The position numbers were made by a program, and so were the translations under genes. From positions 24,427,504 to 24,491,503 of the forward strand of contig OZ037765.1 in assembly GCA_964035545.1 (NCBI GenBank): a stretch of 64,000 nt of DNA, read 5' to 3'. The notes under the pieces were generated by a model that made no database searches, was not told the origin of the DNA, and saw only the letters and a list, made by a program, of their open reading frames with translations. Shown here one piece after another: positions 1 through 64,000 of the stretch. Each line of letters starts with the position of its first letter. Within the stretch, counting starts at the first letter, position 1. Origin of the DNA: Bugula neritina (taxonomy: Eukaryota; Animalia; Bryozoa).

Positions 1-490
1 AACTTTGTATTTATAGTTCAACTAAAATTCTATATTTTATATTAACCAGTGTACAAACTTGAATTTATAACTTTGGAATACGAGACTTCAACCATTGTTT
101 ACCACGTAATTATGAAAAGCTTATGAAACTGACTGGCATCATGTGCTAGGGGTCAAAGTGCGATGTACAGAGGGTCACACAAACTTTATCAGCAGCCCTT
201 ATGTCCAGTGAGTCAACTGATAACACAATGGATCATAACATGGCCTGGGATAATACCCAGTTCACATTTTTCACTGTGGTGTAAACGGTATATGACACTG
301 TTTTAATTGTTTATACAGCAAAATACAATTCTTATTTGTTTTCTCAATCCGTGTTTGAATTTTTCGTGTTTTTAGAAAAATATCACGATACACTTAGATG
401 TTACACTCATATGATACTGAAATACAAAACAGCCTAACACAAAATCTATGAACATGTGTATATAATTTAACTGGTTGAAAAATACTTACA

Positions 491-1915
491 AATTCCCACT
501 CTGCACAAATATAAGGTCCAGGCCGAATTATAACCAACAAATCTAGTTTATGCGCCATAGTCAAGAAAGCTACCAAATCATGGGCACCATTGAACATAAA
601 TTGTCCTTTTTCAATCTCGTGAAAGTTCCAAGGTACGTAACTAAAAACATGTCCTTAATTACTACATTGTATCATGTTAGAATTCTATTATATATGCATA
701 TGTTATCACTAGCCACATGTTTGCCAAAGCCAACTATGATTGTACAAGAAAGCAATAATTCACTCATTTGTTGAGTGAAAAGTTATTACAGTTTTTCGAA
801 TTTAGTCTATCTACTACACGTGAGTGCATTGCATCAATAAAACCAAGATAACTAGTTTGAGCACCTTAAGAAAACTGCCCTATTTCTGTCACAAAATAAT
901 GTGATATATCACACAAAAACTACATGATGATATGTAAGATCCAAGTGATATAAAGATTTGAATTTAACATACACTTGTATAGCATCCAAACCAGCAAACC
1001 TCATCTTATACAGCCTGTCATACCACTGATCAGGATGCACACGTGAATAGTGTATGCTGCCTACAAATGATACAACAGATTTAGTAGGCAGGGAAGCATG
1101 ACGTTACATTCATTATTGATCAACACTGTAATATATTTCAAATAGTTACCTGATACATAATTGAAAGGTTCGCCATCTTTCAAAAATACACCTGCATCAT
1201 AGTCCACAACAAAACTTCGATCAGCTTGGATTGAGACCAAAACCTGAAACATAACCTCCTGAATAATGTTTTACATTACCATTGTCAACATTGCATTTTC
1301 ATACAGCATCAGATAAGTAGGCACATAATATACACTATCAGTACTATAAAAACATTGTGTACTGATATTGGCAAATTGGTTTCAGAATTACTATTATGAT
1401 GTTTAGCATAGCTAAAGAATTTATTAAAATGGTACAGTAAAAATAAACAAATTGCAAAGCAGCTACTGTAGCTAATAAAAACTACCAATAATTTCAATGA
1501 CAACAATTCCGAAACTGATAAAATAAAACACTTCAAGGCTATGATACAAAGATGAAACTGTCATAAAAACACTTGTACTAGTTAGTTTATCAAGAACTCC
1601 GATTTCAACATTTGCCACTTTTTATACAGTTTCAGATCTACTCAGTATGTCTATAATTAAGTTATGTGCATTATAAAAACAGACTGTATGCAATAACGAG
1701 GTAAAACCTTTCAATTAAAGATTGTAATGAGTATCCAAGAGTACTTTCTAAAAGCAACTTTGCTTTTTAGTGTCTTTGAATTATTTGCTCAGAGCACCTA
1801 AATCAATTGAGTAAATCCCACGCTTTCAGCGATAACATAAATTCTAAATGTTAAAATTCAACGTAAGGATACTTACGAAGCAAAGGCTTGTTAGATAGAC
1901 AGAAAATGATGTCAT
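491..1915 (-). CDS. GLB1: GH35 beta-galactosidase (GLB1-like), 5' exons only (~1877-1915, 1150-1243, ~973-1060, ~491-641); gene presumably continues left of the window
   Basis: Spliced translation [13 protein letters not shown]|[32 protein letters not shown]|[29 protein letters not shown]|YVPWNFHE...[16 protein letters not shown]. Signal peptide plus hallmark GH35 motifs; GT-AG junctions in phase. Confidence 0.9.
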
Positions 1916-2258
1916 TTTTTCGACATAAAAAGTTCTACAAAAAATAAACAAACTGAGATAATACGTGCAGTGAAACAATTTAAGAAAACAAAAACATGAT
2001 TTAACTATGCAAATATATTTTCCATTAATCAAACCTTTTTCAGTGAACAGTTTAGGCAAATATGCAATACATAAAGGAACGGTTATCTAGTTATTAAAGC
2101 CTAGCTAGAATCTACAGCATTATTGCATCTAAAACAATTGAATCTAGAAGAATGGATGTAATTTAAAACTTAAATTTTTTAATAGCCTATTATTAATCCT
2201 TCCTTTCCCCAATATACTTGCAATAAGGTGCAGTATATGGTACAGTAACAATGTTACT

Positions 2259-2290
2259 CTGAAGATGGGCACAGTGGTGTCCGAAATATT
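2259..2290 (+). other. Degenerate Penelope-type minimal hammerhead-like motif
   Basis: CTGAAGA-T-GGGCAC(agtg)GTGTCC-GAAA: hammerhead core boxes around a stem II, with AATAAA shortly downstream. Stems I/III are not convincingly intact. Confidence 0.4.
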
Positions 2291-2639
2291 AATTAATTAC
2301 TTTGCTTAATAAAGTAATAAAACCACAATGTTTCTCGTATACTTATTCATATTTTTTAATGTATCACAATGACATGTTGGCTCACTAACATAAGCTGCAC
2401 TAGGGAATATATACCTAGATATTGTTTTATTTCATTATATATGTATATAATATAACAACTATTATATAATGCTTCTAGTAATAAATTTGATAACAGAAAT
2501 ATTTCATTATTACTAGCAATAATAAAAAAATAAAACAGGCTTATTTAAAATTTAATTTATTCCTAGTTTAAAAACGCTAAATGACATAGCAATACATAGA
2601 AATGCTTTAACAAAGACAAAGAATAAGTATTCATTTACT

Positions 2640-3480
2640 AGATTAGTGTGAGTGTATGAATCCTAGTTCCAAACCCAACAGTAGCTGTAAGATTAAGTGC
2701 AACAGTAACTGTAAACTTCCAACACTGAAGTCTGTAAGCCTAAGAGTAAGTGCAACACTAACAGCACGAGTATGAGTCACACTAACTTACCAACAGTAAC
2801 ACTAACTAGTAACTAAATTGTAATTGTCACTATCATTGTGAATAATTATGATTATGACTGTCATTCTGATTTTAAGAATTCTATCAGATTTAGTAAGAAT
2901 ATGTTTATAAGTCACAGTATGAGAATGACTAGGACTATCACTATGAGTATGAGTATGGCTATGACTTAGACTATGAGTATAACTATGGGTATGATTATGA
3001 GTATGAGATTCACTTTGAATGTCAGTATCACTTTCAGTATGAGCATCATGATCAATCAAGAGCCAGAGCCCAGAGCTGTAGCACGACTAAAAAACTAATT
3101 TACTACTTTTTAATATTATCAATAATAGGTATAAATACAAGGATTTATACCATTATTGATACTATCACTTTGACTCTAAGTATGACTATCACTATGGGTA
3201 TGACTATGACTATGATATTAACTCAACTATGACTACGACTATGAGTATGAGATTTACTTTCACTTTGAAAATGAATATCAGTATCACTTTCAGTTTCAGT
3301 ATGAGCATCAATCAAGAGCTAGAGCTGTAGCACGACTAAAAAATTAATTTACCAATTTTTAATATCAATAATAGCTATAAATACAAGGATTTATAATCAC
3401 TGTAAACTAATTTACAACTATATCAATATGTATTGAAACCTTGAATTACGATTATGATAGTCATAGTAATTATAACAATT
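2640..3480. repeat. Degenerate hexamer (ATGAGT/ACTATG-type) low-complexity tract containing an imperfect ~150-bp duplication (~3000-3150 vs ~3245-3395)
   Basis: Repeated atgagt/atgact units; shared block agagctgtagcacgactaaaaaa...tataaatacaaggatttata in both copies. Confidence 0.75.
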
Positions 3481-4085
3481 TTTCGTTGAAAGAAACATTG
3501 GCGATTTGCCAGTCGATACTTGAGCACGATTGGCTGTCGGATTCTTATTATAATTATCACGCTGGTCTTACCAAGGCTAAATTATTGGTTTCCCACGTGA
3601 TGCAGCGTTGTAAATAATAGAACTTATGGCTTGTGGGTGTATAACTCTGTAACATGAATTCTGCACTGACTATGCTTACACATCGCCTGCTAATTCTTTC
3701 AACACTAATACAGCAAAATATTTATTTCAGCAAGACCAATATTAAATTTATTTATAGCTCTAATGCTCATAATTTAGGACACAAAAAGGTTATTGCTGTT
3801 TTATAAATCATCAAAATATTATATAGATAAATTAGAAAGTCCACAGCTTTGGAGACATTTGGCATGTATTATTTCACGATAATTTTATTTGAGCCAGAAT
3901 GAGATAATCATGTGTAACTTGAAAAAATTGCTTCTTTCTTAAAATATAGGTAAGCCTGTAAATATTTTTTCTAAAAGATTTGCTGCAAGTCCTGACTGCC
4001 TAACAAATAACATATAAGTATAATTGAAAAATTGACATCAAAAATTGTCCGAACAGTTAGGTGAAAACTTATGGTGGCAGATCTT

Positions 4086-4395
4086 TTACCCCTCATTCAC
4101 ACTTTGTCGTATTCTATGCTGTAACGTAAAAATATCAGCTATTTTTAATGTGTCCGGGCTGAAGTTTTCAAAGTTTGCTATTAAGTACGATATATGACAC
4201 TTCATTGGATAATTATATCCAATGAGCTGACACAAAAGTTTTTCTGTCCAATAGGAACCCGCCGCAACCTGTTTGAATCAAGCAGTGCTTGATCCTAGCG
4301 TACCACAACACCGTATAGGAAGCTCAGACATTGTAAAAATAGCTGATATTTTACATTACTGCGTACGATATGGCAAAGCATGAATGAGGAGGTAA
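4086..4395. mobile_element. MITE / non-autonomous DNA transposon with ~75-bp imperfect terminal inverted repeats
   Basis: Left end ttacccctcattcacactttg...aaaatatcagctattttta is the reverse complement of right end taaaaatagctgatatttt...caaagcatgaatgaggaggtaa; TA (or TWA) flanks. Confidence 0.75.
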
Positions 4396-4399
4396 GTGG

Positions 4400-4580
4400 A
4401 CCGAAGACTATGCCTAAACCACACTAGTAAGTAGCAACGCCATTTTAAATGCTTCTGTTTCGAGGCTATAGCATAAGGCCGATTAACCCTCCTTGATATC
4501 CTTCTTGACATCACCCCTGGATTAGAACATACCACTTGGCACTTACTATACCAGTGTTCTAACCACTAGGCCGCAGCTGC
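4400..4580 (-). mobile_element. tRNA-derived SINE (3' boundary approximate)
   Basis: Minus strand A-box GGCCTAGTGGTTAG (~4560-4572) and B-box GTTCTAATCC (4519-4528), then GGTGATGTCAAGAAGG, similar to the body of the copy at ~49550. Confidence 0.6.
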
Positions 4581-5539
4581 TACTTTTAACTGTCTAATAT
4601 TGTTCAGCTTGAGATATAATATGTTACCAACAGAATATTGCAAACAAATTATGTTATTTCAAGCAGTTTCTTTACAAAGTGTCTGCACATATGACTCCAG
4701 TATATCCTCTTAAAGAATTACCTGGCAAAACTTATTTATGTAAAAGCTGATAAGACATACATCGTACATGCTATGTTAGAGTTCATATTATTGTTGCCAT
4801 TTTTGATTGTTGCAGCCAATTGAACTAAAACTTTTAGTTCCATGGTTGCAGCATTCGTTTGAAATCCCTCAATTTTTCTCGTACGATTCTTTTTTCGTGT
4901 CAAATAGGCCTTTATGCTGTCATTTTGTATATATAATGTGTGATTATAGTTTTTTACATGAGGCTCTAATCTTTGTTTGGAATGGCATGGTTGAAGGTGA
5001 GCCTGAAACCCTCAAATGAGTGTTGGAAATTAAGGTACCTCTTAAAATCACCATACCTATACACACTTCCCACCATATAATATTATTATGCTGCCAATAC
5101 TCAAGCTATAAAACTTTCAGATGATAAAGCAATATATCAATATATCAGTTTCCACACATTAATTGATAACAGAGAAATAGCTGTTTTACACACTTAAAAA
5201 GACTTTATAATGTAGTTTATTGATAAAAAGATAAATAACATATATATGGCATATATTCAAAATATAAATGTGCACAAATTGATCATTGTATATGAATAAT
5301 GTATTGGAATCAGTTAGCCTGTGTACATATCTTTACTTGCCTGCCATGTGACAATTAGCAATTTATGCAGTAACTTAAACCAAACTATAACTAAAATAAA
5401 ATAACACTCATAGTGATGAAAGTATGGAAAAAAAAAGATTGTTTGTATATAAAAGTTAAGTGTTACCGTACTATAAGTTTCACTTTATACTATATGAGCA
5501 CATCAAGAGACAGTTACTTCACACTTCAGCATTTAAGTT

Positions 5540-8500
5540 TTAGCTATCATCAATATCTTGAATATCGTTTTCATTTTCAATTCCTTTATTTGCATAGTAC
5601 TTTCTAACAACACTCCTCCAATTGATTGCTTTTTCTATTCTTTCAGGTCCAGGCAAAACATTCTTATCTATATAAACCGCGTAACAAATATAAACATATC
5701 GCACATTGTATTTCTAAGCCAATTACAAACAAACCTTTTAAACATAGGTTTTCAATATTTTTTCCAATTGATGTAACAAGGTAACTGAATAAGTATCATT
5801 CAAGAACAATTTTTGCATTTTTTAATATTATCAGAAAAATGTCTTACCATCTGGGGCAACCCTAGTGCCTTTAATAGAGGTGGGCAAAGCATTTGAGTTA
5901 TAAGAATGATCAGTATCTGCATTCACACTGTGGGAGTTCAACCCTTCCTCATTATCTACTAGTTGTTGGCCTGAAGCTGTACAAACTTTACCTAGTAAAC
6001 AGCATAAATTGGTATCTCAAATAGGTGCTAAACAGTATATAATATAACAACAGCTCATGCAGAAGTACATAAGATAAGATTAAACTTTTATTCTAATAAA
6101 GTAAGTTTTGGTATTAATAGCAATCAGAACACAATCCTTTCAACTTTGAGCCATGAAACATTATCCAGTATACATTTCATGATGCCAAAAAAATTTATGT
6201 AAGTCTCTGGCTATTTACAAATGTTAGTTTATATTTTCAATTCCAGTACGAAGTTTGCAAACACCTTACATTGTAAGAACAAAAACAAGAAGCTTAACCT
6301 GCAATGCTTATGTGAATAGATATTTCTACCTTTATGTTTGATCAGAACCTTGAGATATATTATGAGTTTGACCAGCAGGTTGATTGGGGAAGGAGTGGAG
6401 GAGGTCTTGTTCATGTTCCTGATAAGCTTGGCACGGCCAAATTTCCATTCAGTGTCAGATTGAGCTTGTATTCGTTGGTAGGTATCTGACATCATAGCAA
6501 TTAGTAGGTTGATGAGAACAATGACAGAGATGAGAAGGTACAACCCAAACACAACTTTTATTATGGTTCTGGACCAGTTGGGAGTAGAATGTACTGGAGG
6601 TAGATTTTCTGGATCTACCAAGCCAAACAATGAAAAAAATAGCAACTCAAAAACATCATAAACTTTGAGATAAATAGCATTTGCATTGCCATTTCCTTGT
6701 CCAAGTGCCTCGCTAGCATCTCCATCATAAGGATAGACTTGCTGGTAAATAGCAGCAATATAAAATGTAAATCCAAACATGAAAACAGCAAGTATTACAA
6801 CGAATTTCACTAAATCAATAACAAGTGATCCAATGATGATAGCCCAAGGCCCAAACAAATGGTGAAAAGAAAGAAAATCTAATATTTGGACAAAGCAAAG
6901 AGTGAGAGAAATTCCTAAAAACTGATTTCGAATATATAAACATGTTCGCATATCATTCCCTTCAAGAAAAACAGCCACAACCTGAGTAACAGTGGCTGCA
7001 ACACCTAAAAACAGTATCAGGAGTTTGATGAGGCCAAGTCCATTGCGATCTCCAGGGTTGGTTAGTTCTGCTACTAATAAACCAGAGAACCATAAAAGCA
7101 ACACCCATTCAATAGGATTTGGAACAGCACTTTCTGCATCAACAATTCTATAGGGTGGAATAGCAGCCACAGCTACCAGAAAGCCAATGAAATAGACATG
7201 AGATACCAGGTATGACATGAATTTGAATATTGGAACATTGCAATACCTATGTCTCAGAGGCAATGAAAGAACCAACCATACAGGTGGGCATATAGTAAAT
7301 GCTAAGAAGAAAAAGAAAATCTTCCATGTTTTCCAATTTATTCCACCCATCCAGACATCAGATAAGTATTTCTGAATAGTTGGATGAGACACAACTTCTT
7401 TCTGGCCGCAATCTATAAGCACATCCAAAAAGGGTAACCCGAGCCGATCAACAGAGGTGAGTAACACTCGAGGAGAGTTTTCACTGGCAGCTATAGCCAT
7501 CAAATCTGTTGCCATTTGCTCGCAAAACTGTGATGCTGCAACTAACTCTTTTGCTCTCTCTTTTTCTTTTGAAGAAACTTCTAGAAACATTTTCGACATC
7601 TTTGCAGCTGTTTCACACGGTGCAGGTGAAAGGTTGATAAATTCTTCAATAGACTTTTGGTCATTGATTCGGCCACATACCATCAGATCAAATACAAACT
7701 ACAATCAACCAGAATCATCTTTAGTATCACTAACAAATGCTACATAATAATATATTCTTATATTTTTATATCTTGCATGGAATTTTTCAAGTCAACTACA
7801 AAAGGCTTTGATTGCTAAAATAGATGCAGTACCATTAAAAGTCATAGATAAAGACGAAGATGAAGGCCTTTGTGTAGCTAATTAAGCTAGATTTGGAACA
7901 AATTTGCTAGTTGTCAAATATTATTCAATTGCAGTAATAAAGAATTTTTAATAACATCTGTTTATTATTTTTTTCTTATGAATTTTCGTTTGAGGCAAAA
8001 GTTAAAATTTTGATGAGAACATAACTTCTTTTGCTACAATTTTTGTTTAACAGACAGGCTTTTTCCAATTTCTCAATTACTGCACGTATTTTGCAAATGT
8101 TTACTGAGACAAATAGTATGTAAAAATTTGTAGGTTTAATTTTTTACTGTGTTCAACAATTAATATTCGCAAGCATAGGGTATAAGTATGGGAAAGTTAA
8201 ACTCATACACAGCCATTGCAAATAAGAAAAGATAACAAGTTATGAAAATACTTGAGACTTTTAAGTTATGTTCAAGCCAAACTAGGTGGGCTGAACTATA
8301 TTATGCAAAATGTAATGAAATCTTTAGTCAGCCATCATTTTGAAGTAGAAAATTACTCTACATGCTGTACTTTACAGAATATGTAAATCTGTATTATACC
8401 AACTGGTTGGATTGTGAGAAATACAACTCAAGGTTATAAGCTTAACTCATATCAGAAAGACTATTGCGCTAAACTGTACTGATGGCTATACTTATAAGTT

Positions 8501-11500
8501 ATAGTATAACACAATGTGCAAGTGGGCATTTCAAACTCGTAAGCTTATTCATATATTATTTAATTACTCTACTTCATACTATAGATGTATTCAAACACAG
8601 TTACTATTTTTAGCACTTCTCAGGTAAAACCTCAAATAAAGTTTATTTAACAAGCTGCTTTAAATTGCTGATCTTTAGGTTCTAGCCTTAAAATTTGTTA
8701 AAATCTATACCAGTTAAATTAATAAACCATATTAATGGTTCATATACTTTTTTATCATTCATGAGAGAATAGGTGTTATGCTCTTTCTTCATAAGGAAGC
8801 TGAGGACATCCACGTGAATAAATGCAGCTGCATGACAAATGGCAGTTTTCTGATCATTAGACTCTATAACTGTAGACCCTCCCCCATCAGTTAACAACTT
8901 GACAACTTCTAGATGACCAGCTTGACTAGCATAATGAAGAGCTGTCCAGCCATTCTAAAAATATATTATACCCTGATTTAAAATGTATTTACACAAAATT
9001 TGCACCTTGCCACAATAATCACAAAATGTAATATAAATATAGACACAAGTTAAATGTAAACAAACCTCATCTACAGCATTTATCTCGGCACCTTGCCCGA
9101 GTAGGAGAGCTATCATATCTAACTGTCCGTGTTTAGCTGCCAGGTGAAGACCAGTTTTACCATGCTTGTCAGCCACATGGATCAGATTAGTATCTTTGCT
9201 GAGTAGAAGACTGATTACTGCAGTGTGTCCATTCTGAGCCGCCAAGTGTAGGGGTATGGAACCGTGTAAAACAGTTGCAGCATCAGCTTGGACCCCTGGA
9301 GAGTTGAGGAGAACACGCACCAGACCTTGATGACCTGACTGAGCCGCTAAGTGTAACGGTGTCAGACCATGCTACACATAAAATATGAAACAAAGATTAT
9401 CAAAATAATATAGTGGAGTATGTCAAAAAATATAATTATATTGCAATTTGGAAGTAAATTGTAAAATTATGATATGAAAGCATAGTTATAGTAATTAGTA
9501 CGTAATTTTTAAGAACATATTAATAGTATTAAATGCTCTATGATCTGTAGATGTAAAGATAGCTGAACAAAATTTTTAAAATCAAATAATATTATAACAT
9601 TAAATGTTAGTAAAAATGGGAAAAACTGTTTTGAATTATAAGCCATGCATAGGCTATGCTTGTTTTACATGCACATGATACTAAAAGCAGCAACTTACTA
9701 AAGTGTTGGAACTAGCCATATTATAAACAGGTATTGTTTCATTTTATTTTTAAATTATAAAATTCAAGTGAAAATTAACAAAGAAAAAAACTTAGCAACT
9801 GCATTTTTGTTGCATGTGAAGAAAAATTTCCAAAATCTTTACACAAACTTTTTATATTAAACAGACAGGATCTTGCAGCTTGTTGGGTATAACTTCACCT
9901 GTTTAAGAGCATAGGCACATATATATATATACATAAATAATATTATGATAATGTATTGTAAAAAGCAATTTTCTCACTAAGTATTTTCTTGTCCTTTATT
10001 TCATATGACTTGCATTTATAAAGTTTATGTTGGCATCATTATTATTGCTCACAATTAGTGTTGTCATAACTTTTGTAAATTAAACTATGCTATTGCTGTT
10101 AGTGATAGAAATAAAATCAATCAATCAATAATATGAGGCAAAATTTAATGCTGCTAATTTAAAGACACTCAATAAAGAAGCCACACAAAGTGCAAGTGAT
10201 TTGATTGCAAATTCTTACATGATGCGATCCCAAAGAAAGAGTGCAAGTGACAAATCATGTGCAAAGCTGATTAATAGTTAGTAACAGCAAGCAATCAAAC
10301 TGGTTAAGAGGATATGTGAATCATCAACAGAAGTTCCTACGCCAGAATTTAGAAAAAATTTAAATTTACTCACGGATTAATTAAATCTATAAGGACCCAA
10401 ATTGCACAACAGCTTGATTAAAAGTGGTCTTAGCTTAAGAATGAAGCCCAAAGCATTGCCAGCGAATTACTCAAACTTGATTTGCCAACATGTCCAATAT
10501 TTAGTAAGTACATATATGGGTACTATAATAGTTATTTACTGATACTAGTTGCTTGACCACATAAGCAAAGAGATGGAAGATTATAGACACAGCAGAAAGA
10601 CCACACAGTAAGCTGAAGGACACAAGCACGCTACTTACAGGGTGTTCAACTCCAAACTCAGCTAGTGCTTTGCTAGCTGCAATTTTGAATCTGCTCGCCT
10701 TTCTTGGTCGTTTCTACATGTTTTTTATTATATAATTTATAACTTTTAGTTAAATGAAACCACAGTGATAATTATGGCACAGGACAATTAAATAAACATT
10801 ATTGATCTTTTACACACATAATATGAGTCTACCAGAAATTATTAACTTTAACTGTTTTTGAAAGTGAAATGTTTTCTAAACTTAGGCAAGAAGCAAAAGT
10901 AGTAAGTTATAGGTTCACGCTTACTAAACTATGTACAAAAACCAGTGCATAAACTATGTATAGAAAGACATTTGAAAGCAAGAAATCACACTAATCAATT
11001 TTTGTCAACATGAAATTTGGAATTGCTTTCTCTTGCAATTGTAGAAAGTACAGTTGGCTATTAATTCATAGTATCATTTCAAAAATAGGACTTTTTGAGT
11101 GTTCATAATGCAATGTGTACTCATATCTTCGATATGAAATGTAAGATAAACTATAAACCAGTGAAACTGATGCAGCTTTAGAAGACTAAAGGAAGCAAAA
11201 ACGTTAAAAATTTGATTCAATCTAGGCACCCTTTGATATTAACTGACAAATTACGGTAAAGTTATTATATTTATGTCTAATCCTCAGTTGGTTTTGCCAA
11301 CAATTTTGACAAAACATTGTTTCATAATGTACAAAAAGTAAGAGTAACAATTACTACAATAAAGAAGAAGAATAGAAAATGTTCCCAACCTTGCAAGTAC
11401 ACCAACATGAAGCAAGTTACAAAAATATTTTTTAAATAATAAATTCAAATATAACATAATAGTTTTTCAGCTAACCTCTTGATTATCTCGAGCAACTACA

Positions 11501-14500
11501 CTAGCCACTGTAGCGGTGAGTTTGTTCAGCAATTCCCGTACAGTGTTTGTTTGGCCAAAGTGTGCCGCAACATGCAGTGCTGTAAACCCGCTGGTGCTAC
11601 TTGAGGTTGTGAGTTCCAACTTATCTTTGAGTACCTCTAGAACTTCAATGTGCCCATGTTTAGCAGCAAGGTGGAGCGGAGTCATGCCATCCTGTGGTTT
11701 TTAAATATTCCCACAAATAAAATATTGGCAATAAAACAATACTCATGTAAATCATAAACTAAACAGTATCACAAAATAATGCATGCTAATATATGTAAAT
11801 GGGGAAGCACTAAAAAATTGAATACTTACAGCATTTTCTTCTAAGGCATCGGCTCCAGAAGCTAAAAGCACACTGACCACATGATGGTGGCCTCCCTCAG
11901 CTGCCAGGTGTAAAGATGTAGATGCATTTGTCTGCATGAAACATTGGAAAGAAAGTAAGAACTTCCCCAGTAGCTCAGCAAAATAGCTTTCTAAACTACA
12001 ACTTGTAGATCTGTTCTAAAAACTTTTTCTTATTCATGACAAATAAAAAATGATCTACTGATGTGCTATAACAAATCATGCAAATACTGTAAACTTTATA
12101 ATCTTAATGATTCGCCTATCCTCAGACAAATTCAAGGGTACAAAATAAAACTTACACTGTTTTTTGCAGTGCAGATGACTGATTTGTTGAACTTCATAAG
12201 TTCTTTGATAACACCTACACACCCTTTAGAAGCAGCTATATGAGCGTAAGTCATTCCTTTCTAAAAGCAGTAATTCTGATGAGAGATTAAAGCATTGTAC
12301 ACACCCCTATGTTATAAGCAACATAATTATTATACTATAAATCTAGAAGTAGCAAACATGAAAAAAATTATTGGTTCTAAATTTAGAAGACTATCAACAA
12401 ATTATCATCTGTAAGAAAACAAATCATATAAGCACCAGTTTTGTATAAATTGCTTGAGAAAGCTATCAAATAATAATGAAGCATTATAGTATGGAAATTT
12501 GTCAGTTTAAACAGTTACATGCATAAGCTATAAAATATATGTTGATGTGAAATAATAACACATAATGTTTACTACATTCAGTACATGCCAATAATTGACA
12601 GTATGCTCACAACAACTTTGGATTTAATATGTACGTAAAGAAAAACATAGGCTATATTTAAATCAATGACAGATAATACTCTAAACTAAAAAGTAGCAAC
12701 GACAATTATGAGAAAATAACATAATATAAAATAATATGATTATAAACACTGAACTTACATTATCCTTTAAAAAGAAGAGAAAAAACTAATGTAAATAACA
12801 CACAGCATAAAAGCAAATAGTAGTATTCATAGTCAACATCATAACAGCATTAAAATGCTTCTAACAACTGTTTTTGTTAACAAGAATCAACTTGTAAGTT
12901 GGTAGTTATGCTTCATTGAACTTTTGCAATATGTAAAGATTGTACATGTAGTTGGTAACTGAGTTTTGAAAAAAAAATTGCTAATTAGGTTAAGTCTTGT
13001 GAGTATTGCAGCCAATGAGAGCAAACAAAATATATTGGCTACTTTTTATTGAATGAAAGACTATACAATTTGTAATTATATAAGTTATAACTTATAAGTA
13101 TTCAAGAGCTAATTTTCTAGGAGCAGACTATAATCTGAGGGCATTCTGCAACTGTTTCCAAGTGTGATGCATACTCTTTACATTGTATTTAAAACAGAAA
13201 AATATCTTCAGAGTGCTATATATCAAAATTTGTAATTGTCAACAAGCAGTTGCCCTTCCCCCCTTGCAATGCAGAGAAAGCACAACTATAAATCAAGATA
13301 CTTTGGATGTAATATAAAATAGATTGTAGGTGTGATGTGATATAGATGATAAGATAGTAGATATAAGAGAATGTACATAACAGAGTGTGTATAAAATGGA
13401 GTGTTTGAAAAGAGTGCATATGCAAGAGCGATGCGAGAGATAAAACGAGATTTCACATAAAAACTAAGAGGTAAGATTGTGAGAAGAGACTGTGTAGAAT
13501 ATGATTGCACTCATAAAGTGTTCAACCCGGTGGCCAGGATTGTGAATTACCTCCATACCTACTTAGAAGGCCTCTTGCTCCCAATACAGAATAAAATGGA
13601 AGTAGAGCAAGCAAAATATATTGATACACCAGCCCTTAGGCTCTATAGGAAAATAATAAAACCCAATGGATTGATAATTCAACATGCCAAGGGAGCCAGT
13701 AAATAATTTAAGTATCTATCAAATAATCATAATTGAAAAAAATACCAGTAAGCTTGCATGGCAGACACACAAAAACATGTTGATATTGGTATTACATGTA
13801 CAGGGAAACTAAATTGCTTTCAAATCACATTATTTAATGCAACTCAAATTTAAGTAACCTGAAATAATTTGCTAAAATTACTGGCCTACAATAGAGAAAA
13901 TAGTAAAAAAAAAAAGTAGGCTATGTGAATTGGATAATAAACAAATGCGCCAATCAAAAATAGTTTGCAGGTTGTGTCAAGAGAAATTAAATAAGTTTGC
14001 TGACGAGAGTGTTAAAAATATGATAGAGAGGTCTATAATAGCATATATATACATAACATACAGTGTTAGCCTTAGTGACCAAGCTAGAATCATGTTTAAG
14101 GAAGAGTTTGATGACGTCAGAATGATCATTTTCTGCTGCAAGGTGGAGAGGAGTTTGGCCATCCTACAAAATTAAATTTAAGGTTGTAAGTCAATGATTT
14201 TATATGCTGTTTATGGCAAAAGGAATCAATTACATCACATAAAACAGTGTAGGTCATCAAATTAATCTAATAAAATTTCATCAATCATCCTCACCTCATC
14301 AGGGGCATTTGCATCAGCACCCATATTAAGAAGGGTTGCACACACAGCTTTCTGGCCAGTTTCAGCAGCCATATGCATAGGCGTCTTTTTAGCCAGAGAG
14401 AGGGCATCAACTGCAGCTCCATGCTCCTCTACTAGCAGTTTGGCCAGTTTATTAAATCTGCAGTTTGTATGTAAAACAGTGATGCAATAAAACAATACAC

Positions 14501-17500
14501 GCACGCACACGCACGCACACGCACGCACACGCACGCACACGCACGCACACACACGCGCATGCACACACACACACATATTTATGTATGCACATATATGTAT
14601 GCATATATGATATATTGTATTTCCTGAAATTGAAATCTATAATATTTTCCACTGGTTTGCTGTTATTTAAAGCCCAAAATCATAAAAAATAGTATTAGCA
14701 TTTAAAATGCTATTACTTGAATGATTCAGATTTACATTAGTAGAACATAAGTTTTCAAACTAACCCATTCTGAGCAGCCAGGTGGAGAGGGGTCAGCCCT
14801 ATTTTAGATTTGGCATTAACAAATGCTTTGTGTAGAAGCAGCATGTTAGCAACTTCCAAGTTGCCACATTCCGCAGCAAGATGCAGTGCGGCTTTTCCAT
14901 GCTGTAAAACATAAATTGAAAACACAAACTAAATTGAAAAAATTTGTGATTATGAACATATTTTACTTTTTAGTTAGCTTGTTATGCTTTAATCAATGCA
15001 AATATATTTCTATGAAAACAACTACTAAGATTCTTGATAGAGAATATATTATTAAAAAATATTTATAGTCAGGTTTCTATTTACAAGACAAAGTTCAAAA
15101 TATATACTTTGAATTCTTATTTTTGTATAATATGCCCAAGAGAAGTTTTGCTTTTTTGACAATCTTTTTTTGAAAGTTGGTAATCTTTGGACAAAATCAA
15201 TACAAAAAACATGCTAAAAATATTATCTGACATAATTTTCACCATAATTTATAGTTTCATTGCATCCACTCATCGCAATTTTGAAACGAAAAGAACAATA
15301 AAATACTATGTTTAAAACTGCCATATATATTTTATATAGTCGTGAAAATATCGAAGTAATAATTTTTATCCCACTCGCATATAAATAGGCTCATAACTTA
15401 CCTCATCAAACACATCAACTCTTGCGTGATGCTGCAGCAGTACCTCGACAACCTTAAGGTGCCCTTCCTTGCTAGCCACCAGCAGTGGTGACCATCCATT
15501 ACGGGCTTGTTTGTTCAAAGCAATTTGAATCTTGCTAGGCTCTATGTGTTTAGCTACCTCGAGCAAAATGTCGGAATTACCTGCCCGTGCACAGTAGTGT
15601 ATAGGAGTTTCTAATGTCTAAAATTTATAAACAAGAATATGTAATACTAATATATCAGTCAGTAAACAAGTAGCCAAATGTAAAACTTCTACTCGTATCA
15701 AGAATCAAACTGCAGAACTTCAAATTGCATGATAGCATGCTACCCACTACACTCCAGGGGATACACCAAACATTATTTGCACTCGGCGTGATGCAGCATG
15801 GACTTCGCAGCATGAAGCTGTTGAGATGTGAATAATTCATTAGTATACTTACTAATTTGCAGCCTGCATTTGTGTCCCCTCCGTAATCTAACAGCAACTT
15901 CATAATATCAGTATCTTCAAAGTCATGATGAGCCTGACTTCGTAACAGCTCAGCAGCTAAATGTACAGTTGTTTCTCCTTCCTATGTTTAAGCATTAGGA
16001 GTAAATGCCATGTTTATTGGCATATGATAGAAAGAATAAGATAAATTATTGTATTAGGAACCTATGAAATATAATATACAATATATTAACATGCATTTTT
16101 TATTATACTTTAAATTAATTACTGTACTATTACCATTCATTTATAAATTATATATGCACTACCACATAACTTATTAATCTAAAGAGAAAAGAGCTTTCAA
16201 CTGATTAAAATTAAAATAAACCTCAATTTTTAAATTGATAGAGAGATAATACTTATTATACAGTCTCTAGCTTAGTTATAGAACCCAAGTACATTTTACA
16301 TCAGCAATGAAGCAATACATCTACAAGGACTACAACATTAACGAAACCTTACATATCACACTGTACACATGCATACCGCAGTAGCCTGGTTGACCAATAT
16401 GGTGGCATCAAATCTCGACTTGGTAACTGTCACATAGCGAAGTAGCTCCTCACAGACTGCCCAATGGCAGTATCTAACAGCCAAATGTAATGGAGTCTCT
16501 CCACTCTACAAAGTAACATAGACTCATAAACTGAGGCTGTAGTATTTACCACTAGCATTATAGGTAAAAAAAAATAGAATGAATGTTGACATCAGACTTT
16601 TTACTGCCTCTCCACACAAGAGAATTAGTTTTATAAAACAAACAGAAACATAAATGACATAAAATATGTCTTTTTTAATGCAGGTAATACTTACAGCTTT
16701 TTTAAAAGAAAGTTTATGCAAAAAAAGCACGTTTAGAAGAACAACAAGCAATATATCACATCAAACAAAGACATGATGCATGGCTAGTAAATAGGATGCA
16801 GCACGATATTACTGCAAGCGTCACCTTAGATGGCAGAGTGGGGTCACTAGACTCAGCAAGGAGGGATTTCACTACTTTCAAGTGACCGTGGCGAGAGGCA
16901 ATGTGCAATGCAGTTTCTCCGTTCTGATATAAAATACATGAACTTTTAATTCTATATATTCAAGAGATGAAATTAAATACGTAAAAATTTTTGGCTTATT
17001 TAAGCACTTTTTTAAATTATTGCTAATATGTTTCGCAGGAAAATTAAAATGTATAAAAGACTGCAATTCAACATACATCCATGTCATTGTTAACATCAGC
17101 GCCGCATCGAATCAGCATGTCTACACATTGCTCAGCTCCAGCTATCCGTGACGCAATGTGTAGAGGTGTCTCTTTACACTGCAACAAGAACAATTTATAT
17201 AACTTTGCAAGCATGCATTTAATTGCCATGAACTTATAACTTCAACAAACCTAAATCAGGTTTTTGGCACAATTAACTTGACAAACAATAAAAAATCCTT
17301 AGCAAAAGAACCCACCTTTCCTCCTTTTAATTCAACTTGTGCTCCATATCCTAAGAGAGTTTGAATGACTAAAGGCTGACATGCTTCCACGGCTATATGT
17401 AGTGAGGTGTATTGATCCTAGACATAGCAATACACTAATTATTCATGCTAAAAACTTTGCATAATAACTTGCATTTAATAAGACGTATTTCTTATTAAAT

Positions 17501-20500
17501 AAGTACAAAACTTATTGAAACTGGCAAAATACAAACATTTATTATAGATTTCATAAATTTAATTGATTGATTTGATTATTTATGGACGAAGGTAATGCAC
17601 GCAGTTGTTCTACAGAAAGGTTATTTTTGCTAAAATAGAAAATTTTCTTTCTTGTAGCTTCAGTTCTAAAAATAAATTTAATTACCTAATTTCTTCCTTC
17701 AAAAAAGAATGTTAGTTAATTATGCTGACTATGCACAATATAGCATGGTACTACAAATATTACATAGATTATTATGTTATGCAACAGGAGATAAACACAC
17801 TATAAAAATAGATTAAGACTATAGTTCACCTAGCATGTGTTGAGCGTACATAAAATAGTTTAACTCTAACCTTTGTCTTAGCATCTACAAATGCGCCTTT
17901 AAAAAGAAGCGCCTTGACCACAGCTACATGGCCTTGCTTGGCAGCACTATGAAGGCATATGGCTCCACTTTTGTTAGGCATCATCAGTGGAACACCTTTT
18001 TTCAATAGAGCCATGGATGTTTCTGTGTGTCCTATAAGGAAGAGATAATTCGTTCATTAAAAGCATTGAAAGACCCTCTAAAGTCTAAGATAAGAACTCA
18101 ATATAATATACAGATGCAAAAACCACAAGCCAATTGGTGTTTCATTTGAATGCATTTATGTCAACCTACTATACAGCATGTAATATGTCAAGTGGGAAAC
18201 CATTCAGCAATGATTGCGGATTTCATGGCTAACATCCTCTTTGATATACTAAGAGCAAGTTTTTACCTGATTCAGCAGCAACATGTAACAATGTGCTGCC
18301 GTCATACGTGCGAGCTAAAGGATCAGCCTTGACCTTGTCAGTCAGCAACTCCACAAGGCTAGTGTTGCCATACTGAGCTGCTACATGCAATGCTGTCCTG
18401 TTAAACTGTAATATATGTAGGTACTTAATAAATGCATATAAAAGCTGTTATATAAAGTTTTAGCATTGTAGAAACACAAAATTCTGTCACATTAAGCACT
18501 GCATTTGACAATGTTTTTACATACAATATAACCAAAACACACTGCTTATATCTACAAATAAATTAAATGATGCCAAAGCATTTCAACTTTCAGCTGCACA
18601 TTATAGACTTGTAAAAGGTTTAGGCAATGTAATAATAAGATTTAAACTACTCATAAAATATAAGTCCTATAATGTAATGTTCAGATAAGCATGAAGCATT
18701 TCGAGTTCGCTTTTCTTAAGAAAAAGTTGCTCTTTGGATACAAAACATGCTGCGATTTAAATTTAAGCAATTTCAAGCAGATCTCAAATAATTTTTGATG
18801 AACTATTCTAAACCGTTTTTTATTTTATGACACCAAAGATGGAAATAAATTATATAACTTGGATGTTGTATATGTTCAATGAAATGCATTTGGTAGGTTA
18901 AGAGCTGTTTGTATTTTATACTAAATTTAAATGTCTATTATTCTGTACTCAGTGACAACAGCTACCTGTGCATGCTATCAATGTTGCTAAATCATGATTG
19001 GTCTATTGGAATAGTAAATTCTAATAATAGTTTTATTCAAAGTGCAAACTGATACGACTCAGTATATCTACCTGATCACATATGTTGGGGTCAGCCTGAA
19101 TGCTGTGCAGATATTTGATCATAGCTTCATCTCCCTCCTCAACACTTACATGCAAAGGAGCCAAGCCAGCCATCTAATATATGTAGGGGAGGTAACTATG
19201 CAGGACATGTAGGATTTCAATAGCTCAACTTAAATTTCTGTTATTTAATTAGTACCTTTTCTGCACTACATAATACTTTATTGTAGCAAACCATGAATTA
19301 GCTAAAAACATAGCATTAGTAAGCTCACAGTAAAATTTGTATTAATTAAATATTGCCAAAGAGAATGTTTATAACATCCCAATAAAACATACTGCTTTAA
19401 TGTATAAGACTATACTGTATCATGTTATACTAAATACAGAACTCTTATTTTTTCTAGTCATTTAAAACAAACTTTCAGATTTTAATAGCTTCATAATAAC
19501 AGATTAGCTATTGTTGTTGTAATGATAAATATCCTATGCTATAACTAGAACTTATTAAATACTTCACTGTAAAGAAGGAATAAGCATTATGCTAGCAGCT
19601 AGTATATGCGTGTGTTTTAAATTTAAGTATCAAATTTGCAATCTATTTTTTCATTTATCACAAGTTGGCTAATAGAATGGCCATAAAAATTGTTCCAGTA
19701 TTGGATAGAATAATTCTTACATTTTGGGCATTAACACTGGCACCATGCTCATATACCAGCTTAGCCAATTCAATATCCCTTTTCTGTGCAGCCAGATGCA
19801 AAATAGTATCTCCACTAGTCTGAGTACAATAGAGAAAAATCATTAATATAAGCAATTAAAAAACAATGCATTGAACCGATAAGGTGATACCAATATACAG
19901 TAATAATAATTATGACTTTGCAAAATGTCACTAATTTTGTTATAAACAACTTCATAGAAACATACTTTCAGCTGAGCAGTCACTTGCAAATCTGAGATTT
20001 GTTGCAACAGTTCTTTGCATGTTGCCAAACTACCACTCTCTGCTGCCGCAAATAATGGTATGGCACCGTGCTAAAAGATTTCACAGTTAAAGCATAAATA
20101 GTGCAAAATCAAATGATAAGCCAGCATGTATTGCATAATTAGTGAACACATGTATGCTAGCATGCAGGATAATTAGAAGGATGTGTTTTTTAAATGCATA
20201 AAAATGTTCGTATAATTGCATAAAACCTATGATGTGCAACACCCATAATACCATATCAATATACATGCACATATGTATGACTTTGCTGGAGGAAGAGGTA
20301 TATTGGCCTAGAATATTATTCATCATAACAAATAAAATCATACTAAATTAAATGGCACTTGCTTTGTCTGCTACTAATAGGGCTTCCTTTGGGGAAAATT
20401 TTAGAATTTGCTGAACCATACTAAGGGTATTGAGACCTCTTGCACAAGCCAAATGTAAAGCTGACCTCTGGTCAATCTAAAAAAGGCAAAAGTTCATTAG

Positions 20501-22331
20501 CTGTTATTCTCCTCAATCACTATTTTAGCAAGGGAAGAATATAATTTTTATACTTATATTTTTATTCAAAATACAGAACAAATTATACTGATCTTGAAAT
20601 ATAGCACCCGAGAGAGCAAATGCTTCAGTATATAAGAATTACATCACATTGTAAAAAATATCCGTTGAGAAATTTTGTAGAAAATTTGATGCCTATGAAA
20701 AATATAATTTACATCCTTTTTGCTTCATGAAAAGTGCCAGAAGTGTGAGAAGCATTGGACACAAAAGGTAATTTGGTGACATCCCACACTTAATAACTTC
20801 ACTATTACAAACTCAATATTGAATTCGGAAAATAAGGACATCAATAGAAGCTGAAAGACAGCAAAAATAGCCCTATTTTCATTTGGTTTTTTGATGAATC
20901 AAAGCAGGGAATTACAAATCAGACATTTTTAAAAAATATTGGTCTAAAAAGTCAAGTATAGAACAAGTTATTGTATATGACGTATTCTGAATAATATGGT
21001 TACATCCCATATTCTATACCCAATGCAATACAAAATTGACCAATAATAACTGGATAATGCGAAGTACCAACAACAAAGAAATTGCCAGCACTTGGCATGA
21101 ATAAAGGTAAACAGGTCATATATATAATATTCTAATGAATACACGTGAATACTAATGGGAACATAATTAAGGAGAAAATCAGGAAATTGTACTGTTTGAG
21201 GCACAAAGAAGATGTCAAATGGTTGATCATATAACAATATGTGATGGTTGTTGTGAAGCAGACACTAGTTGCTAGGATACTGACTCTCATTGCGTGCTCA
21301 ATAATAATGAAGTGTGTTGGTGCTAGCCAGCACGCAAACGTTATTCCATATTCTGAAACCTGAATTCGAATGTAGAAATCATCACTACAGAAATGTTTAT
21401 TACCAGAATGCAAACTTTTATTGTCACTACAGTTTGACATAGATGATAAATGTAGAAAATAAAATGCAATAGAAACTAATATACCATATAACATACATTG
21501 TCCAGTGCAGCGACGTCAGCTTTTCTAGACAGCAAACATTTGACAACGTCAGCCTTGGCATAATTGGCTGCATAATGCAAAGCAGATCTGCCATGCTAGG
21601 AAAGTAAGTGAGAAACAATAAATGAACCATTCATGATGCGATACTCTAAACAAGCAATGAACTTATTATGTTGTAGCTTATATATACTAGTTTCAATAAC
21701 TATAAACGATGACAATGTTTATGGTACTTCTATATAATGCTGTAAATAGATATACTCCAATAACCCTCTCAAGAATTCTCATAAAACAGTTTCAACTCTG
21801 CATCTATAACAACATGAAGTAACCCTTATAAAGATAGTAGTTTACAATAGGCTGCCAAGGCAGCTTTAGTGAACAGTTAGTACGTTTTTTATTATTTGCT
21901 ATTAGTTATACAAAAATAATACAAAATAATATACCTGATCTAGAGCATTAATATCAGCTCCAAATTCACACAAACGTTCCACCAAAACCAGCTTGTTTTC
22001 TCTACAGCTGTACATCAATGAAGTTATCCCATCTCCCTGTAAAAAATGTTATTTTAATTTCTTTATGTTTTTCACCTCACCATAACATTTTCAACAGGTC
22101 TATAAACTATAAAATAAAAGTTAGTAGAGCATTGAACAATTTTTGGTAAAAAATATCATAACAGCCGGAATAGCTACTCACCTTGGTGTAGTTTATTTCT
22201 TCAGCACCCTTTTTAAGAGTTCGAAGAATGCTATCAGCTTGACCCCATTCATTGTTCGCACAAAGTCGCAATATGGTTGCTTGTGGAATATCTTCATAAG
22301 ATTCGTCTGATGCTGGGCTGCCACCAGACAT
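5540..22331 (-). CDS. nompC: TRPN / NompC mechanosensitive TRP channel (long ankyrin-repeat N-terminus, 6-TM channel), multi-exon; start codon tentative
   Basis: More than 20 ankyrin-repeat exons (e.g. HGRSALHYAA, GWSPLLVASKEGH, KKTPMHMAAETGQ, GFTALHVAAHFGQ). Large exon ~6330-7700 with TM segments, FELLFFSLFGL pore, LLIAMMSDTYQRIQAQSDTEWKFGRAKLI TRP box. Terminal exons 5848-5991 and 5540-5667 (RIEKAINWRSVVRKYY...stop). Confidence 0.93.
14497..14575. repeat. (GCACGCACAC)n / CA microsatellite in a TRPN intron
   Basis: Directly visible tandem 10-mer followed by CA repeats. Confidence 0.9.
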
Positions 22332-23205
22332 TTTTATGGATGTTTGAGTACCAGCGTGTATGGTTTGAATGAAGAGGTAGCTAAATATCAACACGGCTTC
22401 CTACGTAAAAGCCCTCATGCTATTCACTGGCAATTATCTAAGCAATGAGCATGTCCGATGTTTAATAGAAGTTATTGATCTGTGGTAGAAAGGATGGGCA
22501 TCTACCACTATTATATTATGCTGCACTAACTGAAATTGCAAATTGGTGCATTTATTATCAACTACTGCAATGACTGGAAACCAGATTTGCCATGACAGCA
22601 TTAATTTCTGAATGATCCTATTATTCATATTCATAATAGTTATCCTACAATATTATTATTTATTTATAATTAAGTTCAATACTGAAAAAAAGAGCTGTAG
22701 TAATTTATAATTAATCAAACTATTGATCATAAATCTGGTACATTATGTTGAGGTACTCCAGCTAAAAGTAAATCAACAAGATTACCAATTTTATCATAAT
22801 TTACAAGAATATTTATTAAATATATAATATTGCAATACATAAACTTGCTACCTGAAATTATGTCAGGAAAAGGAATGACTATCTTGTTTTATACGCAAGG
22901 TCAATCTCATTACTGTCATATTAAAATAGATAACTTGCAGTAGTGAAAAACTGACAGAAAAGTACTGCTTCTCTAGCATGAATGCCCAATTACCAATTTA
23001 CGTGCATAAAACAAATATATAAAAAAAACACATAAGTTTGGCAATTATCTTTAGAGTTGACAAAGCTTCAGTTAAACTAAAAAACTCCCATATTAGCAAT
23101 ACATAAAATACTTATTATTTCACTAATCACTGTATAATGTATAGAAAAACTATTGGGTATTATGTTTATAATTCTTATTAGACTCATACCAGTGCAGTAT
23201 TTATT

Positions 23206-25185
23206 CTAATAGACCTGTTTGGAGTTTAGATAACATGTGATACTAGAAAGAATCAAAGTGATAACATAAAAAGCAGCAGCAACCCAACAATTGTATGCTG
23301 TCTGTTCATATTTTTGTGCAACGTAGTCATATATAGCACTTCCATTGTTCAACTCCCAATCAGCCTCCACAATTCCTATGTCTTCTATCAAATTTGGACT
23401 CTTGACGTAGAAAGCTACTCCCATTATGGCCTTCAAAATAATGATACAAATCTTGAAGCTTTCAACTGCTACAAGTTTGAATATTTATTGTGGAGCAATA
23501 GCTATTTTCTACTTATATATCAAGTTCAATTATTAAGAAACTATTTTGAAATCTTTTTTCACTAGGCACAAATAAGGTGACTTTAGTTGGGAAATTCATG
23601 TTGTATCACGAAAAGCGGTTGAAAACAAACATGACCTTACATAAATACAAATAAAACTAATATACACTGCTAGCAAAAAACAAGGGCACATAAATCTAAA
23701 ATTCACTAATGACAACAGAGTGAAATTTTGGTGTTTTTTAGCAGTTATTTCAGAACCCTTAACTAAAGGGTTCTGGGACAATTTTTGCAAGGTCAAGCTT
23801 ACATGAACAGTTATAGGTTGGTTAAGAAAAGCATATTTTATTACTGTACATAGCAGATTTATATTATTATATTTTACTTCACTACATTTATTATTAAAGA
23901 CAATAATTAGATAGTTATAACTTATACATACATGTTATATTTTTCATGTATATATATATACATACACTATCTAGCTAAGGGCTGAAATATATAAATAAAA
24001 AGCCAATTTTTATATTAAAACTTTTGCACATATCTCGAAATTAAACCGCTTTATTCTCAAAAAATTGTTGAAAAAAGTGTTGGAGCATTAGCTTATACAT
24101 CATGCTGTATATACCTTTGTTTTTCTTTTTTACAAATTTTAGCGGACCATACTCAAAGGCCACAACTAAACATTATTTATGAGTCATCAAAATTTCAAAA
24201 GATGCTAGTGATGTAGATTAAAAAACTTACAAACATAGGAGAAATACGTGATACTAAAGTGAACTTTGATGTAAATTTAAATGCTGTTTAGACCTATAGG
24301 AAGCTACAAAACACGTATTTCTTTTATGGATATGGAATCTACAGATGTGCACTGTATATATGGCGTACATCAATTTCTGAATATTTTACGAATGATTTTG
24401 CAACTTTGTGGTTAATATGGCCACATTCAATGGTCCACATATATTTGATAAATTGTTTATTATTTAGGTGCAGTTTGATTTACCTATTGATATTCATAAT
24501 AGAGATAATATAATTTCTATAAATTAAAACGAAGATGGACATATTGATTGCATTCAAGCTAAGTTTTTTTGGTGGTCAAAGATTGTACAGAAAAATTCCC
24601 AAGATTTGCTATTTCTACTATAGAGCAAAGTGGAGCAAAAGTAGATTCAGCAACACTGGGGGGGGGGGGGGGGGTGAAAATGTTCTAGAAATAGTATCAC
24701 TAAAATATTGTTTTACTTTTGAGACAAATTATGAGCTACTATTTATATAATAGAACTTGCGTTAATAAATTTTCCATAATCTTTGAAAACATCAAGTAAA
24801 ATAAAAAGTCTAATAGTGTCAAAGAGTAATTAAAGTTGGCCTCTAATATAAAAGCTATACAATAAAAAACCAGTAAATTGGAAAAAATTATATAAATGAG
24901 TTGAAGTTATTATTTGCACACCACTATTAAAGATTTATATTGTGATATTTATACCATATTTGATACATTAGAATTAATAGATTACTGGACTCAAAAACTG
25001 AACAGGGTTAAGACTTCTAATTAAGTTCAACAGCAAACACTGCAACAGCCATTTCAGTGCAACATTGAGTTATATCTTGATAGTTAATAACGGTTTTTTA
25101 TACAAACCAATTGGATGATTCCCCAAACAGATATCACTAAGCAACATGCTGAGAGTTTAGGTCCACAAATGCTAGTAATTGGCAT
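23206..25185 (-). CDS. RNASEK: Ribonuclease kappa / V-ATPase subunit f (exons 25108-25185 and 23206-23430; 100 aa)
   Basis: MPITSICGPKLSACCLVISVWGIIQL|AIMGVAFYVKSPNLIEDI...YEQTAYNCWVAAAFY matches the CGPKL..C..LS.WG, LIED and YEQ..YNC..AA motifs; two TM segments. Confidence 0.9.
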
Positions 25186-26499
25186 GTTTAGATTTCCTTG
25201 GGATTCTGCTAACTTTACACTAAAAATATAAAAAAAAACTACAGAGTGAGAGTAAGGGTGTTAATGTTCAAGGTTCAATATTGCTAATGATGGTTATCAT
25301 TGACTTAATATTGAAACTTGCTTCAACACTAATACCATAAAAATATTTGACTAATGTTTGTACACACAAATGAACTAACATTTTTATAACTAGAACTAGA
25401 GTGACCAATTAATTCAATTTCTATTATCTAAATTCTAAATTATTAATTGCATGGACTTCTTAGTGACTTGATTATTGCTTATAACCAATATTTATTGTCA
25501 ATATAAAAGAGTTACACTGATCGAAAAGAAATATTAATCCAACTTCAGTGTTGCTCAAAGAGTAGTATGAGCACCAGTAACTTTTATACCAACTTTGATT
25601 TACCAGAATTTTTAGTTTTCTTTTACTATCATCCAATTTTACAGCTAGTTATTACAGCTTATGTGAAGTCTAATGCTATAAGCCCAGTTAAGTTTATAGT
25701 TATAATCATAAAATTTTATCGTCATTATCATCGTGTTTGTGTTAAGCCTAAAAGTGAATATCAAAATGTATACTCCCAGCAATAGTTATAGTTGAAATTA
25801 AATGACCGACTTAAGACCGGTAAATGTCAATAGCAACACCACGGTGAAGTAATAATGTAGCAACTACAAAGGGATGAGTTGATTTAACTCTTGTCAATTT
25901 GAACTCTAACTTGTTTGCACGTCTTTGGTATATCACTTAATCTTATAATTATTATAACAAGTATAGATGTATTTATATTATAACTATGTTACTCACAAGT
26001 AATAAATTTAAATAACATGCTAACAGGCACAGCAGTACTAATAATAGTAGTAATATATATAACATCAGATTAAATAATAAATGGTATGATTAATGATAAC
26101 CATTCCATAAAAAATTAAATAAATTAAAATTACTCACAACTAGTAGTACAAGTACAAGTAGTCACGGAATAACTTATACTATAAATATAGCTTATACTAC
26201 AAATATAGTACTATGGGTTTAGTTTTATTATTATGATGGCTCAACTTGACTATAAATTAAAACGAATGATTATGAATTACTTACCCTCGGTCTTAAGAAC
26301 TTAAAAGTTAATGAGGGTAACACGGTAAACACAGTAAGTGTAACAGTAAAACTTAAATTGTAAAACTAAGAGTAGCCCTAAATGAAGCATTTTGATTTAG
26401 CTGGCACATAAGTCATAATGATAATCATGTGATATGGAAACATTAACTGAATGTTTTAACGACATAGAGTGAGTAAAACTAAATCAAAATGTAAGTGTA

Positions 26500-27040
26500 A
26501 CCTTAGCCTTAGGTACTACTAGACTAAGACTTAGTAGCAGTAATACTAATAGTAATACTAATAGTATTACTATTACATTTACCGATTTACGATTTAGTTT
26601 ACTGAAGTGAATACATTGACATAGTGATGATGTTTATTAGTATTACACTTACAATAATAATACAGCCACAAGACCAGGTACTACTACTACTAGTACTACT
26701 ACTACTCTAGTAGTAGTACTAGCACTAGTACTACTACTAGTACTAGCACTAATACTAATAGTAATAGTAATAATAGTAATACTACTACCACTACTACTAC
26801 TACTGTACTAGTACTACAGTACCAGTAGTACTAGAAGTAGTACTAGGTCTAGTACTAGTAGTACTGGTACTACGTCTATTAGTACGTCTACTTGTAGTAT
26901 TAGTAGTAGGTAGTACTAGTAGTAGTAGTACTACTACTACTACCACTACTCAGTACTAGTAGTAGTAGTACTACTACTACTACTAGTACTAGTACTAGTA
27001 CTAGTAGGATTTAGTATTACATTTACAGTATTAGTATTTG
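26500..27040. repeat. (ACT/AGT)n and TACTAG degenerate microsatellite in the RNASEK-PLEKHF divergent intergenic region
   Basis: Dense actact/agtagt/tactag units in both orientations. Confidence 0.9.
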
Positions 27041-27807
27041 GCAATTAATTAATTACACAATTGTATTAGGATTATAAAAACATATTATTTTTAAATTGAA
27101 ATATATCTCCAAAACTAACTTTGAGTTAGATTAATACAACATTCTTAAGTAAATGATCAGGGAATAGCATACACAAATCAATTTTCCACTCAATGCATAT
27201 CATGTGACAGGATATGAACCTACGGGCTTGAAGAGGCTGTTTGGAGCATAGAATCAAAGGTAGGCGTGTCTAATTTTTCTGTAACCTTATAGTCTAAAAC
27301 CTTCATCAATGTTTTTATCTGATCGAACGAACTCTTGAAATATTGTTTTAAATTAAAAAATTAAAATTTATAAAAAACAAAGAATAAATTCCACTGTTTT
27401 AAATACGTCATTTTATATTCTAGTAGAATTTTAAACTTTAGAGTTTAGAGGCTAAAAACCACTCACTAGAATATTACTTTCAAAATCATGACTCAAGAAA
27501 TTTTAATTAGAAATTTTATGTAGTTTGCATAAAATTTAAAAATTCTTTTTAAAACTCTAGATGTTTTCACATTTAAAAATTTTGTTTAGGATTTGAGGTT
27601 AGCGATTAAAAACTAATGTAAACACGGAACTACTTTAGAAAGCAAAAGGAATTAATAAATTTATCGGGTTATCTTCTCCAAACAGTTACTTTTAACATAA
27701 CTGTTCTTTTGCAGGTAAACTTAGCTTTCACGTAAGGATCAATGCATACAATATTCTTGCCACAGCACTGACACAATCTGCCAGTATTAGTATAACTATA
27801 AATCACT

Positions 27808-30800
27808 ATGGCCGAGAGACTTGGTAGGTGTTCCTTCTAATTTTGCTAAAAGAAAAATGAAATAAAAACTGCGATTTCAAGATTATTTTGCGCATAAAAA
27901 GATTATTTGTCATTACTAGTCGATCAATATATTGGACTTGGTATTTGACTCTTGTGTATGCACTACTTCTGTCACTCACAGTCACTGTACTGAATTAAAT
28001 CCAATAACTGAATAAATATTAGTATAACTATAACAACTACAAATTCATAAAGTTAAACAAGTACCTCATTTTGAGACTGATGTTCAACTTGAACTTGAGA
28101 TTCATATTCATATTGATATTTATATTATTATTGTTGATAATATTAATCCTGAAACTCAAGCAGCTAAATAGTAACACTAGCACTAATAGAAATACTAGCA
28201 GTAGCGCTATTAAGTATGACTATAAGTATAATTATAACTATAAGGTACTGGTAGTGGTAGTACTAGTAGTAGTAGTGATACTTATACTTATAGATCTAGT
28301 TTAATATTATACTAATACTGATGGTAATACTACTATTAAGTATTAACAGTAACTCTAATGTCTAAACCTAATAATAGTAATACTAAGTCTAATACTAATA
28401 CTAATAGTAAGTTTGCTGCTTTGAAAATGACCCTTAAATTAAATAGATTATTGGCATAATAGCTAAATAAGCTATTGCTTTTTATTTTTAATTAGTAAAA
28501 ATAATACTGCTAGTAGTAGTACTACTAATAGTAATTGGCAGCTACTAATGTGATAGTTTTGTGGATTGTGAATGAAACTAGTGCTGTTACATGCTTGTAT
28601 GAGAAACAAGGCGAGAAATAAGGTAGAATGTAGATAATCTTTATTGTAGTATAGTCCGAGTGAATCAATGGTCTTTATCCAGCGAGCTCCAGTAGTAGAC
28701 TGAACTATACTGGAACTCGCTGGCTTTTATATACATGCAGGACAAAGACATTCCTTTGTTTGCCGAGATCGGAGACCCGAAATACCGAATATCGGCATTT
28801 CGGGGATCCGAAACGCCGAATCCGGCATTTCGGTACTTCGGTATTCCGATATGCCGAGAATCGGCATATCGGTGTTTCGGAGGACCGAAGTACCGATCTC
28901 GGCAACAAAGGACACACACACACAACATAAATTTACCACACACACCCCCCATCGGAAAGCATGCTTTCCGATAAAGAGGCGTACACAACACAAACACACA
29001 ACAGGGAATGACACGACAATAAAACACACAGTTGAAAGTAACACACGAAAAAAAAATATGGTAAACATGCAGTGATAGTAATAATACAATGATAACACAC
29101 AAAAAAAACAGGGAAGATTTGTGCACACACAAAAAAACAGAGCATGAATAGGTACATGCATTACATGAAGAACTTACACATAAACAAACAAAGAATAAGA
29201 GTAGAAAAGAAAAGAAAAACTATACAAATAGTCTCAGCGGCGGTCGCCAGATCGACCCCGCTCCAGGCGGCTAACTCGTCTCCGGAGTTGCCCCAGCTCC
29301 TCTTCATATCTGCGGAGCTGCCGGCGTAACTGGTGAACCTCCTCTGCCAACTGAGCTGACGTCTGGTGCCTAGGGCGGTCGGTAGTACCACGGGCAGGAC
29401 GTCGCTGGCGGTGCGTCTGCTTCTCGCCCGCCGCCGAGGGTCGGGGGCCCAGGTCCGATGAATCGGCCCTGGCACCTGATCCGACCCGTGCCAGCATGAC
29501 CCGAAGTGGCTGGGTGGCTGCCGGTTGGGGTGTCGCGGCGGGCTCCCCTTCTTCCTCCCGAACAGGCCTACACGCGGGGAATCCCAGGGCGAGAGCAGCC
29601 CGTTTGTGGGGATCCGCCACGTGTGGCAGCACCAGGTCCCGAAATTCGGGAAAGGAGGCCTGGTCTACAGCAAACGTGTAGCCCGTGTGGCAGTGAGCTA
29701 TGCGCTGATGTCTCAACACATAGTCTCTCTGGTAGGAGAACTCCCCACACGGGCAAAACACGTTGATGTAATGCTGAGGGGCGTGTACGCGCAACCGCCG
29801 TGCAGAGGAGAATTTCCTCTTACACTCATGGCAGATGCGGTTGCCCGGCTCACCGCAAGCATCACCAATTTTTAGGTTGGTGGGTCCAGTCACCCAATAC
29901 TGGCGGGCGACCAGGGCCCGAGGCAGGGCCAGTATTGGGGAGGCATCTTCTTCTGCTGGCAGGTGGTCGCCGTGTAGGATGCCCTGCTCCTCCCCGGCCG
30001 TGAGCTGAAGCTCGACCGGTTTGGGGTCAGGGCCAACCATGGCGGAACACACCTCTGTGGAGGAGGTGGCGGCCTGCTGGCTGGTAGAAGCCGAAGCAAG
30101 GCCCGGTGGGGGAGGGGAGTCGGACCGACTGGCCTCCTCAACGTCCATTCGCTCCTCTAGAATAGATAGTAGAGGCTGTGAGAAGCCGGTCTCACTATCG
30201 CCGAAATTCGGCACAGGTGTGAATGGAGATAAGTTAAAAACCGAGGGCCGAGGTGTATCGCAGAAATTGACTGAGCCTACATCGTGATTCAACAATGTAT
30301 CAATGGCAGAGTCATCTCCGAGATCCATCTCGGCCTCCGGTCCTAAGATATCAGAACCAAGTAAATCTAGTAAAGACCAGTCTACTGTAGTTTGATTAGA
30401 CTCCGCAACTGGAGGATCTAATCTAGACGAAATACCTGATTGTGTATCTGGTAGAGTGATCCCCATAGCCGCTGATAGCGTACGGAGAATAGTGGTAAAA
30501 TCAAAATGAGTATTAGAATCAGAATTTAGTTTGAGTTGCAACTGCCGTGCGAGCTGTGTGAAGTCAGAATGAGAAATGGCCGAACCTCGTGCTTCAGAAG
30601 TTTTACCTGCTGAAGCCCGAGTCGCGTGGCCCGTGGGAATTTCCCCCGGATTTCGAGAAGACAACTCGCGTGATCGAGTGTCTTCCGAAATTCGGTCGGC
30701 CATTTCTTCTTCTTGGTGGAATTCTCCGGGGTGATGGAGGGAATTTCCAACCAAGATGGGGTGGCAGTCAGTGTGGGGGGGTCTTCCTCAGGAGGGGGCC

Positions 30801-33800
30801 CCTCCAGGTGTCCTACAGCATAGTCTGCCAGGTATCTGGGAGGTCTTCTTGGCCGCTGGCTCCTCTCAAGTGGAACAGACTCTGGTGGTGTTGGTGGCTC
30901 CTGGGCTACCCTGGTAGGGGGGTCCCCGTCTTCACCCCGTACGGGGGTGGGGGTGTCCTCCCCCGGAAAGGGTTGTGAGCCAAGGGCTTGCTGCTGTTCC
31001 TGCTCCCGCTCCGCTCTCTGCTGTCGCTCCAGCTGCTCTATCAGGGCGGCTTGCTCCTGGTCTGCCTCCCTGGGGACCATGATCTCCACCTCACGGGGCC
31101 GGGTGGCCCGTCCACGACGGTTGGGCTGACGGTGGGGCTCCAAGAGGGGTGGAGCCTGACCCACCGCGTCTGGGCTGGCATGGTAAGGTTTGAGGCGCTG
31201 CTCGCTCTGGACAGAGACCTGCCCAGAGCGCTCCACACGGTATGTGTGGTTGGGCAGCACCTCTACTACGCAGTAGGGGCCGACGAACTTGGGCTGAAGC
31301 TTAGCCGACTGTCCACGCCGCCTACGGTAACTCACCATCCAGACCCAGTCTCCCACTTGGTACAACGGGGGCTCCTCTGAGTCCTCGGTGCGGGTCTGCC
31401 ACTGCTGGGTGCGCAGCGCATCATGAGCTTTGCCCATGATGTCCATCAGACCCTCCACATATTCGTGTACCGGTGACTCGGGGGCAGGAACATGGTACGT
31501 CAGGTGTTCCGGGACCCGCGTCTCCCGGCCTAACATCAGGAAGTTTGGGGTCTCCTGCGTGGCGGAGTGTGGTGTGCTGCGGTAAGCCCGCATGATCTGC
31601 GGCAGCACCACGTCCCATTCTTCCTGACCTCGACCAAGCAGCAGGCTCCGGAGCGCGTCACCCAACATCCTGTTGTTCCGCTCGACGACTCCGTTCCCTT
31701 GCGGGTGATATGGGGTGGTCCGACTCTGGTTCACCCCCCATATCCGGCAGAGGTCTCCCATGAGCTGGGACTGGAACTGGGCACCCTGGTCTGTATGTAT
31801 CTGCTCGGGCAAACCGAGGTAACAGAATACATGTTGGTCCAGGGTCCGGGCCACCGTGGGGGCGGTGGCGTCTGGAATAGCCAGAGCATCTGCCCACCGG
31901 GTAAAGTGGTCCGTGAGCATCAGTATCCAGTTGTTTCCTCTGGCGGATAACGGCATAGGCCCGACGAGGTCTACCGCCACTACTTGCCACGGTCGACCAG
32001 CGTACAGCCGGCGTCGACCAGTGGTTTCCGTGGGGCGGCCATGCTTGCTAGCTTGGCAGACCTCGCATTGCCGTACCCGCAGTCGTACGTCCCGAGTCAT
32101 TCCGGGCCAATACCAACGCAGCCGCAGACACCTGATGACCCGACTGACTCCAGCATGAGCCTGCTTATGGGTGTCCCAGATCAGTTCCCGCCGGAGGGCG
32201 CGTGGACAGACGACGCGGTCCCTCTTCTGCTGGCGGTTGTCTGCTGCTAACGTTATCATCAGGAGGCCATCAGGACTGACCTTGAGGGCATCCCAGCGAC
32301 GACAGAGGAGTTGGAACTCAACGTCTCCCTGCCGCTGCTGTTCCTCGCTAGGTCGTCGGCCCTCATTCTTGGCCTGGAAGATGTCCGCTACCGCGCCGGG
32401 TAGCGTCTCCTGGAGTCGGCACAGCTCCTTGACGTTCTGGTGCAGAGTAGGGTTGGCGTGGAGCGCCTGGACACCGTCCTGGTGGGTTTCGGTCCGAAGA
32501 TGGCCGTGCTCCCACCGGTAGGCGGTGCCCTCCACTAGCTCTGTTTCCACGTCAAGGCGAGCGGGTCCCCCGTCCCGCTGTTCGATGTGCAGGCATTGCT
32601 TACAGTCCTCTACCGGCCGGCGGCTCATGCCGTCGGCGTTCCCATGCTTCCGGCCTGCACGGTGCTCTATACGGTAAGAGAACTCGGCAAGAATCTCTAG
32701 CCAACGAGCTACCTGGCTCGAGGGCTCTGCACGTTTACACAGCCATATCAGTGATGCATGGTCTGTTCGCAAACGGAACGATTTCCCATACAGATATGGC
32801 CGAAAGTGCTTGACCGCCTTGACTACTGCTAGGAGTTCCTTCCTAGTGGTGCAGTAGTTCTTCTCGGCGGCCGCGAGAGTCTTGCTATAGTAAGCCACGA
32901 CCACCTCACTTCCACCCTGGACTTGAGACAGGACGGCTCCCACGCTGTGGTCGCTGGCGTCGGTGTCCAGGATGTACTCCTTGGCTGGATCAGGATACGC
33001 CAGGATTGGCGCTTCCATTAGCCGTTGCTTGAGGTGGTCGAATGCCTGCTGCTCCTCCTGTGTCCACTGCCACCGGACTCCCTTGGCGGTCAGCCGATTT
33101 AACGGCTGAGCCACTCCTGCGAAACCAGGTATGTACTGCCGGTAGTACCCTACGAGGCCCAGGAATGCACGCAACTCAGGGAGGTCGCGGGGAACAGTCC
33201 ACTCCTTCACAGCTTGTACCTTCTCTGGATCGGTAGCGACCCCATCACGGCCAACCACATGGCCCAGGTATGTGACTTCTGGCTGCAGGAGTGCGCACTT
33301 GGAGGGCTTCAGCTTCAGTCCGGCTGCCCGGAGACGGTCAAAGACCTCCCGCAGACGACTGACATGAGTCGAGAAGTCTGGGGAGATGACAATGACATCG
33401 TCCAGATAGATGAGGAGGGTCTTCCAGTGTAACCCACTGAGGACTTGCTCCATGAGCCGTTGGAATGTTGCCGGAGCGGACGTTAGTCCGAATGGCAGTA
33501 CTTTCCACTTCCAGAGCCCGTCGCGAGTAATGAATGCTGCTTTGTCCTGGGCATCAGGACTGAGGGGCACTTGCCAGTACCCGCTAAGCAGATCCAAAGT
33601 ACTGAAGTACTTGCTACCCGCGAGGGCATCTAGAGACTCATCTATCCGTGGGAGAGGGTAGGCGTCCTGGATGGTGGCGTTGTTGAGTCTGCGGTAGTCT
33701 ACGCAGAATCTCCAGCTACCATCCTTCTTCTTGACCAAGACCACTGGGGAGCTCCACGCACCGTGGGCAGGCTCAATCAGATCCCGGTCCAGAAGATCCT

Positions 33801-36800
33801 GTACCTGTCGGCTCACCTCCTTCTCCTTCTCCGGGCCCAGACGTCGGGTAGGCTGCCTGATGGGAGTGGTGTCGGCTGCCAGGGGTATCTCGTGAGAGAT
33901 AACCTTAGTCAGCCCCATGTCTCTATCGCCACGACTAAAGACATCACTGTACTCCGCGAGTAGTTGAGCCAGTACTTGGCGTTCAGTACTACTCGTACAG
34001 TTTCCGCATGCTCCGTCATACAGGTCAGCCAGATGCTCCGGGACTGCTTCTCGTCTGGTGTGAGGGGGGGTTTCCCTGGTTGTCGGCCACTGTCTCCAGT
34101 GCCGGACCCACATCCGCTTCCTGGATGGAGTGGTACTTCCCCACCAGCGCTCCAGCCGATAGTTGGACAGGTTCCGTGAAGGGGTTGATGCACTGCACGA
34201 GGAGCTCTTGCCGACAATCTAGCCGATTCAGGCTGTTTGCTAGTCGGATGGCTCCGTGCGTTCCTTCAACCATCCCCAGGCCGGCGATCCCCTTGCAGTT
34301 GACTCTACATCGGAGAGTCGCCTGGGACCTCCCCGGAACTGTGCAGTCCCGTACTACCTGGACTCCGCCCACCAAGGGCCTGCCAAACTTGTCAACACAG
34401 ACAAGTTCCTTCCCAGCCATCACCACCACTGACTTCTGGAAATCCATGTGGCACTGGTGTTTCTCCAGGAAGGGCATTCCCAAGATGGCGTCCTCCTTCA
34501 GCTGGCTGACGATAAACGTCTCGTGAACTGCTTGATCACGGACGCGTCCAGGTAGTGAGATGACGCCGTAGAAAGGAATGCATGATCCGTCCGCCAACGT
34601 ACCATGCGCACCTTCATACGGCTCGAGGCTCGCCCGCTCTCGTGCACCAAGGGTGTCAAAGAGACGCCTACTCAGCAGGTTGGTAGTGCACCCAGTATCC
34701 AGTAGGAATGTGGCAGCTTTACCCGAAATCTTTCCGGGCAGGAAGTAGCTGCTTCCATACGGCTGGGTGCTCCTGGAGCGGTCAGTCTCTGGGGGAGACA
34801 CGACTTGGGTCCGCACAGCGGGCCTCCTCTTCGTCTTAGAGACAACGGGGGTTTTCTGAGGTCGGGAGGGTAGCTTGGGATACTCTTGCGAGTAAGCTGA
34901 ATCCTCCTCCACAACCTCCTCGGGCAACCCCGCGAACCGGTTACGGAGTGGCCAGGCTGGAGGATCGGGTAGACCTTGCGGCCTCCGAGATCTCCGAGGT
35001 GCCTGCCATCCGGTTTCTTCTAGTTCCATCCGGGTATCGAGTGGCAGGGCAGGAGGATCGGGTAGGCCTTTCGGTCTCCGAGATCTCCGGTTTGCGTGCC
35101 ACTCGATATAGGTCGACTCTGGAGAGGTCTCTTCTACTGTCTTCCGAGTCCTATCCCGGACCGGATTGGCATGGGGCCCACGGGTGGCGGAATTCACCGT
35201 GAGCCTCGGGTGTTTAAAGGCTTCTGTCCCTTAGGGCAGTGCCTTCTCACATGTCCTGGCATCCCGCACTCCCAGCAAGTGGGCATAGGGGGGCGGACAG
35301 GGTCGTCCCGCGAGCGGGGAGCCCGCCTGTCCGTCTGGTTGCGCTGCAACTCCGTCACTGTAGCCTGCAGGCCTTTCATCATGCTCATCAGCATGTTGAG
35401 CTGCGTCTGCTCAGGTGACGGGGTAGCTGCTGCTGCCACTTGTGGGGTTGGGGGTATCTCTTCTGCATCTCCGGCCACCTGGCGAGCTGCGTAGTTCGCC
35501 CTCCGTGGCTCTTCCACCTGGAAGTAGGCCTTCCCCATCTCTAGTGCTTCGTCCAGGCTCTTGACTTTTGCGGCTAGCCAGTACCGCTGGAGGTCCGGGT
35601 GGTTCACACTCCGGAAGAACGCGTTAAAAACGAGGCGCTTCCGATCGTCGCCAGTGGCGTGACCGAAAGCAGCCTGAGCCAGGCGCTCTACCTCGTTAGC
35701 GTGATCTTCCAGAGATGTCCTTCGGTCTCTCCTCATCACTTGTAGCTGGTCTGACGCCTCTTCCGTGGTCAACCCGAACCGGGCCCTAAGAGCCCGCAGG
35801 ATGTGGGCTTCGTCGGGTCCCAGTGCGAAGTTCCTGGCCCGGCCTGTCAGACAGGCCCGGAGTTGGAGGACGCGCACCCGTACTGGCCATTCAGCGGTGG
35901 CGGCCACGTCCTCGAACTCCTTGATGAACTGTTCCACGTCTCCATCTCCTCCGAAAGTCGGGGGCTGGAGGCGATACCTGTCACCAGGTGCTGCCTGTCC
36001 TTGCCCCCGCAATCCCTGGAGGGCTGTGACCAGCGCCTCAATAGTGAGGGCTGGTGGTGCTGCTGCCTCAGGGGCTGGGTCCCCTGGGGCCATCCTATTT
36101 CTCTTAGCAACTAGCTATTCGTAGAATCCCACCGCTGCCACCAATGTGATAGTTTTGTGGATTGTGAATGAAACTAGTGCTGTTACATGCTTGTATGAGA
36201 AACAAGGCGAGAAATAAGGTAGAATGTAGATAATCTTTATTGTAGTATAGTCCGAGTGAATCAATGGTCTTTATCCAGCGAGCTCCAGTAGTAGACTGAA
36301 CTATACTGGAACTCGCTGGCTTTTATATACATGCAGGACAAAGACATTCCTTTGTTTGCCGAGATCGGAGACCCGAAATACCGAATATCGGCATTTCGGG
36401 GATCCGAAACGCCGAATCCGGCATTTCGGTACTTCGGTATTCCGATATGCCGAGAATCGGCATATCGGTGTTTCGGAGGACCGAAGTACCGATCTCGGCA
36501 ACAAAGGACACACACACACAACATAAATTTACCACACTAAGTCTAAAAGTATCTACGTTAGTAGTAGGTGATAATAGTAGTCTAATGGTTATTTTGAAAC
36601 TGAATCACACTCACAATGGCAATACCAATAGACATGTTAATGAAACTTTATAATTATAATAATATTACTAATGCTTAATTATTTGATAATATTATTTTAA
36701 TAATAGTATTAATAGTTATGGTATTTAAACTTGTTAGTGGTATGGTTTTATTATATATTTAAATAGTAGTTTTTATAGGGTAATGATTCATAAAATGAAA

Positions 36801-39800
36801 TTTGCTTCAAAATATGTATTTTGTGTTGAAGCATTGAATAAGTTTTGTGGTTTTCTCATTACTATTACTTACAAAAATTCTATTGGTTTCTCTCCAGCTC
36901 CAATCATGTGGCTGATCACATTAACCTAAACTAATGGTATTTTAGTCAAAACCAATTTTGACGCATTAACGTCAAACTAATGTATATAGATAAAAATCAA
37001 AGGGTTTTAAGTTAATTAACTTCATGCCAGTGAACTACCACAAATTACTTCAGGCTTTAGAAAAGGCTCTTGGTGGGCAATGTTACTTCAATCAAAATCT
37101 TTAATTTCCAAAAATCATCAACGATTTTAGTGGAAATCTGTGATTCATTATAGTTGTTGAAACTATTATTTAGCATTATTAGTACTAGTTGCGAACGCTT
37201 TTAATTGATTAAAAATATGAATTTCAAATTGAATAATTGTATTTAAAATATACTTGTATTTTGTGCATGGATATTACTATACATACTTTTATCGATATGA
37301 AGTTATTTGTATATGGTGTATTGTACAATACAGCAGTGAGTTTTATTACCAATTTTTTAAATCAGTTCTTCACTTTAAGTTATATTTCTTTAGCCAACAG
37401 TGAGGCAAATAGAAAAAGAATACAGTATATTGAACAGTGTTTTGGCAACTCTGGTGAGGTTAGTATTGAATTTCCTCTTTTCATTTCAAGTCAAATGTTT
37501 TTGTAAAATAGGGTAACAAGCCAACTTGTTCACGCATCTATTTTATGTTCTGCTTCAATGATTGTATTTGCTTAATTTTATGCTGCGCTTTGCTATAAGA
37601 TTAATTTGAATAAGTATCTTAAGATAGATGATAACTCTCAGACAACATTTGAAATTTGTCTTTAGTGTGAATATTTTTCTAAAATAATAATTATGGACCA
37701 CAATTACCTTGCAAGTATAAATGTGCAATGTTTATAAAATTAGTTTCATCTCATTAAATTTTTGTAGTCTATTTATTAGACTTTGATATTTCTATTGGGC
37801 TAGACTTTGTTACCAGGATAAAAAGTCACTTGCACATTAACCATAAATTTGTGATGAACTTTCTATTCTTTATATACAAGGAAGTATTACCATACTTTTT
37901 GCTGTGTTATAGTATCTGTTATCAGATGTGTTTTATGTAGCAATAAGTGAAATGAGCTCATATGTTAGTTATTTATTCATGACATCAACTTCTGAATACC
38001 TTGTGATTATTAGTAAACATGTTGTATATGTAGGCCTTTGATTTACTCCAATTATAGTTGTTGACTATTCACTCTTTTAGCCGTTGCTGGTACCTGGGAG
38101 AGTGCTTGTAGGTGAAGGGGTTCTCACAAAACTATGCAGAAAAAAACCAAAGCCTAGACAATTCTTTTTGCTCAACGATGTGTTAGTTTATGGCAACGTA
38201 GTTATTAATAAAAAGAAGGTAGGTTCTACTTCCTTTAGGCACTAATAATTTTAGTGTGACTCAACTGATCACTAGAATACATCTCACTTGAAAAAAGCCA
38301 CATTGACATGTTTTGTTCTGCCATTTTGCTCTGCCAATAATGTCATGATGGAGACAATTTACAGAAATAACATTTGCGTAAAAACTGCAAAACCTGCTAC
38401 TCTTGAAAATTATTTAGATATCAACATAATATGTTTTCAATAATAACAATCCCTACTTGTTGCGGCCTTTTTCACCATCTTCTTATGTAGTAATCTACGC
38501 CACGATTGATTTAATTTTATGTTGATTCCTTTAATGTTTTAAATTGCCTTTTAAGTGGTTTCTTTTTTTAGTGGCAGAGAATTTGAATTGTAATTTTGTT
38601 TCTATTAGTTTATATTTGAGCTGCATTTGCTTGCTTGCTGTTACAGTACAATAGACAGAAAATATTACACTTGGAAAATGTTCGAATACAATCACATCAT
38701 GATATTGGAGAGCTGAAAAATGGTTGGCAAATCTTTAGTCCAAGTAAATCTTTTGTTGTATTTGCGGCCACTGCAACAGAAAAGACGGAATGGATGGCAC
38801 ATATAAATAAATGTGTTCAGGATTTGTTGACTAAGAGTGAGTAGCTTTTATATTCAGTGACTATTTTCAGCTTATGCTTCTAATATAAAGTTGTGTTGTA
38901 CTAATTTTTACCTGGATCATGTCACTGGTTTTTCAATAAAAGTCCATTTTGTTGTTTTGTTGGGTTTTCTGCTATCAAAGATTAATAATTTGATCTTATT
39001 TATGCTATTTCTACTAATTAGATAATAGCGTAACAGTAAGGGTATATATCAACATTTCTTTTATCAAAATATAGGCGGAAAAACTCCCAGCTTAGAAACT
39101 TGCCCTGTTTGGATTCCCGATTCTGAAGCCAACGCGTGCATGATATGCAATACACCCTTCACAATTCTCAATCGCAGAGTTCGTATTTTATTAAACAATA
39201 TTCGAGTTTATATCAGCTATAGCAGTATTGGCTACCATTTTTTTTTGCAGCCATATATATTTTGTAATATGATAATTTTGTGAAAAAGTCCATCAGGCCT
39301 ATTTGTTTATTATGCAAACTGGAACACTTGGCGCCATGTTATTACTATATTATATAATATTGGATACAGGCATTGACATTATAATATATACACTGTATAT
39401 ATAAGTCAATCCGTGAAAAAAAAATCTATTTTGGGATTTTCTCCAAAACGTGGCACAATGATTGATCATAGCAATGCAAGAAACTGATGATTCTATTAAA
39501 GCATAGTTGAAATTTGTACTGATTTAAACTATGCTGAAAGCTGAAACCATTCTAGGAATCACAAACTTTGCATACTGTAAAAAGCTTAGATCGGTGATGT
39601 TAATCTACTACAGAATACCTATTGCTGAGTATCTCTAATGTCTTTTGGTAGCATCACTGCAGGAAGTGTGGGAAGGTAGTCTGTGACGACTGTTCTAAGC
39701 AGAGGTGGTCGTTTCCTCAGCAAGCTAAACAACCCCAGAGGGTCTGTGATAACTGCTTCAAGGAGCTGGAGTCGTCTACACATGGTAAGTTGACACCGTG

Positions 39801-40235
39801 GCTGTTGCTTTATGTTGGTCTAACTTTCCAACCCTTGAGATAACATTCGGCAGCACTTTATTCGGATTTGTTTTTTACAGCTGCCAACAGCGTGTCTAGA
39901 GTTCCCCAAAATGACTCTGACGATTCGGATGACTCTGATGAGGACGATGAACTGCCACCTTCCAATGATGATGAGGTGAGCTGCCTATCCTATGGCATTA
40001 TCACATCATATATTATCATATTACATATTATATATTACATATTATCACATCATATATTATTATATTGGAGTCAACAATGGGTTTTATGGTGTATTGTATT
40101 TACAGGTTGCTAAGCGATTAGAATATAATTTATATAACAATATTGGCTTTTTAAATGGTGTGTCCTTTTGTTGATGTGATGTCTAGTGTCTGAAAATGTT
40201 TGTAGGCACGGTTTTATGATGGGCGTAGGAACTGA
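27808..40235 (+). CDS. PLEKHF2: PH + FYVE domain protein Phafin (exons 27808-27823, 37394-37458, 38081-38218, 38647-38836, 39075-39178, 39652-39784, 39881-39975, 40206-40235)
   Basis: MAERL|ANSEANRKRIQYIEQCFG...GRVLVGEGVLTKLCRKKPKPRQFFL...AATATEKTEWMAHINKC...WIPDSEA..C..C...RR|HHCRKCGKVVC...RVCDNC, with a poly-Asp tail. All junctions GT-AG and in phase. Intron 1 contains the Gypsy element. Confidence 0.93.
28549..28940 (-). repeat. 3' LTR (392 bp)
   Basis: Identical by eye to 36145-36536. AATAAA on the minus strand at 28640-28645. Adjacent G-rich PPT GGGGGGTGTG at 28941-28950. Confidence 0.97.
29234..30703 (-). CDS. Retrotransposon extra ORF (ORF3): putative zinc-finger / leucine-zipper protein, 489 aa from ATG 30703 (frame open from ~30786)
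   Basis: CHECKRKFSSARRLRVHAPQH fits C-x2-C-x3-F-x5-L-x2-H-x3-H. Second finger CPC-x12-H-x4-H. Heptad LAEEVHQLRRQLRRYEEELGQLRRRVSRL. Acidic region DWSLLDLLGSD. No signal peptide or TM segment. ATG in gaaATGG context. Confidence 0.8.
   Translation of the reverse strand: MADRISEDTRSRELSSRNPGEIPTGHATRASAGKTSEARGSAISHSDFTQLARQLQLKLNSDSNTHFDFTTILRTLSAAMGITLPDTQSGISSRLDPPVAESNQTTVDWSLLDLLGSDILGPEAEMDLGDDSAIDTLLNHDVGSVNFCDTPRPSVFNLSPFTPVPNFGDSETGFSQPLLSILEERMDVEEASRSDSPPPPGLASASTSQQAATSSTEVCSAMVGPDPKPVELQLTAGEEQGILHGDHLPAEEDASPILALPRALVARQYWVTGPTNLKIGDACGEPGNRICHECKRKFSSARRLRVHAPQHYINVFCPCGEFSYQRDYVLRHQRIAHCHTGYTFAVDQASFPEFRDLVLPHVADPHKRAALALGFPACRPVREEEGEPAATPQPAATQPLRVMLARVGSGARADSSDLGPRPSAAGEKQTHRQRRPARGTTDRPRHQTSAQLAEEVHQLRRQLRRYEEELGQLRRRVSRLERGRSGDRR
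30526..34075 (-). CDS. pol: Pol: reverse transcriptase, RNase H, integrase
   Basis: RT: WSSPVVLVKKKDGSWRFCVDYR, LPFGL, YLDD. RNase H: LDTDAS, TRKELLAVV, TDH. Integrase: H-x3-H...C-x2-C, VAVD / HTDQG / VERNNR (DDE), GPY motif. Confidence 0.96.
34025..35218 (-). CDS. Protease ORF (aspartic protease plus downstream spacer domain), entered from gag by -1 frameshift
   Basis: FLLDTGCT active site and AILGMPFL motif. The frame is -1 relative to gag and is open from the TTTAAAC heptamer. Confidence 0.9.
   Translation of the reverse strand, partial: FKHPRLTVNSATRGPHANPVRDRTRKTVEETSPESTYIEWHANRRSRRPKGLPDPPALPLDTRMELEETGWQAPRRSRRPQGLPDPPAWPLRNRFAGLPEEVVEEDSAYSQEYPKLPSRPQKTPVVSKTKRRPAVRTQVVSPPETDRSRSTQPYGSSYFLPGKISGKAATFLLDTGCTTNLLSRRLFDTLGARERASLEPYEGAHGTLADGSCIPFYGVISLPGRVRDQAVHETFIVSQLKEDAILGMPFLEKHQCHMDFQKSVVVMAGKELVCVDKFGRPLVGGVQVVRDCTVPGRSQATLRCRVNCKGIAGLGMVEGTHGAIRLANSLNRLDCRQELLVQCINPFTEPVQLSAGALVGKYHSIQEADVGPALETVADNQGNPPSHQTRSSPGASG
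35170..35218 (-). other. Programmed -1 ribosomal frameshift signal (U_UUA_AAC, 6-nt spacer, stem-loop)
   Basis: Gag frame CCT TTA AAC; heptamer at 35218-35212; downstream GGCUCACGGUG-aauuccgc-CAC(C)CGUGGGCC hairpin; the -1 frame continues into the protease. Confidence 0.85.
35194..36093 (-). CDS. gag: Gag (capsid plus CCHC nucleocapsid knuckle), 299 aa
   Basis: PPTFGGDGDVEQFIKEFE...W...LRACLTGRA capsid-type motif; CWECGMPGHVRRHC zinc knuckle. Confidence 0.93.
   Translation of the reverse strand: MAPGDPAPEAAAPPALTIEALVTALQGLRGQGQAAPGDRYRLQPPTFGGDGDVEQFIKEFEDVAATAEWPVRVRVLQLRACLTGRARNFALGPDEAHILRALRARFGLTTEEASDQLQVMRRDRRTSLEDHANEVERLAQAAFGHATGDDRKRLVFNAFFRSVNHPDLQRYWLAAKVKSLDEALEMGKAYFQVEEPRRANYAARQVAGDAEEIPPTPQVAAAATPSPEQTQLNMLMSMMKGLQATVTELQRNQTDRRAPRSRDDPVRPPMPTCWECGMPGHVRRHCPKGQKPLNTRGSR
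36124..36143 (-). other. Primer-binding site complementary to the tRNA-Leu (AAG/UAG) 3' end
   Basis: Plus strand reads GAATCCCACCGCTGCCACCA, the 3' end plus CCA of metazoan tRNA-Leu(AAG/UAG) as recalled; 1 nt inside the 5' LTR boundary. Confidence 0.88.
36145..36536 (-). repeat. 5' LTR (392 bp)
   Basis: TG...CA ends, adjacent to the PBS, identical to 28549-28940. Confidence 0.97.
36294..36327 (-). promoter_or_regulatory. LTR core promoter: TATAAAAG (36327-36320) plus initiator TCAGTC (predicted +1 at 36297)
   Basis: TATA lies 30 nt upstream of the Inr A. The same pair is conserved in the solo LTR (43623-43616 and 43597-43592, 28 nt). Confidence 0.75.
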
Positions 40236-42324
40236 TGGAGGACACTTGAAATGCCACTTGTTTTAGAGATTACGTTTAATTATTGCCATTGATTACTTTT
40301 GTTACATACTGCCCCTTTTTCAGAGTCTATAACATTTTTTACAGTTTAGTACTGCTAAGTTAACTAGTTTTTTATTGGCCGAGTGTCTGAACAAGTTATA
40401 AATTGTAAATAATTGTCTGTGGATTGGCTGGATGGGTGTGATGGAGTTATCTATGAAGCTGATGTTATTTTTTGTTGGCATATGTCTTGGCTTGATCTTG
40501 CAAAAGTTTTATTCTTGTTGATTTATGCTAAATAAATATTCCGGTACATTTGACGTTAATTTTCTATGATATTATGTATATATAATATTATATTTTGTGA
40601 TTTAATTTTCTTTGAATAGCTTTGATCAATAAAAGTATGTATGATTTGGTTAGTAATTTAGAACTACTGAGTACCTTTTATTTTAATTTTTTGGTTTGTT
40701 CTAAGAATTTCAGTCAAATTGAATCAAACGTTCTACAAGATTGCAAGAAACTCTTTACAAAAGCGCATTGGGCACATGTTGGAAGGTTTATTTACACATT
40801 TAATATTGAACACTAATAAAAGTGCCCTTTATAGTAATAAGTGTTTTGTGATTTCTTTTGTGCATTGATCATCAGAAGAAAAGCAATAAATGCAACATTT
40901 CCGTGATAAAAATATGTGATCAAATCAAAGGACCCCAAGAATTTGTAATGCAATCTTCGATTTATACCAAAAACATAAACACAAGGCATCTTACAATCCT
41001 GGTTCTGCTTAATTAAATATGAAACAAGAGTTTTCATTTTTGAAGATAGTGCTCACATCATTCAAACCAAAAACTTAAATTTGTATGCTTCACTATAAAT
41101 TATCTGCATGTGTGCTATCCAGTAGTAAAACTGAAATGGTGGATGTTGTAGAGGAGAAGTGAGTGTTCACCTGTTTGGCAAATAAAAGAAATTTGGTCTC
41201 CTTTTATTCCAATAATTTGATTAGCATGTTCTTTTGCTATAACTTGCATCTAATTGCCTATTTTTAAAACACTTGAAATGTAGACTAGAAAACTTCATTC
41301 AATTATAAGCTATGCCACTGAACTGAAACTGGGTTATTGTTCAATGAGCTATGCTTAGCAATTAATATATAGAGTTATCTTCCCAATAACTGTAACATCT
41401 TCAGCGCTAAAACCCGACAGCCAATTACTTGCAAGACTAGTGCAAAGTGCGTTCTAGTAATGTTTATTCATTGCCAAGCTTAAAATTTTACACCTTGTAG
41501 TTCTAATGCACTGTTGAAGTTTAATTTTTTGTTTGACATTTTCTGTCCGCAATGATTGGTGTTTTAGTTTTATATTTTGATTTGGTAGTACTGTAATAAC
41601 TAAAATATGCATTTTATAACAAATACTTGGCAATCATATTTACGTTGTGCTTTTTTGCCATATAATCGTAATGATACTAACACTATTAGTATTAGTATTA
41701 GTATTAGTATTACTATTACTATCTACTTCCAGTATGACTAATATCAAGTATGAGTATTTGTAAGAGTATCACTGCATATACATAGCGAAGCTAAAGTAAA
41801 AATTTTGTCAGAACCAATTTTAGTTAACCTTTGATTTTAAATTTTAGTTTAAATCAGTAGCTAACCGTTATTACATACTAACAAATAATTTATTTTGCTG
41901 AATCAAATGTAGCACTGCTTTTACTCTATTACTATTAGTATTTGCGAAGAAGACAAATGGATAATGATGCCCCATTCAAGATATTAGACTTAGAGTGATA
42001 TATAAAGCATTTAGTTGCATATTTGATATAACTATTTGTTCTTCATTATTATTTAAATGTGCATTGAAAATTAAAAAACAACTTGTAAAAGTTAAATTAA
42101 TTTACATATACTCTTCGGTCTTTTTGTGCATCACTAGTTCTTCTCTTCCTAAGTCTGATATATATAATATTTTAATTTAAAACTGCTGAAAAAAATATTT
42201 CTAATTTGCTGTTGCATTCTTATTACGTACTTTAGAAAATATTTGTTAGATGGAAAGAAGCTTGCAGGAGAGATATCCTTTTTTGCATAAAGAAAGACTT
42301 TGGAACTGAAATTAGTTTTCTAAT

Positions 42325-45300
42325 ATGGCTCGTGGTCTTCTTGCTGATGACTATTTAGGTAAGGATGAATAACTTCTATATAAAAAAACTTTTTAATTTA
42401 AAGTTTTTAAGCTTATAAGATTAAATTGCAACATTATACTTAAATTTTAAAGATAGCTTTTACATTTTCTTGTACCTTTATCATGTGACATTTTGGTTTA
42501 ATATGTCTACCTGAAAGAACAAAAATATGTATGTGGTACTTTTATGTTAGTTAGAAAAAATAGTTACGAGTGTCATGTATGTAATGTATGTATGTATGTA
42601 ATTAATGGCATGCAAGTGATATATTGTATATTTTTCCAGCATATCACAACATACTGACATATATAGAAGATGCTACAGCTCAATTGCTACGATATAGAGC
42701 TGATATTCAAGCAAAAATAGATGTTAACAAGTTTTTTGCTAGCTAGTAAGTTTTCAGTTGGTTTTTTCGTATTCAGAAATATTGTGTTTTAAACCATTAA
42801 TAATACGTTTTATTGTGTACTCATATAATATGTCGTCAATAGCACAGAAAAATTTTATTCCATGAATAATCAGCGAAATAATTTTTAGAGTTTTTGGGTA
42901 AACAAATTAATATAATACAAATGTTTTTTTGTCCAACATGGCGTTTCTATTGAAATATTTGTTTTTAAATATAGATCTCCATCAATAGAAAATTATAATA
43001 TTTTGTGCTAAGGATTTTCAACTTTACAGCAACAAATCTTTACTGCCATGTTTTTAAATAATCACAAAAGCATCAAGAGTGTTTTTTTTACCAGTTTGTG
43101 GACTGACTGTATAATTATTTAAATATACACCTGTAAACCAAATATATTTGTTACAAAACAAGGTGCTAATTTTTAAAATTTTAATTGCTGATTTTATTTA
43201 AATTAACAAAGTCTAAATGTCATTAAGAAACGTGTTGCATTGAGTCAGCTGTTGTTTAACTTATATTTTAGTTTTACATGTTTAAAAGAGGGGAAGCATG
43301 CAATTTTTCGAGAATTTGAATTTATCAACTCAACTCCATATAACAGAGCTTGCTTTGTTGACACATTTCACAAATGCTTTGCTGCATTAGGAAAGAAAGG
43401 AGGTTGGTAGCGGACTTATTATTGCTAGATTTTTTGAAACAATGTGTAGTAGATTTGTGGGTTATAGAATGAAATCAGGCAGAGAACATAACTCCTTGTT
43501 ATAGAAGAGACAAGAGAGAGAGGTTGCCGTGTGCTTGCAGTACTCTATTATAGTAGAGAGAAGTGTCCAGTGTGAGCTCCAGTCCGCAAGTGACTGAAGC
43601 TCTAAAATGCGTGTCCTTTTATACTGGTAGAACAAAGGACCTCTAGAACCTTCCACCGACAGCGGGCCGATGTTCGGCAGGGGATACCGACATTCGTCAT
43701 GTCGGTAACCGACACTGGAAATATCGGTAACCGACATTCGGTCTGCCTGCATCCACCTGCCGAAATCGGTCCAACTGTCGGTTTACATGAATCAACAAAA
43801 ATGAACCCAACCAAGTGTATGCGTATTGTAACTTGTAATTGGGGGAAAGGGGATTAACTATTTACTATGTTAAAAGCTCAACATTAGCCATAGTGTTTAA
43901 GGTATTAGAAAGTTACGCTACATAATTAGCTATGATTACAGTATTTAGAAAAATAGCCATAAGTAAAGTGTCAAGGGGGATAACTCTTAATATTTACCAC
44001 AAATGTTTGTTGCTGATATATTTTGACAAAAAGGTAATTTGTATATGTTAAACTCAGATTTACTGGCTTAGCCTTTCTGCAAATTCACTGGTAACTTTTT
44101 AGATTTATTTTCATCTATTCTATGTCTTTGGTTCAGCTTTTAACAAAGTATAGAATCATTTCAACATAGATGAAGCTATTTTCATTTATAATTAGAATGT
44201 TTTTTTAAGTGAGCTTGGTCATGTTTATATATAATCTATACATAATATACTTGCACATTGTATGATTTGTTTACAGATTTGCTGGCTATAAGGGACTATT
44301 ATGCTTTAGTCTCTGTATTATGCAGTGATTTTCCATATGAGATGCTTCAGAAAACAGCAAAGATAGTACTCATTGACGATGCCCACGATTGCCTAATATC
44401 ATTTACAGACTTTCTTTATTCTTTTCAACTGCAACTGTATTATCAAGGTAATTCCAAATATTTCATAACATGGTTTTTTAAATCATATGCTTTCATGATA
44501 AGTCCATTATCTGTTGATCAGTTTTTCCCTGCTATTCAGCAAAGGCTTATGATGTATGCAAAAATACATATTATTATGTGGTGCTGATAAATGGTCTTAA
44601 ATGTAAATACAGTATGCATTGAATAACAATCTTTGTTTCCCAAACCTTTGCAATTTTATTGTGAAATTTTGTGTTCCACAGTTTATTGTGTCTTTATTTC
44701 ACAGAGTTCTTGGAAGCTTCTAGCAATACGTACCAGTCGTTACTCACTGAGAGCCACAGCCCACGAGATATTGTTGTCCCTACTGATCACACTACACAAG
44801 TTCATAAGGAGAAACAATTACCAAGCAATTCTACTCTTACAGCTACAGAAGGAGTTGATAGCATGAAATTTTACAAATCACTCAGTCAGCTGATAGATAA
44901 ATACCGATTTAGGTAATTTATATTCTTGTACATGCTTTTCAACCTCAAAACTCTCACAAAACATGAAAGCTACAGGTAAGGTGGAACTAACAGCTACTGT
45001 GTAGAAGTTTCAGAGATACATCTTATTACACACTAAAATATGATGATGTAATAATATTTTATACAGAAAAGTTTAGTATATTTACCTTGTTTGCAGTATC
45101 ACATTACCACTTGCTCTAAGCTAACAAATGTGCAATATGAACAATAACTATATTTTATGTTTCATATTGAAATGTATAAAGATACTGATGACAAACCAAC
45201 TGAAATTTGTTTTTTCATACGAATAATTTAAACTCCATTTTATTAACTTTCCAGCATACCTTCATTAGCAACTCTGAAAGAAATTCTTTCAGCTAGTCCT

Positions 45301-47389
45301 ACAACTACTTTTTATGGCTTTCTGGTTGCACTGTCGAAAAGTGAGGCAATAAATAGTGGAATAGGTAGGTAGCTGTTTATTCTTATTGACATATTCTGCA
45401 TCAGGGTGTTTTTTAATTATTGGGCAAATACTGTTTTTATATATGCTTTGCCGGGCTAAGTTGTATAAATTTGGTATAATAGCCTGTATTTTAAATTCAA
45501 GAAAATCTCAAAACTCTTTTTTATAAAGTTGAAGAGTTAATTTACAGATACAGTTGCCATTGCTTTGCTGTGTTTTTACTAATGTTTAATTTATGTAGGG
45601 TTTATGTCACATCTATTTTGTGCTATCGAATTGTTAGCTTTTGTTTTATTTTTTTAGGAAGATTACCTGCTAGCACAAATATATTTGATGGAGTTGAATC
45701 TTCAAGTTTGTAAGTGTTTCTATGAACTCTGCAAAGTAATTAAACTGCATTGATACTAAATTTGTTCTCCAAGCTGTTCATTTAAAATTCATACATTATA
45801 CTTCCTTTATAACTAGTATGAAGATTTGCGAGTCACTTCAACTGTAGCCATGCAATGCAATTGGTATTATATTGTCTATCTTCTTCAGCACTATTTTATT
45901 TTTCAAGGAGAAAAAAACACTTAGTAGATGTGCATTTTGCTGTTTTTCATAATAAGTCCTATAGTTTCAATGCATCCTGATTAGGGAGAGTGTGTATTGG
46001 CCCATAAAAATGTTTATTCTTTGCTTATATTGGCTAACTATCATTTTATCACTGGACATAAACCATAACACAAAAAAACTAATAGTTTAAAATGATACGA
46101 AGTCTAAGCATGAAAGTTATCTTTAATTATAGACAAACATTTTAGATCAAACACTTTAGCTTCTGCTTCATATCCTTTGAATAGTTTTTTCTAGAAACAC
46201 AGTTTGCACCTCCAATTGTTATCTTCAAAATATAAGCTTGTTGAATTTAGTAGCACCTGTTTTATTTTATGTTTACTACTCTCTAACTTTGAAAAATTTA
46301 TTCCAATAATGCTTCTACTGCTGGTTTATTCTATTAGATGACAATGCTTAATTTTTAGGTGTAAAACTGGCCTTAGCAATTTTATGAAAAATTGACCATT
46401 TTTCCAAAAGATTGCACTATTGCAGCACTAATTTGTCACGTGACTTATAGTGAAATATTTTATTTGAAGTTATTTTATTGATATATTTTATAACAAAGAG
46501 GGACTATATATTATGCAGATATTGAAGATGCAATTGGCCTCAGACTGGTCTGCTGTTTGCATTCACAATTTATTCCAATATAATTTGTTATAGTAGTCAA
46601 ACATCATGAAAAAGGCATGCATCATGGTAAACATCTTATACACAGCTCATTTAATATAGCTATACTTTAGTGGCTAGTTTTACTTCACAATCCTAGAACT
46701 TCACAATAATAGGCTTTACTATAAAGTACTGTTTTACCTTCATTACTGTTTTCTGCTTGCCTTAGTTCAAACTCATTTTTACTTCTTGACCTTTCTTGGC
46801 ATTTTTGTTAAATTGCAAGTAATGAGGACTTTTGATTTTACATTCATTTTTAACTATAGAACATTTACTTACATTTAGAAAAAAGAATTGTGGACAAAAG
46901 CTCTGTGATTAGTATAAAACTAAAATATAGTGGTATTGCACTGTGAATATTTTTTACAGTAAAATTTATTTTACCAAATAATAAAGAATTACCATTGGGC
47001 AAAATAATAGTGTACCTACCCTTACATTATGCATATTATATTTATTTCAGTGAATATTTGATGTTGAAATTTATTTTCTCAAACATTTTTTGACAACTAT
47101 TATAATGAAAACTATAAATATATTAAATGCTGCTATTTATGCAAACAGGTTAAAGGTGCAATCTGTGACAATAACAACAAAGCAAACCGAAGAAAAACCT
47201 TCAGAAGGTGACCAAAAATCTTCAGTCATCCAAGAAAATTTGAAGAAACAAACTCAATCACAGCAAACAAAAAGTGAATCTATGAAAACTGCACCAAAAG
47301 TTTTTACTAAAAAGTCTTCTGAAAGAGCCAGACAGATTTCTACAGAGAGCAGCTCAGATGCTGATTCCTCTGAGAGTGATTCAACTTAG
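42325..47389 (+). CDS. CSTPP1: C11orf49 / CSTPP1 (UPF0705) homolog, multi-exon
   Basis: MARGLLADDYL|..HNILTYIEDA..QLL, H.IFREFEFINSTPYNR, DLLAIRDYY...CSDFPYEMLQKTAKIVLIDDAHDCLISFTDFLYSFQLQLYY|EFLE..., TFYGFLVALSK, acidic C-terminus. Confidence 0.88.
43445..44001 (-). mobile_element. Solo LTR (557 bp) of a related Gypsy family, in a CSTPP1 intron
   Basis: TG...CA ends; TSD AATG (43441-43444, 44002-44005). Termini tgtagtagatttgtgg..gaatgaaa and atttaccaca resemble the full element's LTR. TATA, Inr, hairpin and CCGA-rich box are in the same order. Confidence 0.88.
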
Positions 47390-47790
47390 AATATTTATTA
47401 ACAAGGTTAAATTACTATTGAAAATCTCAAGTGTGTACATATACAAAATATTCATTTCCTTATGCTTTATCAATCATTGATGCATCACTGATGAGTAGCA
47501 CCCTTTTTTGTTTAAAAGTTGATAATCTTGTTACCTTGTTGTTACTTAGACGCTACTTAATTTTTTTATTTGCCAGCACAAGCTAAATATAACATTTGTA
47601 TAAAAATATATGAACGAATATAAATCAATTTAAACTAATATTGGCACTGCATTGCAGTAGGAATAAATAAAACAAAGAATAATAGGACAATTCTATAGGA
47701 GCTGAAAGAAAATATGAAAAGTGAATGGTTAAATCAAGGTTTTGAGACCAAAACACAGAGTATATTATACATAGTGCATTACTTGAAGTT

Positions 47791-50700
47791 TCAATATTTG
47801 CCATGTTTGATCTTATTCTTCTTAGATTGAATTGCATCATACACAGGATTGTGGCTACCACACACACTGTAATAGAAAAAGAAAGGAAAATGAGGTAATA
47901 AGCTTCTGACTGCACACAGTTTACAAGTAGTGGCCTAATCAAGAACCTAATAATAGCTGCCGATGATAGTGTCAAAAATTATCACAAAACGAACAGTGCT
48001 TTAATATAAATGCGAAAAACTTCTCCGATATTGAAATTCCAGATAAAAAATCACGAACATACTATTACAAATTAACTAACTGCATGTAAATAATAAAAGC
48101 AACTACATAACTGTTACATGCATAAGCATGGCCAGTACTCTAACTCTTCAACAGTGCATCAAGAAAAACTACAATGTCAAACAATAACTATAACAAAACA
48201 ATTATATGAAAATGCTGACAGCGGATAATTCCATGCCAACAACAATCAAAATGAGCACAAATTTTACAAACTTGGTCCGACAAACAGCACAAACTAAACA
48301 CACAGTAAAGCAACCGCAAATATCACTCAGCAAACTCATAAGATGAGGTAAATCGAGTATATAATCACATTCTAGCACAGTTAGCAGAAGAAAGTGGTGA
48401 AAGTAGGCATGGTGTTAGAGAAACAAATGTTATTGATAGAAATATTAGCTGGCAATGTTGATAGCCTAGAACATGAACATGATAATTACCATGCAGTGAC
48501 TTTGGAAGTTATCATGTACCAGTCAGCGTCCTAAATTGAACACATTCAATAAACATTGAGGAAAAGGAAGTAATGCATGAAAGAAAGAGCAAAATGGCAA
48601 ATATTGTAAAATTGTACATGATAAAAAACAAGAAGAATTATTGATTTGTACAGCTGGGATTGGTAAAGTGTGAATCATAAGTCTTACTTAATGCATTTAA
48701 TCCAGTCTTCCATTTCAGCAGCAGAGGCAGCAGACATCTTGTAGACGTTATGTCGTCCCTCCATCACCTTCCCACTCTTCTTATCCGTCTTGCACGCCTT
48801 GATGCAATCTGTGTGGAGACCAAAGAGCTCAAAGCAATGAGCTCTAGACTGCTCTTCAGCACACTCTCGTACACTTAGACTCTCCAAAGGTATGATGCCC
48901 CGAGGCTCCTTATCCTAGTAATGGCAAGTAACATATTTTTCATATATAAGAGTATCTTTACTTGCATTGGTCTAGGGCAGTCATGAGCCTTTTGAGCTGG
49001 TAAATGTGGCCTTTTGGTAAAAATAAAAAAATAGTTTAGTTTCAATCCTTTCTGAATTTTGCTTTTTACTAATTCCCAAGTTTACTATATGAATCATGGC
49101 TGCTAGCACATATTATTGTGAACAGCTATTCTCTCAAATGGGGTATGCCAAAAGCAAATTTAGATTGAGGCCAACAGACTCCTATTTGACCGATATCCTT
49201 CAGAGATCGGCATCGGACATTGAGCCAAATTGTCAAACCATACTGTGCTCTGTTCAACGTATAAAATATGCTTACTTTCCTGAACAAATCAATTTATTCT
49301 CCTGGATCTTTTTTCATAACAAAATAAAAGCATATCAAATTCGAAAATAGGCTTTAAATAATAATAGATAGAGGGTTTTGACAGTGAAATTGAGACTGAA
49401 CTTTCTAGTGGCCTTGTTGGTGGCTCAGGTTTTTTTTAACGGCCTTTTCCCAAAAAAGGTTGAGCACCCATGGTCTAGGGATTAGACTTTACAGTATTGG
49501 TTTAGTAAACATCAAGTCATGGGTTCAAACCCCATTAAAGGCCATTGGTGATGTTAGGAAGAGCATCCAGTCATATTTGCTCCTGCGCCACATTTTAGAC
49601 CAATTTAAAAACCTCTTCCATCAGGTGTTCTTACAAGGATAGCATTTAATTAGAGAAATATTGAGGAGGTTAGCTCACCGCAGTATACTCAAAGTAATAG
49701 AGGCATTTCCCACTCAGTATAAACCACCTTCTCTTCCAGCTCCTATACCGGCCACCTGTAAAACACATTATTTGGTATACTAAAGCATTGCATAGAGGTC
49801 ACGTGTTGTAAAATATATTAGCTGGTATTTTAGAAGCTTTGTTCTAGCAGCTCTAAAATACTTCAATTTCACATAGTATTCTTACCAGCATAAAATCTTG
49901 ATACAATGTCATGATAGTTGATTTTAAGTGATATAAATCCCAAATAATTAAATTAAATTAAATTAATTACAAACTTGATGAATAAACTTCCAAGCTTGAG
50001 GCTTGGAATATCTCCAAATTTGAATTGCTTCTCACTTTATTTTAAAGAGAAAAGTTCTAAATTAAAAACCTACCTTGCTTCCAGAGCCAGCCCTCCTTGT
50101 CCGGGTTGAAAAAAGTATTATTTAGATCATTCCCATCATCTTCTGGTATCTTGAATGGCTCCTTCTTGATAGAATCATATATACTCTACAAATAACAAAA
50201 TTGACAGAATCATCAGTAATTTACTGAGAAGTTGCAGCTTAAATTTTGAGACAAAACAAAATAATTGAAGTTGAGAATCAGCTGCTGTTCTACAACCTTA
50301 GCTTTTGTTATTTTTCCTCAAATTCTGGTGAGGAGGAAGATAGTAGTAATAAACTCTGTCAAAATAAATATAAACTTTTCTACAAACCTCTAGCAGTTCT
50401 CTAGGCAGATCTCCGCCATCATTGATGCCTCGATTCATGCTAACAAACTGCTCAATGTCTGGCTTATTCTTAACGCTAGGATTGTGCAGGCTGGTATTCA
50501 GCATTATAATGGAGAAGGCCAGGACGTAGCACGTATCTACAAAGTGTAAACAGTTAATGCTACAAATTGCAAAACAAAATGATAGTAAAGGACTAAAGCA
50601 GCCATTAACAAAAATACTATCTATAAGTTTCACAATAGTCTAGTGACTACTGTATGTAAGCTATAAATAATTAGACAGTTTGAAAGATATGATCATCAAG

Positions 50701-52584
50701 CTGACAGCGTCTGATCTTGCCGAGACTATATAGCAGTATATTTATATGCGTCACAGTAGAAGCAGGTGTCTACCTGTAGTTGTAAATATTCCTGGATTGA
50801 GATCACAATATCTCTCAGCAAACTTCTCCATCATTCTATCAATCTTCTGAGCCTCACCAGGCAAACGGAAACTCCATAAAAATTGTCTTAAAGCTGAGAC
50901 AATCAGCATATCCTGCAGTTCTTGCAAATTAACAAACGCATTTAGCACATCCAAATTAAACTCTTCTCTACAAACAATACATGACAGAGATGTATCAGAA
51001 AGCTCAAGAGAAAAACTCATGTTAATACAGGCAGGACAGTTCATCATACAAATTCGCACTTGAACTGTAAATTTACAGGAAATATTCTAAATGTTCATAC
51101 TTTTCTCCTAGATAGTCACCAATGGCTGTTTTATTTAATCCATCACTGTATAGAAACTTGGCCACTTCTTCGCAATTAGGCTCAAGGAGTTCTTGATCAA
51201 TCAGGTAGGCAATGCCCTAGAAAATACAAGATGTACCTGATATGTATAACTTTTTATTTATAATTGCTTTACTGCTGTAAAAATGCTACATAAATAAATG
51301 ACAATAGAAGCAACCATACACGTTAACATTTCAAACTAGTTGTAATTCAAGTTCAACATTCAACAAACTTAATCTCAATACCCAATAATTATTAGAGGTT
51401 TTGTATATTTCAGTTTTGTATATAAACATTAGTGAAGGAGCTTTTATAACGACATGAATCTTTAGATTTTACACCTTCACTTCATTTATTCATAATAAGC
51501 CATTGTGAGATAAGCCAGTTTTGGCAACTTTAGCATAATTTACAGAATACTAATTACTGTACTATGTTTATTTCACTTCATCCATGTATTCTTATCAGAA
51601 ACATGTTTGCAGACATCTTAACACATACCTTTGTGGGATTCAAATTAAATTGCCTTTTACCAGCAAGGAGCTTCTTTTCTCTAGTGTTTTCTCGACTAAA
51701 ATCCAGGGTATAGTATTGGAATAATTTGCAGTATTACGCGATATGGACTACTGAATACCAACCAATTCAATAAAATCTTAGCTAATGGACCTTGATTAAA
51801 CGTTGCAACTCAATTAAAAATTGTTAAGTAGCTATTATTACCTCTCCTCATCAACATCCATAGTATCCATTTCCTCTGAGATTCCATGTATTTCTCGTTG
51901 TAAGGACTAAAAGCATAGTTACTTTGGACTAAACAAAAACTTAATGGTTAATAACAAGCACACAATCCAAAAGGGATCATCATCAGTTAGAGCATCAGTT
52001 TGGTAAGCGCAAGGTCATGGGCCACTAGTGTCATGACGAGTGTCTGGTCACAATCACATTTGTACACCAAATACACAGTCCGCATGTCACTTAAAGTCCT
52101 TGTCATCAGAGGTTCTAATAGAGATGGAGAGAGTTAACAATCTACAAGCCTATTTAACTAAAAAAACAAGATGTAGCATACATTTTTAAAACTGTTAATA
52201 AGCTTTTATTTGACTTTTAGTTACTCCTAAATGAATAATTATTATATTAAAATATAGTATACAGAATAGAAAAAAAAGCTATTTGAATTTTCCATCAACT
52301 TAAAAAAGATAAAACGTTATACTCTTACTTACTCTTATATCTTCTATGAGCTGCTCCTTCCGCAATCGAATTTTGTCGAGAAGACGACGCTCCTCATCCG
52401 TTAAATCTACAGAGAGAACGTGCATAAAATAGTAAAATGAAGATTACTAAACTTATCAAAAAAAGGAATTATAACTACCTATAAATCGAAGCATTGGAAA
52501 TCCTATTAACAAAAAATTATTCCTTTATTTTCCCATTCAAATGTTACACTAACCATTCATATCTATCCCTGCATCCATTTTCAT
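47791..52584 (-). CDS. CYTH: Cytohesin / steppke ARF-GEF (coiled coil, Sec7, PH, polybasic tail), multi-exon; start tentative
   Basis: [59 protein letters not shown]|[20 protein letters not shown]...EDWI; last exon 47791-47866 ([20 protein letters not shown]). Confidence 0.93.
48978..49472 (+). mobile_element. hAT (Charlie/Buster-type) DNA transposon remnant
   Basis: 8-bp TSD GTCTAGGG (48970-48977, 49473-49480). Right end ggttgagcacccatg. Internal peptide [31 protein letters not shown]....S.IEP resembles the hAT C-terminal dimerisation domain. Confidence 0.78.
49473..49600 (+). mobile_element. tRNA-derived SINE body (its A-box interrupted by the hAT insertion)
   Basis: Reconstituted TGGTCTAGGGATTAG A-box; B-box GGTTCAAACCC (49522-49532); body ggtgatgttaggaagagcatc similar to the ~4500 copy. 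Confidence 0.55.
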
Positions 52585-52849
52585 ATTGATGACAGTAAGT
52601 GGAGAAGATACCAGTGTTGAATCTGGAAAACAAAAGCATATATTCAATTACACAAACAGCACAAACGTCAAGAATACCAAATTTATATAAGCCATAAAAG
52701 AAAAAGAGGACAACTTTATCATTTTACGTCTACTATTAACTGTGAAATATTGTTAGAAATTTTGAGATATAGGATTTGTTAGTGGGCCTATAATCTTCAA
52801 GACTTCACCTGAAAGCGGTATTTAGAAATATAATTAAACTGTAAACCAC

Positions 52850-55800
52850 TATGAGTATTACTAATAGTACCATAACTTAGAACATAACCATTCTAAAAGC
52901 GACATAATGATGATGCTTTAAACAATTACTATAAGTATCCCAATGTCACTATAAAAATTAGGCTTATACTTATATGCTATAAAATTACGCTTACACTTAT
53001 TTTTCTAGTGAGAATGTGAGCTCATAAGAGTGGCTAAATTAGTCATTAAAAATAATATGAAAGTAGTTCAACAGAAAAGCTAAAGTTAGTAGACTTGCTC
53101 TTAGAATTACTCTCACTGTGAGTTTGATTCAGAGCCACATTTAATTATAAAACTAACTGAAAAACTAAGCTTAACCTAGCTGAATATGAATGTGACAGTG
53201 AAAAAATGACAGTGAGTTCACTGAGTACCAGCATGCCTATGAGTATGAAGTGGAGTATTAGCGTAACCATTATAAAATTATTCATAATTATAGTGATTAC
53301 AATTATTAGATTTAGTAGCAATTAATATAATCATTATTATTGTGATCATGATATTGATAAGCCATAATATTAATTACATTTCTCTCAATATTGAATTTGA
53401 AATTCATATAATGATTATATTTATAATAATTATCAATTTAATAACAAATATACTAACACTTTTAGTCAATAATCACAAAGCCAAGATGATGATTATAATT
53501 ATATTCATTATCATTATAATTATCGCTACGATTATGATAACTGATAAGTTAAAGGCATAAACTTAAAGTGATAATTGATCTTGATAACTCATAACTATCA
53601 ACTGGTAAGTGATAAGTCTTAGGTAAAGCCGAAAATGAAAGACTAGAATCAAAATAAAAATGACCGAAGCCCAGAGGCAAAGAGAAAGGACTAAAGGCAA
53701 AAGTTAAAACTTAAGACTAAAAAGTATTTTTTGTAAAATTTTACTTTTTATGTTACTCTTAGACTTAAGTCTTAACCCTTAGCCCTTAGGCCTTAGGGCT
53801 TAGGACTTTTACTTTAGAGTTTAGTCAAGATTTACTCCAACTCTAACAGTTAGTCTTTAGGTTAGAGTTAGACCAGCATGAGCATGATGAATTGAATTAC
53901 AGCCTACGGCTAAAGTTAAACTCAAAATTTTCACTCAAATTCATTTTCAAACTGAAACTCAAACTGTAAACTTGAAGTTAAACTTTAAAATTAAAGTTAT
54001 CCAATAATATTAATTATAAATGAATAATTATAATACAAATTTTGATCAAAAATTTTTTGTAAGCAAATCTATATTGATACAGATACATGTACTTTCAGTT
54101 CTGTAAACTTGTATTTGTATAAGTTAATTTTTATAATCATCATCCGAATCTCCCTAATCATAATGATAATGATAAGCGTTGGTGTATTTTGAGCAATTCA
54201 CAACTTCCTTTTAGCTATAGCTTGCTTTAGTAGAAGATAACTCTGAAAGCAAATGAGACAGGTTTCGCGCAACTTCCCGTAAATGAAGAGAATGCACATA
54301 TAAAGAACCTGGATGTTGCAGTTTCTCCAATAGAAAAACAGTAGTAAAAGAAAGAAAACTGCATGTTTCCCATTGTTTGTATATCAATAGATTCCTACAC
54401 CGTTTCACTTTAGCAGTTGGTTTCAAACTCGAAATATGTTTTAGTAATAATCACTTATTCTTCACTCGCTTACTTAAAATTTTTCAACGGTAATACTAAT
54501 ACCCAATCTCATATTGATAGTTGATAACTATAAGTATAAGTATTAGTACAACACTTATGACTTAAAAACTATAACTTATAATAATAATTATATTTATTAT
54601 AAATATAAGTCAGATAATACTCAATCTCATACTCATAGTGATAGTCATAGTGATAGTCATAGCCAAACTCAATCACAATGAGTATGAATGTAACTATGGG
54701 TATCACTATCAGTATCATATTGATATTATCATTATCACTCACTATCATTATGACTATACTCTAAGTCTATAACTGTAACTATAAGTATTACTATTAGTAT
54801 TAGACTTAGTGATATTCATATTGATATTGATAACGATAATCATATTCATATTAATAGTATAACTATTATTATCAATATTTTTATTAGTATTACTATTACT
54901 ATTAGAGTAATTATTAGTATTGGTACTACTAACAGTAACAGTTATATTTATAGTATTTATATTGATTTTAATTGAAATTAATTTATTACTAGACAAAATC
55001 AAGTTATTATAATTATAAGACATGACCATAAATTGATAAAACTGTCAATCACAAAGATAATGACAAATGATTTTAATTATTTTCATTTATAATATTAAGT
55101 AAGATTAAATATAATATTGATTATTGATGGTCATCAGTATTATCATAATTATTACACTAATAAATATATTATAATTAATATTATATTTATGAGTTATACT
55201 TACAGCAATAATCATTTTAATGATTTTTCTAATATCAACTTTTTTTAATAAATACTGATGTTAAATTGAAATTTAAACTCAAATTTCACTCAAAGTTGAA
55301 GCTTTAGCTCTAATAATGAAAAAGAGGAAATAAAACTTATAGTTATGCTCAATCTTATACTTGTATTCAAATTTATAGTTAGACTAGTACTTGTAGTTAT
55401 GGCGGTACTCGTTACTGATATAACCTAAATTTAAATTTAAATAAATTGCTCAGACTTTAACTTTAGGTAATTCTAGTCTTAGTCAAGTGACAACTGACAA
55501 TTATACGTTTATTCATCTTGAAATTCATATTAGACATTGATACTGGTAGGCTAGTTGTAGCAATCATAGTGAATAAGTTATTATTGCAAAGTAAGTATCA
55601 GTATGAGACAGTTGATATTAAGTTTATACTTGTAGTTATATTTATATCAGCTACGAGTCGGAGTTATCACTTTTCAGTTTTGGGTTTGAGTATTCACATG
55701 ATATATTGGAGTTTAAGGTAATCGTATAACTATAAGAGAAAGATGAACTCTGACTCTAAGTCATCTTAATAGATAAGTCATAATGATAATTATCATGTCA

Positions 55801-55950
55801 TTTTGGCAATACTCAATGTGATGGTCCTAGCAAAAGTCATTTTGCACTTCAACTTGAATCTACCAGTTACTATAATTGTTGTAGTAATATTAATGTTACA
55901 GTAAAGGTGCTAGTAAAAGTAATAATATCACTTTGTCATTTATATTGAAT
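52850..55950. repeat. Degenerate 3/6-bp periodic AT-rich tracts flanking a non-repetitive core (~54150-54470) between the divergent CYTH and USP genes
   Basis: Runs of ataatt / atcata / gatagt / cttagg / aaactc-type units. Confidence 0.65.
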
Positions 55951-56211
55951 TTTGATGTCACTAATTAGCGAAATTATTTTTTAGGGTACACATTTTGTTT
56001 ATATGTCAATGTTTAACTAATTTCTATCCAGTAATTGATAATTTTCCTTTTAAAATTTTGATACATGCGTTTCTAGTAAACATAGAAACCTTGCTCTTTT
56101 TGCCTTTAACTAGTCTACTGTTAATTCTGGCAGATTTCTAGTTACAAGTTATAAGAATTATTGCTTGGAGTATGGTGGGCTTTCTGTAGTTGGCTGTTTG
56201 GTTTGCACATT

Positions 56212-59200
56212 ATGCCAGCTCTTGCTGCTGAATGGAGCTATATTGATCATTCACCCTCATCATATACTAGTGCCAGACCAACTGACTATGTGCAGTCCAA
56301 GTTTCTTACTTCTGCAACAAATAATTCAGCTATTTCATCAGGTATATTGATGATTAAACAATAAGTTACTTGCTAAAGTGTTAAGTGTTTGATTGCATAT
56401 ATGTTAATCTATTCCTTAAATTTAATGCTTTAGATGAAATATTTGGCCAAATAACTTGTTAACTTGCTACAATAATATTCCATATTGAGTATTTTTGGAA
56501 GAAAAAAGTAATAAATCCATTCACAAAGAGTAATAAATATATAGTGATTTATACCAAACTTGTAACAGATGTAGTCGAAAGATGCGATTTTATAGATTAT
56601 ATTAAATATTTTAGTATTCAGCACCAGATGATTTATTATATTGTTTAATTAAATTCTTTTTTTTAGCATAAATTACAATGCATGAGAATGTAATATTTAT
56701 TATTGCTGTTTAATGTGTTTTTGAATATGTGGTCTTATCCCATGCTATGCTTGGCCAGGTTCTACCAGCGTAGCACGTAACAGACCAGATCGAAATGATG
56801 GACTACCACCAGCAAAGGTGTCACTTTTCAACGAAGCCAAGTTGAAAATGAAATGGCCAGAAAAACGGATTGTTGGAGCCGGTCTTATAAATTTAGGAAA
56901 CACTTGCTTTATAAATAGTGTTTTGCAATGTCTTTCCTACACTGTTCCTCTTTCATGTCACCTTCTCAGTGGTAGCCACAAAAGCTCATGTAAGTTATAT
57001 ATGGTTTATTTTGTTTTTTAATTATCCTGTAGTTCAATAAAAAAGATTTTTCTACATGCTAAATAACGCCACAAAAAATATATAAATAAATATATAATAA
57101 TATCCAGTAATAGTATCAGCACATTTTAGTAAGAGTTACCAATGTAAATTTACTGTTATATGCAGGCAAAGAAGTTGGTTTCTGTATGCTCTGTCTGTTA
57201 CAAGACCATGTTACTCGAAGTGCTTTTCATCAAGGAGATGCCTTTAAACCATTGAAAGTTCTTCAAAACCTTAGAAGTAAGTCCTGGTTTCTTTAAAATC
57301 ATTTGTCTTATCATTTTGCTACAAATGACATTTCCAAATGGCCCTGGTATACAATGTGTAAATTCTATGAAGTTCTTGAGGAGTTTTAAATAGTATTGGC
57401 AGTAATTGGCTAGAGAAAGCACACCTGCTGAACCTGTAAGAAATGTTCTGTTATTACATTTGAAGGAATTTTATTATCATTAAGTCTCTGTTTTTATGTC
57501 TCATTCAGCTTACATCCAATTAAATACCACACTTTTCTATGGTAAATTCATGCAAAGTTCGCTCCTCTTAAAAAAGGACAACTCCAAATGAATTAGCCCT
57601 TTTGTTATTGCAGCCATAAATGTAATTGTTGTCTTATAGTGGAAACAAACCTGGCCAACATTGGTTTAGTTTTAGTTAATATTCCACTGTGTTTTCGCTA
57701 CACTCATTTTGCTTTGATTTTTTTATGAATCATAAGATGCAAAAGCTCAGAAATGCAAAAGCATTTCCTATAACTAGTTCTTTAATAGAGCTATCTTATT
57801 TTTACCTAACTACTATCATTTGAATGTGTTTGGTCTGTAAAGTAAAAGGTACTCTACTGTTTTGTAGACATAGCGAAATGTCTGACGTGGGGAAGGCAAG
57901 AAGATGCCCATGAATTTCTACGCTATGTCGTGGACTCCATGCAGAAGTCTTGTCTTTCAGGACTCAATGGGTTGGTACTTTACCTTTTACTTTGGTGTTT
58001 TTATGGATTTATGTAGACTTACAAGATTGCTAGCTGTAGAATGTTGTCGATATGAGCTGGTTTGCTGTAGTGTTTCATTTCCTCTCTGTAGACTGGATAA
58101 ATATAGCAAGGAGACCACTCTGGTACATCGAATCTTTGGTGGATATCTACGGAGTCAAGTCATGTGTATGCAGTGCCGACATGCTTCTAACACATTCGAT
58201 CCATTTTTAGACATCAGTGTGGAGGTCAAGGTAATCTAATTATATAAGTAGTCAACACTATAGAAGATATGCAAAATTATAATGCTGTTATGGTTAATGA
58301 CTGATTGCCTTGTTGAATTAAAAAAGTAAATACTTTGCCCTTAAGCCTCTACTAATTAATTAAGTTAAATTAATTCAATTAAATTGTTTATTGTTTTTCT
58401 GTTAGACTATATTATATAATGTTTATGCTATTTTAGGAGTCGAGCAATCTGGAGAATGCTCTATCTAAATTTGTCACACCGGAAACACTAGATGTAGAGA
58501 ACGCATATAAATGTGAGAGGTAAGTGTTACATTGTCATAATTTCTTACCTACTAGCAGTAGTATGCAGTAGTATTTCCTAAACTTGCATGCTTCCTGTAA
58601 ATATTTATTGGCAATTTGTGGAATTTTTAAAATTTATCATGCCCATGTTTGCAGTACCTCTCAAAACCTGGCTAAAATTTAGTTAGTTGAAACTAGCTTA
58701 GCTGCACTAAAGCACCTCTTAGTATAAGTGATGATGAATTAGTATGAAACATTTGCAGCTGCATGAAAAAGGTGTGTGCTCAGAAGAGATTTACTATACA
58801 CAAGGCCTCTAATGTACTCACCATACACCTGAAGCGGTTTGACATGAACAGGATGTTAGGCACCAAAGTAAGCCGTCACATCAAGTTTCCATCAGAGCTC
58901 AACATTCGTCCATATATGAGCGTTTCCACGGTAAGCTTTAGATTCTCGGGAATTATTTTATGTAATTTTTTTATCATTTGAATGTATATGCCAGTCTTGA
59001 AAAAAAAGTCGTTTACAATAATTACACAAATCATTTATTGCTTTCTGTATAATATGTTTCTCCTAAAGGGTATTCCAGTTTACTACTCACTCTATGGTGT
59101 CCTAGTTCATTCCGGCTTTAGTTGTAACTCCGGCCATTACTACAGTTATATAAAGGCACCAGATGACAGCTGGTACTGCATGAATGACTCCACTGTAAGT

Positions 59201-61906
59201 GCTTTAAATATCACATGCATCTGTATCAGTTTAATTATGAACATATTTTATTTTTAATATAGCTAGAAATTCATATTTGGAAGTAAGGGTTATTTCACTT
59301 GTTATTCTTATTATTTATTGTCATTGGCTTTAAATGTTCACTGGTAAATTTTTGAGTTGATGGAGAGTTGTAGTTTTTTCCAAACGTGTAGTGTTTGTTC
59401 TGTCTGATATCTGCAGTTTGAGAAGTTGTCTTCTTGAAAAATGAATTGATGTTCTAAACTCAAATCAAGTGACAATTGATTGCTAAAACTATTTTCTACA
59501 CTATTGGTAATTGAATGTAATCATGATTTTCTGGTTTAAAAACTCCATTAAAGAGACTTGCTGTCTTTCTGTTTGCAGGTCAGCAAGACTTCACAAAGTA
59601 CTGTGTTGAATGCTGAAGCATACATACTCTTCTATGGGAGACTGGAGAATAAAACCGTATATGTAAATGGAAAAGCTCCGTGCACCATTACCAGATATGG
59701 TATTTTCTAGCAAACAATATTCTTTAGCTTCTAAACTATTGTTGCACCTATTTTGTATTTGTTTTAAATAATCACTTCATTTGTTACCTTTGTATTTTTT
59801 AATTACGGCTTTCTATTTTTAGACACCAAATCATCATGCCACACCTCATCTAAAGGTAAAGTTATGATTGGGCCACAACTACCAGCTAGAAATATCCCCC
59901 CAAAAAGCCTAATCTATAAAGTAAACAAGCCAACAGCTGTTGTAGTCAATACAGGTTTACAAAGTCTTGTTCCATACCCAGAAGAGAGAGATTCCCCTGA
60001 ACGTGAGGTCAGTTTGATAGTAACTAATAGATACAACGTTTTGTTGTTAGTAACATATGATACAGCCTACTAGCAAGTAATTCTTCTTTTCTTATACTTG
60101 TTGTGTTTTTATTACGGTTGTGTTTTTATGAGGTCAGTTTGATAGTAACTAATAGATACAACGTTTTGTTGTTGGTAACATATGATACAGCCTACTAGCA
60201 AGTAATTCTTCTTTTCTTATACTTTTTGTGTTTTTATTTTACTGCTAAAGTACAATCTGATGTTTGTCTTGTTTCTTTTAAGGATGCCAGTAATGAAATG
60301 AATGCTCCCTCTCATAAAGTTGCTAAAGATATCATACGGCCGGCTCTTTCTAGCAAGTTAAATAGTTTTTCCAATTCATTGTTGAAGTTTACGCCCAGAT
60401 CTGTTGAACCAGCTGCTAAACCTAAGGTAGTCCTTGTACACGTTGATCATTTTAGTTGTACCAATATGATGTTATGTGCTTTGGGTTAAACGTGACATGA
60501 CATTATTTTGGACATCCAAGAATGCTGGTAATTTGTAATTTCTGTAATGGCCTTTTTCCACTAAAATGGGGACAGTTGCATGTATATATTTTTAAGTAAA
60601 CACTCGTAACCTTGTTTTATTGATTTAACCCTTTAGCCCATTACGTATTACATATTATTAAGCTATAGTCCAATATTAATTGAACTGGAAGTTATCTGTT
60701 ATAAAATCAACATATGACTTTGAAACCGGCCCTTTCACATTTGACATGTTTTATAAGTTGTTATAGCTATTTGATGAATGTTGCTGTTATATGTAGATGA
60801 TTCCGGAGACTCCAGCTGCTGAAAACATTCCAGATGTTGCTACCTCACACCTCACGCCCATTGAGATGGTGCACAATGGCTCTTCTCAAAAGTCCGATGG
60901 CACAACATTGATGAGTACTGATGTGGTTTCACCTTCTTGCTCTAATCACAAAACACAAACTGTCTCATATGAAGCATATACGGAAAATTCACTTCATCAA
61001 ACTGACATAGTAGTGGAGCAAAAGACTAAACAGTTAGAGCAGATTGAAAACAATGTTGGTTCAGCCAGAAAAGAAATTGACAATCATTCTTCTAAATGTG
61101 TTCAAAGTGACGAATATGACGATGACAGGCACAATGATGAGAATGTTAAAAAGTTAGCATTGTTTAAATTTAATTCTGCTGTCACTCATCGAAGCTATCG
61201 AACCTACAAAAACACTTTTGCTGACAAGACCAAATCTGATCACAGTCCCTCAGGTAGAGACTTGCCAGAAGACCACTCATCAAACAACACTAATGGTGCA
61301 TTATCTGTACATCATAGTACATCGCTAAAGCACAGTATATCACCACAGCAATGTAGCAGATCACAACATAGCAAATCACCCAGACGACGTAGTCGGTCAC
61401 AACATAGCAGATCACGACGACGTAGTCGGTCACAACATAGCAGATCACGACGACGTAGTCGGTCACAACATAGCAGATCGCGACGACGTAGTCGGTCACA
61501 ACATAGCAGATCACGGCGACGTAGTCGGTCACAATGTAGCAGACCGCGCCAGCATAGATCAGAACAATATAGCAGATCACCACTACGGCGTAGTGGATCA
61601 CCTCAACAACGGCATGAGCGATCACCCCAATCCAGTAGATCTTATAAACAGCACAGCAGATCATCTCAACACTATGGTCGCTCTTATCAAGAACATAGGC
61701 ATGGTAAAAGAAGCTATGTTGATCACACCAGGCACAAAGATGCATATTCACGCAAAGAAAGACCTTATTACGAGTCATATCAGATAGGTATGAAAGATTG
61801 TAGTCGTCAATATAAGGATCATCACAGGAGGTCAAAAGACCATGAAGATAGGAAATACTATAATTCACATCTGGTAAATGGGAAAGGCGATTCCAACAGT
61901 TGGTAG
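56212..61906 (+). CDS. USP36: Ubiquitin-specific protease of the USP36/USP42 (scrawny) family; first and last exon limits tentative
   Basis: DGLPPAK...KW....[21 protein letters not shown] (Cys box), [45 protein letters not shown] (His box), WYCMNDS, AYILFY; Arg/Ser/His-rich C-terminal exon. Confidence 0.9.
60004..60240 (+). repeat. ~110-bp tandem duplication (125-bp offset) that includes an exon-intron junction
   Basis: tgag|gtcagtttgatagtaactaatagatacaacg...cttttcttatact appears at 60004 and 60129. Confidence 0.9.
61385..61543 (+). repeat. Coding 33-bp tandem repeat (~5 copies; [11 protein letters not shown])
   Basis: Unit cgacgtagtcggtcacaacatagcagatcacga in near-identical copies. Confidence 0.9.
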
Positions 61907-62699
61907 ATTTAACTAATTTTGATGCAAAGGTTAGCTTTTTAAGGTTTTTTTAATATACAAATTCATTAGATGTTTCCTTTCACTCATTCATAGGTCTTCA
62001 TTTCAATAACTGCCCAGTTAAGATTTTTGTGCTATGTTTCTTTTCAATTCAAATATGAATGTTAATAATTATACCAAGTGACGTTAGTGAAGGAGTTGTC
62101 TTCTTAAGGTAAAGCTCATTTATAATTTAAGTATAATTATAGTCTTTACTGTAGACATAGATTACTGCTATGCACTAAATGTGTATTATAAAGTAAGATA
62201 TGCTATGTAATTGCCATCATTACTCGGTTCCAGCGCTGTCCATTTATATTTTATAATTAATACTTGGATTGTGTATTATATTCATCTTTATAGAAAATCG
62301 ACCTGGTGTAAATTCTGACTCTGAACTGGAAGGGCTTAATTGCTTGACCAGTAGTGCTAAGAATTATATCTTCAATACATTAGCCATCTCAACTAATTTT
62401 CATTGATCTTATTGCAAATGTTTTGACAGTGATACATTCAACAGCTAACAGCTTTGATGATGTATTTTTTTATATTTTTATGCTGATTGGACACAGAATG
62501 TATATTTAACATTTGGGGGGAGATGTTCAGGAATAATGAGATATATTTTTATTACCAGTATGTATACATTATGATTCTTATACGAGCAATATTGTAAGGA
62601 TATTTATTGCCATTAACTGGAACAATGGAAATGTAGAAAAATAAAACCTATATACATCTTGTGCAAAATAAAACTTTCTTTTCTCTTAATAACTTAAAA

Positions 62700-63960
62700 T
62701 TGAACTAAACAAAAGTGGTGTTGATATGTTCCATCTGTGTTAGCTGTACCTTGATCTTTTGCGGCTCTGGTGTGAATTATCCTCATGATGTTCATTCCGT
62801 TCTGTAAGTTAGCAGTAAGTTATTACTTTGAACCAGCTTTCAGAAGCCGTTAAAAATAAAGTCAATATCAGTATGAAACTCTGCACCCCTGGCTACAGGT
62901 CGATACACATGACATTGTATATTGTAACACTAATACACACCTGACACTTTACATTGTGTAAAAATTAAATGAGATGGTTTTCAGATGCTGCTGCGGCTAG
63001 AAGGAAAATTAGAAATATTTTGATATGATTTGATAAAGTTCTAAAATATTGACCAAGCCATAATTTAAACCAATAATTGTACACAATTTAGGGCAAGTGA
63101 TGCACTTACCTCTCTTGGATTGTCTGCGCATATCAGATAACCATGCAGAAGAGCTTTCATTTGAATAATTTGATGGATTCTGCATTCTTAGTATATCATC
63201 TGAAGAGAGTCTAGGTGCATCTTCAAACACACTACAACAAAAAGATGTAACCGTGTCTAAAAAGTTAAGCTTCAATTAAACTCTTATTATTGGCACATAA
63301 ACTCTTCTGCAAAACAGGGTAACAAAACCCTTCCATTTTATATGTATGGGTCTATACAGAACTTAGAAATTTTACAAATTGACAAGGTAGTTTCGTAGAG
63401 TGCTTACCGTCGCAAAATAATAACTGCTCTTCGATGTTTTGTGTCTTGCGGTCTAACACAATGTGTAACATTGTTTGCAGCATAACCACTAAAAATACAC
63501 AAAAAGCTCTGTAAAATTTATAAGAAAACTGTTTTTCAGAAACAAATTTCAATGCAATACAAATTCAGTGTGTTGCTACCACAAAAATGTCAATTTTTTC
63601 ATTATATTGAAATGTCTTACTGAAAAAAATAAAGCTGCGAGACTATTAGCTGCATGAAATACAAATTCATTTTTATTGTGATATAATAAAGTAAGAGTTC
63701 TATGTACTAGAAACGTATTTATAAATAAGCATGTTCTAATACAATTATTTATTATGTCAACATTTTTAAAAATTAATAATGGTTTTCTACAATTAATCAT
63801 AAAAAGTATAATAACAAATTTAGAAAAAGTTAGCTGATGTTATGTTAAAATACATTCGAGTACAATATTGCCATTCAACAAGATACATCTTAGTTCGTTT
63901 AGGTCTTAGAAAGATAATAGCAAGATGATAAAGCTAACTCAGGTTCTTCCAAATACATCA
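62700..63960 (-). CDS. 3' exons of an unidentified protein-coding gene (approx. 63409-63452, 63108-63232, 62700-62802)
   Basis: In-phase GT-AG exon chain ...PQDTKHRRAVIILR|RVFEDAPRLSSDD...MRRQSKR|ERNEHHEDNSHQSRKRSR; no recognisable domain. Confidence 0.4.
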
Positions 63961-64000
63961 TAATCTTAGGAAAAATCTTACAGTAATAGGATGTTGAGCT

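Follow-up and report, generated by a model that had tools for sequence, protein, structure and literature searches.

What a Gypsy retrotransposon does with a long open frame downstream of its integrase is the question raised by this locus, which lies in a stretch of 64,000 nucleotides from Bugula neritina, referred to below as the window. The landing site of a retroelement is decided by modules added to the C-terminus of its integrase, and transactivators encoded by the element itself are considered a hallmark of complex retroviruses. The first-pass annotation described the frame as an extra ORF, between the integrase and the polypurine tract, with the build of a transcription factor.

The element is an 8.0-kb Ty3/Gypsy retrotransposon on the minus strand (28549-36536) of an AT-rich animal genome. 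It has TG...CA LTRs, a short target duplication, a primer binding site (presumably of the tRNA-Leu type) and a polypurine tract, and the gene order assigned with Pfam is gag followed by PR-RT-RNase H-IN (Table 1). As annotated earlier, the two LTRs are identical over their 392 bp, and this identity, together with the 4-bp duplication CTAA, indicates that the insertion is young. Within gag, an in-frame slippery heptamer (TTTAAAC at 35218) is followed by a hairpin, which is likely to constitute a programmed gag/pol frameshift. The observed/expected ratio of CpG is 0.78 in the element versus 0.38 and 0.41 in the flanks. Among the matches listed, the nearest named relative of the integrase is a bryozoan protein (P0264, 51%).

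Three further features of the element were also noted. Two direct repeats of 72 bp, 82% identical, lie downstream of the gag/pol joint and ahead of the protease domain (34937-35101). A perfect 22-bp palindrome (28951-28972), with one more TCGG/CCGA pair, directly precedes the polypurine tract, and ahead of the palindrome lies a T/G-rich 3' untranslated stretch of 290 nt.

Table 1. Features of the element and of the related solo LTR. Positions are those of the window, and residue numbers (aa) count from the ATG at 30703.
Feature	Position	Strand	Basis or remark
5' LTR, 392 bp, TG...CA	36145..36536	-	TATA box 36329, AATAAA 36241
U3 array, 18 CCGA/TCGG sites in both orientations	36359..36498	.	immediately 5' of the TATA box
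Primer binding site, directly after the 5' LTR	36127..36143	-	sequence
gag, 299 aa, one CCHC knuckle	35194..36093	-	Pfam
Protease frame	34025..35230	-	Pfam
pol frame with RT, RNase H and integrase	30526..34218	-	Pfam
RT	33256-33735	-	within frame 30526..34218
RNase H	32680-33066	-	within frame 30526..34218
Integrase: H2C2; core; SH3/GPY	32041-32205; 31702-31995; 31231-31353	-	within frame 30526..34218
Integrase-tail motif R-x-R-x-PP-x-YL-x-DY	30817-30852	-	pol frame
Frame break, integrase tail/extension	30770..30800	-	alignment with 7 relatives that cross in one frame
Frame under study, Pol C-terminal extension (very probable), 517 aa stop to stop	29234..30787	-	alignment with relatives
AT-rich stretch, acceptor-like site 30472, 5 nt before ATG 30466 (M80)	30466..30530	-	sequence scan
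Acidic-hydrophobic region, aa 104-186, predicted disordered	30146..30394	-	composition, prediction
Two-zinc domain, aa 258-381	29561..29932	-	conservation, model; extra helices and a strand wrap the fingers
Finger 1, C2H2	29771-29833	-	ligand conservation
Finger 2, CxC-x12-H-x5-C (probable fourth ligand)	29690-29755	-	ligand conservation
PLRVML motif, [LP]xVxL type, conserved island in disordered linker	29492..29509	-	conservation
Basic patch aa 428-447 and terminal coiled-coil helix aa 449-485	29249..29422	-	composition, model
Short polypurine tract	28941..28972	-	adjoins the 3' LTR
3' LTR, identical to 5' LTR	28549..28940	-	target duplication CTAA at 28545-28548 and 36537-36540
Array copy in 3' LTR	about 28763-28902		same sites as in 5' LTR
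Solo LTR of a related, diverged Gypsy family, 557 bp	43445..44001	-	same 9-base terminus, duplication AATG

The open frame itself was found as described, with 489 codons from an ATG at 30703 to the stop at 29234, in the same sense as pol. Its reading as a separate ORF downstream of the integrase was not supported, since it overlaps the pol frame and is continuous with the integrase in relatives, and the proposed start codon is a methionine in 0/11 aligned relatives. An integrase-side search found 152 proteins; among the best 120, six run in frame into the extension with E values from 1e-12 to 1e-21, and other integrase-tail relatives run on into unrelated tails. The last approximately 80 residues of the window's pol frame, which overhang the break, are matched in none of these 120. 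One relative (P0162) holds the SH3 domain, the tail motif and 101 residues of the extension in a single chain, and two others among the first 11 relatives of the frame, P0008 (42% identical) and P0010 (39%), have one frame from the tail motif via the zinc domain to the coil. The distance from tail motif to finger is 335 residues in P0008, 353 in P0010 and 354.7 codons in the window copy. A tail-like motif in frame is also present in P0159, which has 28% core identity and is placed on the far side of the domain tree, a quick tree with long branches built from 52 of 53 core rows (P0155 was excluded as partial).

The evidence for fusion consists of overlapping fragments. Most relatives are fragments from short contigs, no single protein contains both the catalytic core of the integrase and the zinc domain, and an integrase domain of Pfam was detected in 0 of the 150 zinc-domain relatives scanned. 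A weak search for long fused proteins (1008-2875 aa) gave none among 7982 scored. Judging from these alignments, it is very probable that the frame is an extension of Pol and its integrase and not a free ORF beginning at ATG 30703. The annotated lack of a signal peptide or transmembrane segment was borne out, as there is no hydrophobic segment (best 19-residue hydropathy mean 0.94), which rules out an env of errantivirus type or a remnant of one; a 19-residue value of 1.6 is reached in 4/99 core-bearing proteins, at inconsistent places.

In alignments with relatives that span the joint of integrase and tail, the frame break is seen in the window copy only. It falls at a 7-base single-letter run (30775-30781). 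A programmed frameshift at this joint was considered and dropped, given that the overlap contains no in-frame slippery heptamer and that relatives cross in one frame. A second break separates protease and RT and lies within the overlap 34025-34218, its position not being pinned by homologs; this overlap holds another 7-base run (34064-34070). Since the coding span has no 7-base single-letter runs other than these two, both breaks may be assembly slips. Taken together with the identical LTRs, the protease/RT break hints at assembly slips or at a non-autonomous parent.

The center of the tail is the two-zinc domain. Its finger 1 is a canonical C2H2 finger, as annotated (C291-x2-C294-x12-H307-x3-H311), with a Pfam zf-C2H2 match at E 0.011, below the cut-off; the four ligands are kept in 56/59, 61/61, 60/61 and 60/62 relatives, and the finger matches solved fingers. 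Finger 2 had been given as CxC-x12-H-x4-H and had to be redrawn. Position 337 is a histidine in only 3/57 relatives and position 338 a cysteine in 48/57, so the fourth ligand is probably C338. The zinc ligands C294 (61/61), C317 and C319 (each 62/62) are invariant, and the helix residues R303 (42/61), R326 (46/62) and D327 (47/62) are kept in most relatives. A TGEKP-type linker and a second C2H2 finger are absent; the fingers are instead joined by a five-residue hydrophobic linker, and finger 2 has a CxC pair and a fourth ligand that is mostly Cys. The short non-TGEKP linker and the CxC finger are atypical among DNA readers, and for this reason the usual C2H2 code was not used to derive a target site from the recognition helices. 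A chromodomain was also sought, and no chromo family was found in either frame (Pfam, E<=1); the ligands of the added domain are Cys and His.

Around this core, the acidic stretch noted earlier is present, and its acidic-hydrophobic character is kept in relatives. The LxxLL sequence within it was rejected as a functional box, as it occurs in 0/27 relatives covering the stretch. The LRVML motif was recovered at aa 399-404, and [LP]xVxL is found in 25/65 relatives, which are not independent, versus a shuffle mean of 3.6. With regard to the basic patch followed by a leucine zipper at the C-terminus, the patch and the heptad coil (L452, L459, Y466, L473 and L480 with V456, L463, L470 and V477) both stand, and the coil helix, aa 449-485, is modeled at a pLDDT of about 94. 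A bZIP is defined by a basic helix with N-x7-R/K that is continuous with the zipper. The patch has two prolines and no Asn, is predicted to be disordered (pLDDT under 50), and no bZIP family was found in Pfam, so a bZIP-like basic helix was discarded. A two-copy prediction of the coil (aa 440-489) scored 0.18, with the mark at 0.32.

With a profile of the tail, 306 relatives were retrieved at E<=0.001, of which 144 reached 1e-10 and 53 reached 1e-30. Pfam was run on the top 150 of the 306, and only P0050 passed the cut-off, with a match to a generic C2H2 family. Near relatives are 62% identical to the window copy in the core (aa 258-381); the value is 69% for the PLRV motif, 44% for the coil and 25-37% for the linkers. 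The region upstream of the core is net acidic in 38/41 family members and that downstream net basic in 45/47; in members below 36% identity the corresponding counts are 10/12 and 12/14. The terminal coil scores in 23/55 members versus 44/2750 shuffles. The order of acidic region, zinc domain, basic patch and coil is thus conserved, distant members (25-35% identity) included. Conservation of the frame over a family of 306 matches speaks against decay and against the recent capture of a host gene.

The core of approximately 120 aa was modeled from an alignment of 63 sequences with a pLDDT of 93.6 and a pTM of 0.85, and is predicted to be one compact domain with its two fingers in a geometry like that of tandem C2H2 fingers. 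Fold matches are weak and confined to its middle 50-57 residues, which resemble tandem DNA-binding C2H2 pairs, the best being Kaiso (Z 3.7, rmsd 2.7, 57 aligned of 136). A Foldseek search against PDB and viral models gave no match at E<=0.001, and a wide structural search gave no chain at Z>=5, which does not imply a novel fold. In the ESM Atlas just unnamed clusters and generic C2H2 sets were retrieved, with 105-146 of 256 features shared. Metagenome contigs scanned with the ORF alignment gave 0/123 stretches; scanned with the integrase SH3 domain, they gave six distant loci at 28-38% identity (one with 67% over 15 residues), none with a zinc domain. Viral contigs scanned for related DNA gave 0 loci.

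No description of the two-zinc domain was found in the literature searched, which was mainly openly accessible. The word 'zinc' has 0 occurrences in the main texts of three surveys of LTR elements in molluscs and annelids (PMC8220671, PMC6238403, PMC8556966). A long Pol of this kind may already be present, unremarked, in some repeat library. The tail is assigned to an unnamed and apparently new domain family with a confident model. Two variations of this layout were observed. P0170, an integrase relative, has a similar coil (E 8.7e-5) approximately 75 residues past the tail motif with the zinc domain absent between them, and its contig ends there; the zinc domain may therefore be dispensable in some lineages. 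P0022, P0050 and P0155 have two zinc-domain copies per chain, which could represent either duplications of an element tail or host genes that arose by domestication.

The non-coding DNA of the element has an array of its own. The U3 array extends over 140 bp with a spacing of 6-8 bp and one gap of 14, and each LTR contains 19 CCGA/TCGG sites versus a mean of 3.3 and a maximum of 8 in 1000 dinucleotide shuffles. The array folds into a branched hairpin (-66 kcal/mol, z -13.8); a search of Rfam over 28400-44200 gave 0 hits, and the hairpin is therefore read as a by-product of an array in two orientations and not as an RNA family. The only CCGA cluster outside the element (43656) belongs to the solo LTR, which has 12 such sites upstream of a TATA-like box versus a shuffle mean of 2.4. 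Aligned over the R, U5 and TATA part, the solo LTR and the main LTR score 50 versus a shuffle maximum of 39, and blastn with the main LTR leaves the solo LTR unmatched. The cluster is thus found in two LTRs whose surrounding sequence has diverged, a persistence that binding sites would be expected to show, and the CCGA motifs are candidates for such sites. Arrays in LTRs often bind host proteins, e.g. Su(Hw) on the Drosophila gypsy element.

The reading that we favor, giving it slightly less than an even chance, is that the tail would be a Pol-encoded regulator with a two-zinc domain that binds the CCGA array of its own LTR. The earlier inference of an element-encoded DNA-binding regulator survives in this form, with indirect support from the conserved frame, the kept order of parts and the array present in two diverged LTRs. 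The tail would be made with Pol through the gag/pol frameshift, in line with the overlapping fragments of relatives, and would enter the particle and reach the nucleus with the cDNA, either staying on the integrase or being released by the protease. Alternatively, a product might start at the internal Met at 30466 behind the acceptor-like site. Once in the nucleus, the zinc domain would bind the U3 array and the coil would oligomerize the tail along its 8-bp period. Host chromatin factors that activate or protect a CpG-rich promoter in a CpG-depleted genome could be recruited by the acidic stretch and by the [LP]xVxL motif. It is possible, albeit doubtful, that this extends to a widespread animal Gypsy lineage with its own transcription factor in Pol, comprising the two-zinc domain, an activation region and a coil and packaged with integrase, which would bind the 8-bp-period CCGA operator of U3 on new cDNA and switch on or shield the copy before it is silenced.

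The main alternative is that the tail remains part of the integrase and anchors the integration complex, as a tether, on chromatin or a host protein; the target would be read by the zinc domain or by the [LP]xVxL motif, and the U3 array would serve host factors. Such a role would fit the position of the tail equally well, since the tail sits past the SH3/GPY domain at the integrase C-terminus, where, according to the available texts, chromoviruses, Ty1, Ty5 and MLV likewise have a module added in frame with Pol, i.e. the chromodomains (PMC2774666) and the Ty1/Ty5 targeting domains (PMC7459421). The PLRV motif, by far better conserved than the linkers around it, also speaks for a tether. Nevertheless, the tail of about 550 aa is large next to known tethers, and a tether accounts neither for the conservation of the acidic region and of the internal Met that follows an acceptor-like site nor for the CCGA array. 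We consider the tether a real but minority possibility, and the regulator and the tether are not mutually exclusive.

Less probable, and in our judgment unlikely, is a separately expressed accessory gene that starts at M80 on a spliced or subgenomic RNA, with the read-through from pol being incidental and some distant members perhaps being free-standing ORFs. M80 is a Met in 9/11 relatives, with the lowest conservation (0.41) immediately upstream of it; the acceptor-like site at 30472 is the sole one on the sense strand of the element (7204 nt; shuffle rate 2.3%), and several distant members have long N-termini in which the tail motif is absent. However, the criteria of the acceptor scan were chosen after the site had been seen, the flanks have 0.5-1.05 such sites per kb, and the LTR showed no strong splice donor that could be the partner site of the spliced route. 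Moreover, the frame from tail motif to M80 is open in three diverged subfamilies, which would be unlikely for a non-coding AT-rich stretch. Spliced expression from ATG 30466 may thus be regarded as a lead. It appears highly improbable that the tail is a passenger that does nothing for the element, be it a zinc-finger gene captured from the host or a sequence in decay. The proteins with two domain copies could be host genes, but the only match among named host proteins and Pfam families is a weak single finger, conservation is focused in the core, the motif and the coil, and the link to integrase is in frame in several subfamilies.

A transcription-factor-like module of Pol beside an array kept in two diverged LTRs makes a testable pair of protein and site. 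If binding to the array proves true, simple animal retrotransposons would carry their own activator or anti-silencer, and if the tether proves true, a new targeting module would stand beside the chromodomain.

Compared with chromoviruses and with the Ty1, Ty5 and MLV tails, the tail in the window lacks a chromodomain; its length of about 550 aa includes an acidic region, the two-zinc core, a basic patch and a terminal coil. The retroviral transactivators Tax, Tas/Bel1 and Tat are non-enzymatic, nuclear-looking products encoded 3' of integrase. Additional ORFs of LTR retrotransposons, namely plant aORFs (PMC7264820), brtn and Cer1 CERV, likewise give such a product from this position. Both of these types are, however, separate ORFs with their own start or promoter, whereas the tail studied here is read in frame with Pol, as the joint with integrase in relatives shows, and lacks conservation of its upstream ATG. 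Gypsy_Ds1 of the ostracod Darwinula stevensoni also has a coiled-coil extension beyond integrase in Pol; the likeness is one of description, and the available text gives it 250 aa, reads it as a possible env remnant and mentions no zinc domain (PMC7998251).

The best functional analogy, meant as a working analogy only, is offered by VANC of VANDAL and TnpA of Spm, which in the available accounts act on repeated motifs of their own elements and counter silencing (PMC5735166; bioRxiv 10.64898/2026.08.24.746577). The window element shares with them a repeated motif array in its own non-coding DNA. VANDAL and Spm are plant DNA transposons to which no sequence link was found, whereas the putative factor of the window is part of a retroelement Pol; the main text of the cited preprint has no match for LTR, retrotransposon, integrase or gypsy.

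Two observations concern the remainder of the window. A 33-bp tandem repeat of 5.5 copies (61361-61578) lies within open frames on both strands (60797-61949), the longest of which has no Pfam match. At the other end of the window, the exon 6229-7698 is an unusually long single open frame that encodes the whole membrane part of a NOMPC/TRPN channel (E 1.5e-134 to Drosophila NOMPC).

Follow-up and report, generated by a model that had tools for sequence, protein, structure and literature searches.

The palindrome CCGAAATTCGG recurs within ORF3 of a Ty3/gypsy retrotransposon, and we put the probability that its copies are cis-acting sites of double-stranded DNA at roughly 70%. In the window, i.e. 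the whole stretch of 64,000 nucleotides (64 kb) that was analysed, there are three exact copies, at 29639-29649, 30201-30211 and 30685-30695, and none besides. An exact search combined with frame mapping confirmed that each of the three 11-mers lies in a different codon phase, as the earlier note had described. A protein repeat was considered as the source of the palindromes and was rejected, since the phases differ. The more general claim that the protein cannot explain the sites is too strong for single sites, because both PEFR and PNFG belong to conserved peptide blocks. Two of the copies had been said to extend to 13-bp inverted repeats; this is correct for 30201, whereas the repeat at 29639 measures 15 bp and 30685 has no extension. 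The sites and the related dyads of the element interior are as follows.

29639-29649: site 1, CCGAAATTCGG, a 15-bp inverted repeat within the coding sequence of the zinc-finger domain; codes for PEFR, phase 1
30201-30211: site 2, CCGAAATTCGG, a 13-bp inverted repeat with the Met186 codon 53 nt downstream; codes for PNFG, phase 0
30685-30695: site 3, CCGAAATTCGG without extension, in the linker that follows the integrase tail; codes for DRISE, phase 2
30580-30590: one-mismatch dyad, a possible fourth site; compatible in 6 of 14 homologs
29434-29444: perfect dyad with a GGG spacer in ORF3, probably incidental; compatible in 2 of 43 homologs
35951-35961: perfect dyad in gag, 1 mismatch from CCGAAATTCGG

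The host element is a retrotransposon on the minus strand and has the gypsy domain order, i.e. gag, PR, RT, RNaseH, IN. It consists of the following parts.

36145-36536, minus strand: 5' LTR of 392 bp, TG...CA, identical to the 3' LTR; target-site duplication CTAA
36126-36143, minus strand: primer binding site, located from the sequence, which we take to be of the tRNA-Leu type
35194-36093, minus strand: gag with a CCHC knuckle
34025-35029, minus strand: aspartic protease ORF
30526-34113, minus strand: RT-RNaseH-integrase-SH3 ORF, which over its final ~90 codons overlaps ORF3 in another frame
29234-30703, minus strand: ORF3, with an acidic low-complexity region, a tandem C2H2 domain and a coiled coil; the frame is open from 30787
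28549-28940, minus strand: 3' LTR of 392 bp, with the polypurine tract before it at 28941-28951

The identity of the two LTRs suggests that the element is young and was inserted recently. No chromodomain family was detected at E <= 0.1 in Pol or ORF3, the C2H2 domain being found in that position, and env gave no match in this element. The reading frame shifts at 34025-34218 (protease/RT) and at 30704-30787 (integrase tail/ORF3), and these shifts may be due to mutation or assembly error or may be natural. Some relatives have a single continuous Gag-Pol-finger ORF, which is 2373 aa long in P0289. Close to the gag stop there is a TTTAAAC heptamer (35212-35218) that resembles a ribosomal frameshift signal, and the gag-protease junction contains a 93-nt tandem duplication (34937-35101) that is 82% identical over 72 nt. 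Elsewhere in the window, a single ORF of 484 aa with an ion-transport domain (6229-7683) is probably a host channel gene, and a 33-nt tandem repeat is located at 61350-61613 within two opposing ORFs, the longer of which has no Pfam match.

The frequency of the palindromes was compared with that in shuffled sequences. In 3000 synonymous-codon shuffles of ORF3 three exact copies were never seen, two copies were seen once and one copy 256 times, so the earlier statement that three copies are unlikely by chance is borne out. The four dyads of ORF3 were also reached by none of the 3000 shuffles. As look-elsewhere controls, we counted the ORF3 synonymous shuffles in which any 11-mer occurred at least three times (30 of 3000) and the shuffles in which any dyad class of the form 4-N(0-7)-4 occurred four times (1 of 3000). 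For the element interior, the five observed dyads were reached in 0 of 500 GC-matched dinucleotide shuffles, in which the maximum was 2. Four of these five are in ORF3 (1470 nt), and pol (3312 nt) has none. The gag dyad at 35951 alone is not significant (matched in 32/300 shuffles), and the one-mismatch dyads, which besides 30580 include 34156 and 35641, show no clear enrichment beyond the perfect ones (5 observed versus 2.1 expected, 6/300 shuffles).

These counts bear directly on a combination of protein constraint and chance, according to which PEFR and PNFG are simply peptides under conservation, the element being GC-rich, and the resemblance to the LTR unit described below is partly a coincidence. 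We consider this explanation unlikely. It is favoured by the 256 shuffles with one exact copy, by the 30 shuffles in which some 11-mer recurred, and by the position of both peptides within conserved blocks, but it does not account well for the fact that no shuffle contained three copies, nor for the identity of the motif with a consensus that the LTR defines independently.

This consensus comes from a dense array of CCGA half-sites in U3, which spans 140 bp and in which the CpGs are mostly 8 bp apart. The arrays are located as follows.

28763-28902, minus strand: U3 lattice of the 3' LTR with 18 CCGA half-sites, which face both ways and have a period of 6-8 bp; the dyads at 28785 and 28854 belong to it
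36359-36498, minus strand: U3 lattice of the 5' LTR, a copy of that in the 3' LTR, ending ~30 nt upstream of the TATA box (36320-36330)
43656-43781, minus strand: CCGA cluster in the U3 of a diverged solo LTR (~43443-43830) with 12 half-sites and 2 perfect dyads

The 18 half-sites of U3 have the consensus CCGA-[A9/T6/G3]-[A11]-[T12], i.e. CCGA-W-A-T. CCGAAATTCGG corresponds to two overlapping consensus half-sites and is the perfect dyad of the U3 unit. The solo LTR can be aligned to the element LTR in R and U5 and hardly at all in U3, and its half-sites are in the equivalent position. The dyads of the LTR and of the solo LTR are found at the places claimed earlier, and CCGA-N3-TCGG occurs 11 times in total, i.e. 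4 times in the two LTRs together, 4 times in ORF3, once in gag and twice in the solo LTR.

The same arrays can be read in two other ways. One is that the palindromes act as hairpins of RNA or single-stranded DNA, i.e. as packaging, export or reverse-transcription signals, which ORF3 could bind as a Rev- or CERV-like RNA-binding protein. The U3 lattice folds strongly as a single strand (z = -12.8), as does the U3 of the solo LTR (z = -8.4), and the stem pairing probability is 0.92-0.94 at 29639 and 0.64-0.94 at 30201. R also begins with a hairpin (28672-28716 and 36268-36312), which on the minus strand lies immediately 3' of the TATA box and part of which is common to the solo LTR. Moreover, CERV, the 3' ORF product of Cer1, is reported to be needed for RNA export (PMC10309623). 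Nevertheless, site 30685 has a pairing probability of 0.0 with each of the three window sizes, there was no sign of compensatory changes in that the stems never switch to other pairs, and strong folding is a side effect of any lattice built from one half-site in both orientations. Binding of duplex DNA also agrees with the strict 8-bp period ahead of the TATA box, and we regard the hairpins as a rather improbable explanation.

The second alternative keeps the sites in double-stranded DNA and assigns them to a host protein that reads unmethylated CpG half-sites, such as the SAND-domain protein DEAF1, which would bind both the sites and the lattice and keep U3 and an internal promoter active, leaving ORF3 with some other role. 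DEAF1 is reported to bind repeated TTCGGG in unmethylated form at CpG spacings of 6-11 nt, among which 6 and 8 are the most frequent (PMC4274154). The 8-bp period of the lattice is equivalent to a 6-nt CpG spacing, and three TTCG direct pairs with this spacing are present in the LTR. The retention of the CCGA core in the diverged solo LTR is explained equally well by a host factor, and the LTR is CpG-rich (CpG o/e 1.28) within host DNA that has ~31% GC and a CpG o/e of 0.38-0.44. The dyads of ORF3 are, however, inverted with 5 nt between the CpGs, which is outside the reported DEAF1 range, and no TTCG direct pairs at 6-11 nt were found in ORF3 or in the solo LTR. Nor does a host reader account for the concentration of sites in ORF3. 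We find this alternative doubtful.

The conservation of the sites was investigated at the peptide level: the aligned peptides of 159 homologs were scored for their ability to encode the dyad. Because the homologs share ancestry and many of them appear decayed, the compatibility counts are not independent of each other. At site 2, 30 of 45 homologs were compatible and 39 of 45 were within one mismatch; the compatible peptides were PNFG (20), PKFG (5), PKIG (4) and PNVG (1). Read as its reverse complement, CCGAAATTCGG can code for PKFG. At site 1 the compatible fraction was 21/84, and it decreased with distance, from 11/21 at an identity of at least 50% to 10/41 at 35-50% and 0/22 below 35%; among Pol fusions it was 0/30. 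Site 3 was evaluated by inspection, in which SRNSE, YRRSA and NRNSG proved compatible and EQISE did not. Control positions compatible only in this ORF3 gave 0/10 and 0/35, and 4/14 where the position overlapped 30580. Several of the misses (LKFG, LNFG, PKFS, PNFS, PEFW, PEFQ) are one CpG transition away from a dyad. The perfect dyad at 29434 was rejected as a conserved site because of its low compatibility. A ranking of the sites among 1310 positions was also discarded as circular, since any conserved compatible peptide will rank high.

Site 2 is flanked by residues conserved to the same extent as the site itself (P160 in 36/42, Y161 in 33/40, K162 in 37/40), and site 1 lies within a folded domain of mean identity 0.71. 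Since site 2 is thus part of a wider conserved peptide and site 1 part of a conserved domain, protein selection may explain them, and the dyad at 29434 illustrates that unconserved dyads do arise. Against a purely protein-level origin, N166 is replaced by K in 11 of 16 substitutions and not by D or S, and R-x-S is retained at site 3 even though the linker is poorly conserved. In this copy the flanking YK-x-M has been lost and the dyad has been kept. The conserved P-Y-K ahead of site 2 could encode a TATA-like box, which is absent in this copy, and in some homologs there could be an extended lattice module at site 2. The suggestion that the palindromes act at the nucleic-acid level is moderately supported, by the counts, the three phases, the identity with the U3 consensus and the dyad-compatible substitutions of homologs; some share of protein selection is still conceivable.

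Contigs from four runs were aligned to the window; two of the runs, X3 and X4, come from one study, and X1 is possibly the window's own source. Among the 40 differences listed out of 929, site 3 is flanked by fixed or nearly fixed differences at 30681, 30683, 30698 and 30701 and contains none, and the LTR dyad at 28854 differs in its spacer alone (28858 and 28860). In a 63-nt stretch around site 1 the two differences listed are at 29643 and 29644, both in the spacer and both non-synonymous, with only the central positions being eligible. Many diverged contigs span site 1 and break at 29650, and the summed contig depth falls at 29651 from 3641 to 1131 in X3 and from 572 to 217 in X4. Another contig break is located at 30213, beside site 2.

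The protein that could bind these sites is encoded by ORF3 itself. Two of its regions are relevant here, in addition to an acidic region (residues 81-200) with 22 D/E versus 4 K/R.

29549-29932, minus strand: conserved two-zinc-finger domain, aa 258-385, with a model pLDDT of 95 and C2H2 sequence matches to E 1.7e-7
29246-29362, minus strand: C-terminal predicted helix, coiled-coil-like, aa 448-486

In the predicted model the fingers have the Cys2His2 ligands and the beta-beta-alpha fold of classical C2H2 fingers. Among 42 sequences the ligands C294 and H311 are invariant, and C291, H307, C319 and H332 are conserved in at least 90%. The linker between the fingers is YINVF and not of the TGEKP type. 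The best structural match of the finger pair is to the fingers of Kaiso, a weak one (Z 3.7, rmsd 2.8, 57 aligned residues, with no Z >= 5 among the matches), and on DNA-bound pairs the rmsd is 2.3-2.8 over 50-57 residues at a Z of 3.7 or less. Pfam contains no family above cut-off for the two-finger domain, a Foldseek search of the PDB and the viral library was negative at E <= 0.001, and a full-length VIA search returned coiled-coil matches only. The C-terminal helix is retained in distant homologs.

ORF3 has 11 close homologs (set A1), and there are 306 relatives at E <= 0.001 (150 among the matches listed). With the domain profile the two-finger domain is found in frame behind the integrase in 34 of the 120 listed Pol homologs (26 of 120 with the first profile). 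In P0010 and P0012 the integrase-tail motif is in frame with ORF3, so the frame of this copy must change shortly upstream of the ATG at 30703. Of the 11 A1 homologs, P0010 and P0012 are the two that extend across this ATG, and neither has a Met in its place; a functional role for the ATG was rejected, as the codon is not conserved. The position of one site just downstream of the ORF3 ATG, which had been put forward as significant, thus carries no weight. The conserved methionine is M186 at 30146-30148, present in 10/10 sequences of A1 and in 40/53 of the wider set, and it follows that two of the three CCGAAATTCGG sites are upstream of a conserved Met.

The frequent fusion with Pol raises the possibility that the finger domain belongs to the integrase, and that it binds the sites on the cDNA of the element for intasome assembly, nuclear tethering or target choice and not for transcription. 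Its position is that of the chromodomain in chromoviruses (PMC12440569), and the fusions, including P0010 and P0012, are in keeping with such a role. On the other hand, the Pol closest to this one, P0016 (78% identity over the integrase region), lacks an in-frame finger domain, and a distant gypsy family with ~50% identity in Pol carries the finger gene as an ORF of its own behind a ~300-nt spacer rich in AT, which means that the domain can stand apart from Pol. End processing, moreover, does not need internal sites, and we hold this role to be quite improbable.

The distant family is represented by copies that are 94-98% identical (loci L003, L004, L005, L007 and L010) and it is the only other family whose DNA was compared. 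None of the five loci has a dyad or a cluster of half-sites, which indicates that the motif is restricted to the clade of this element, and no repeated motif of the family's own stood out. P0144/P0286 and P0172 have two copies of the finger domain and no Pol; P0144 and P0286 are annotated genes of the bryozoan Watersipora subatra and are possibly domesticated. This bryozoan is the single named source among the relatives of the domain, which makes it likely that the host of the element is a marine invertebrate. Relatives of ORF3 were found at no locus in viral contigs or metagenome contigs, and relatives of Pol at no locus in viral contigs, neither by the Pol search nor by the Pol pattern. The Pol pattern gave 10 loci in metagenomes, of which 6 match Pol or the finger profile (5 of one family and a deleted copy) and 4 match neither, and 6 loci in prokaryote genomes, none of which matches the element proteins. 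With the U3 lattice pattern a single viral locus was obtained, which has no match to the element proteins, and plasmids gave no match.

Autoregulation by ORF3 is, on sequence grounds, a plausible and the leading mechanism, because ORF3 is a tandem C2H2 and coiled-coil protein, and the palindromes may be regarded as candidate operators. More specifically, we tentatively propose, at somewhat below even odds, that the palindromes are bound by a dimer of the element's own putative two-finger ORF3 protein and that this binding activates or de-silences the element. The ORF3 protein would dimerise through its C-terminal helix and recognise CCGA-W-A-T, with its two fingers covering roughly one half-site and the coiled coil presumably joining such units on the dyad. 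Besides the Pol-fused form, ORF3 could be made alone from Met186, via an internal promoter or by splicing. Sites 30201, 30580 and 30685 would then control the ORF3 unit, whereas the genomic RNA would be driven from the U3 lattice. By acting on its own unit and on the LTR, ORF3 would thus establish a positive feedback, as with foamy-virus Tas. There are three candidate sites upstream of Met186 (30201, 30580 and 30685), which fits the expectation for an ORF3 that is expressed alone and exerts feedback both on its own unit and on the LTR. A start at Met186 would, however, leave out most of the acidic region, and this counts against our proposal.

The broader picture, which we offer as a possibility with more doubt than the binding itself, is that of an animal Ty3/gypsy clade with its own dimeric zinc-finger transcription factor, belonging to an undescribed domain family, and with CpG-containing candidate sites both in U3 and in the coding sequence of the factor. 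The two would form an activation or anti-silencing loop whose motif changes from family to family. Literature searches at the level of titles and the beginnings of abstracts turned up neither this domain nor this motif.

It is generally assumed that simple LTR retrotransposons rely on the host for the factors of their transcription. If the ORF3 protein does bind the dyad, an animal gypsy clade has a switch of its own; and whatever the binder is, there is a widespread and unnamed two-finger and coiled-coil domain behind gypsy integrases (34/120 listed Pol homologs, 306 relatives). Self-encoded DNA-binding regulators with cognate sites have been described for complex retroviruses, i.e. Tas (PMC9143442), and for plant DNA transposons, i.e. 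VANC (PMC5735166). The present element belongs to neither system; it is of the gypsy type and is not one of the chromoviruses. Foamy-virus Tas is reported to bind DNA at two places, the LTR and an internal promoter (PMC9143442), and this system is similar to the present element in that the same motif is found in U3 and near the accessory gene. Unlike the Tas system, this is a Ty3/gypsy element without an env match, its ORF3 consists of C2H2 fingers and a coiled coil and is often fused to Pol, and both the binding and the internal promoter are proposed.

The VANC proteins are reported to bind short motifs that are arrayed in their own VANDAL family in Arabidopsis (PMC5735166). The likeness is that a transposon-encoded protein occurs together with dense, family-restricted arrays of a short motif, which here form the lattice in the element and in the solo LTR. 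VANDAL is a plant DNA transposon with non-coding motifs in the same orientation, whereas here the half-sites are in both orientations, contain CpG and have three copies within coding sequence, and anti-silencing is only proposed. With the DEAF1 elements described in PMC4274154, the sites share TTCGG-like half-sites, which are unmethylated in the case of DEAF1, and the U3 lattice also shares the 6-nt CpG spacing. The inverted ORF3 sites, with their 5-nt CpG spacing, differ from the reported arrangement and the LTR lattice agrees with it, and DEAF1 is a host factor. Finally, an extra domain or ORF between the integrase and the 3' LTR is a feature common to chromoviruses (PMC12440569) and to Cer1 with its CERV (PMC10309623), and CERV is an example of a 3' ORF that can act on RNA instead. 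In the present element, as opposed to chromoviruses and Cer1, the extra domain is a tandem C2H2 domain with no Pfam family above cut-off, and its cognate sites are proposed to lie in the element's own DNA.

Follow-up and report, generated by a model that had tools for sequence, protein, structure and literature searches.

Which protein, of the element or of its host, would read the palindromic box that two diverged LTR families carry beside their promoters in Bugula neritina? The window analysed here (the whole stretch of DNA, 64,000 nucleotides) contains a solo LTR (43445..44001, minus strand) belonging to a multi-copy Ty3/gypsy family, and a full Ty3/gypsy element (28549..36536, minus strand). 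In the LTRs of both, a CpG-rich inverted repeat stands immediately 5' of the TATA box.

The solo LTR is 557 bp long, has TG...CA ends and no internal region, and is abutted on both sides by the target-site duplication (TSD) AATG (left copy 43441..43444, right copy 44002..44005, plus strand), features that together define a solo LTR. It presumably originated by recombination between two LTRs. The host exon that precedes it (43272..43402, plus strand) has an open frame, and another exon follows (44277..44447, plus strand), with splice sites read from the sequence. The intron begins with GT at 43403, and 42 intron bases separate this exon from the LTR, which lies on the opposite strand. A preliminary description of this DNA had reported a solo LTR with an AATG TSD, about 43 bp past a splice donor and antisense to the host gene, and all of this agrees with what we find. 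We take the host exons to resemble CSTPP1; library look-ups with these exons returned no match for that gene name.

Contigs from four public runs (X1, X2, X3 and X5) were placed on the region. In X1, whose flanks match the window almost letter for letter, depth rises from about 120 in the flanks to 7,900-60,000 over the bins of the solo LTR (a summed contig depth, not a copy number), and loose ends with mixed sequence occur at both LTR termini. X2, X3 and X5 carry a locus that is about 93% alike and lacks the insert, with a joint 43434-44028 in all three. X2 and X3 have a second joint, 43439-44007, with six letters between, which is the spacing for a site with a single TSD copy. The depth step, the loose ends and the empty site in X2, X3 and X5 therefore show that the insertion is genuine and has not become fixed in close relatives, and the repeat depth and empty site rule out a chance repeat. 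A full-length member of the solo LTR's own family was not found in the viral, metagenome and prokaryote collections scanned. None of the 26 loci that the U5 pattern matched in metagenome contigs had an LTR or Pol nearby, and all were chance matches; the hairpin-plus-TATA pattern matched none in viral contigs.

Read along the minus strand, the solo LTR begins with TGTGGTAAAT, identical to the start of the neighbouring element's LTR, and continues with about 190 bp of AT-rich U3 (terminus and AT-rich part together, 43783..44001). This stretch is absent from the full element's LTR, to which the terminal 10 bp alone align; it is part of the family's LTR, because the repeat depth covers 43783..44001. 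The inverted-repeat box follows (43655..43782), and then, just 5' of the TATA box, CTTTGTT (43631..43637). The full element has CTTTGT in the equivalent position, and we take this motif to be an HMG-box-like site. The TATA box is TATAAAAG (43616..43623), and an 11-bp hairpin (43574..43602, fold z -4.7) lies over the Inr-like TCAGTC (43592-43597). The distance from the start of the TATA box to TCAGTC is 28 nt in the solo LTR and 30 in the full element, a spacing that suggests that R begins at the hairpin and Inr. At the position equivalent to the poly(A) signal of the full LTR (43541..43553), AATAAA is absent from the solo copy; at two places in this segment, and at several more sites elsewhere, the letters of the solo copy differ from those in nearly all of the family depth. 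The solo LTR is therefore an aged copy. Its U5 end (43445..43505) is conserved with the full LTR and has the peak repeat depth. The preliminary description had listed the terminus, the TATA box with TCAGTC and the Inr-overlapping hairpin as kept from the full element's LTR, and each of them is in place.

Most of this is what Ty3/gypsy (Metaviridae) solo LTRs have in common, namely TG...CA ends, a short TSD and the layout of TATA box, Inr and poly(A) signal. According to the available text of PMC3601003, the TATA, Inr and poly(A) layout is conserved across LTR clades generally, and U3 is poorly conserved except for the TATA box. The shared termini, TATA box, Inr and poly(A) position are thus ordinary, and the solo LTR by itself is ordinary. 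What sets it apart from Ty3/gypsy solo LTRs generally is that a type of palindromic box is kept in the U3 of two diverged families.

The neighbouring element has a CTAA TSD, a PBS and a PPT, and encodes gag and then PR-RT-RH-IN between two identical LTRs of 392 bp each (28549-28940 and 36145-36536, minus strand), the organisation of a Ty3/gypsy element. It shows two frame changes, which may be real or artefacts of the assembly. Its PBS is presumably tRNA-Leu-like; a tRNA scan gave no match. Elements of the CsRN1 clade have a 4-bp TSD and a CHCC Gag knuckle. The element's 4-bp TSD and its 5' TGTGG, which is the CsRN1 terminus in the available text of PMC3601003, fit that clade, but its Gag knuckle is CCHC, and we rejected the assignment. 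We also rejected an errantivirus or other env-bearing gypsy element, as the 3' frame encodes fingers and a coiled coil and has no env match in Pfam.

The two LTRs had been said to have low sequence similarity. A blastn search of one against the other indeed returned no hit, but the phrase understates their homology, as a local alignment in the same orientation reached z 10.6, a score that none of 300 shuffles attained. By segment, z was 7.9 for the TATA/Inr hairpin, 5.5 for the U5 end and 1.2 for R/poly(A), and the best segments have about 60-66% identity with gaps. Members of one family have LTRs that are at least about 80% identical across most of their length. The solo LTR falls below this value against its neighbour, so that it is related to it and of a different family. 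Judged from their sequences, the two LTRs represent two families of one lineage.

The box of the solo LTR (minus strand) holds 12 CCGA half-sites, three exact CCGA-N2/3-TCGG dyads and 14 CpGs, and the arms and inner dyad (43700-43714) that had been described for it are all present. That of the full element (36357..36500, and the same at 28761-28904, minus strand) holds 18 half-sites, four dyads and 20 CpGs, mostly 6 nt apart. Outside the boxes, the two LTRs have 5 and 4 CpGs, respectively, and the host DNA is CpG-poor (CpG observed/expected 0.40). The half-site of the solo box had been called mostly CCGAC. This is the plurality form, but it accounts for only 6 of the 12 and so not for most, the others being CCGAT (3) and CCGAA (3); in the full element's box, CCGAA occurs 9 times, CCGAT 6 times and CCGAG 3 times, and CCGAC is absent. 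Aligned with each other, the boxes score z 4.7 against dinucleotide shuffles, and z 1.2 (global) and 2.2 (local) against shuffles that keep CCGA, with similar scores in either orientation. In this comparison, which covers two LTR families, the CCGA word and the palindromy are common to both boxes and the linear sequence is not, a pattern consistent with binding-site turnover. The proposal that the box is under selection across families can be kept in part: its type persists in two diverged families and its dyads are confined to elements, while its sequence has turned over.

The dyads extend beyond the boxes. The window has 16 CCGA-N2/3-TCGG dyads, against 0.1 expected, and all of them lie inside the two elements (three in the solo LTR, four in each LTR of the full element and five internal to the latter). 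The dyad was defined on the LTR boxes before it was counted in the coding DNA described below, and the spacer range N2/3 was our choice. No dyad lies in the host DNA that flanks the two insertion sites, and a role as an integration target signal was rejected. Four CCGA-N3-TCGG dyads (29434, 29639, 30201 and 30685, within 29434..30695; no strand assigned) fall in the 1.55 kb that encode the C-terminal tail of Pol, a count that none of 500 dinucleotide shuffles and none of 3000 synonymous-codon permutations reached; no dyad falls in the RT-integrase core. Three of the four are one identical 11-mer, read in three different codon phases. The loop of this 11-mer is too short for an RNA hairpin, which favours a dyad that is read on double-stranded DNA, and we infer that it is read in this form. 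At the protein level, the residues at the 30201 dyad are dyad-compatible in 31 of 47 aligned relatives, a figure that expresses compatibility in a region where adjacent residues are also conserved, and constraint on the protein could account for the conservation at this dyad. At 29639, 23 of 109 relatives are compatible, mostly near ones.

The tail had been described as a third gene encoding a finger protein, 'ORF3' (29234..30787, minus strand). The finger module itself is real, conserved and borne by the element. It forms part of a separate frame here, with an acidic segment, the two-finger module (29549-29941) and a C-terminal coiled coil. This frame has 11 close homologs and 306 hits in cluster representatives, of which the best 150 were examined, and in four fragments the Pol C-terminal motif is followed, without a change of frame, by ORF3-like sequence. 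The search with the tail alignment yielded no long fused forms; these were recovered by a search from the integrase side, which gave 381 relatives. Among the best 120 of the 381, the finger module occurs in the same frame 3' of the integrase in 35, so that ORF3 is, in relatives, an in-frame C-terminal extension of Pol and not a gene of its own. Tails of more than 350 residues within these best 120 carry the module in 35 of 44 cases.

The module is patchily but broadly distributed. An integrase tree was built from 118 rows (the 120 relatives less three of short coverage, plus the sequence from the window; midpoint root), and a split with support 99 separates 93 relatives, 34 of which have the module, from 24 that all lack it. 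Several rows without fingers almost duplicate rows that have them, and many of the absences are therefore likely truncations. Based on home-made scores, 26 of the 35 finger-bearing tails have a coiled-coil-like end, and an acidic, hydrophobic segment 5' of the fingers is found at p<=0.05 in 15 of the 35, compared with 8 of 48 finger-less tails; in the element's own tail this segment is borderline (p 0.06). No Pfam family covers the finger module, and it was not found in viral contigs, metagenome contigs or prokaryote genomes. A tail with a putative acidic segment, fingers and a coiled coil looks like a transcription activator, and by kinship the solo LTR's own family may also have such a tail.

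The fold of the finger module was predicted with a pLDDT of 94.6, and additional helices enclose its two fingers. Among solved structures it comes closest to tandem C2H2 fingers in complex with DNA, with a best Z of 3.5 and an rmsd of 2.9 over 57 aligned residues; fold searches with the module gave no Z of 5 or more and no match at E<=0.001, and those with the whole tail gave coiled coils only, or weak finger matches. Finger 1 is of the canonical form. The features of finger 2 are a C-x-C, three invariant ligands and a Ser in place of the core Phe. Lacking this Phe and an invariant fourth ligand, and with extra helices around the pair, the module was rejected as a classical C2H2 tandem pair; at most, it works like classical C2H2 fingers, and the recognition rules for these may not apply to the non-canonical finger 2.

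It had also been suggested that the fingers co-evolve with the half-site of each family. The recognition helices do not bear this out, being nearly invariant among the 11 nearest homologs (38-68% identity), and the shift to CCGAC is one of plurality only. In finger 1 of these homologs, position +3 is R in 9 of 11 and position +6 is V in 11 of 11; in finger 2, 8 of 10 homologs have R-D and 9 of 10 have R at +6. Helices this constant fit the conserved CCGA core better than a per-family tuning of the fifth base. In a wider set of 89 modules less than 60% identical (median 25%; thinned from 121 full-length domains), finger 1 stays basic and finger 2 has R in 69% and D in 70%, while the other helix positions vary. 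Co-evolution may thus occur across distant lineages, where the helix positions vary.

The explanation that we prefer, and hold tentatively as a real possibility that falls somewhat short of probable, is that the element encodes its own activator. The tail would be freed from Pol or translated from a shorter RNA, would dimerise, and would bind the CCGA-N2/3-TCGG dyads of the U3 box; the dyad-bound tail would then switch on the LTR promoter. Several observations argue for binding by the tail: the box lies next to the TATA box and keeps its word and palindromy despite sequence turnover; the dyads are confined to elements and enriched in the DNA that encodes the tail; and the fingers keep basic residues and the R-D pair at a median identity of 25%. 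Other observations argue against it. The inverted repeats of the box are longer than the words need (z -8 to -9), so that binding sites alone are insufficient to account for them, and CpG spacing is 5 nt in the solo box and 6 nt in the full element's despite nearly the same fingers in near relatives. The weak structural matches (best Z 3.5) also count against binding, as does the good fit of the full element's box to a known host factor, and activation in particular is weakened by the borderline acidic segment of the element's own tail and by the 8 of 48 finger-less tails that score as well. The broader proposition, that a widespread animal Ty3/gypsy lineage carries a dimeric, sequence-specific activator on Pol, with boxes in U3 and coding DNA and positive feedback, independently of complex retroviruses, is more doubtful still.

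The strongest rival to a self-encoded activator is a host SAND factor. The box would be an enhancer for a host protein that reads unmethylated-CpG half-sites, most plausibly a DEAF1-like SAND protein, and the Pol tail would be otherwise employed; we regard this as rather unlikely. In the available text of PMC4274154, DEAF1 binds to repeats of TTCGGG in which the CpGs lie 6-11 nt from each other, CpG spacings of 6, 8 and 9 are selected, and binding is blocked by methylation. The two boxes share with the sites of DEAF1 and GMEB the repetition of variably spaced CpG half-sites, and the full element's box in particular has nine TTCGG words and a spacing of 6 nt between 12 of 19 adjacent CpG pairs. 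In a host as poor in CpG as this one, such a box would work as a switch sensitive to methylation. The solo box fits poorly. Unlike the sites of DEAF1 and GMEB, it appears to favour GTCGGT (six contexts, and three TTCGG words) and a spacing of 5 nt (5 of 13 gaps, with 6 nt in one), which falls outside the spacings assayed in PMC4274154, as far as the available text goes. A host reader would also leave unexplained why the lineage retains an activator-like tail.

The box could instead act when folded, as a long hairpin that forms either in the element's RNA, at its 3' end, or in cDNA that is single-stranded, with proposed roles in packaging, strand transfer, 3' processing or as a source of small RNAs. 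Folding of the solo box is strong relative to dinucleotide shuffles (z -10.2), and both boxes also exceed shuffles that keep the CCGA and TCGG words (z -8.4 for the solo box and -9.1 for the full element's), the arms of the latter reaching into non-CCGA sequence. The folds are nevertheless unlike each other, the solo box forming one long stem and the full element's a branched structure, and Rfam gave no match at the gathering score. Structure alone would neither preserve the CCGA word nor account for the short-loop dyads in coding DNA, and we consider a purely folded role improbable.

Slightly less probable is that the tail remains on the integrase and, in the manner of a chromodomain, tethers the integration complex to chromatin, or binds the dyads of the element's own cDNA, without a role in transcription. 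The module is indeed fused at the integrase C-terminus, which is the chromodomain position in the available texts of PMC13524379 and 10.1101/2021.11.30.470311. However, host DNA has no dyads around either insertion site, and the acidic segment and the placing of the box beside the TATA box point to transcription. Least probable of all is a neutral origin, in which inverted duplications that arose again and again from an ancestral word during reverse transcription left the boxes as by-products: the boxes do fail to align beyond that word, and family contigs with the box deleted or replaced occur (joints 43662-43703 and 43602-43796), but a CpG-dense box persists in the same place in two diverged families of a CpG-poor genome, and its dyad is enriched in coding DNA. 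The activator, host-factor, folded and integrase-bound roles need not be mutually exclusive.

To our knowledge, Ty3/gypsy elements are assumed to depend on host factors for their transcription, and self-encoded DNA-binding activators are a hallmark of complex retroviruses. The nearest analogy to the activator that we propose is with Tas and BTas of foamy viruses, which have DNA-binding, activation and dimerisation parts and sites in the LTR U3 and internally (PMC4929722, from the available text). Analogous parts are predicted for the Pol tail, and its candidate dyads are likewise found in U3 and internally. We claim no homology: Tas is a separate retroviral gene with an internal promoter, whereas the unit described here is a pair of fingers fused to Pol in a non-enveloped Ty3/gypsy lineage. 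The tail is also comparable to the chromodomain of chromoviruses and to other integrase C-terminal accessory domains, as an in-frame extra domain with a patchy distribution along the tree, but it consists of an acidic segment, two fingers and a coiled coil instead of a chromodomain or PHD. The accessory domains named in the available texts of PMC6338049 and 10.1101/2021.11.30.470311 are chromodomain, PHD, exonuclease and methylase domains.

We found no description of a finger-bearing Pol tail or of a self-encoded activator in gypsy elements in our searches of the open literature; databases such as Repbase, Dfam and GyDB may hold a note on the tail. The word 'zinc' is absent from the available portions of mollusc and annelid LTR surveys (PMC6238403, PMC8556966, PMC8220671), as is 'zinc finger' from that of an errantivirus survey (PMC13524379), and the sole mention of zinc in the accessible part of the account of Troyka concerns the Gag knuckle (PMC12440569).

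The combination of a simple LTR dyad with an activator-like Pol tail that a broad integrase lineage has retained is thus less ordinary than the solo LTR beside which it was noticed, and the proposed relation between tail and dyad reduces to one domain of 130 residues and one site of 11 bp. If a DEAF1-like host protein reads the box instead, we would be dealing with a methylation-sensitive switch in the box and with an undescribed accessory domain of the integrase in the tail. If the tail does bind and activate, bursts in copy number could amplify themselves. Intronic solo LTRs like the one described here would in that case be promoters embedded in the host that answer in trans to a protein of the element, and would form a network wired to the transposon.

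The neighbouring Ty3/gypsy retrotransposon (28549-36536, minus strand) is very young, its LTRs being identical, and its insertion site is the edge of one of the TAG/TAC-type low-complexity repeats, a dispersed family found at 2870-3380, 26500-28540, 41650-41760 and 54500-55100. The window also contains, within 6229-15000 on the minus strand, an ion-channel exon with a Pfam Ion_trans match and, farther along from it, ankyrin-like repeats; the gene is probably a TRP channel. Exons at 37400-39980 (plus strand) resemble those of a putative PH plus FYVE domain gene. The ORF at 60797-61906 (plus strand) is rich in Arg and Ser, contains a tandem repeat of 33 bp, open in several frames, and has no match in Pfam.

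Despite the identity of its LTRs, the reading frame of the retrotransposon changes twice, between protease and RT (34025-34218) and between Pol and the tail (30526-30787), the tail being the frame that the preliminary description called ORF3. Relatives are continuous at both places, and the protease lies in the Pol frame in 81 of 120 Pol relatives among the matches listed. The switches may reflect mutation, assembly error or a programmed shift.

Five CCGA-N3-TCGG dyads, one form of the palindromic CCGA-N2/3-TCGG unit present in the boxes of this element's LTRs and of the solo LTR, occur in the coding DNA of this element (29434, 29639, 30201, 30685 and 35951). Three of them are one identical 11-mer, each in another codon phase. 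One of the five sits where the tail frame has its first ATG and is a possible internal promoter.

In the LTR of the family to which the solo LTR at 43445-44001 belongs, the inverted-repeat box (43655-43782) is the most changeable part. Over 43601-43796, several contigs from four public sequencing runs (X1, X2, X3 and X5) match the LTR on either side of the box and not through it, and a 40-bp deletion variant was found in three of these runs.

The nearest Pol among the matches listed, P0161 (~79% over the integrase), has a tail of 325 residues with a coiled-coil-like stretch at its end and without the finger module, so closely related elements can have lost this module or have it in another frame. 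Two copies of the module each are carried by the annotated bryozoan protein P0020, of which P0160 is an isoform, and by P0048, the proteins being 499-644 residues long. The module in these proteins could represent host capture.
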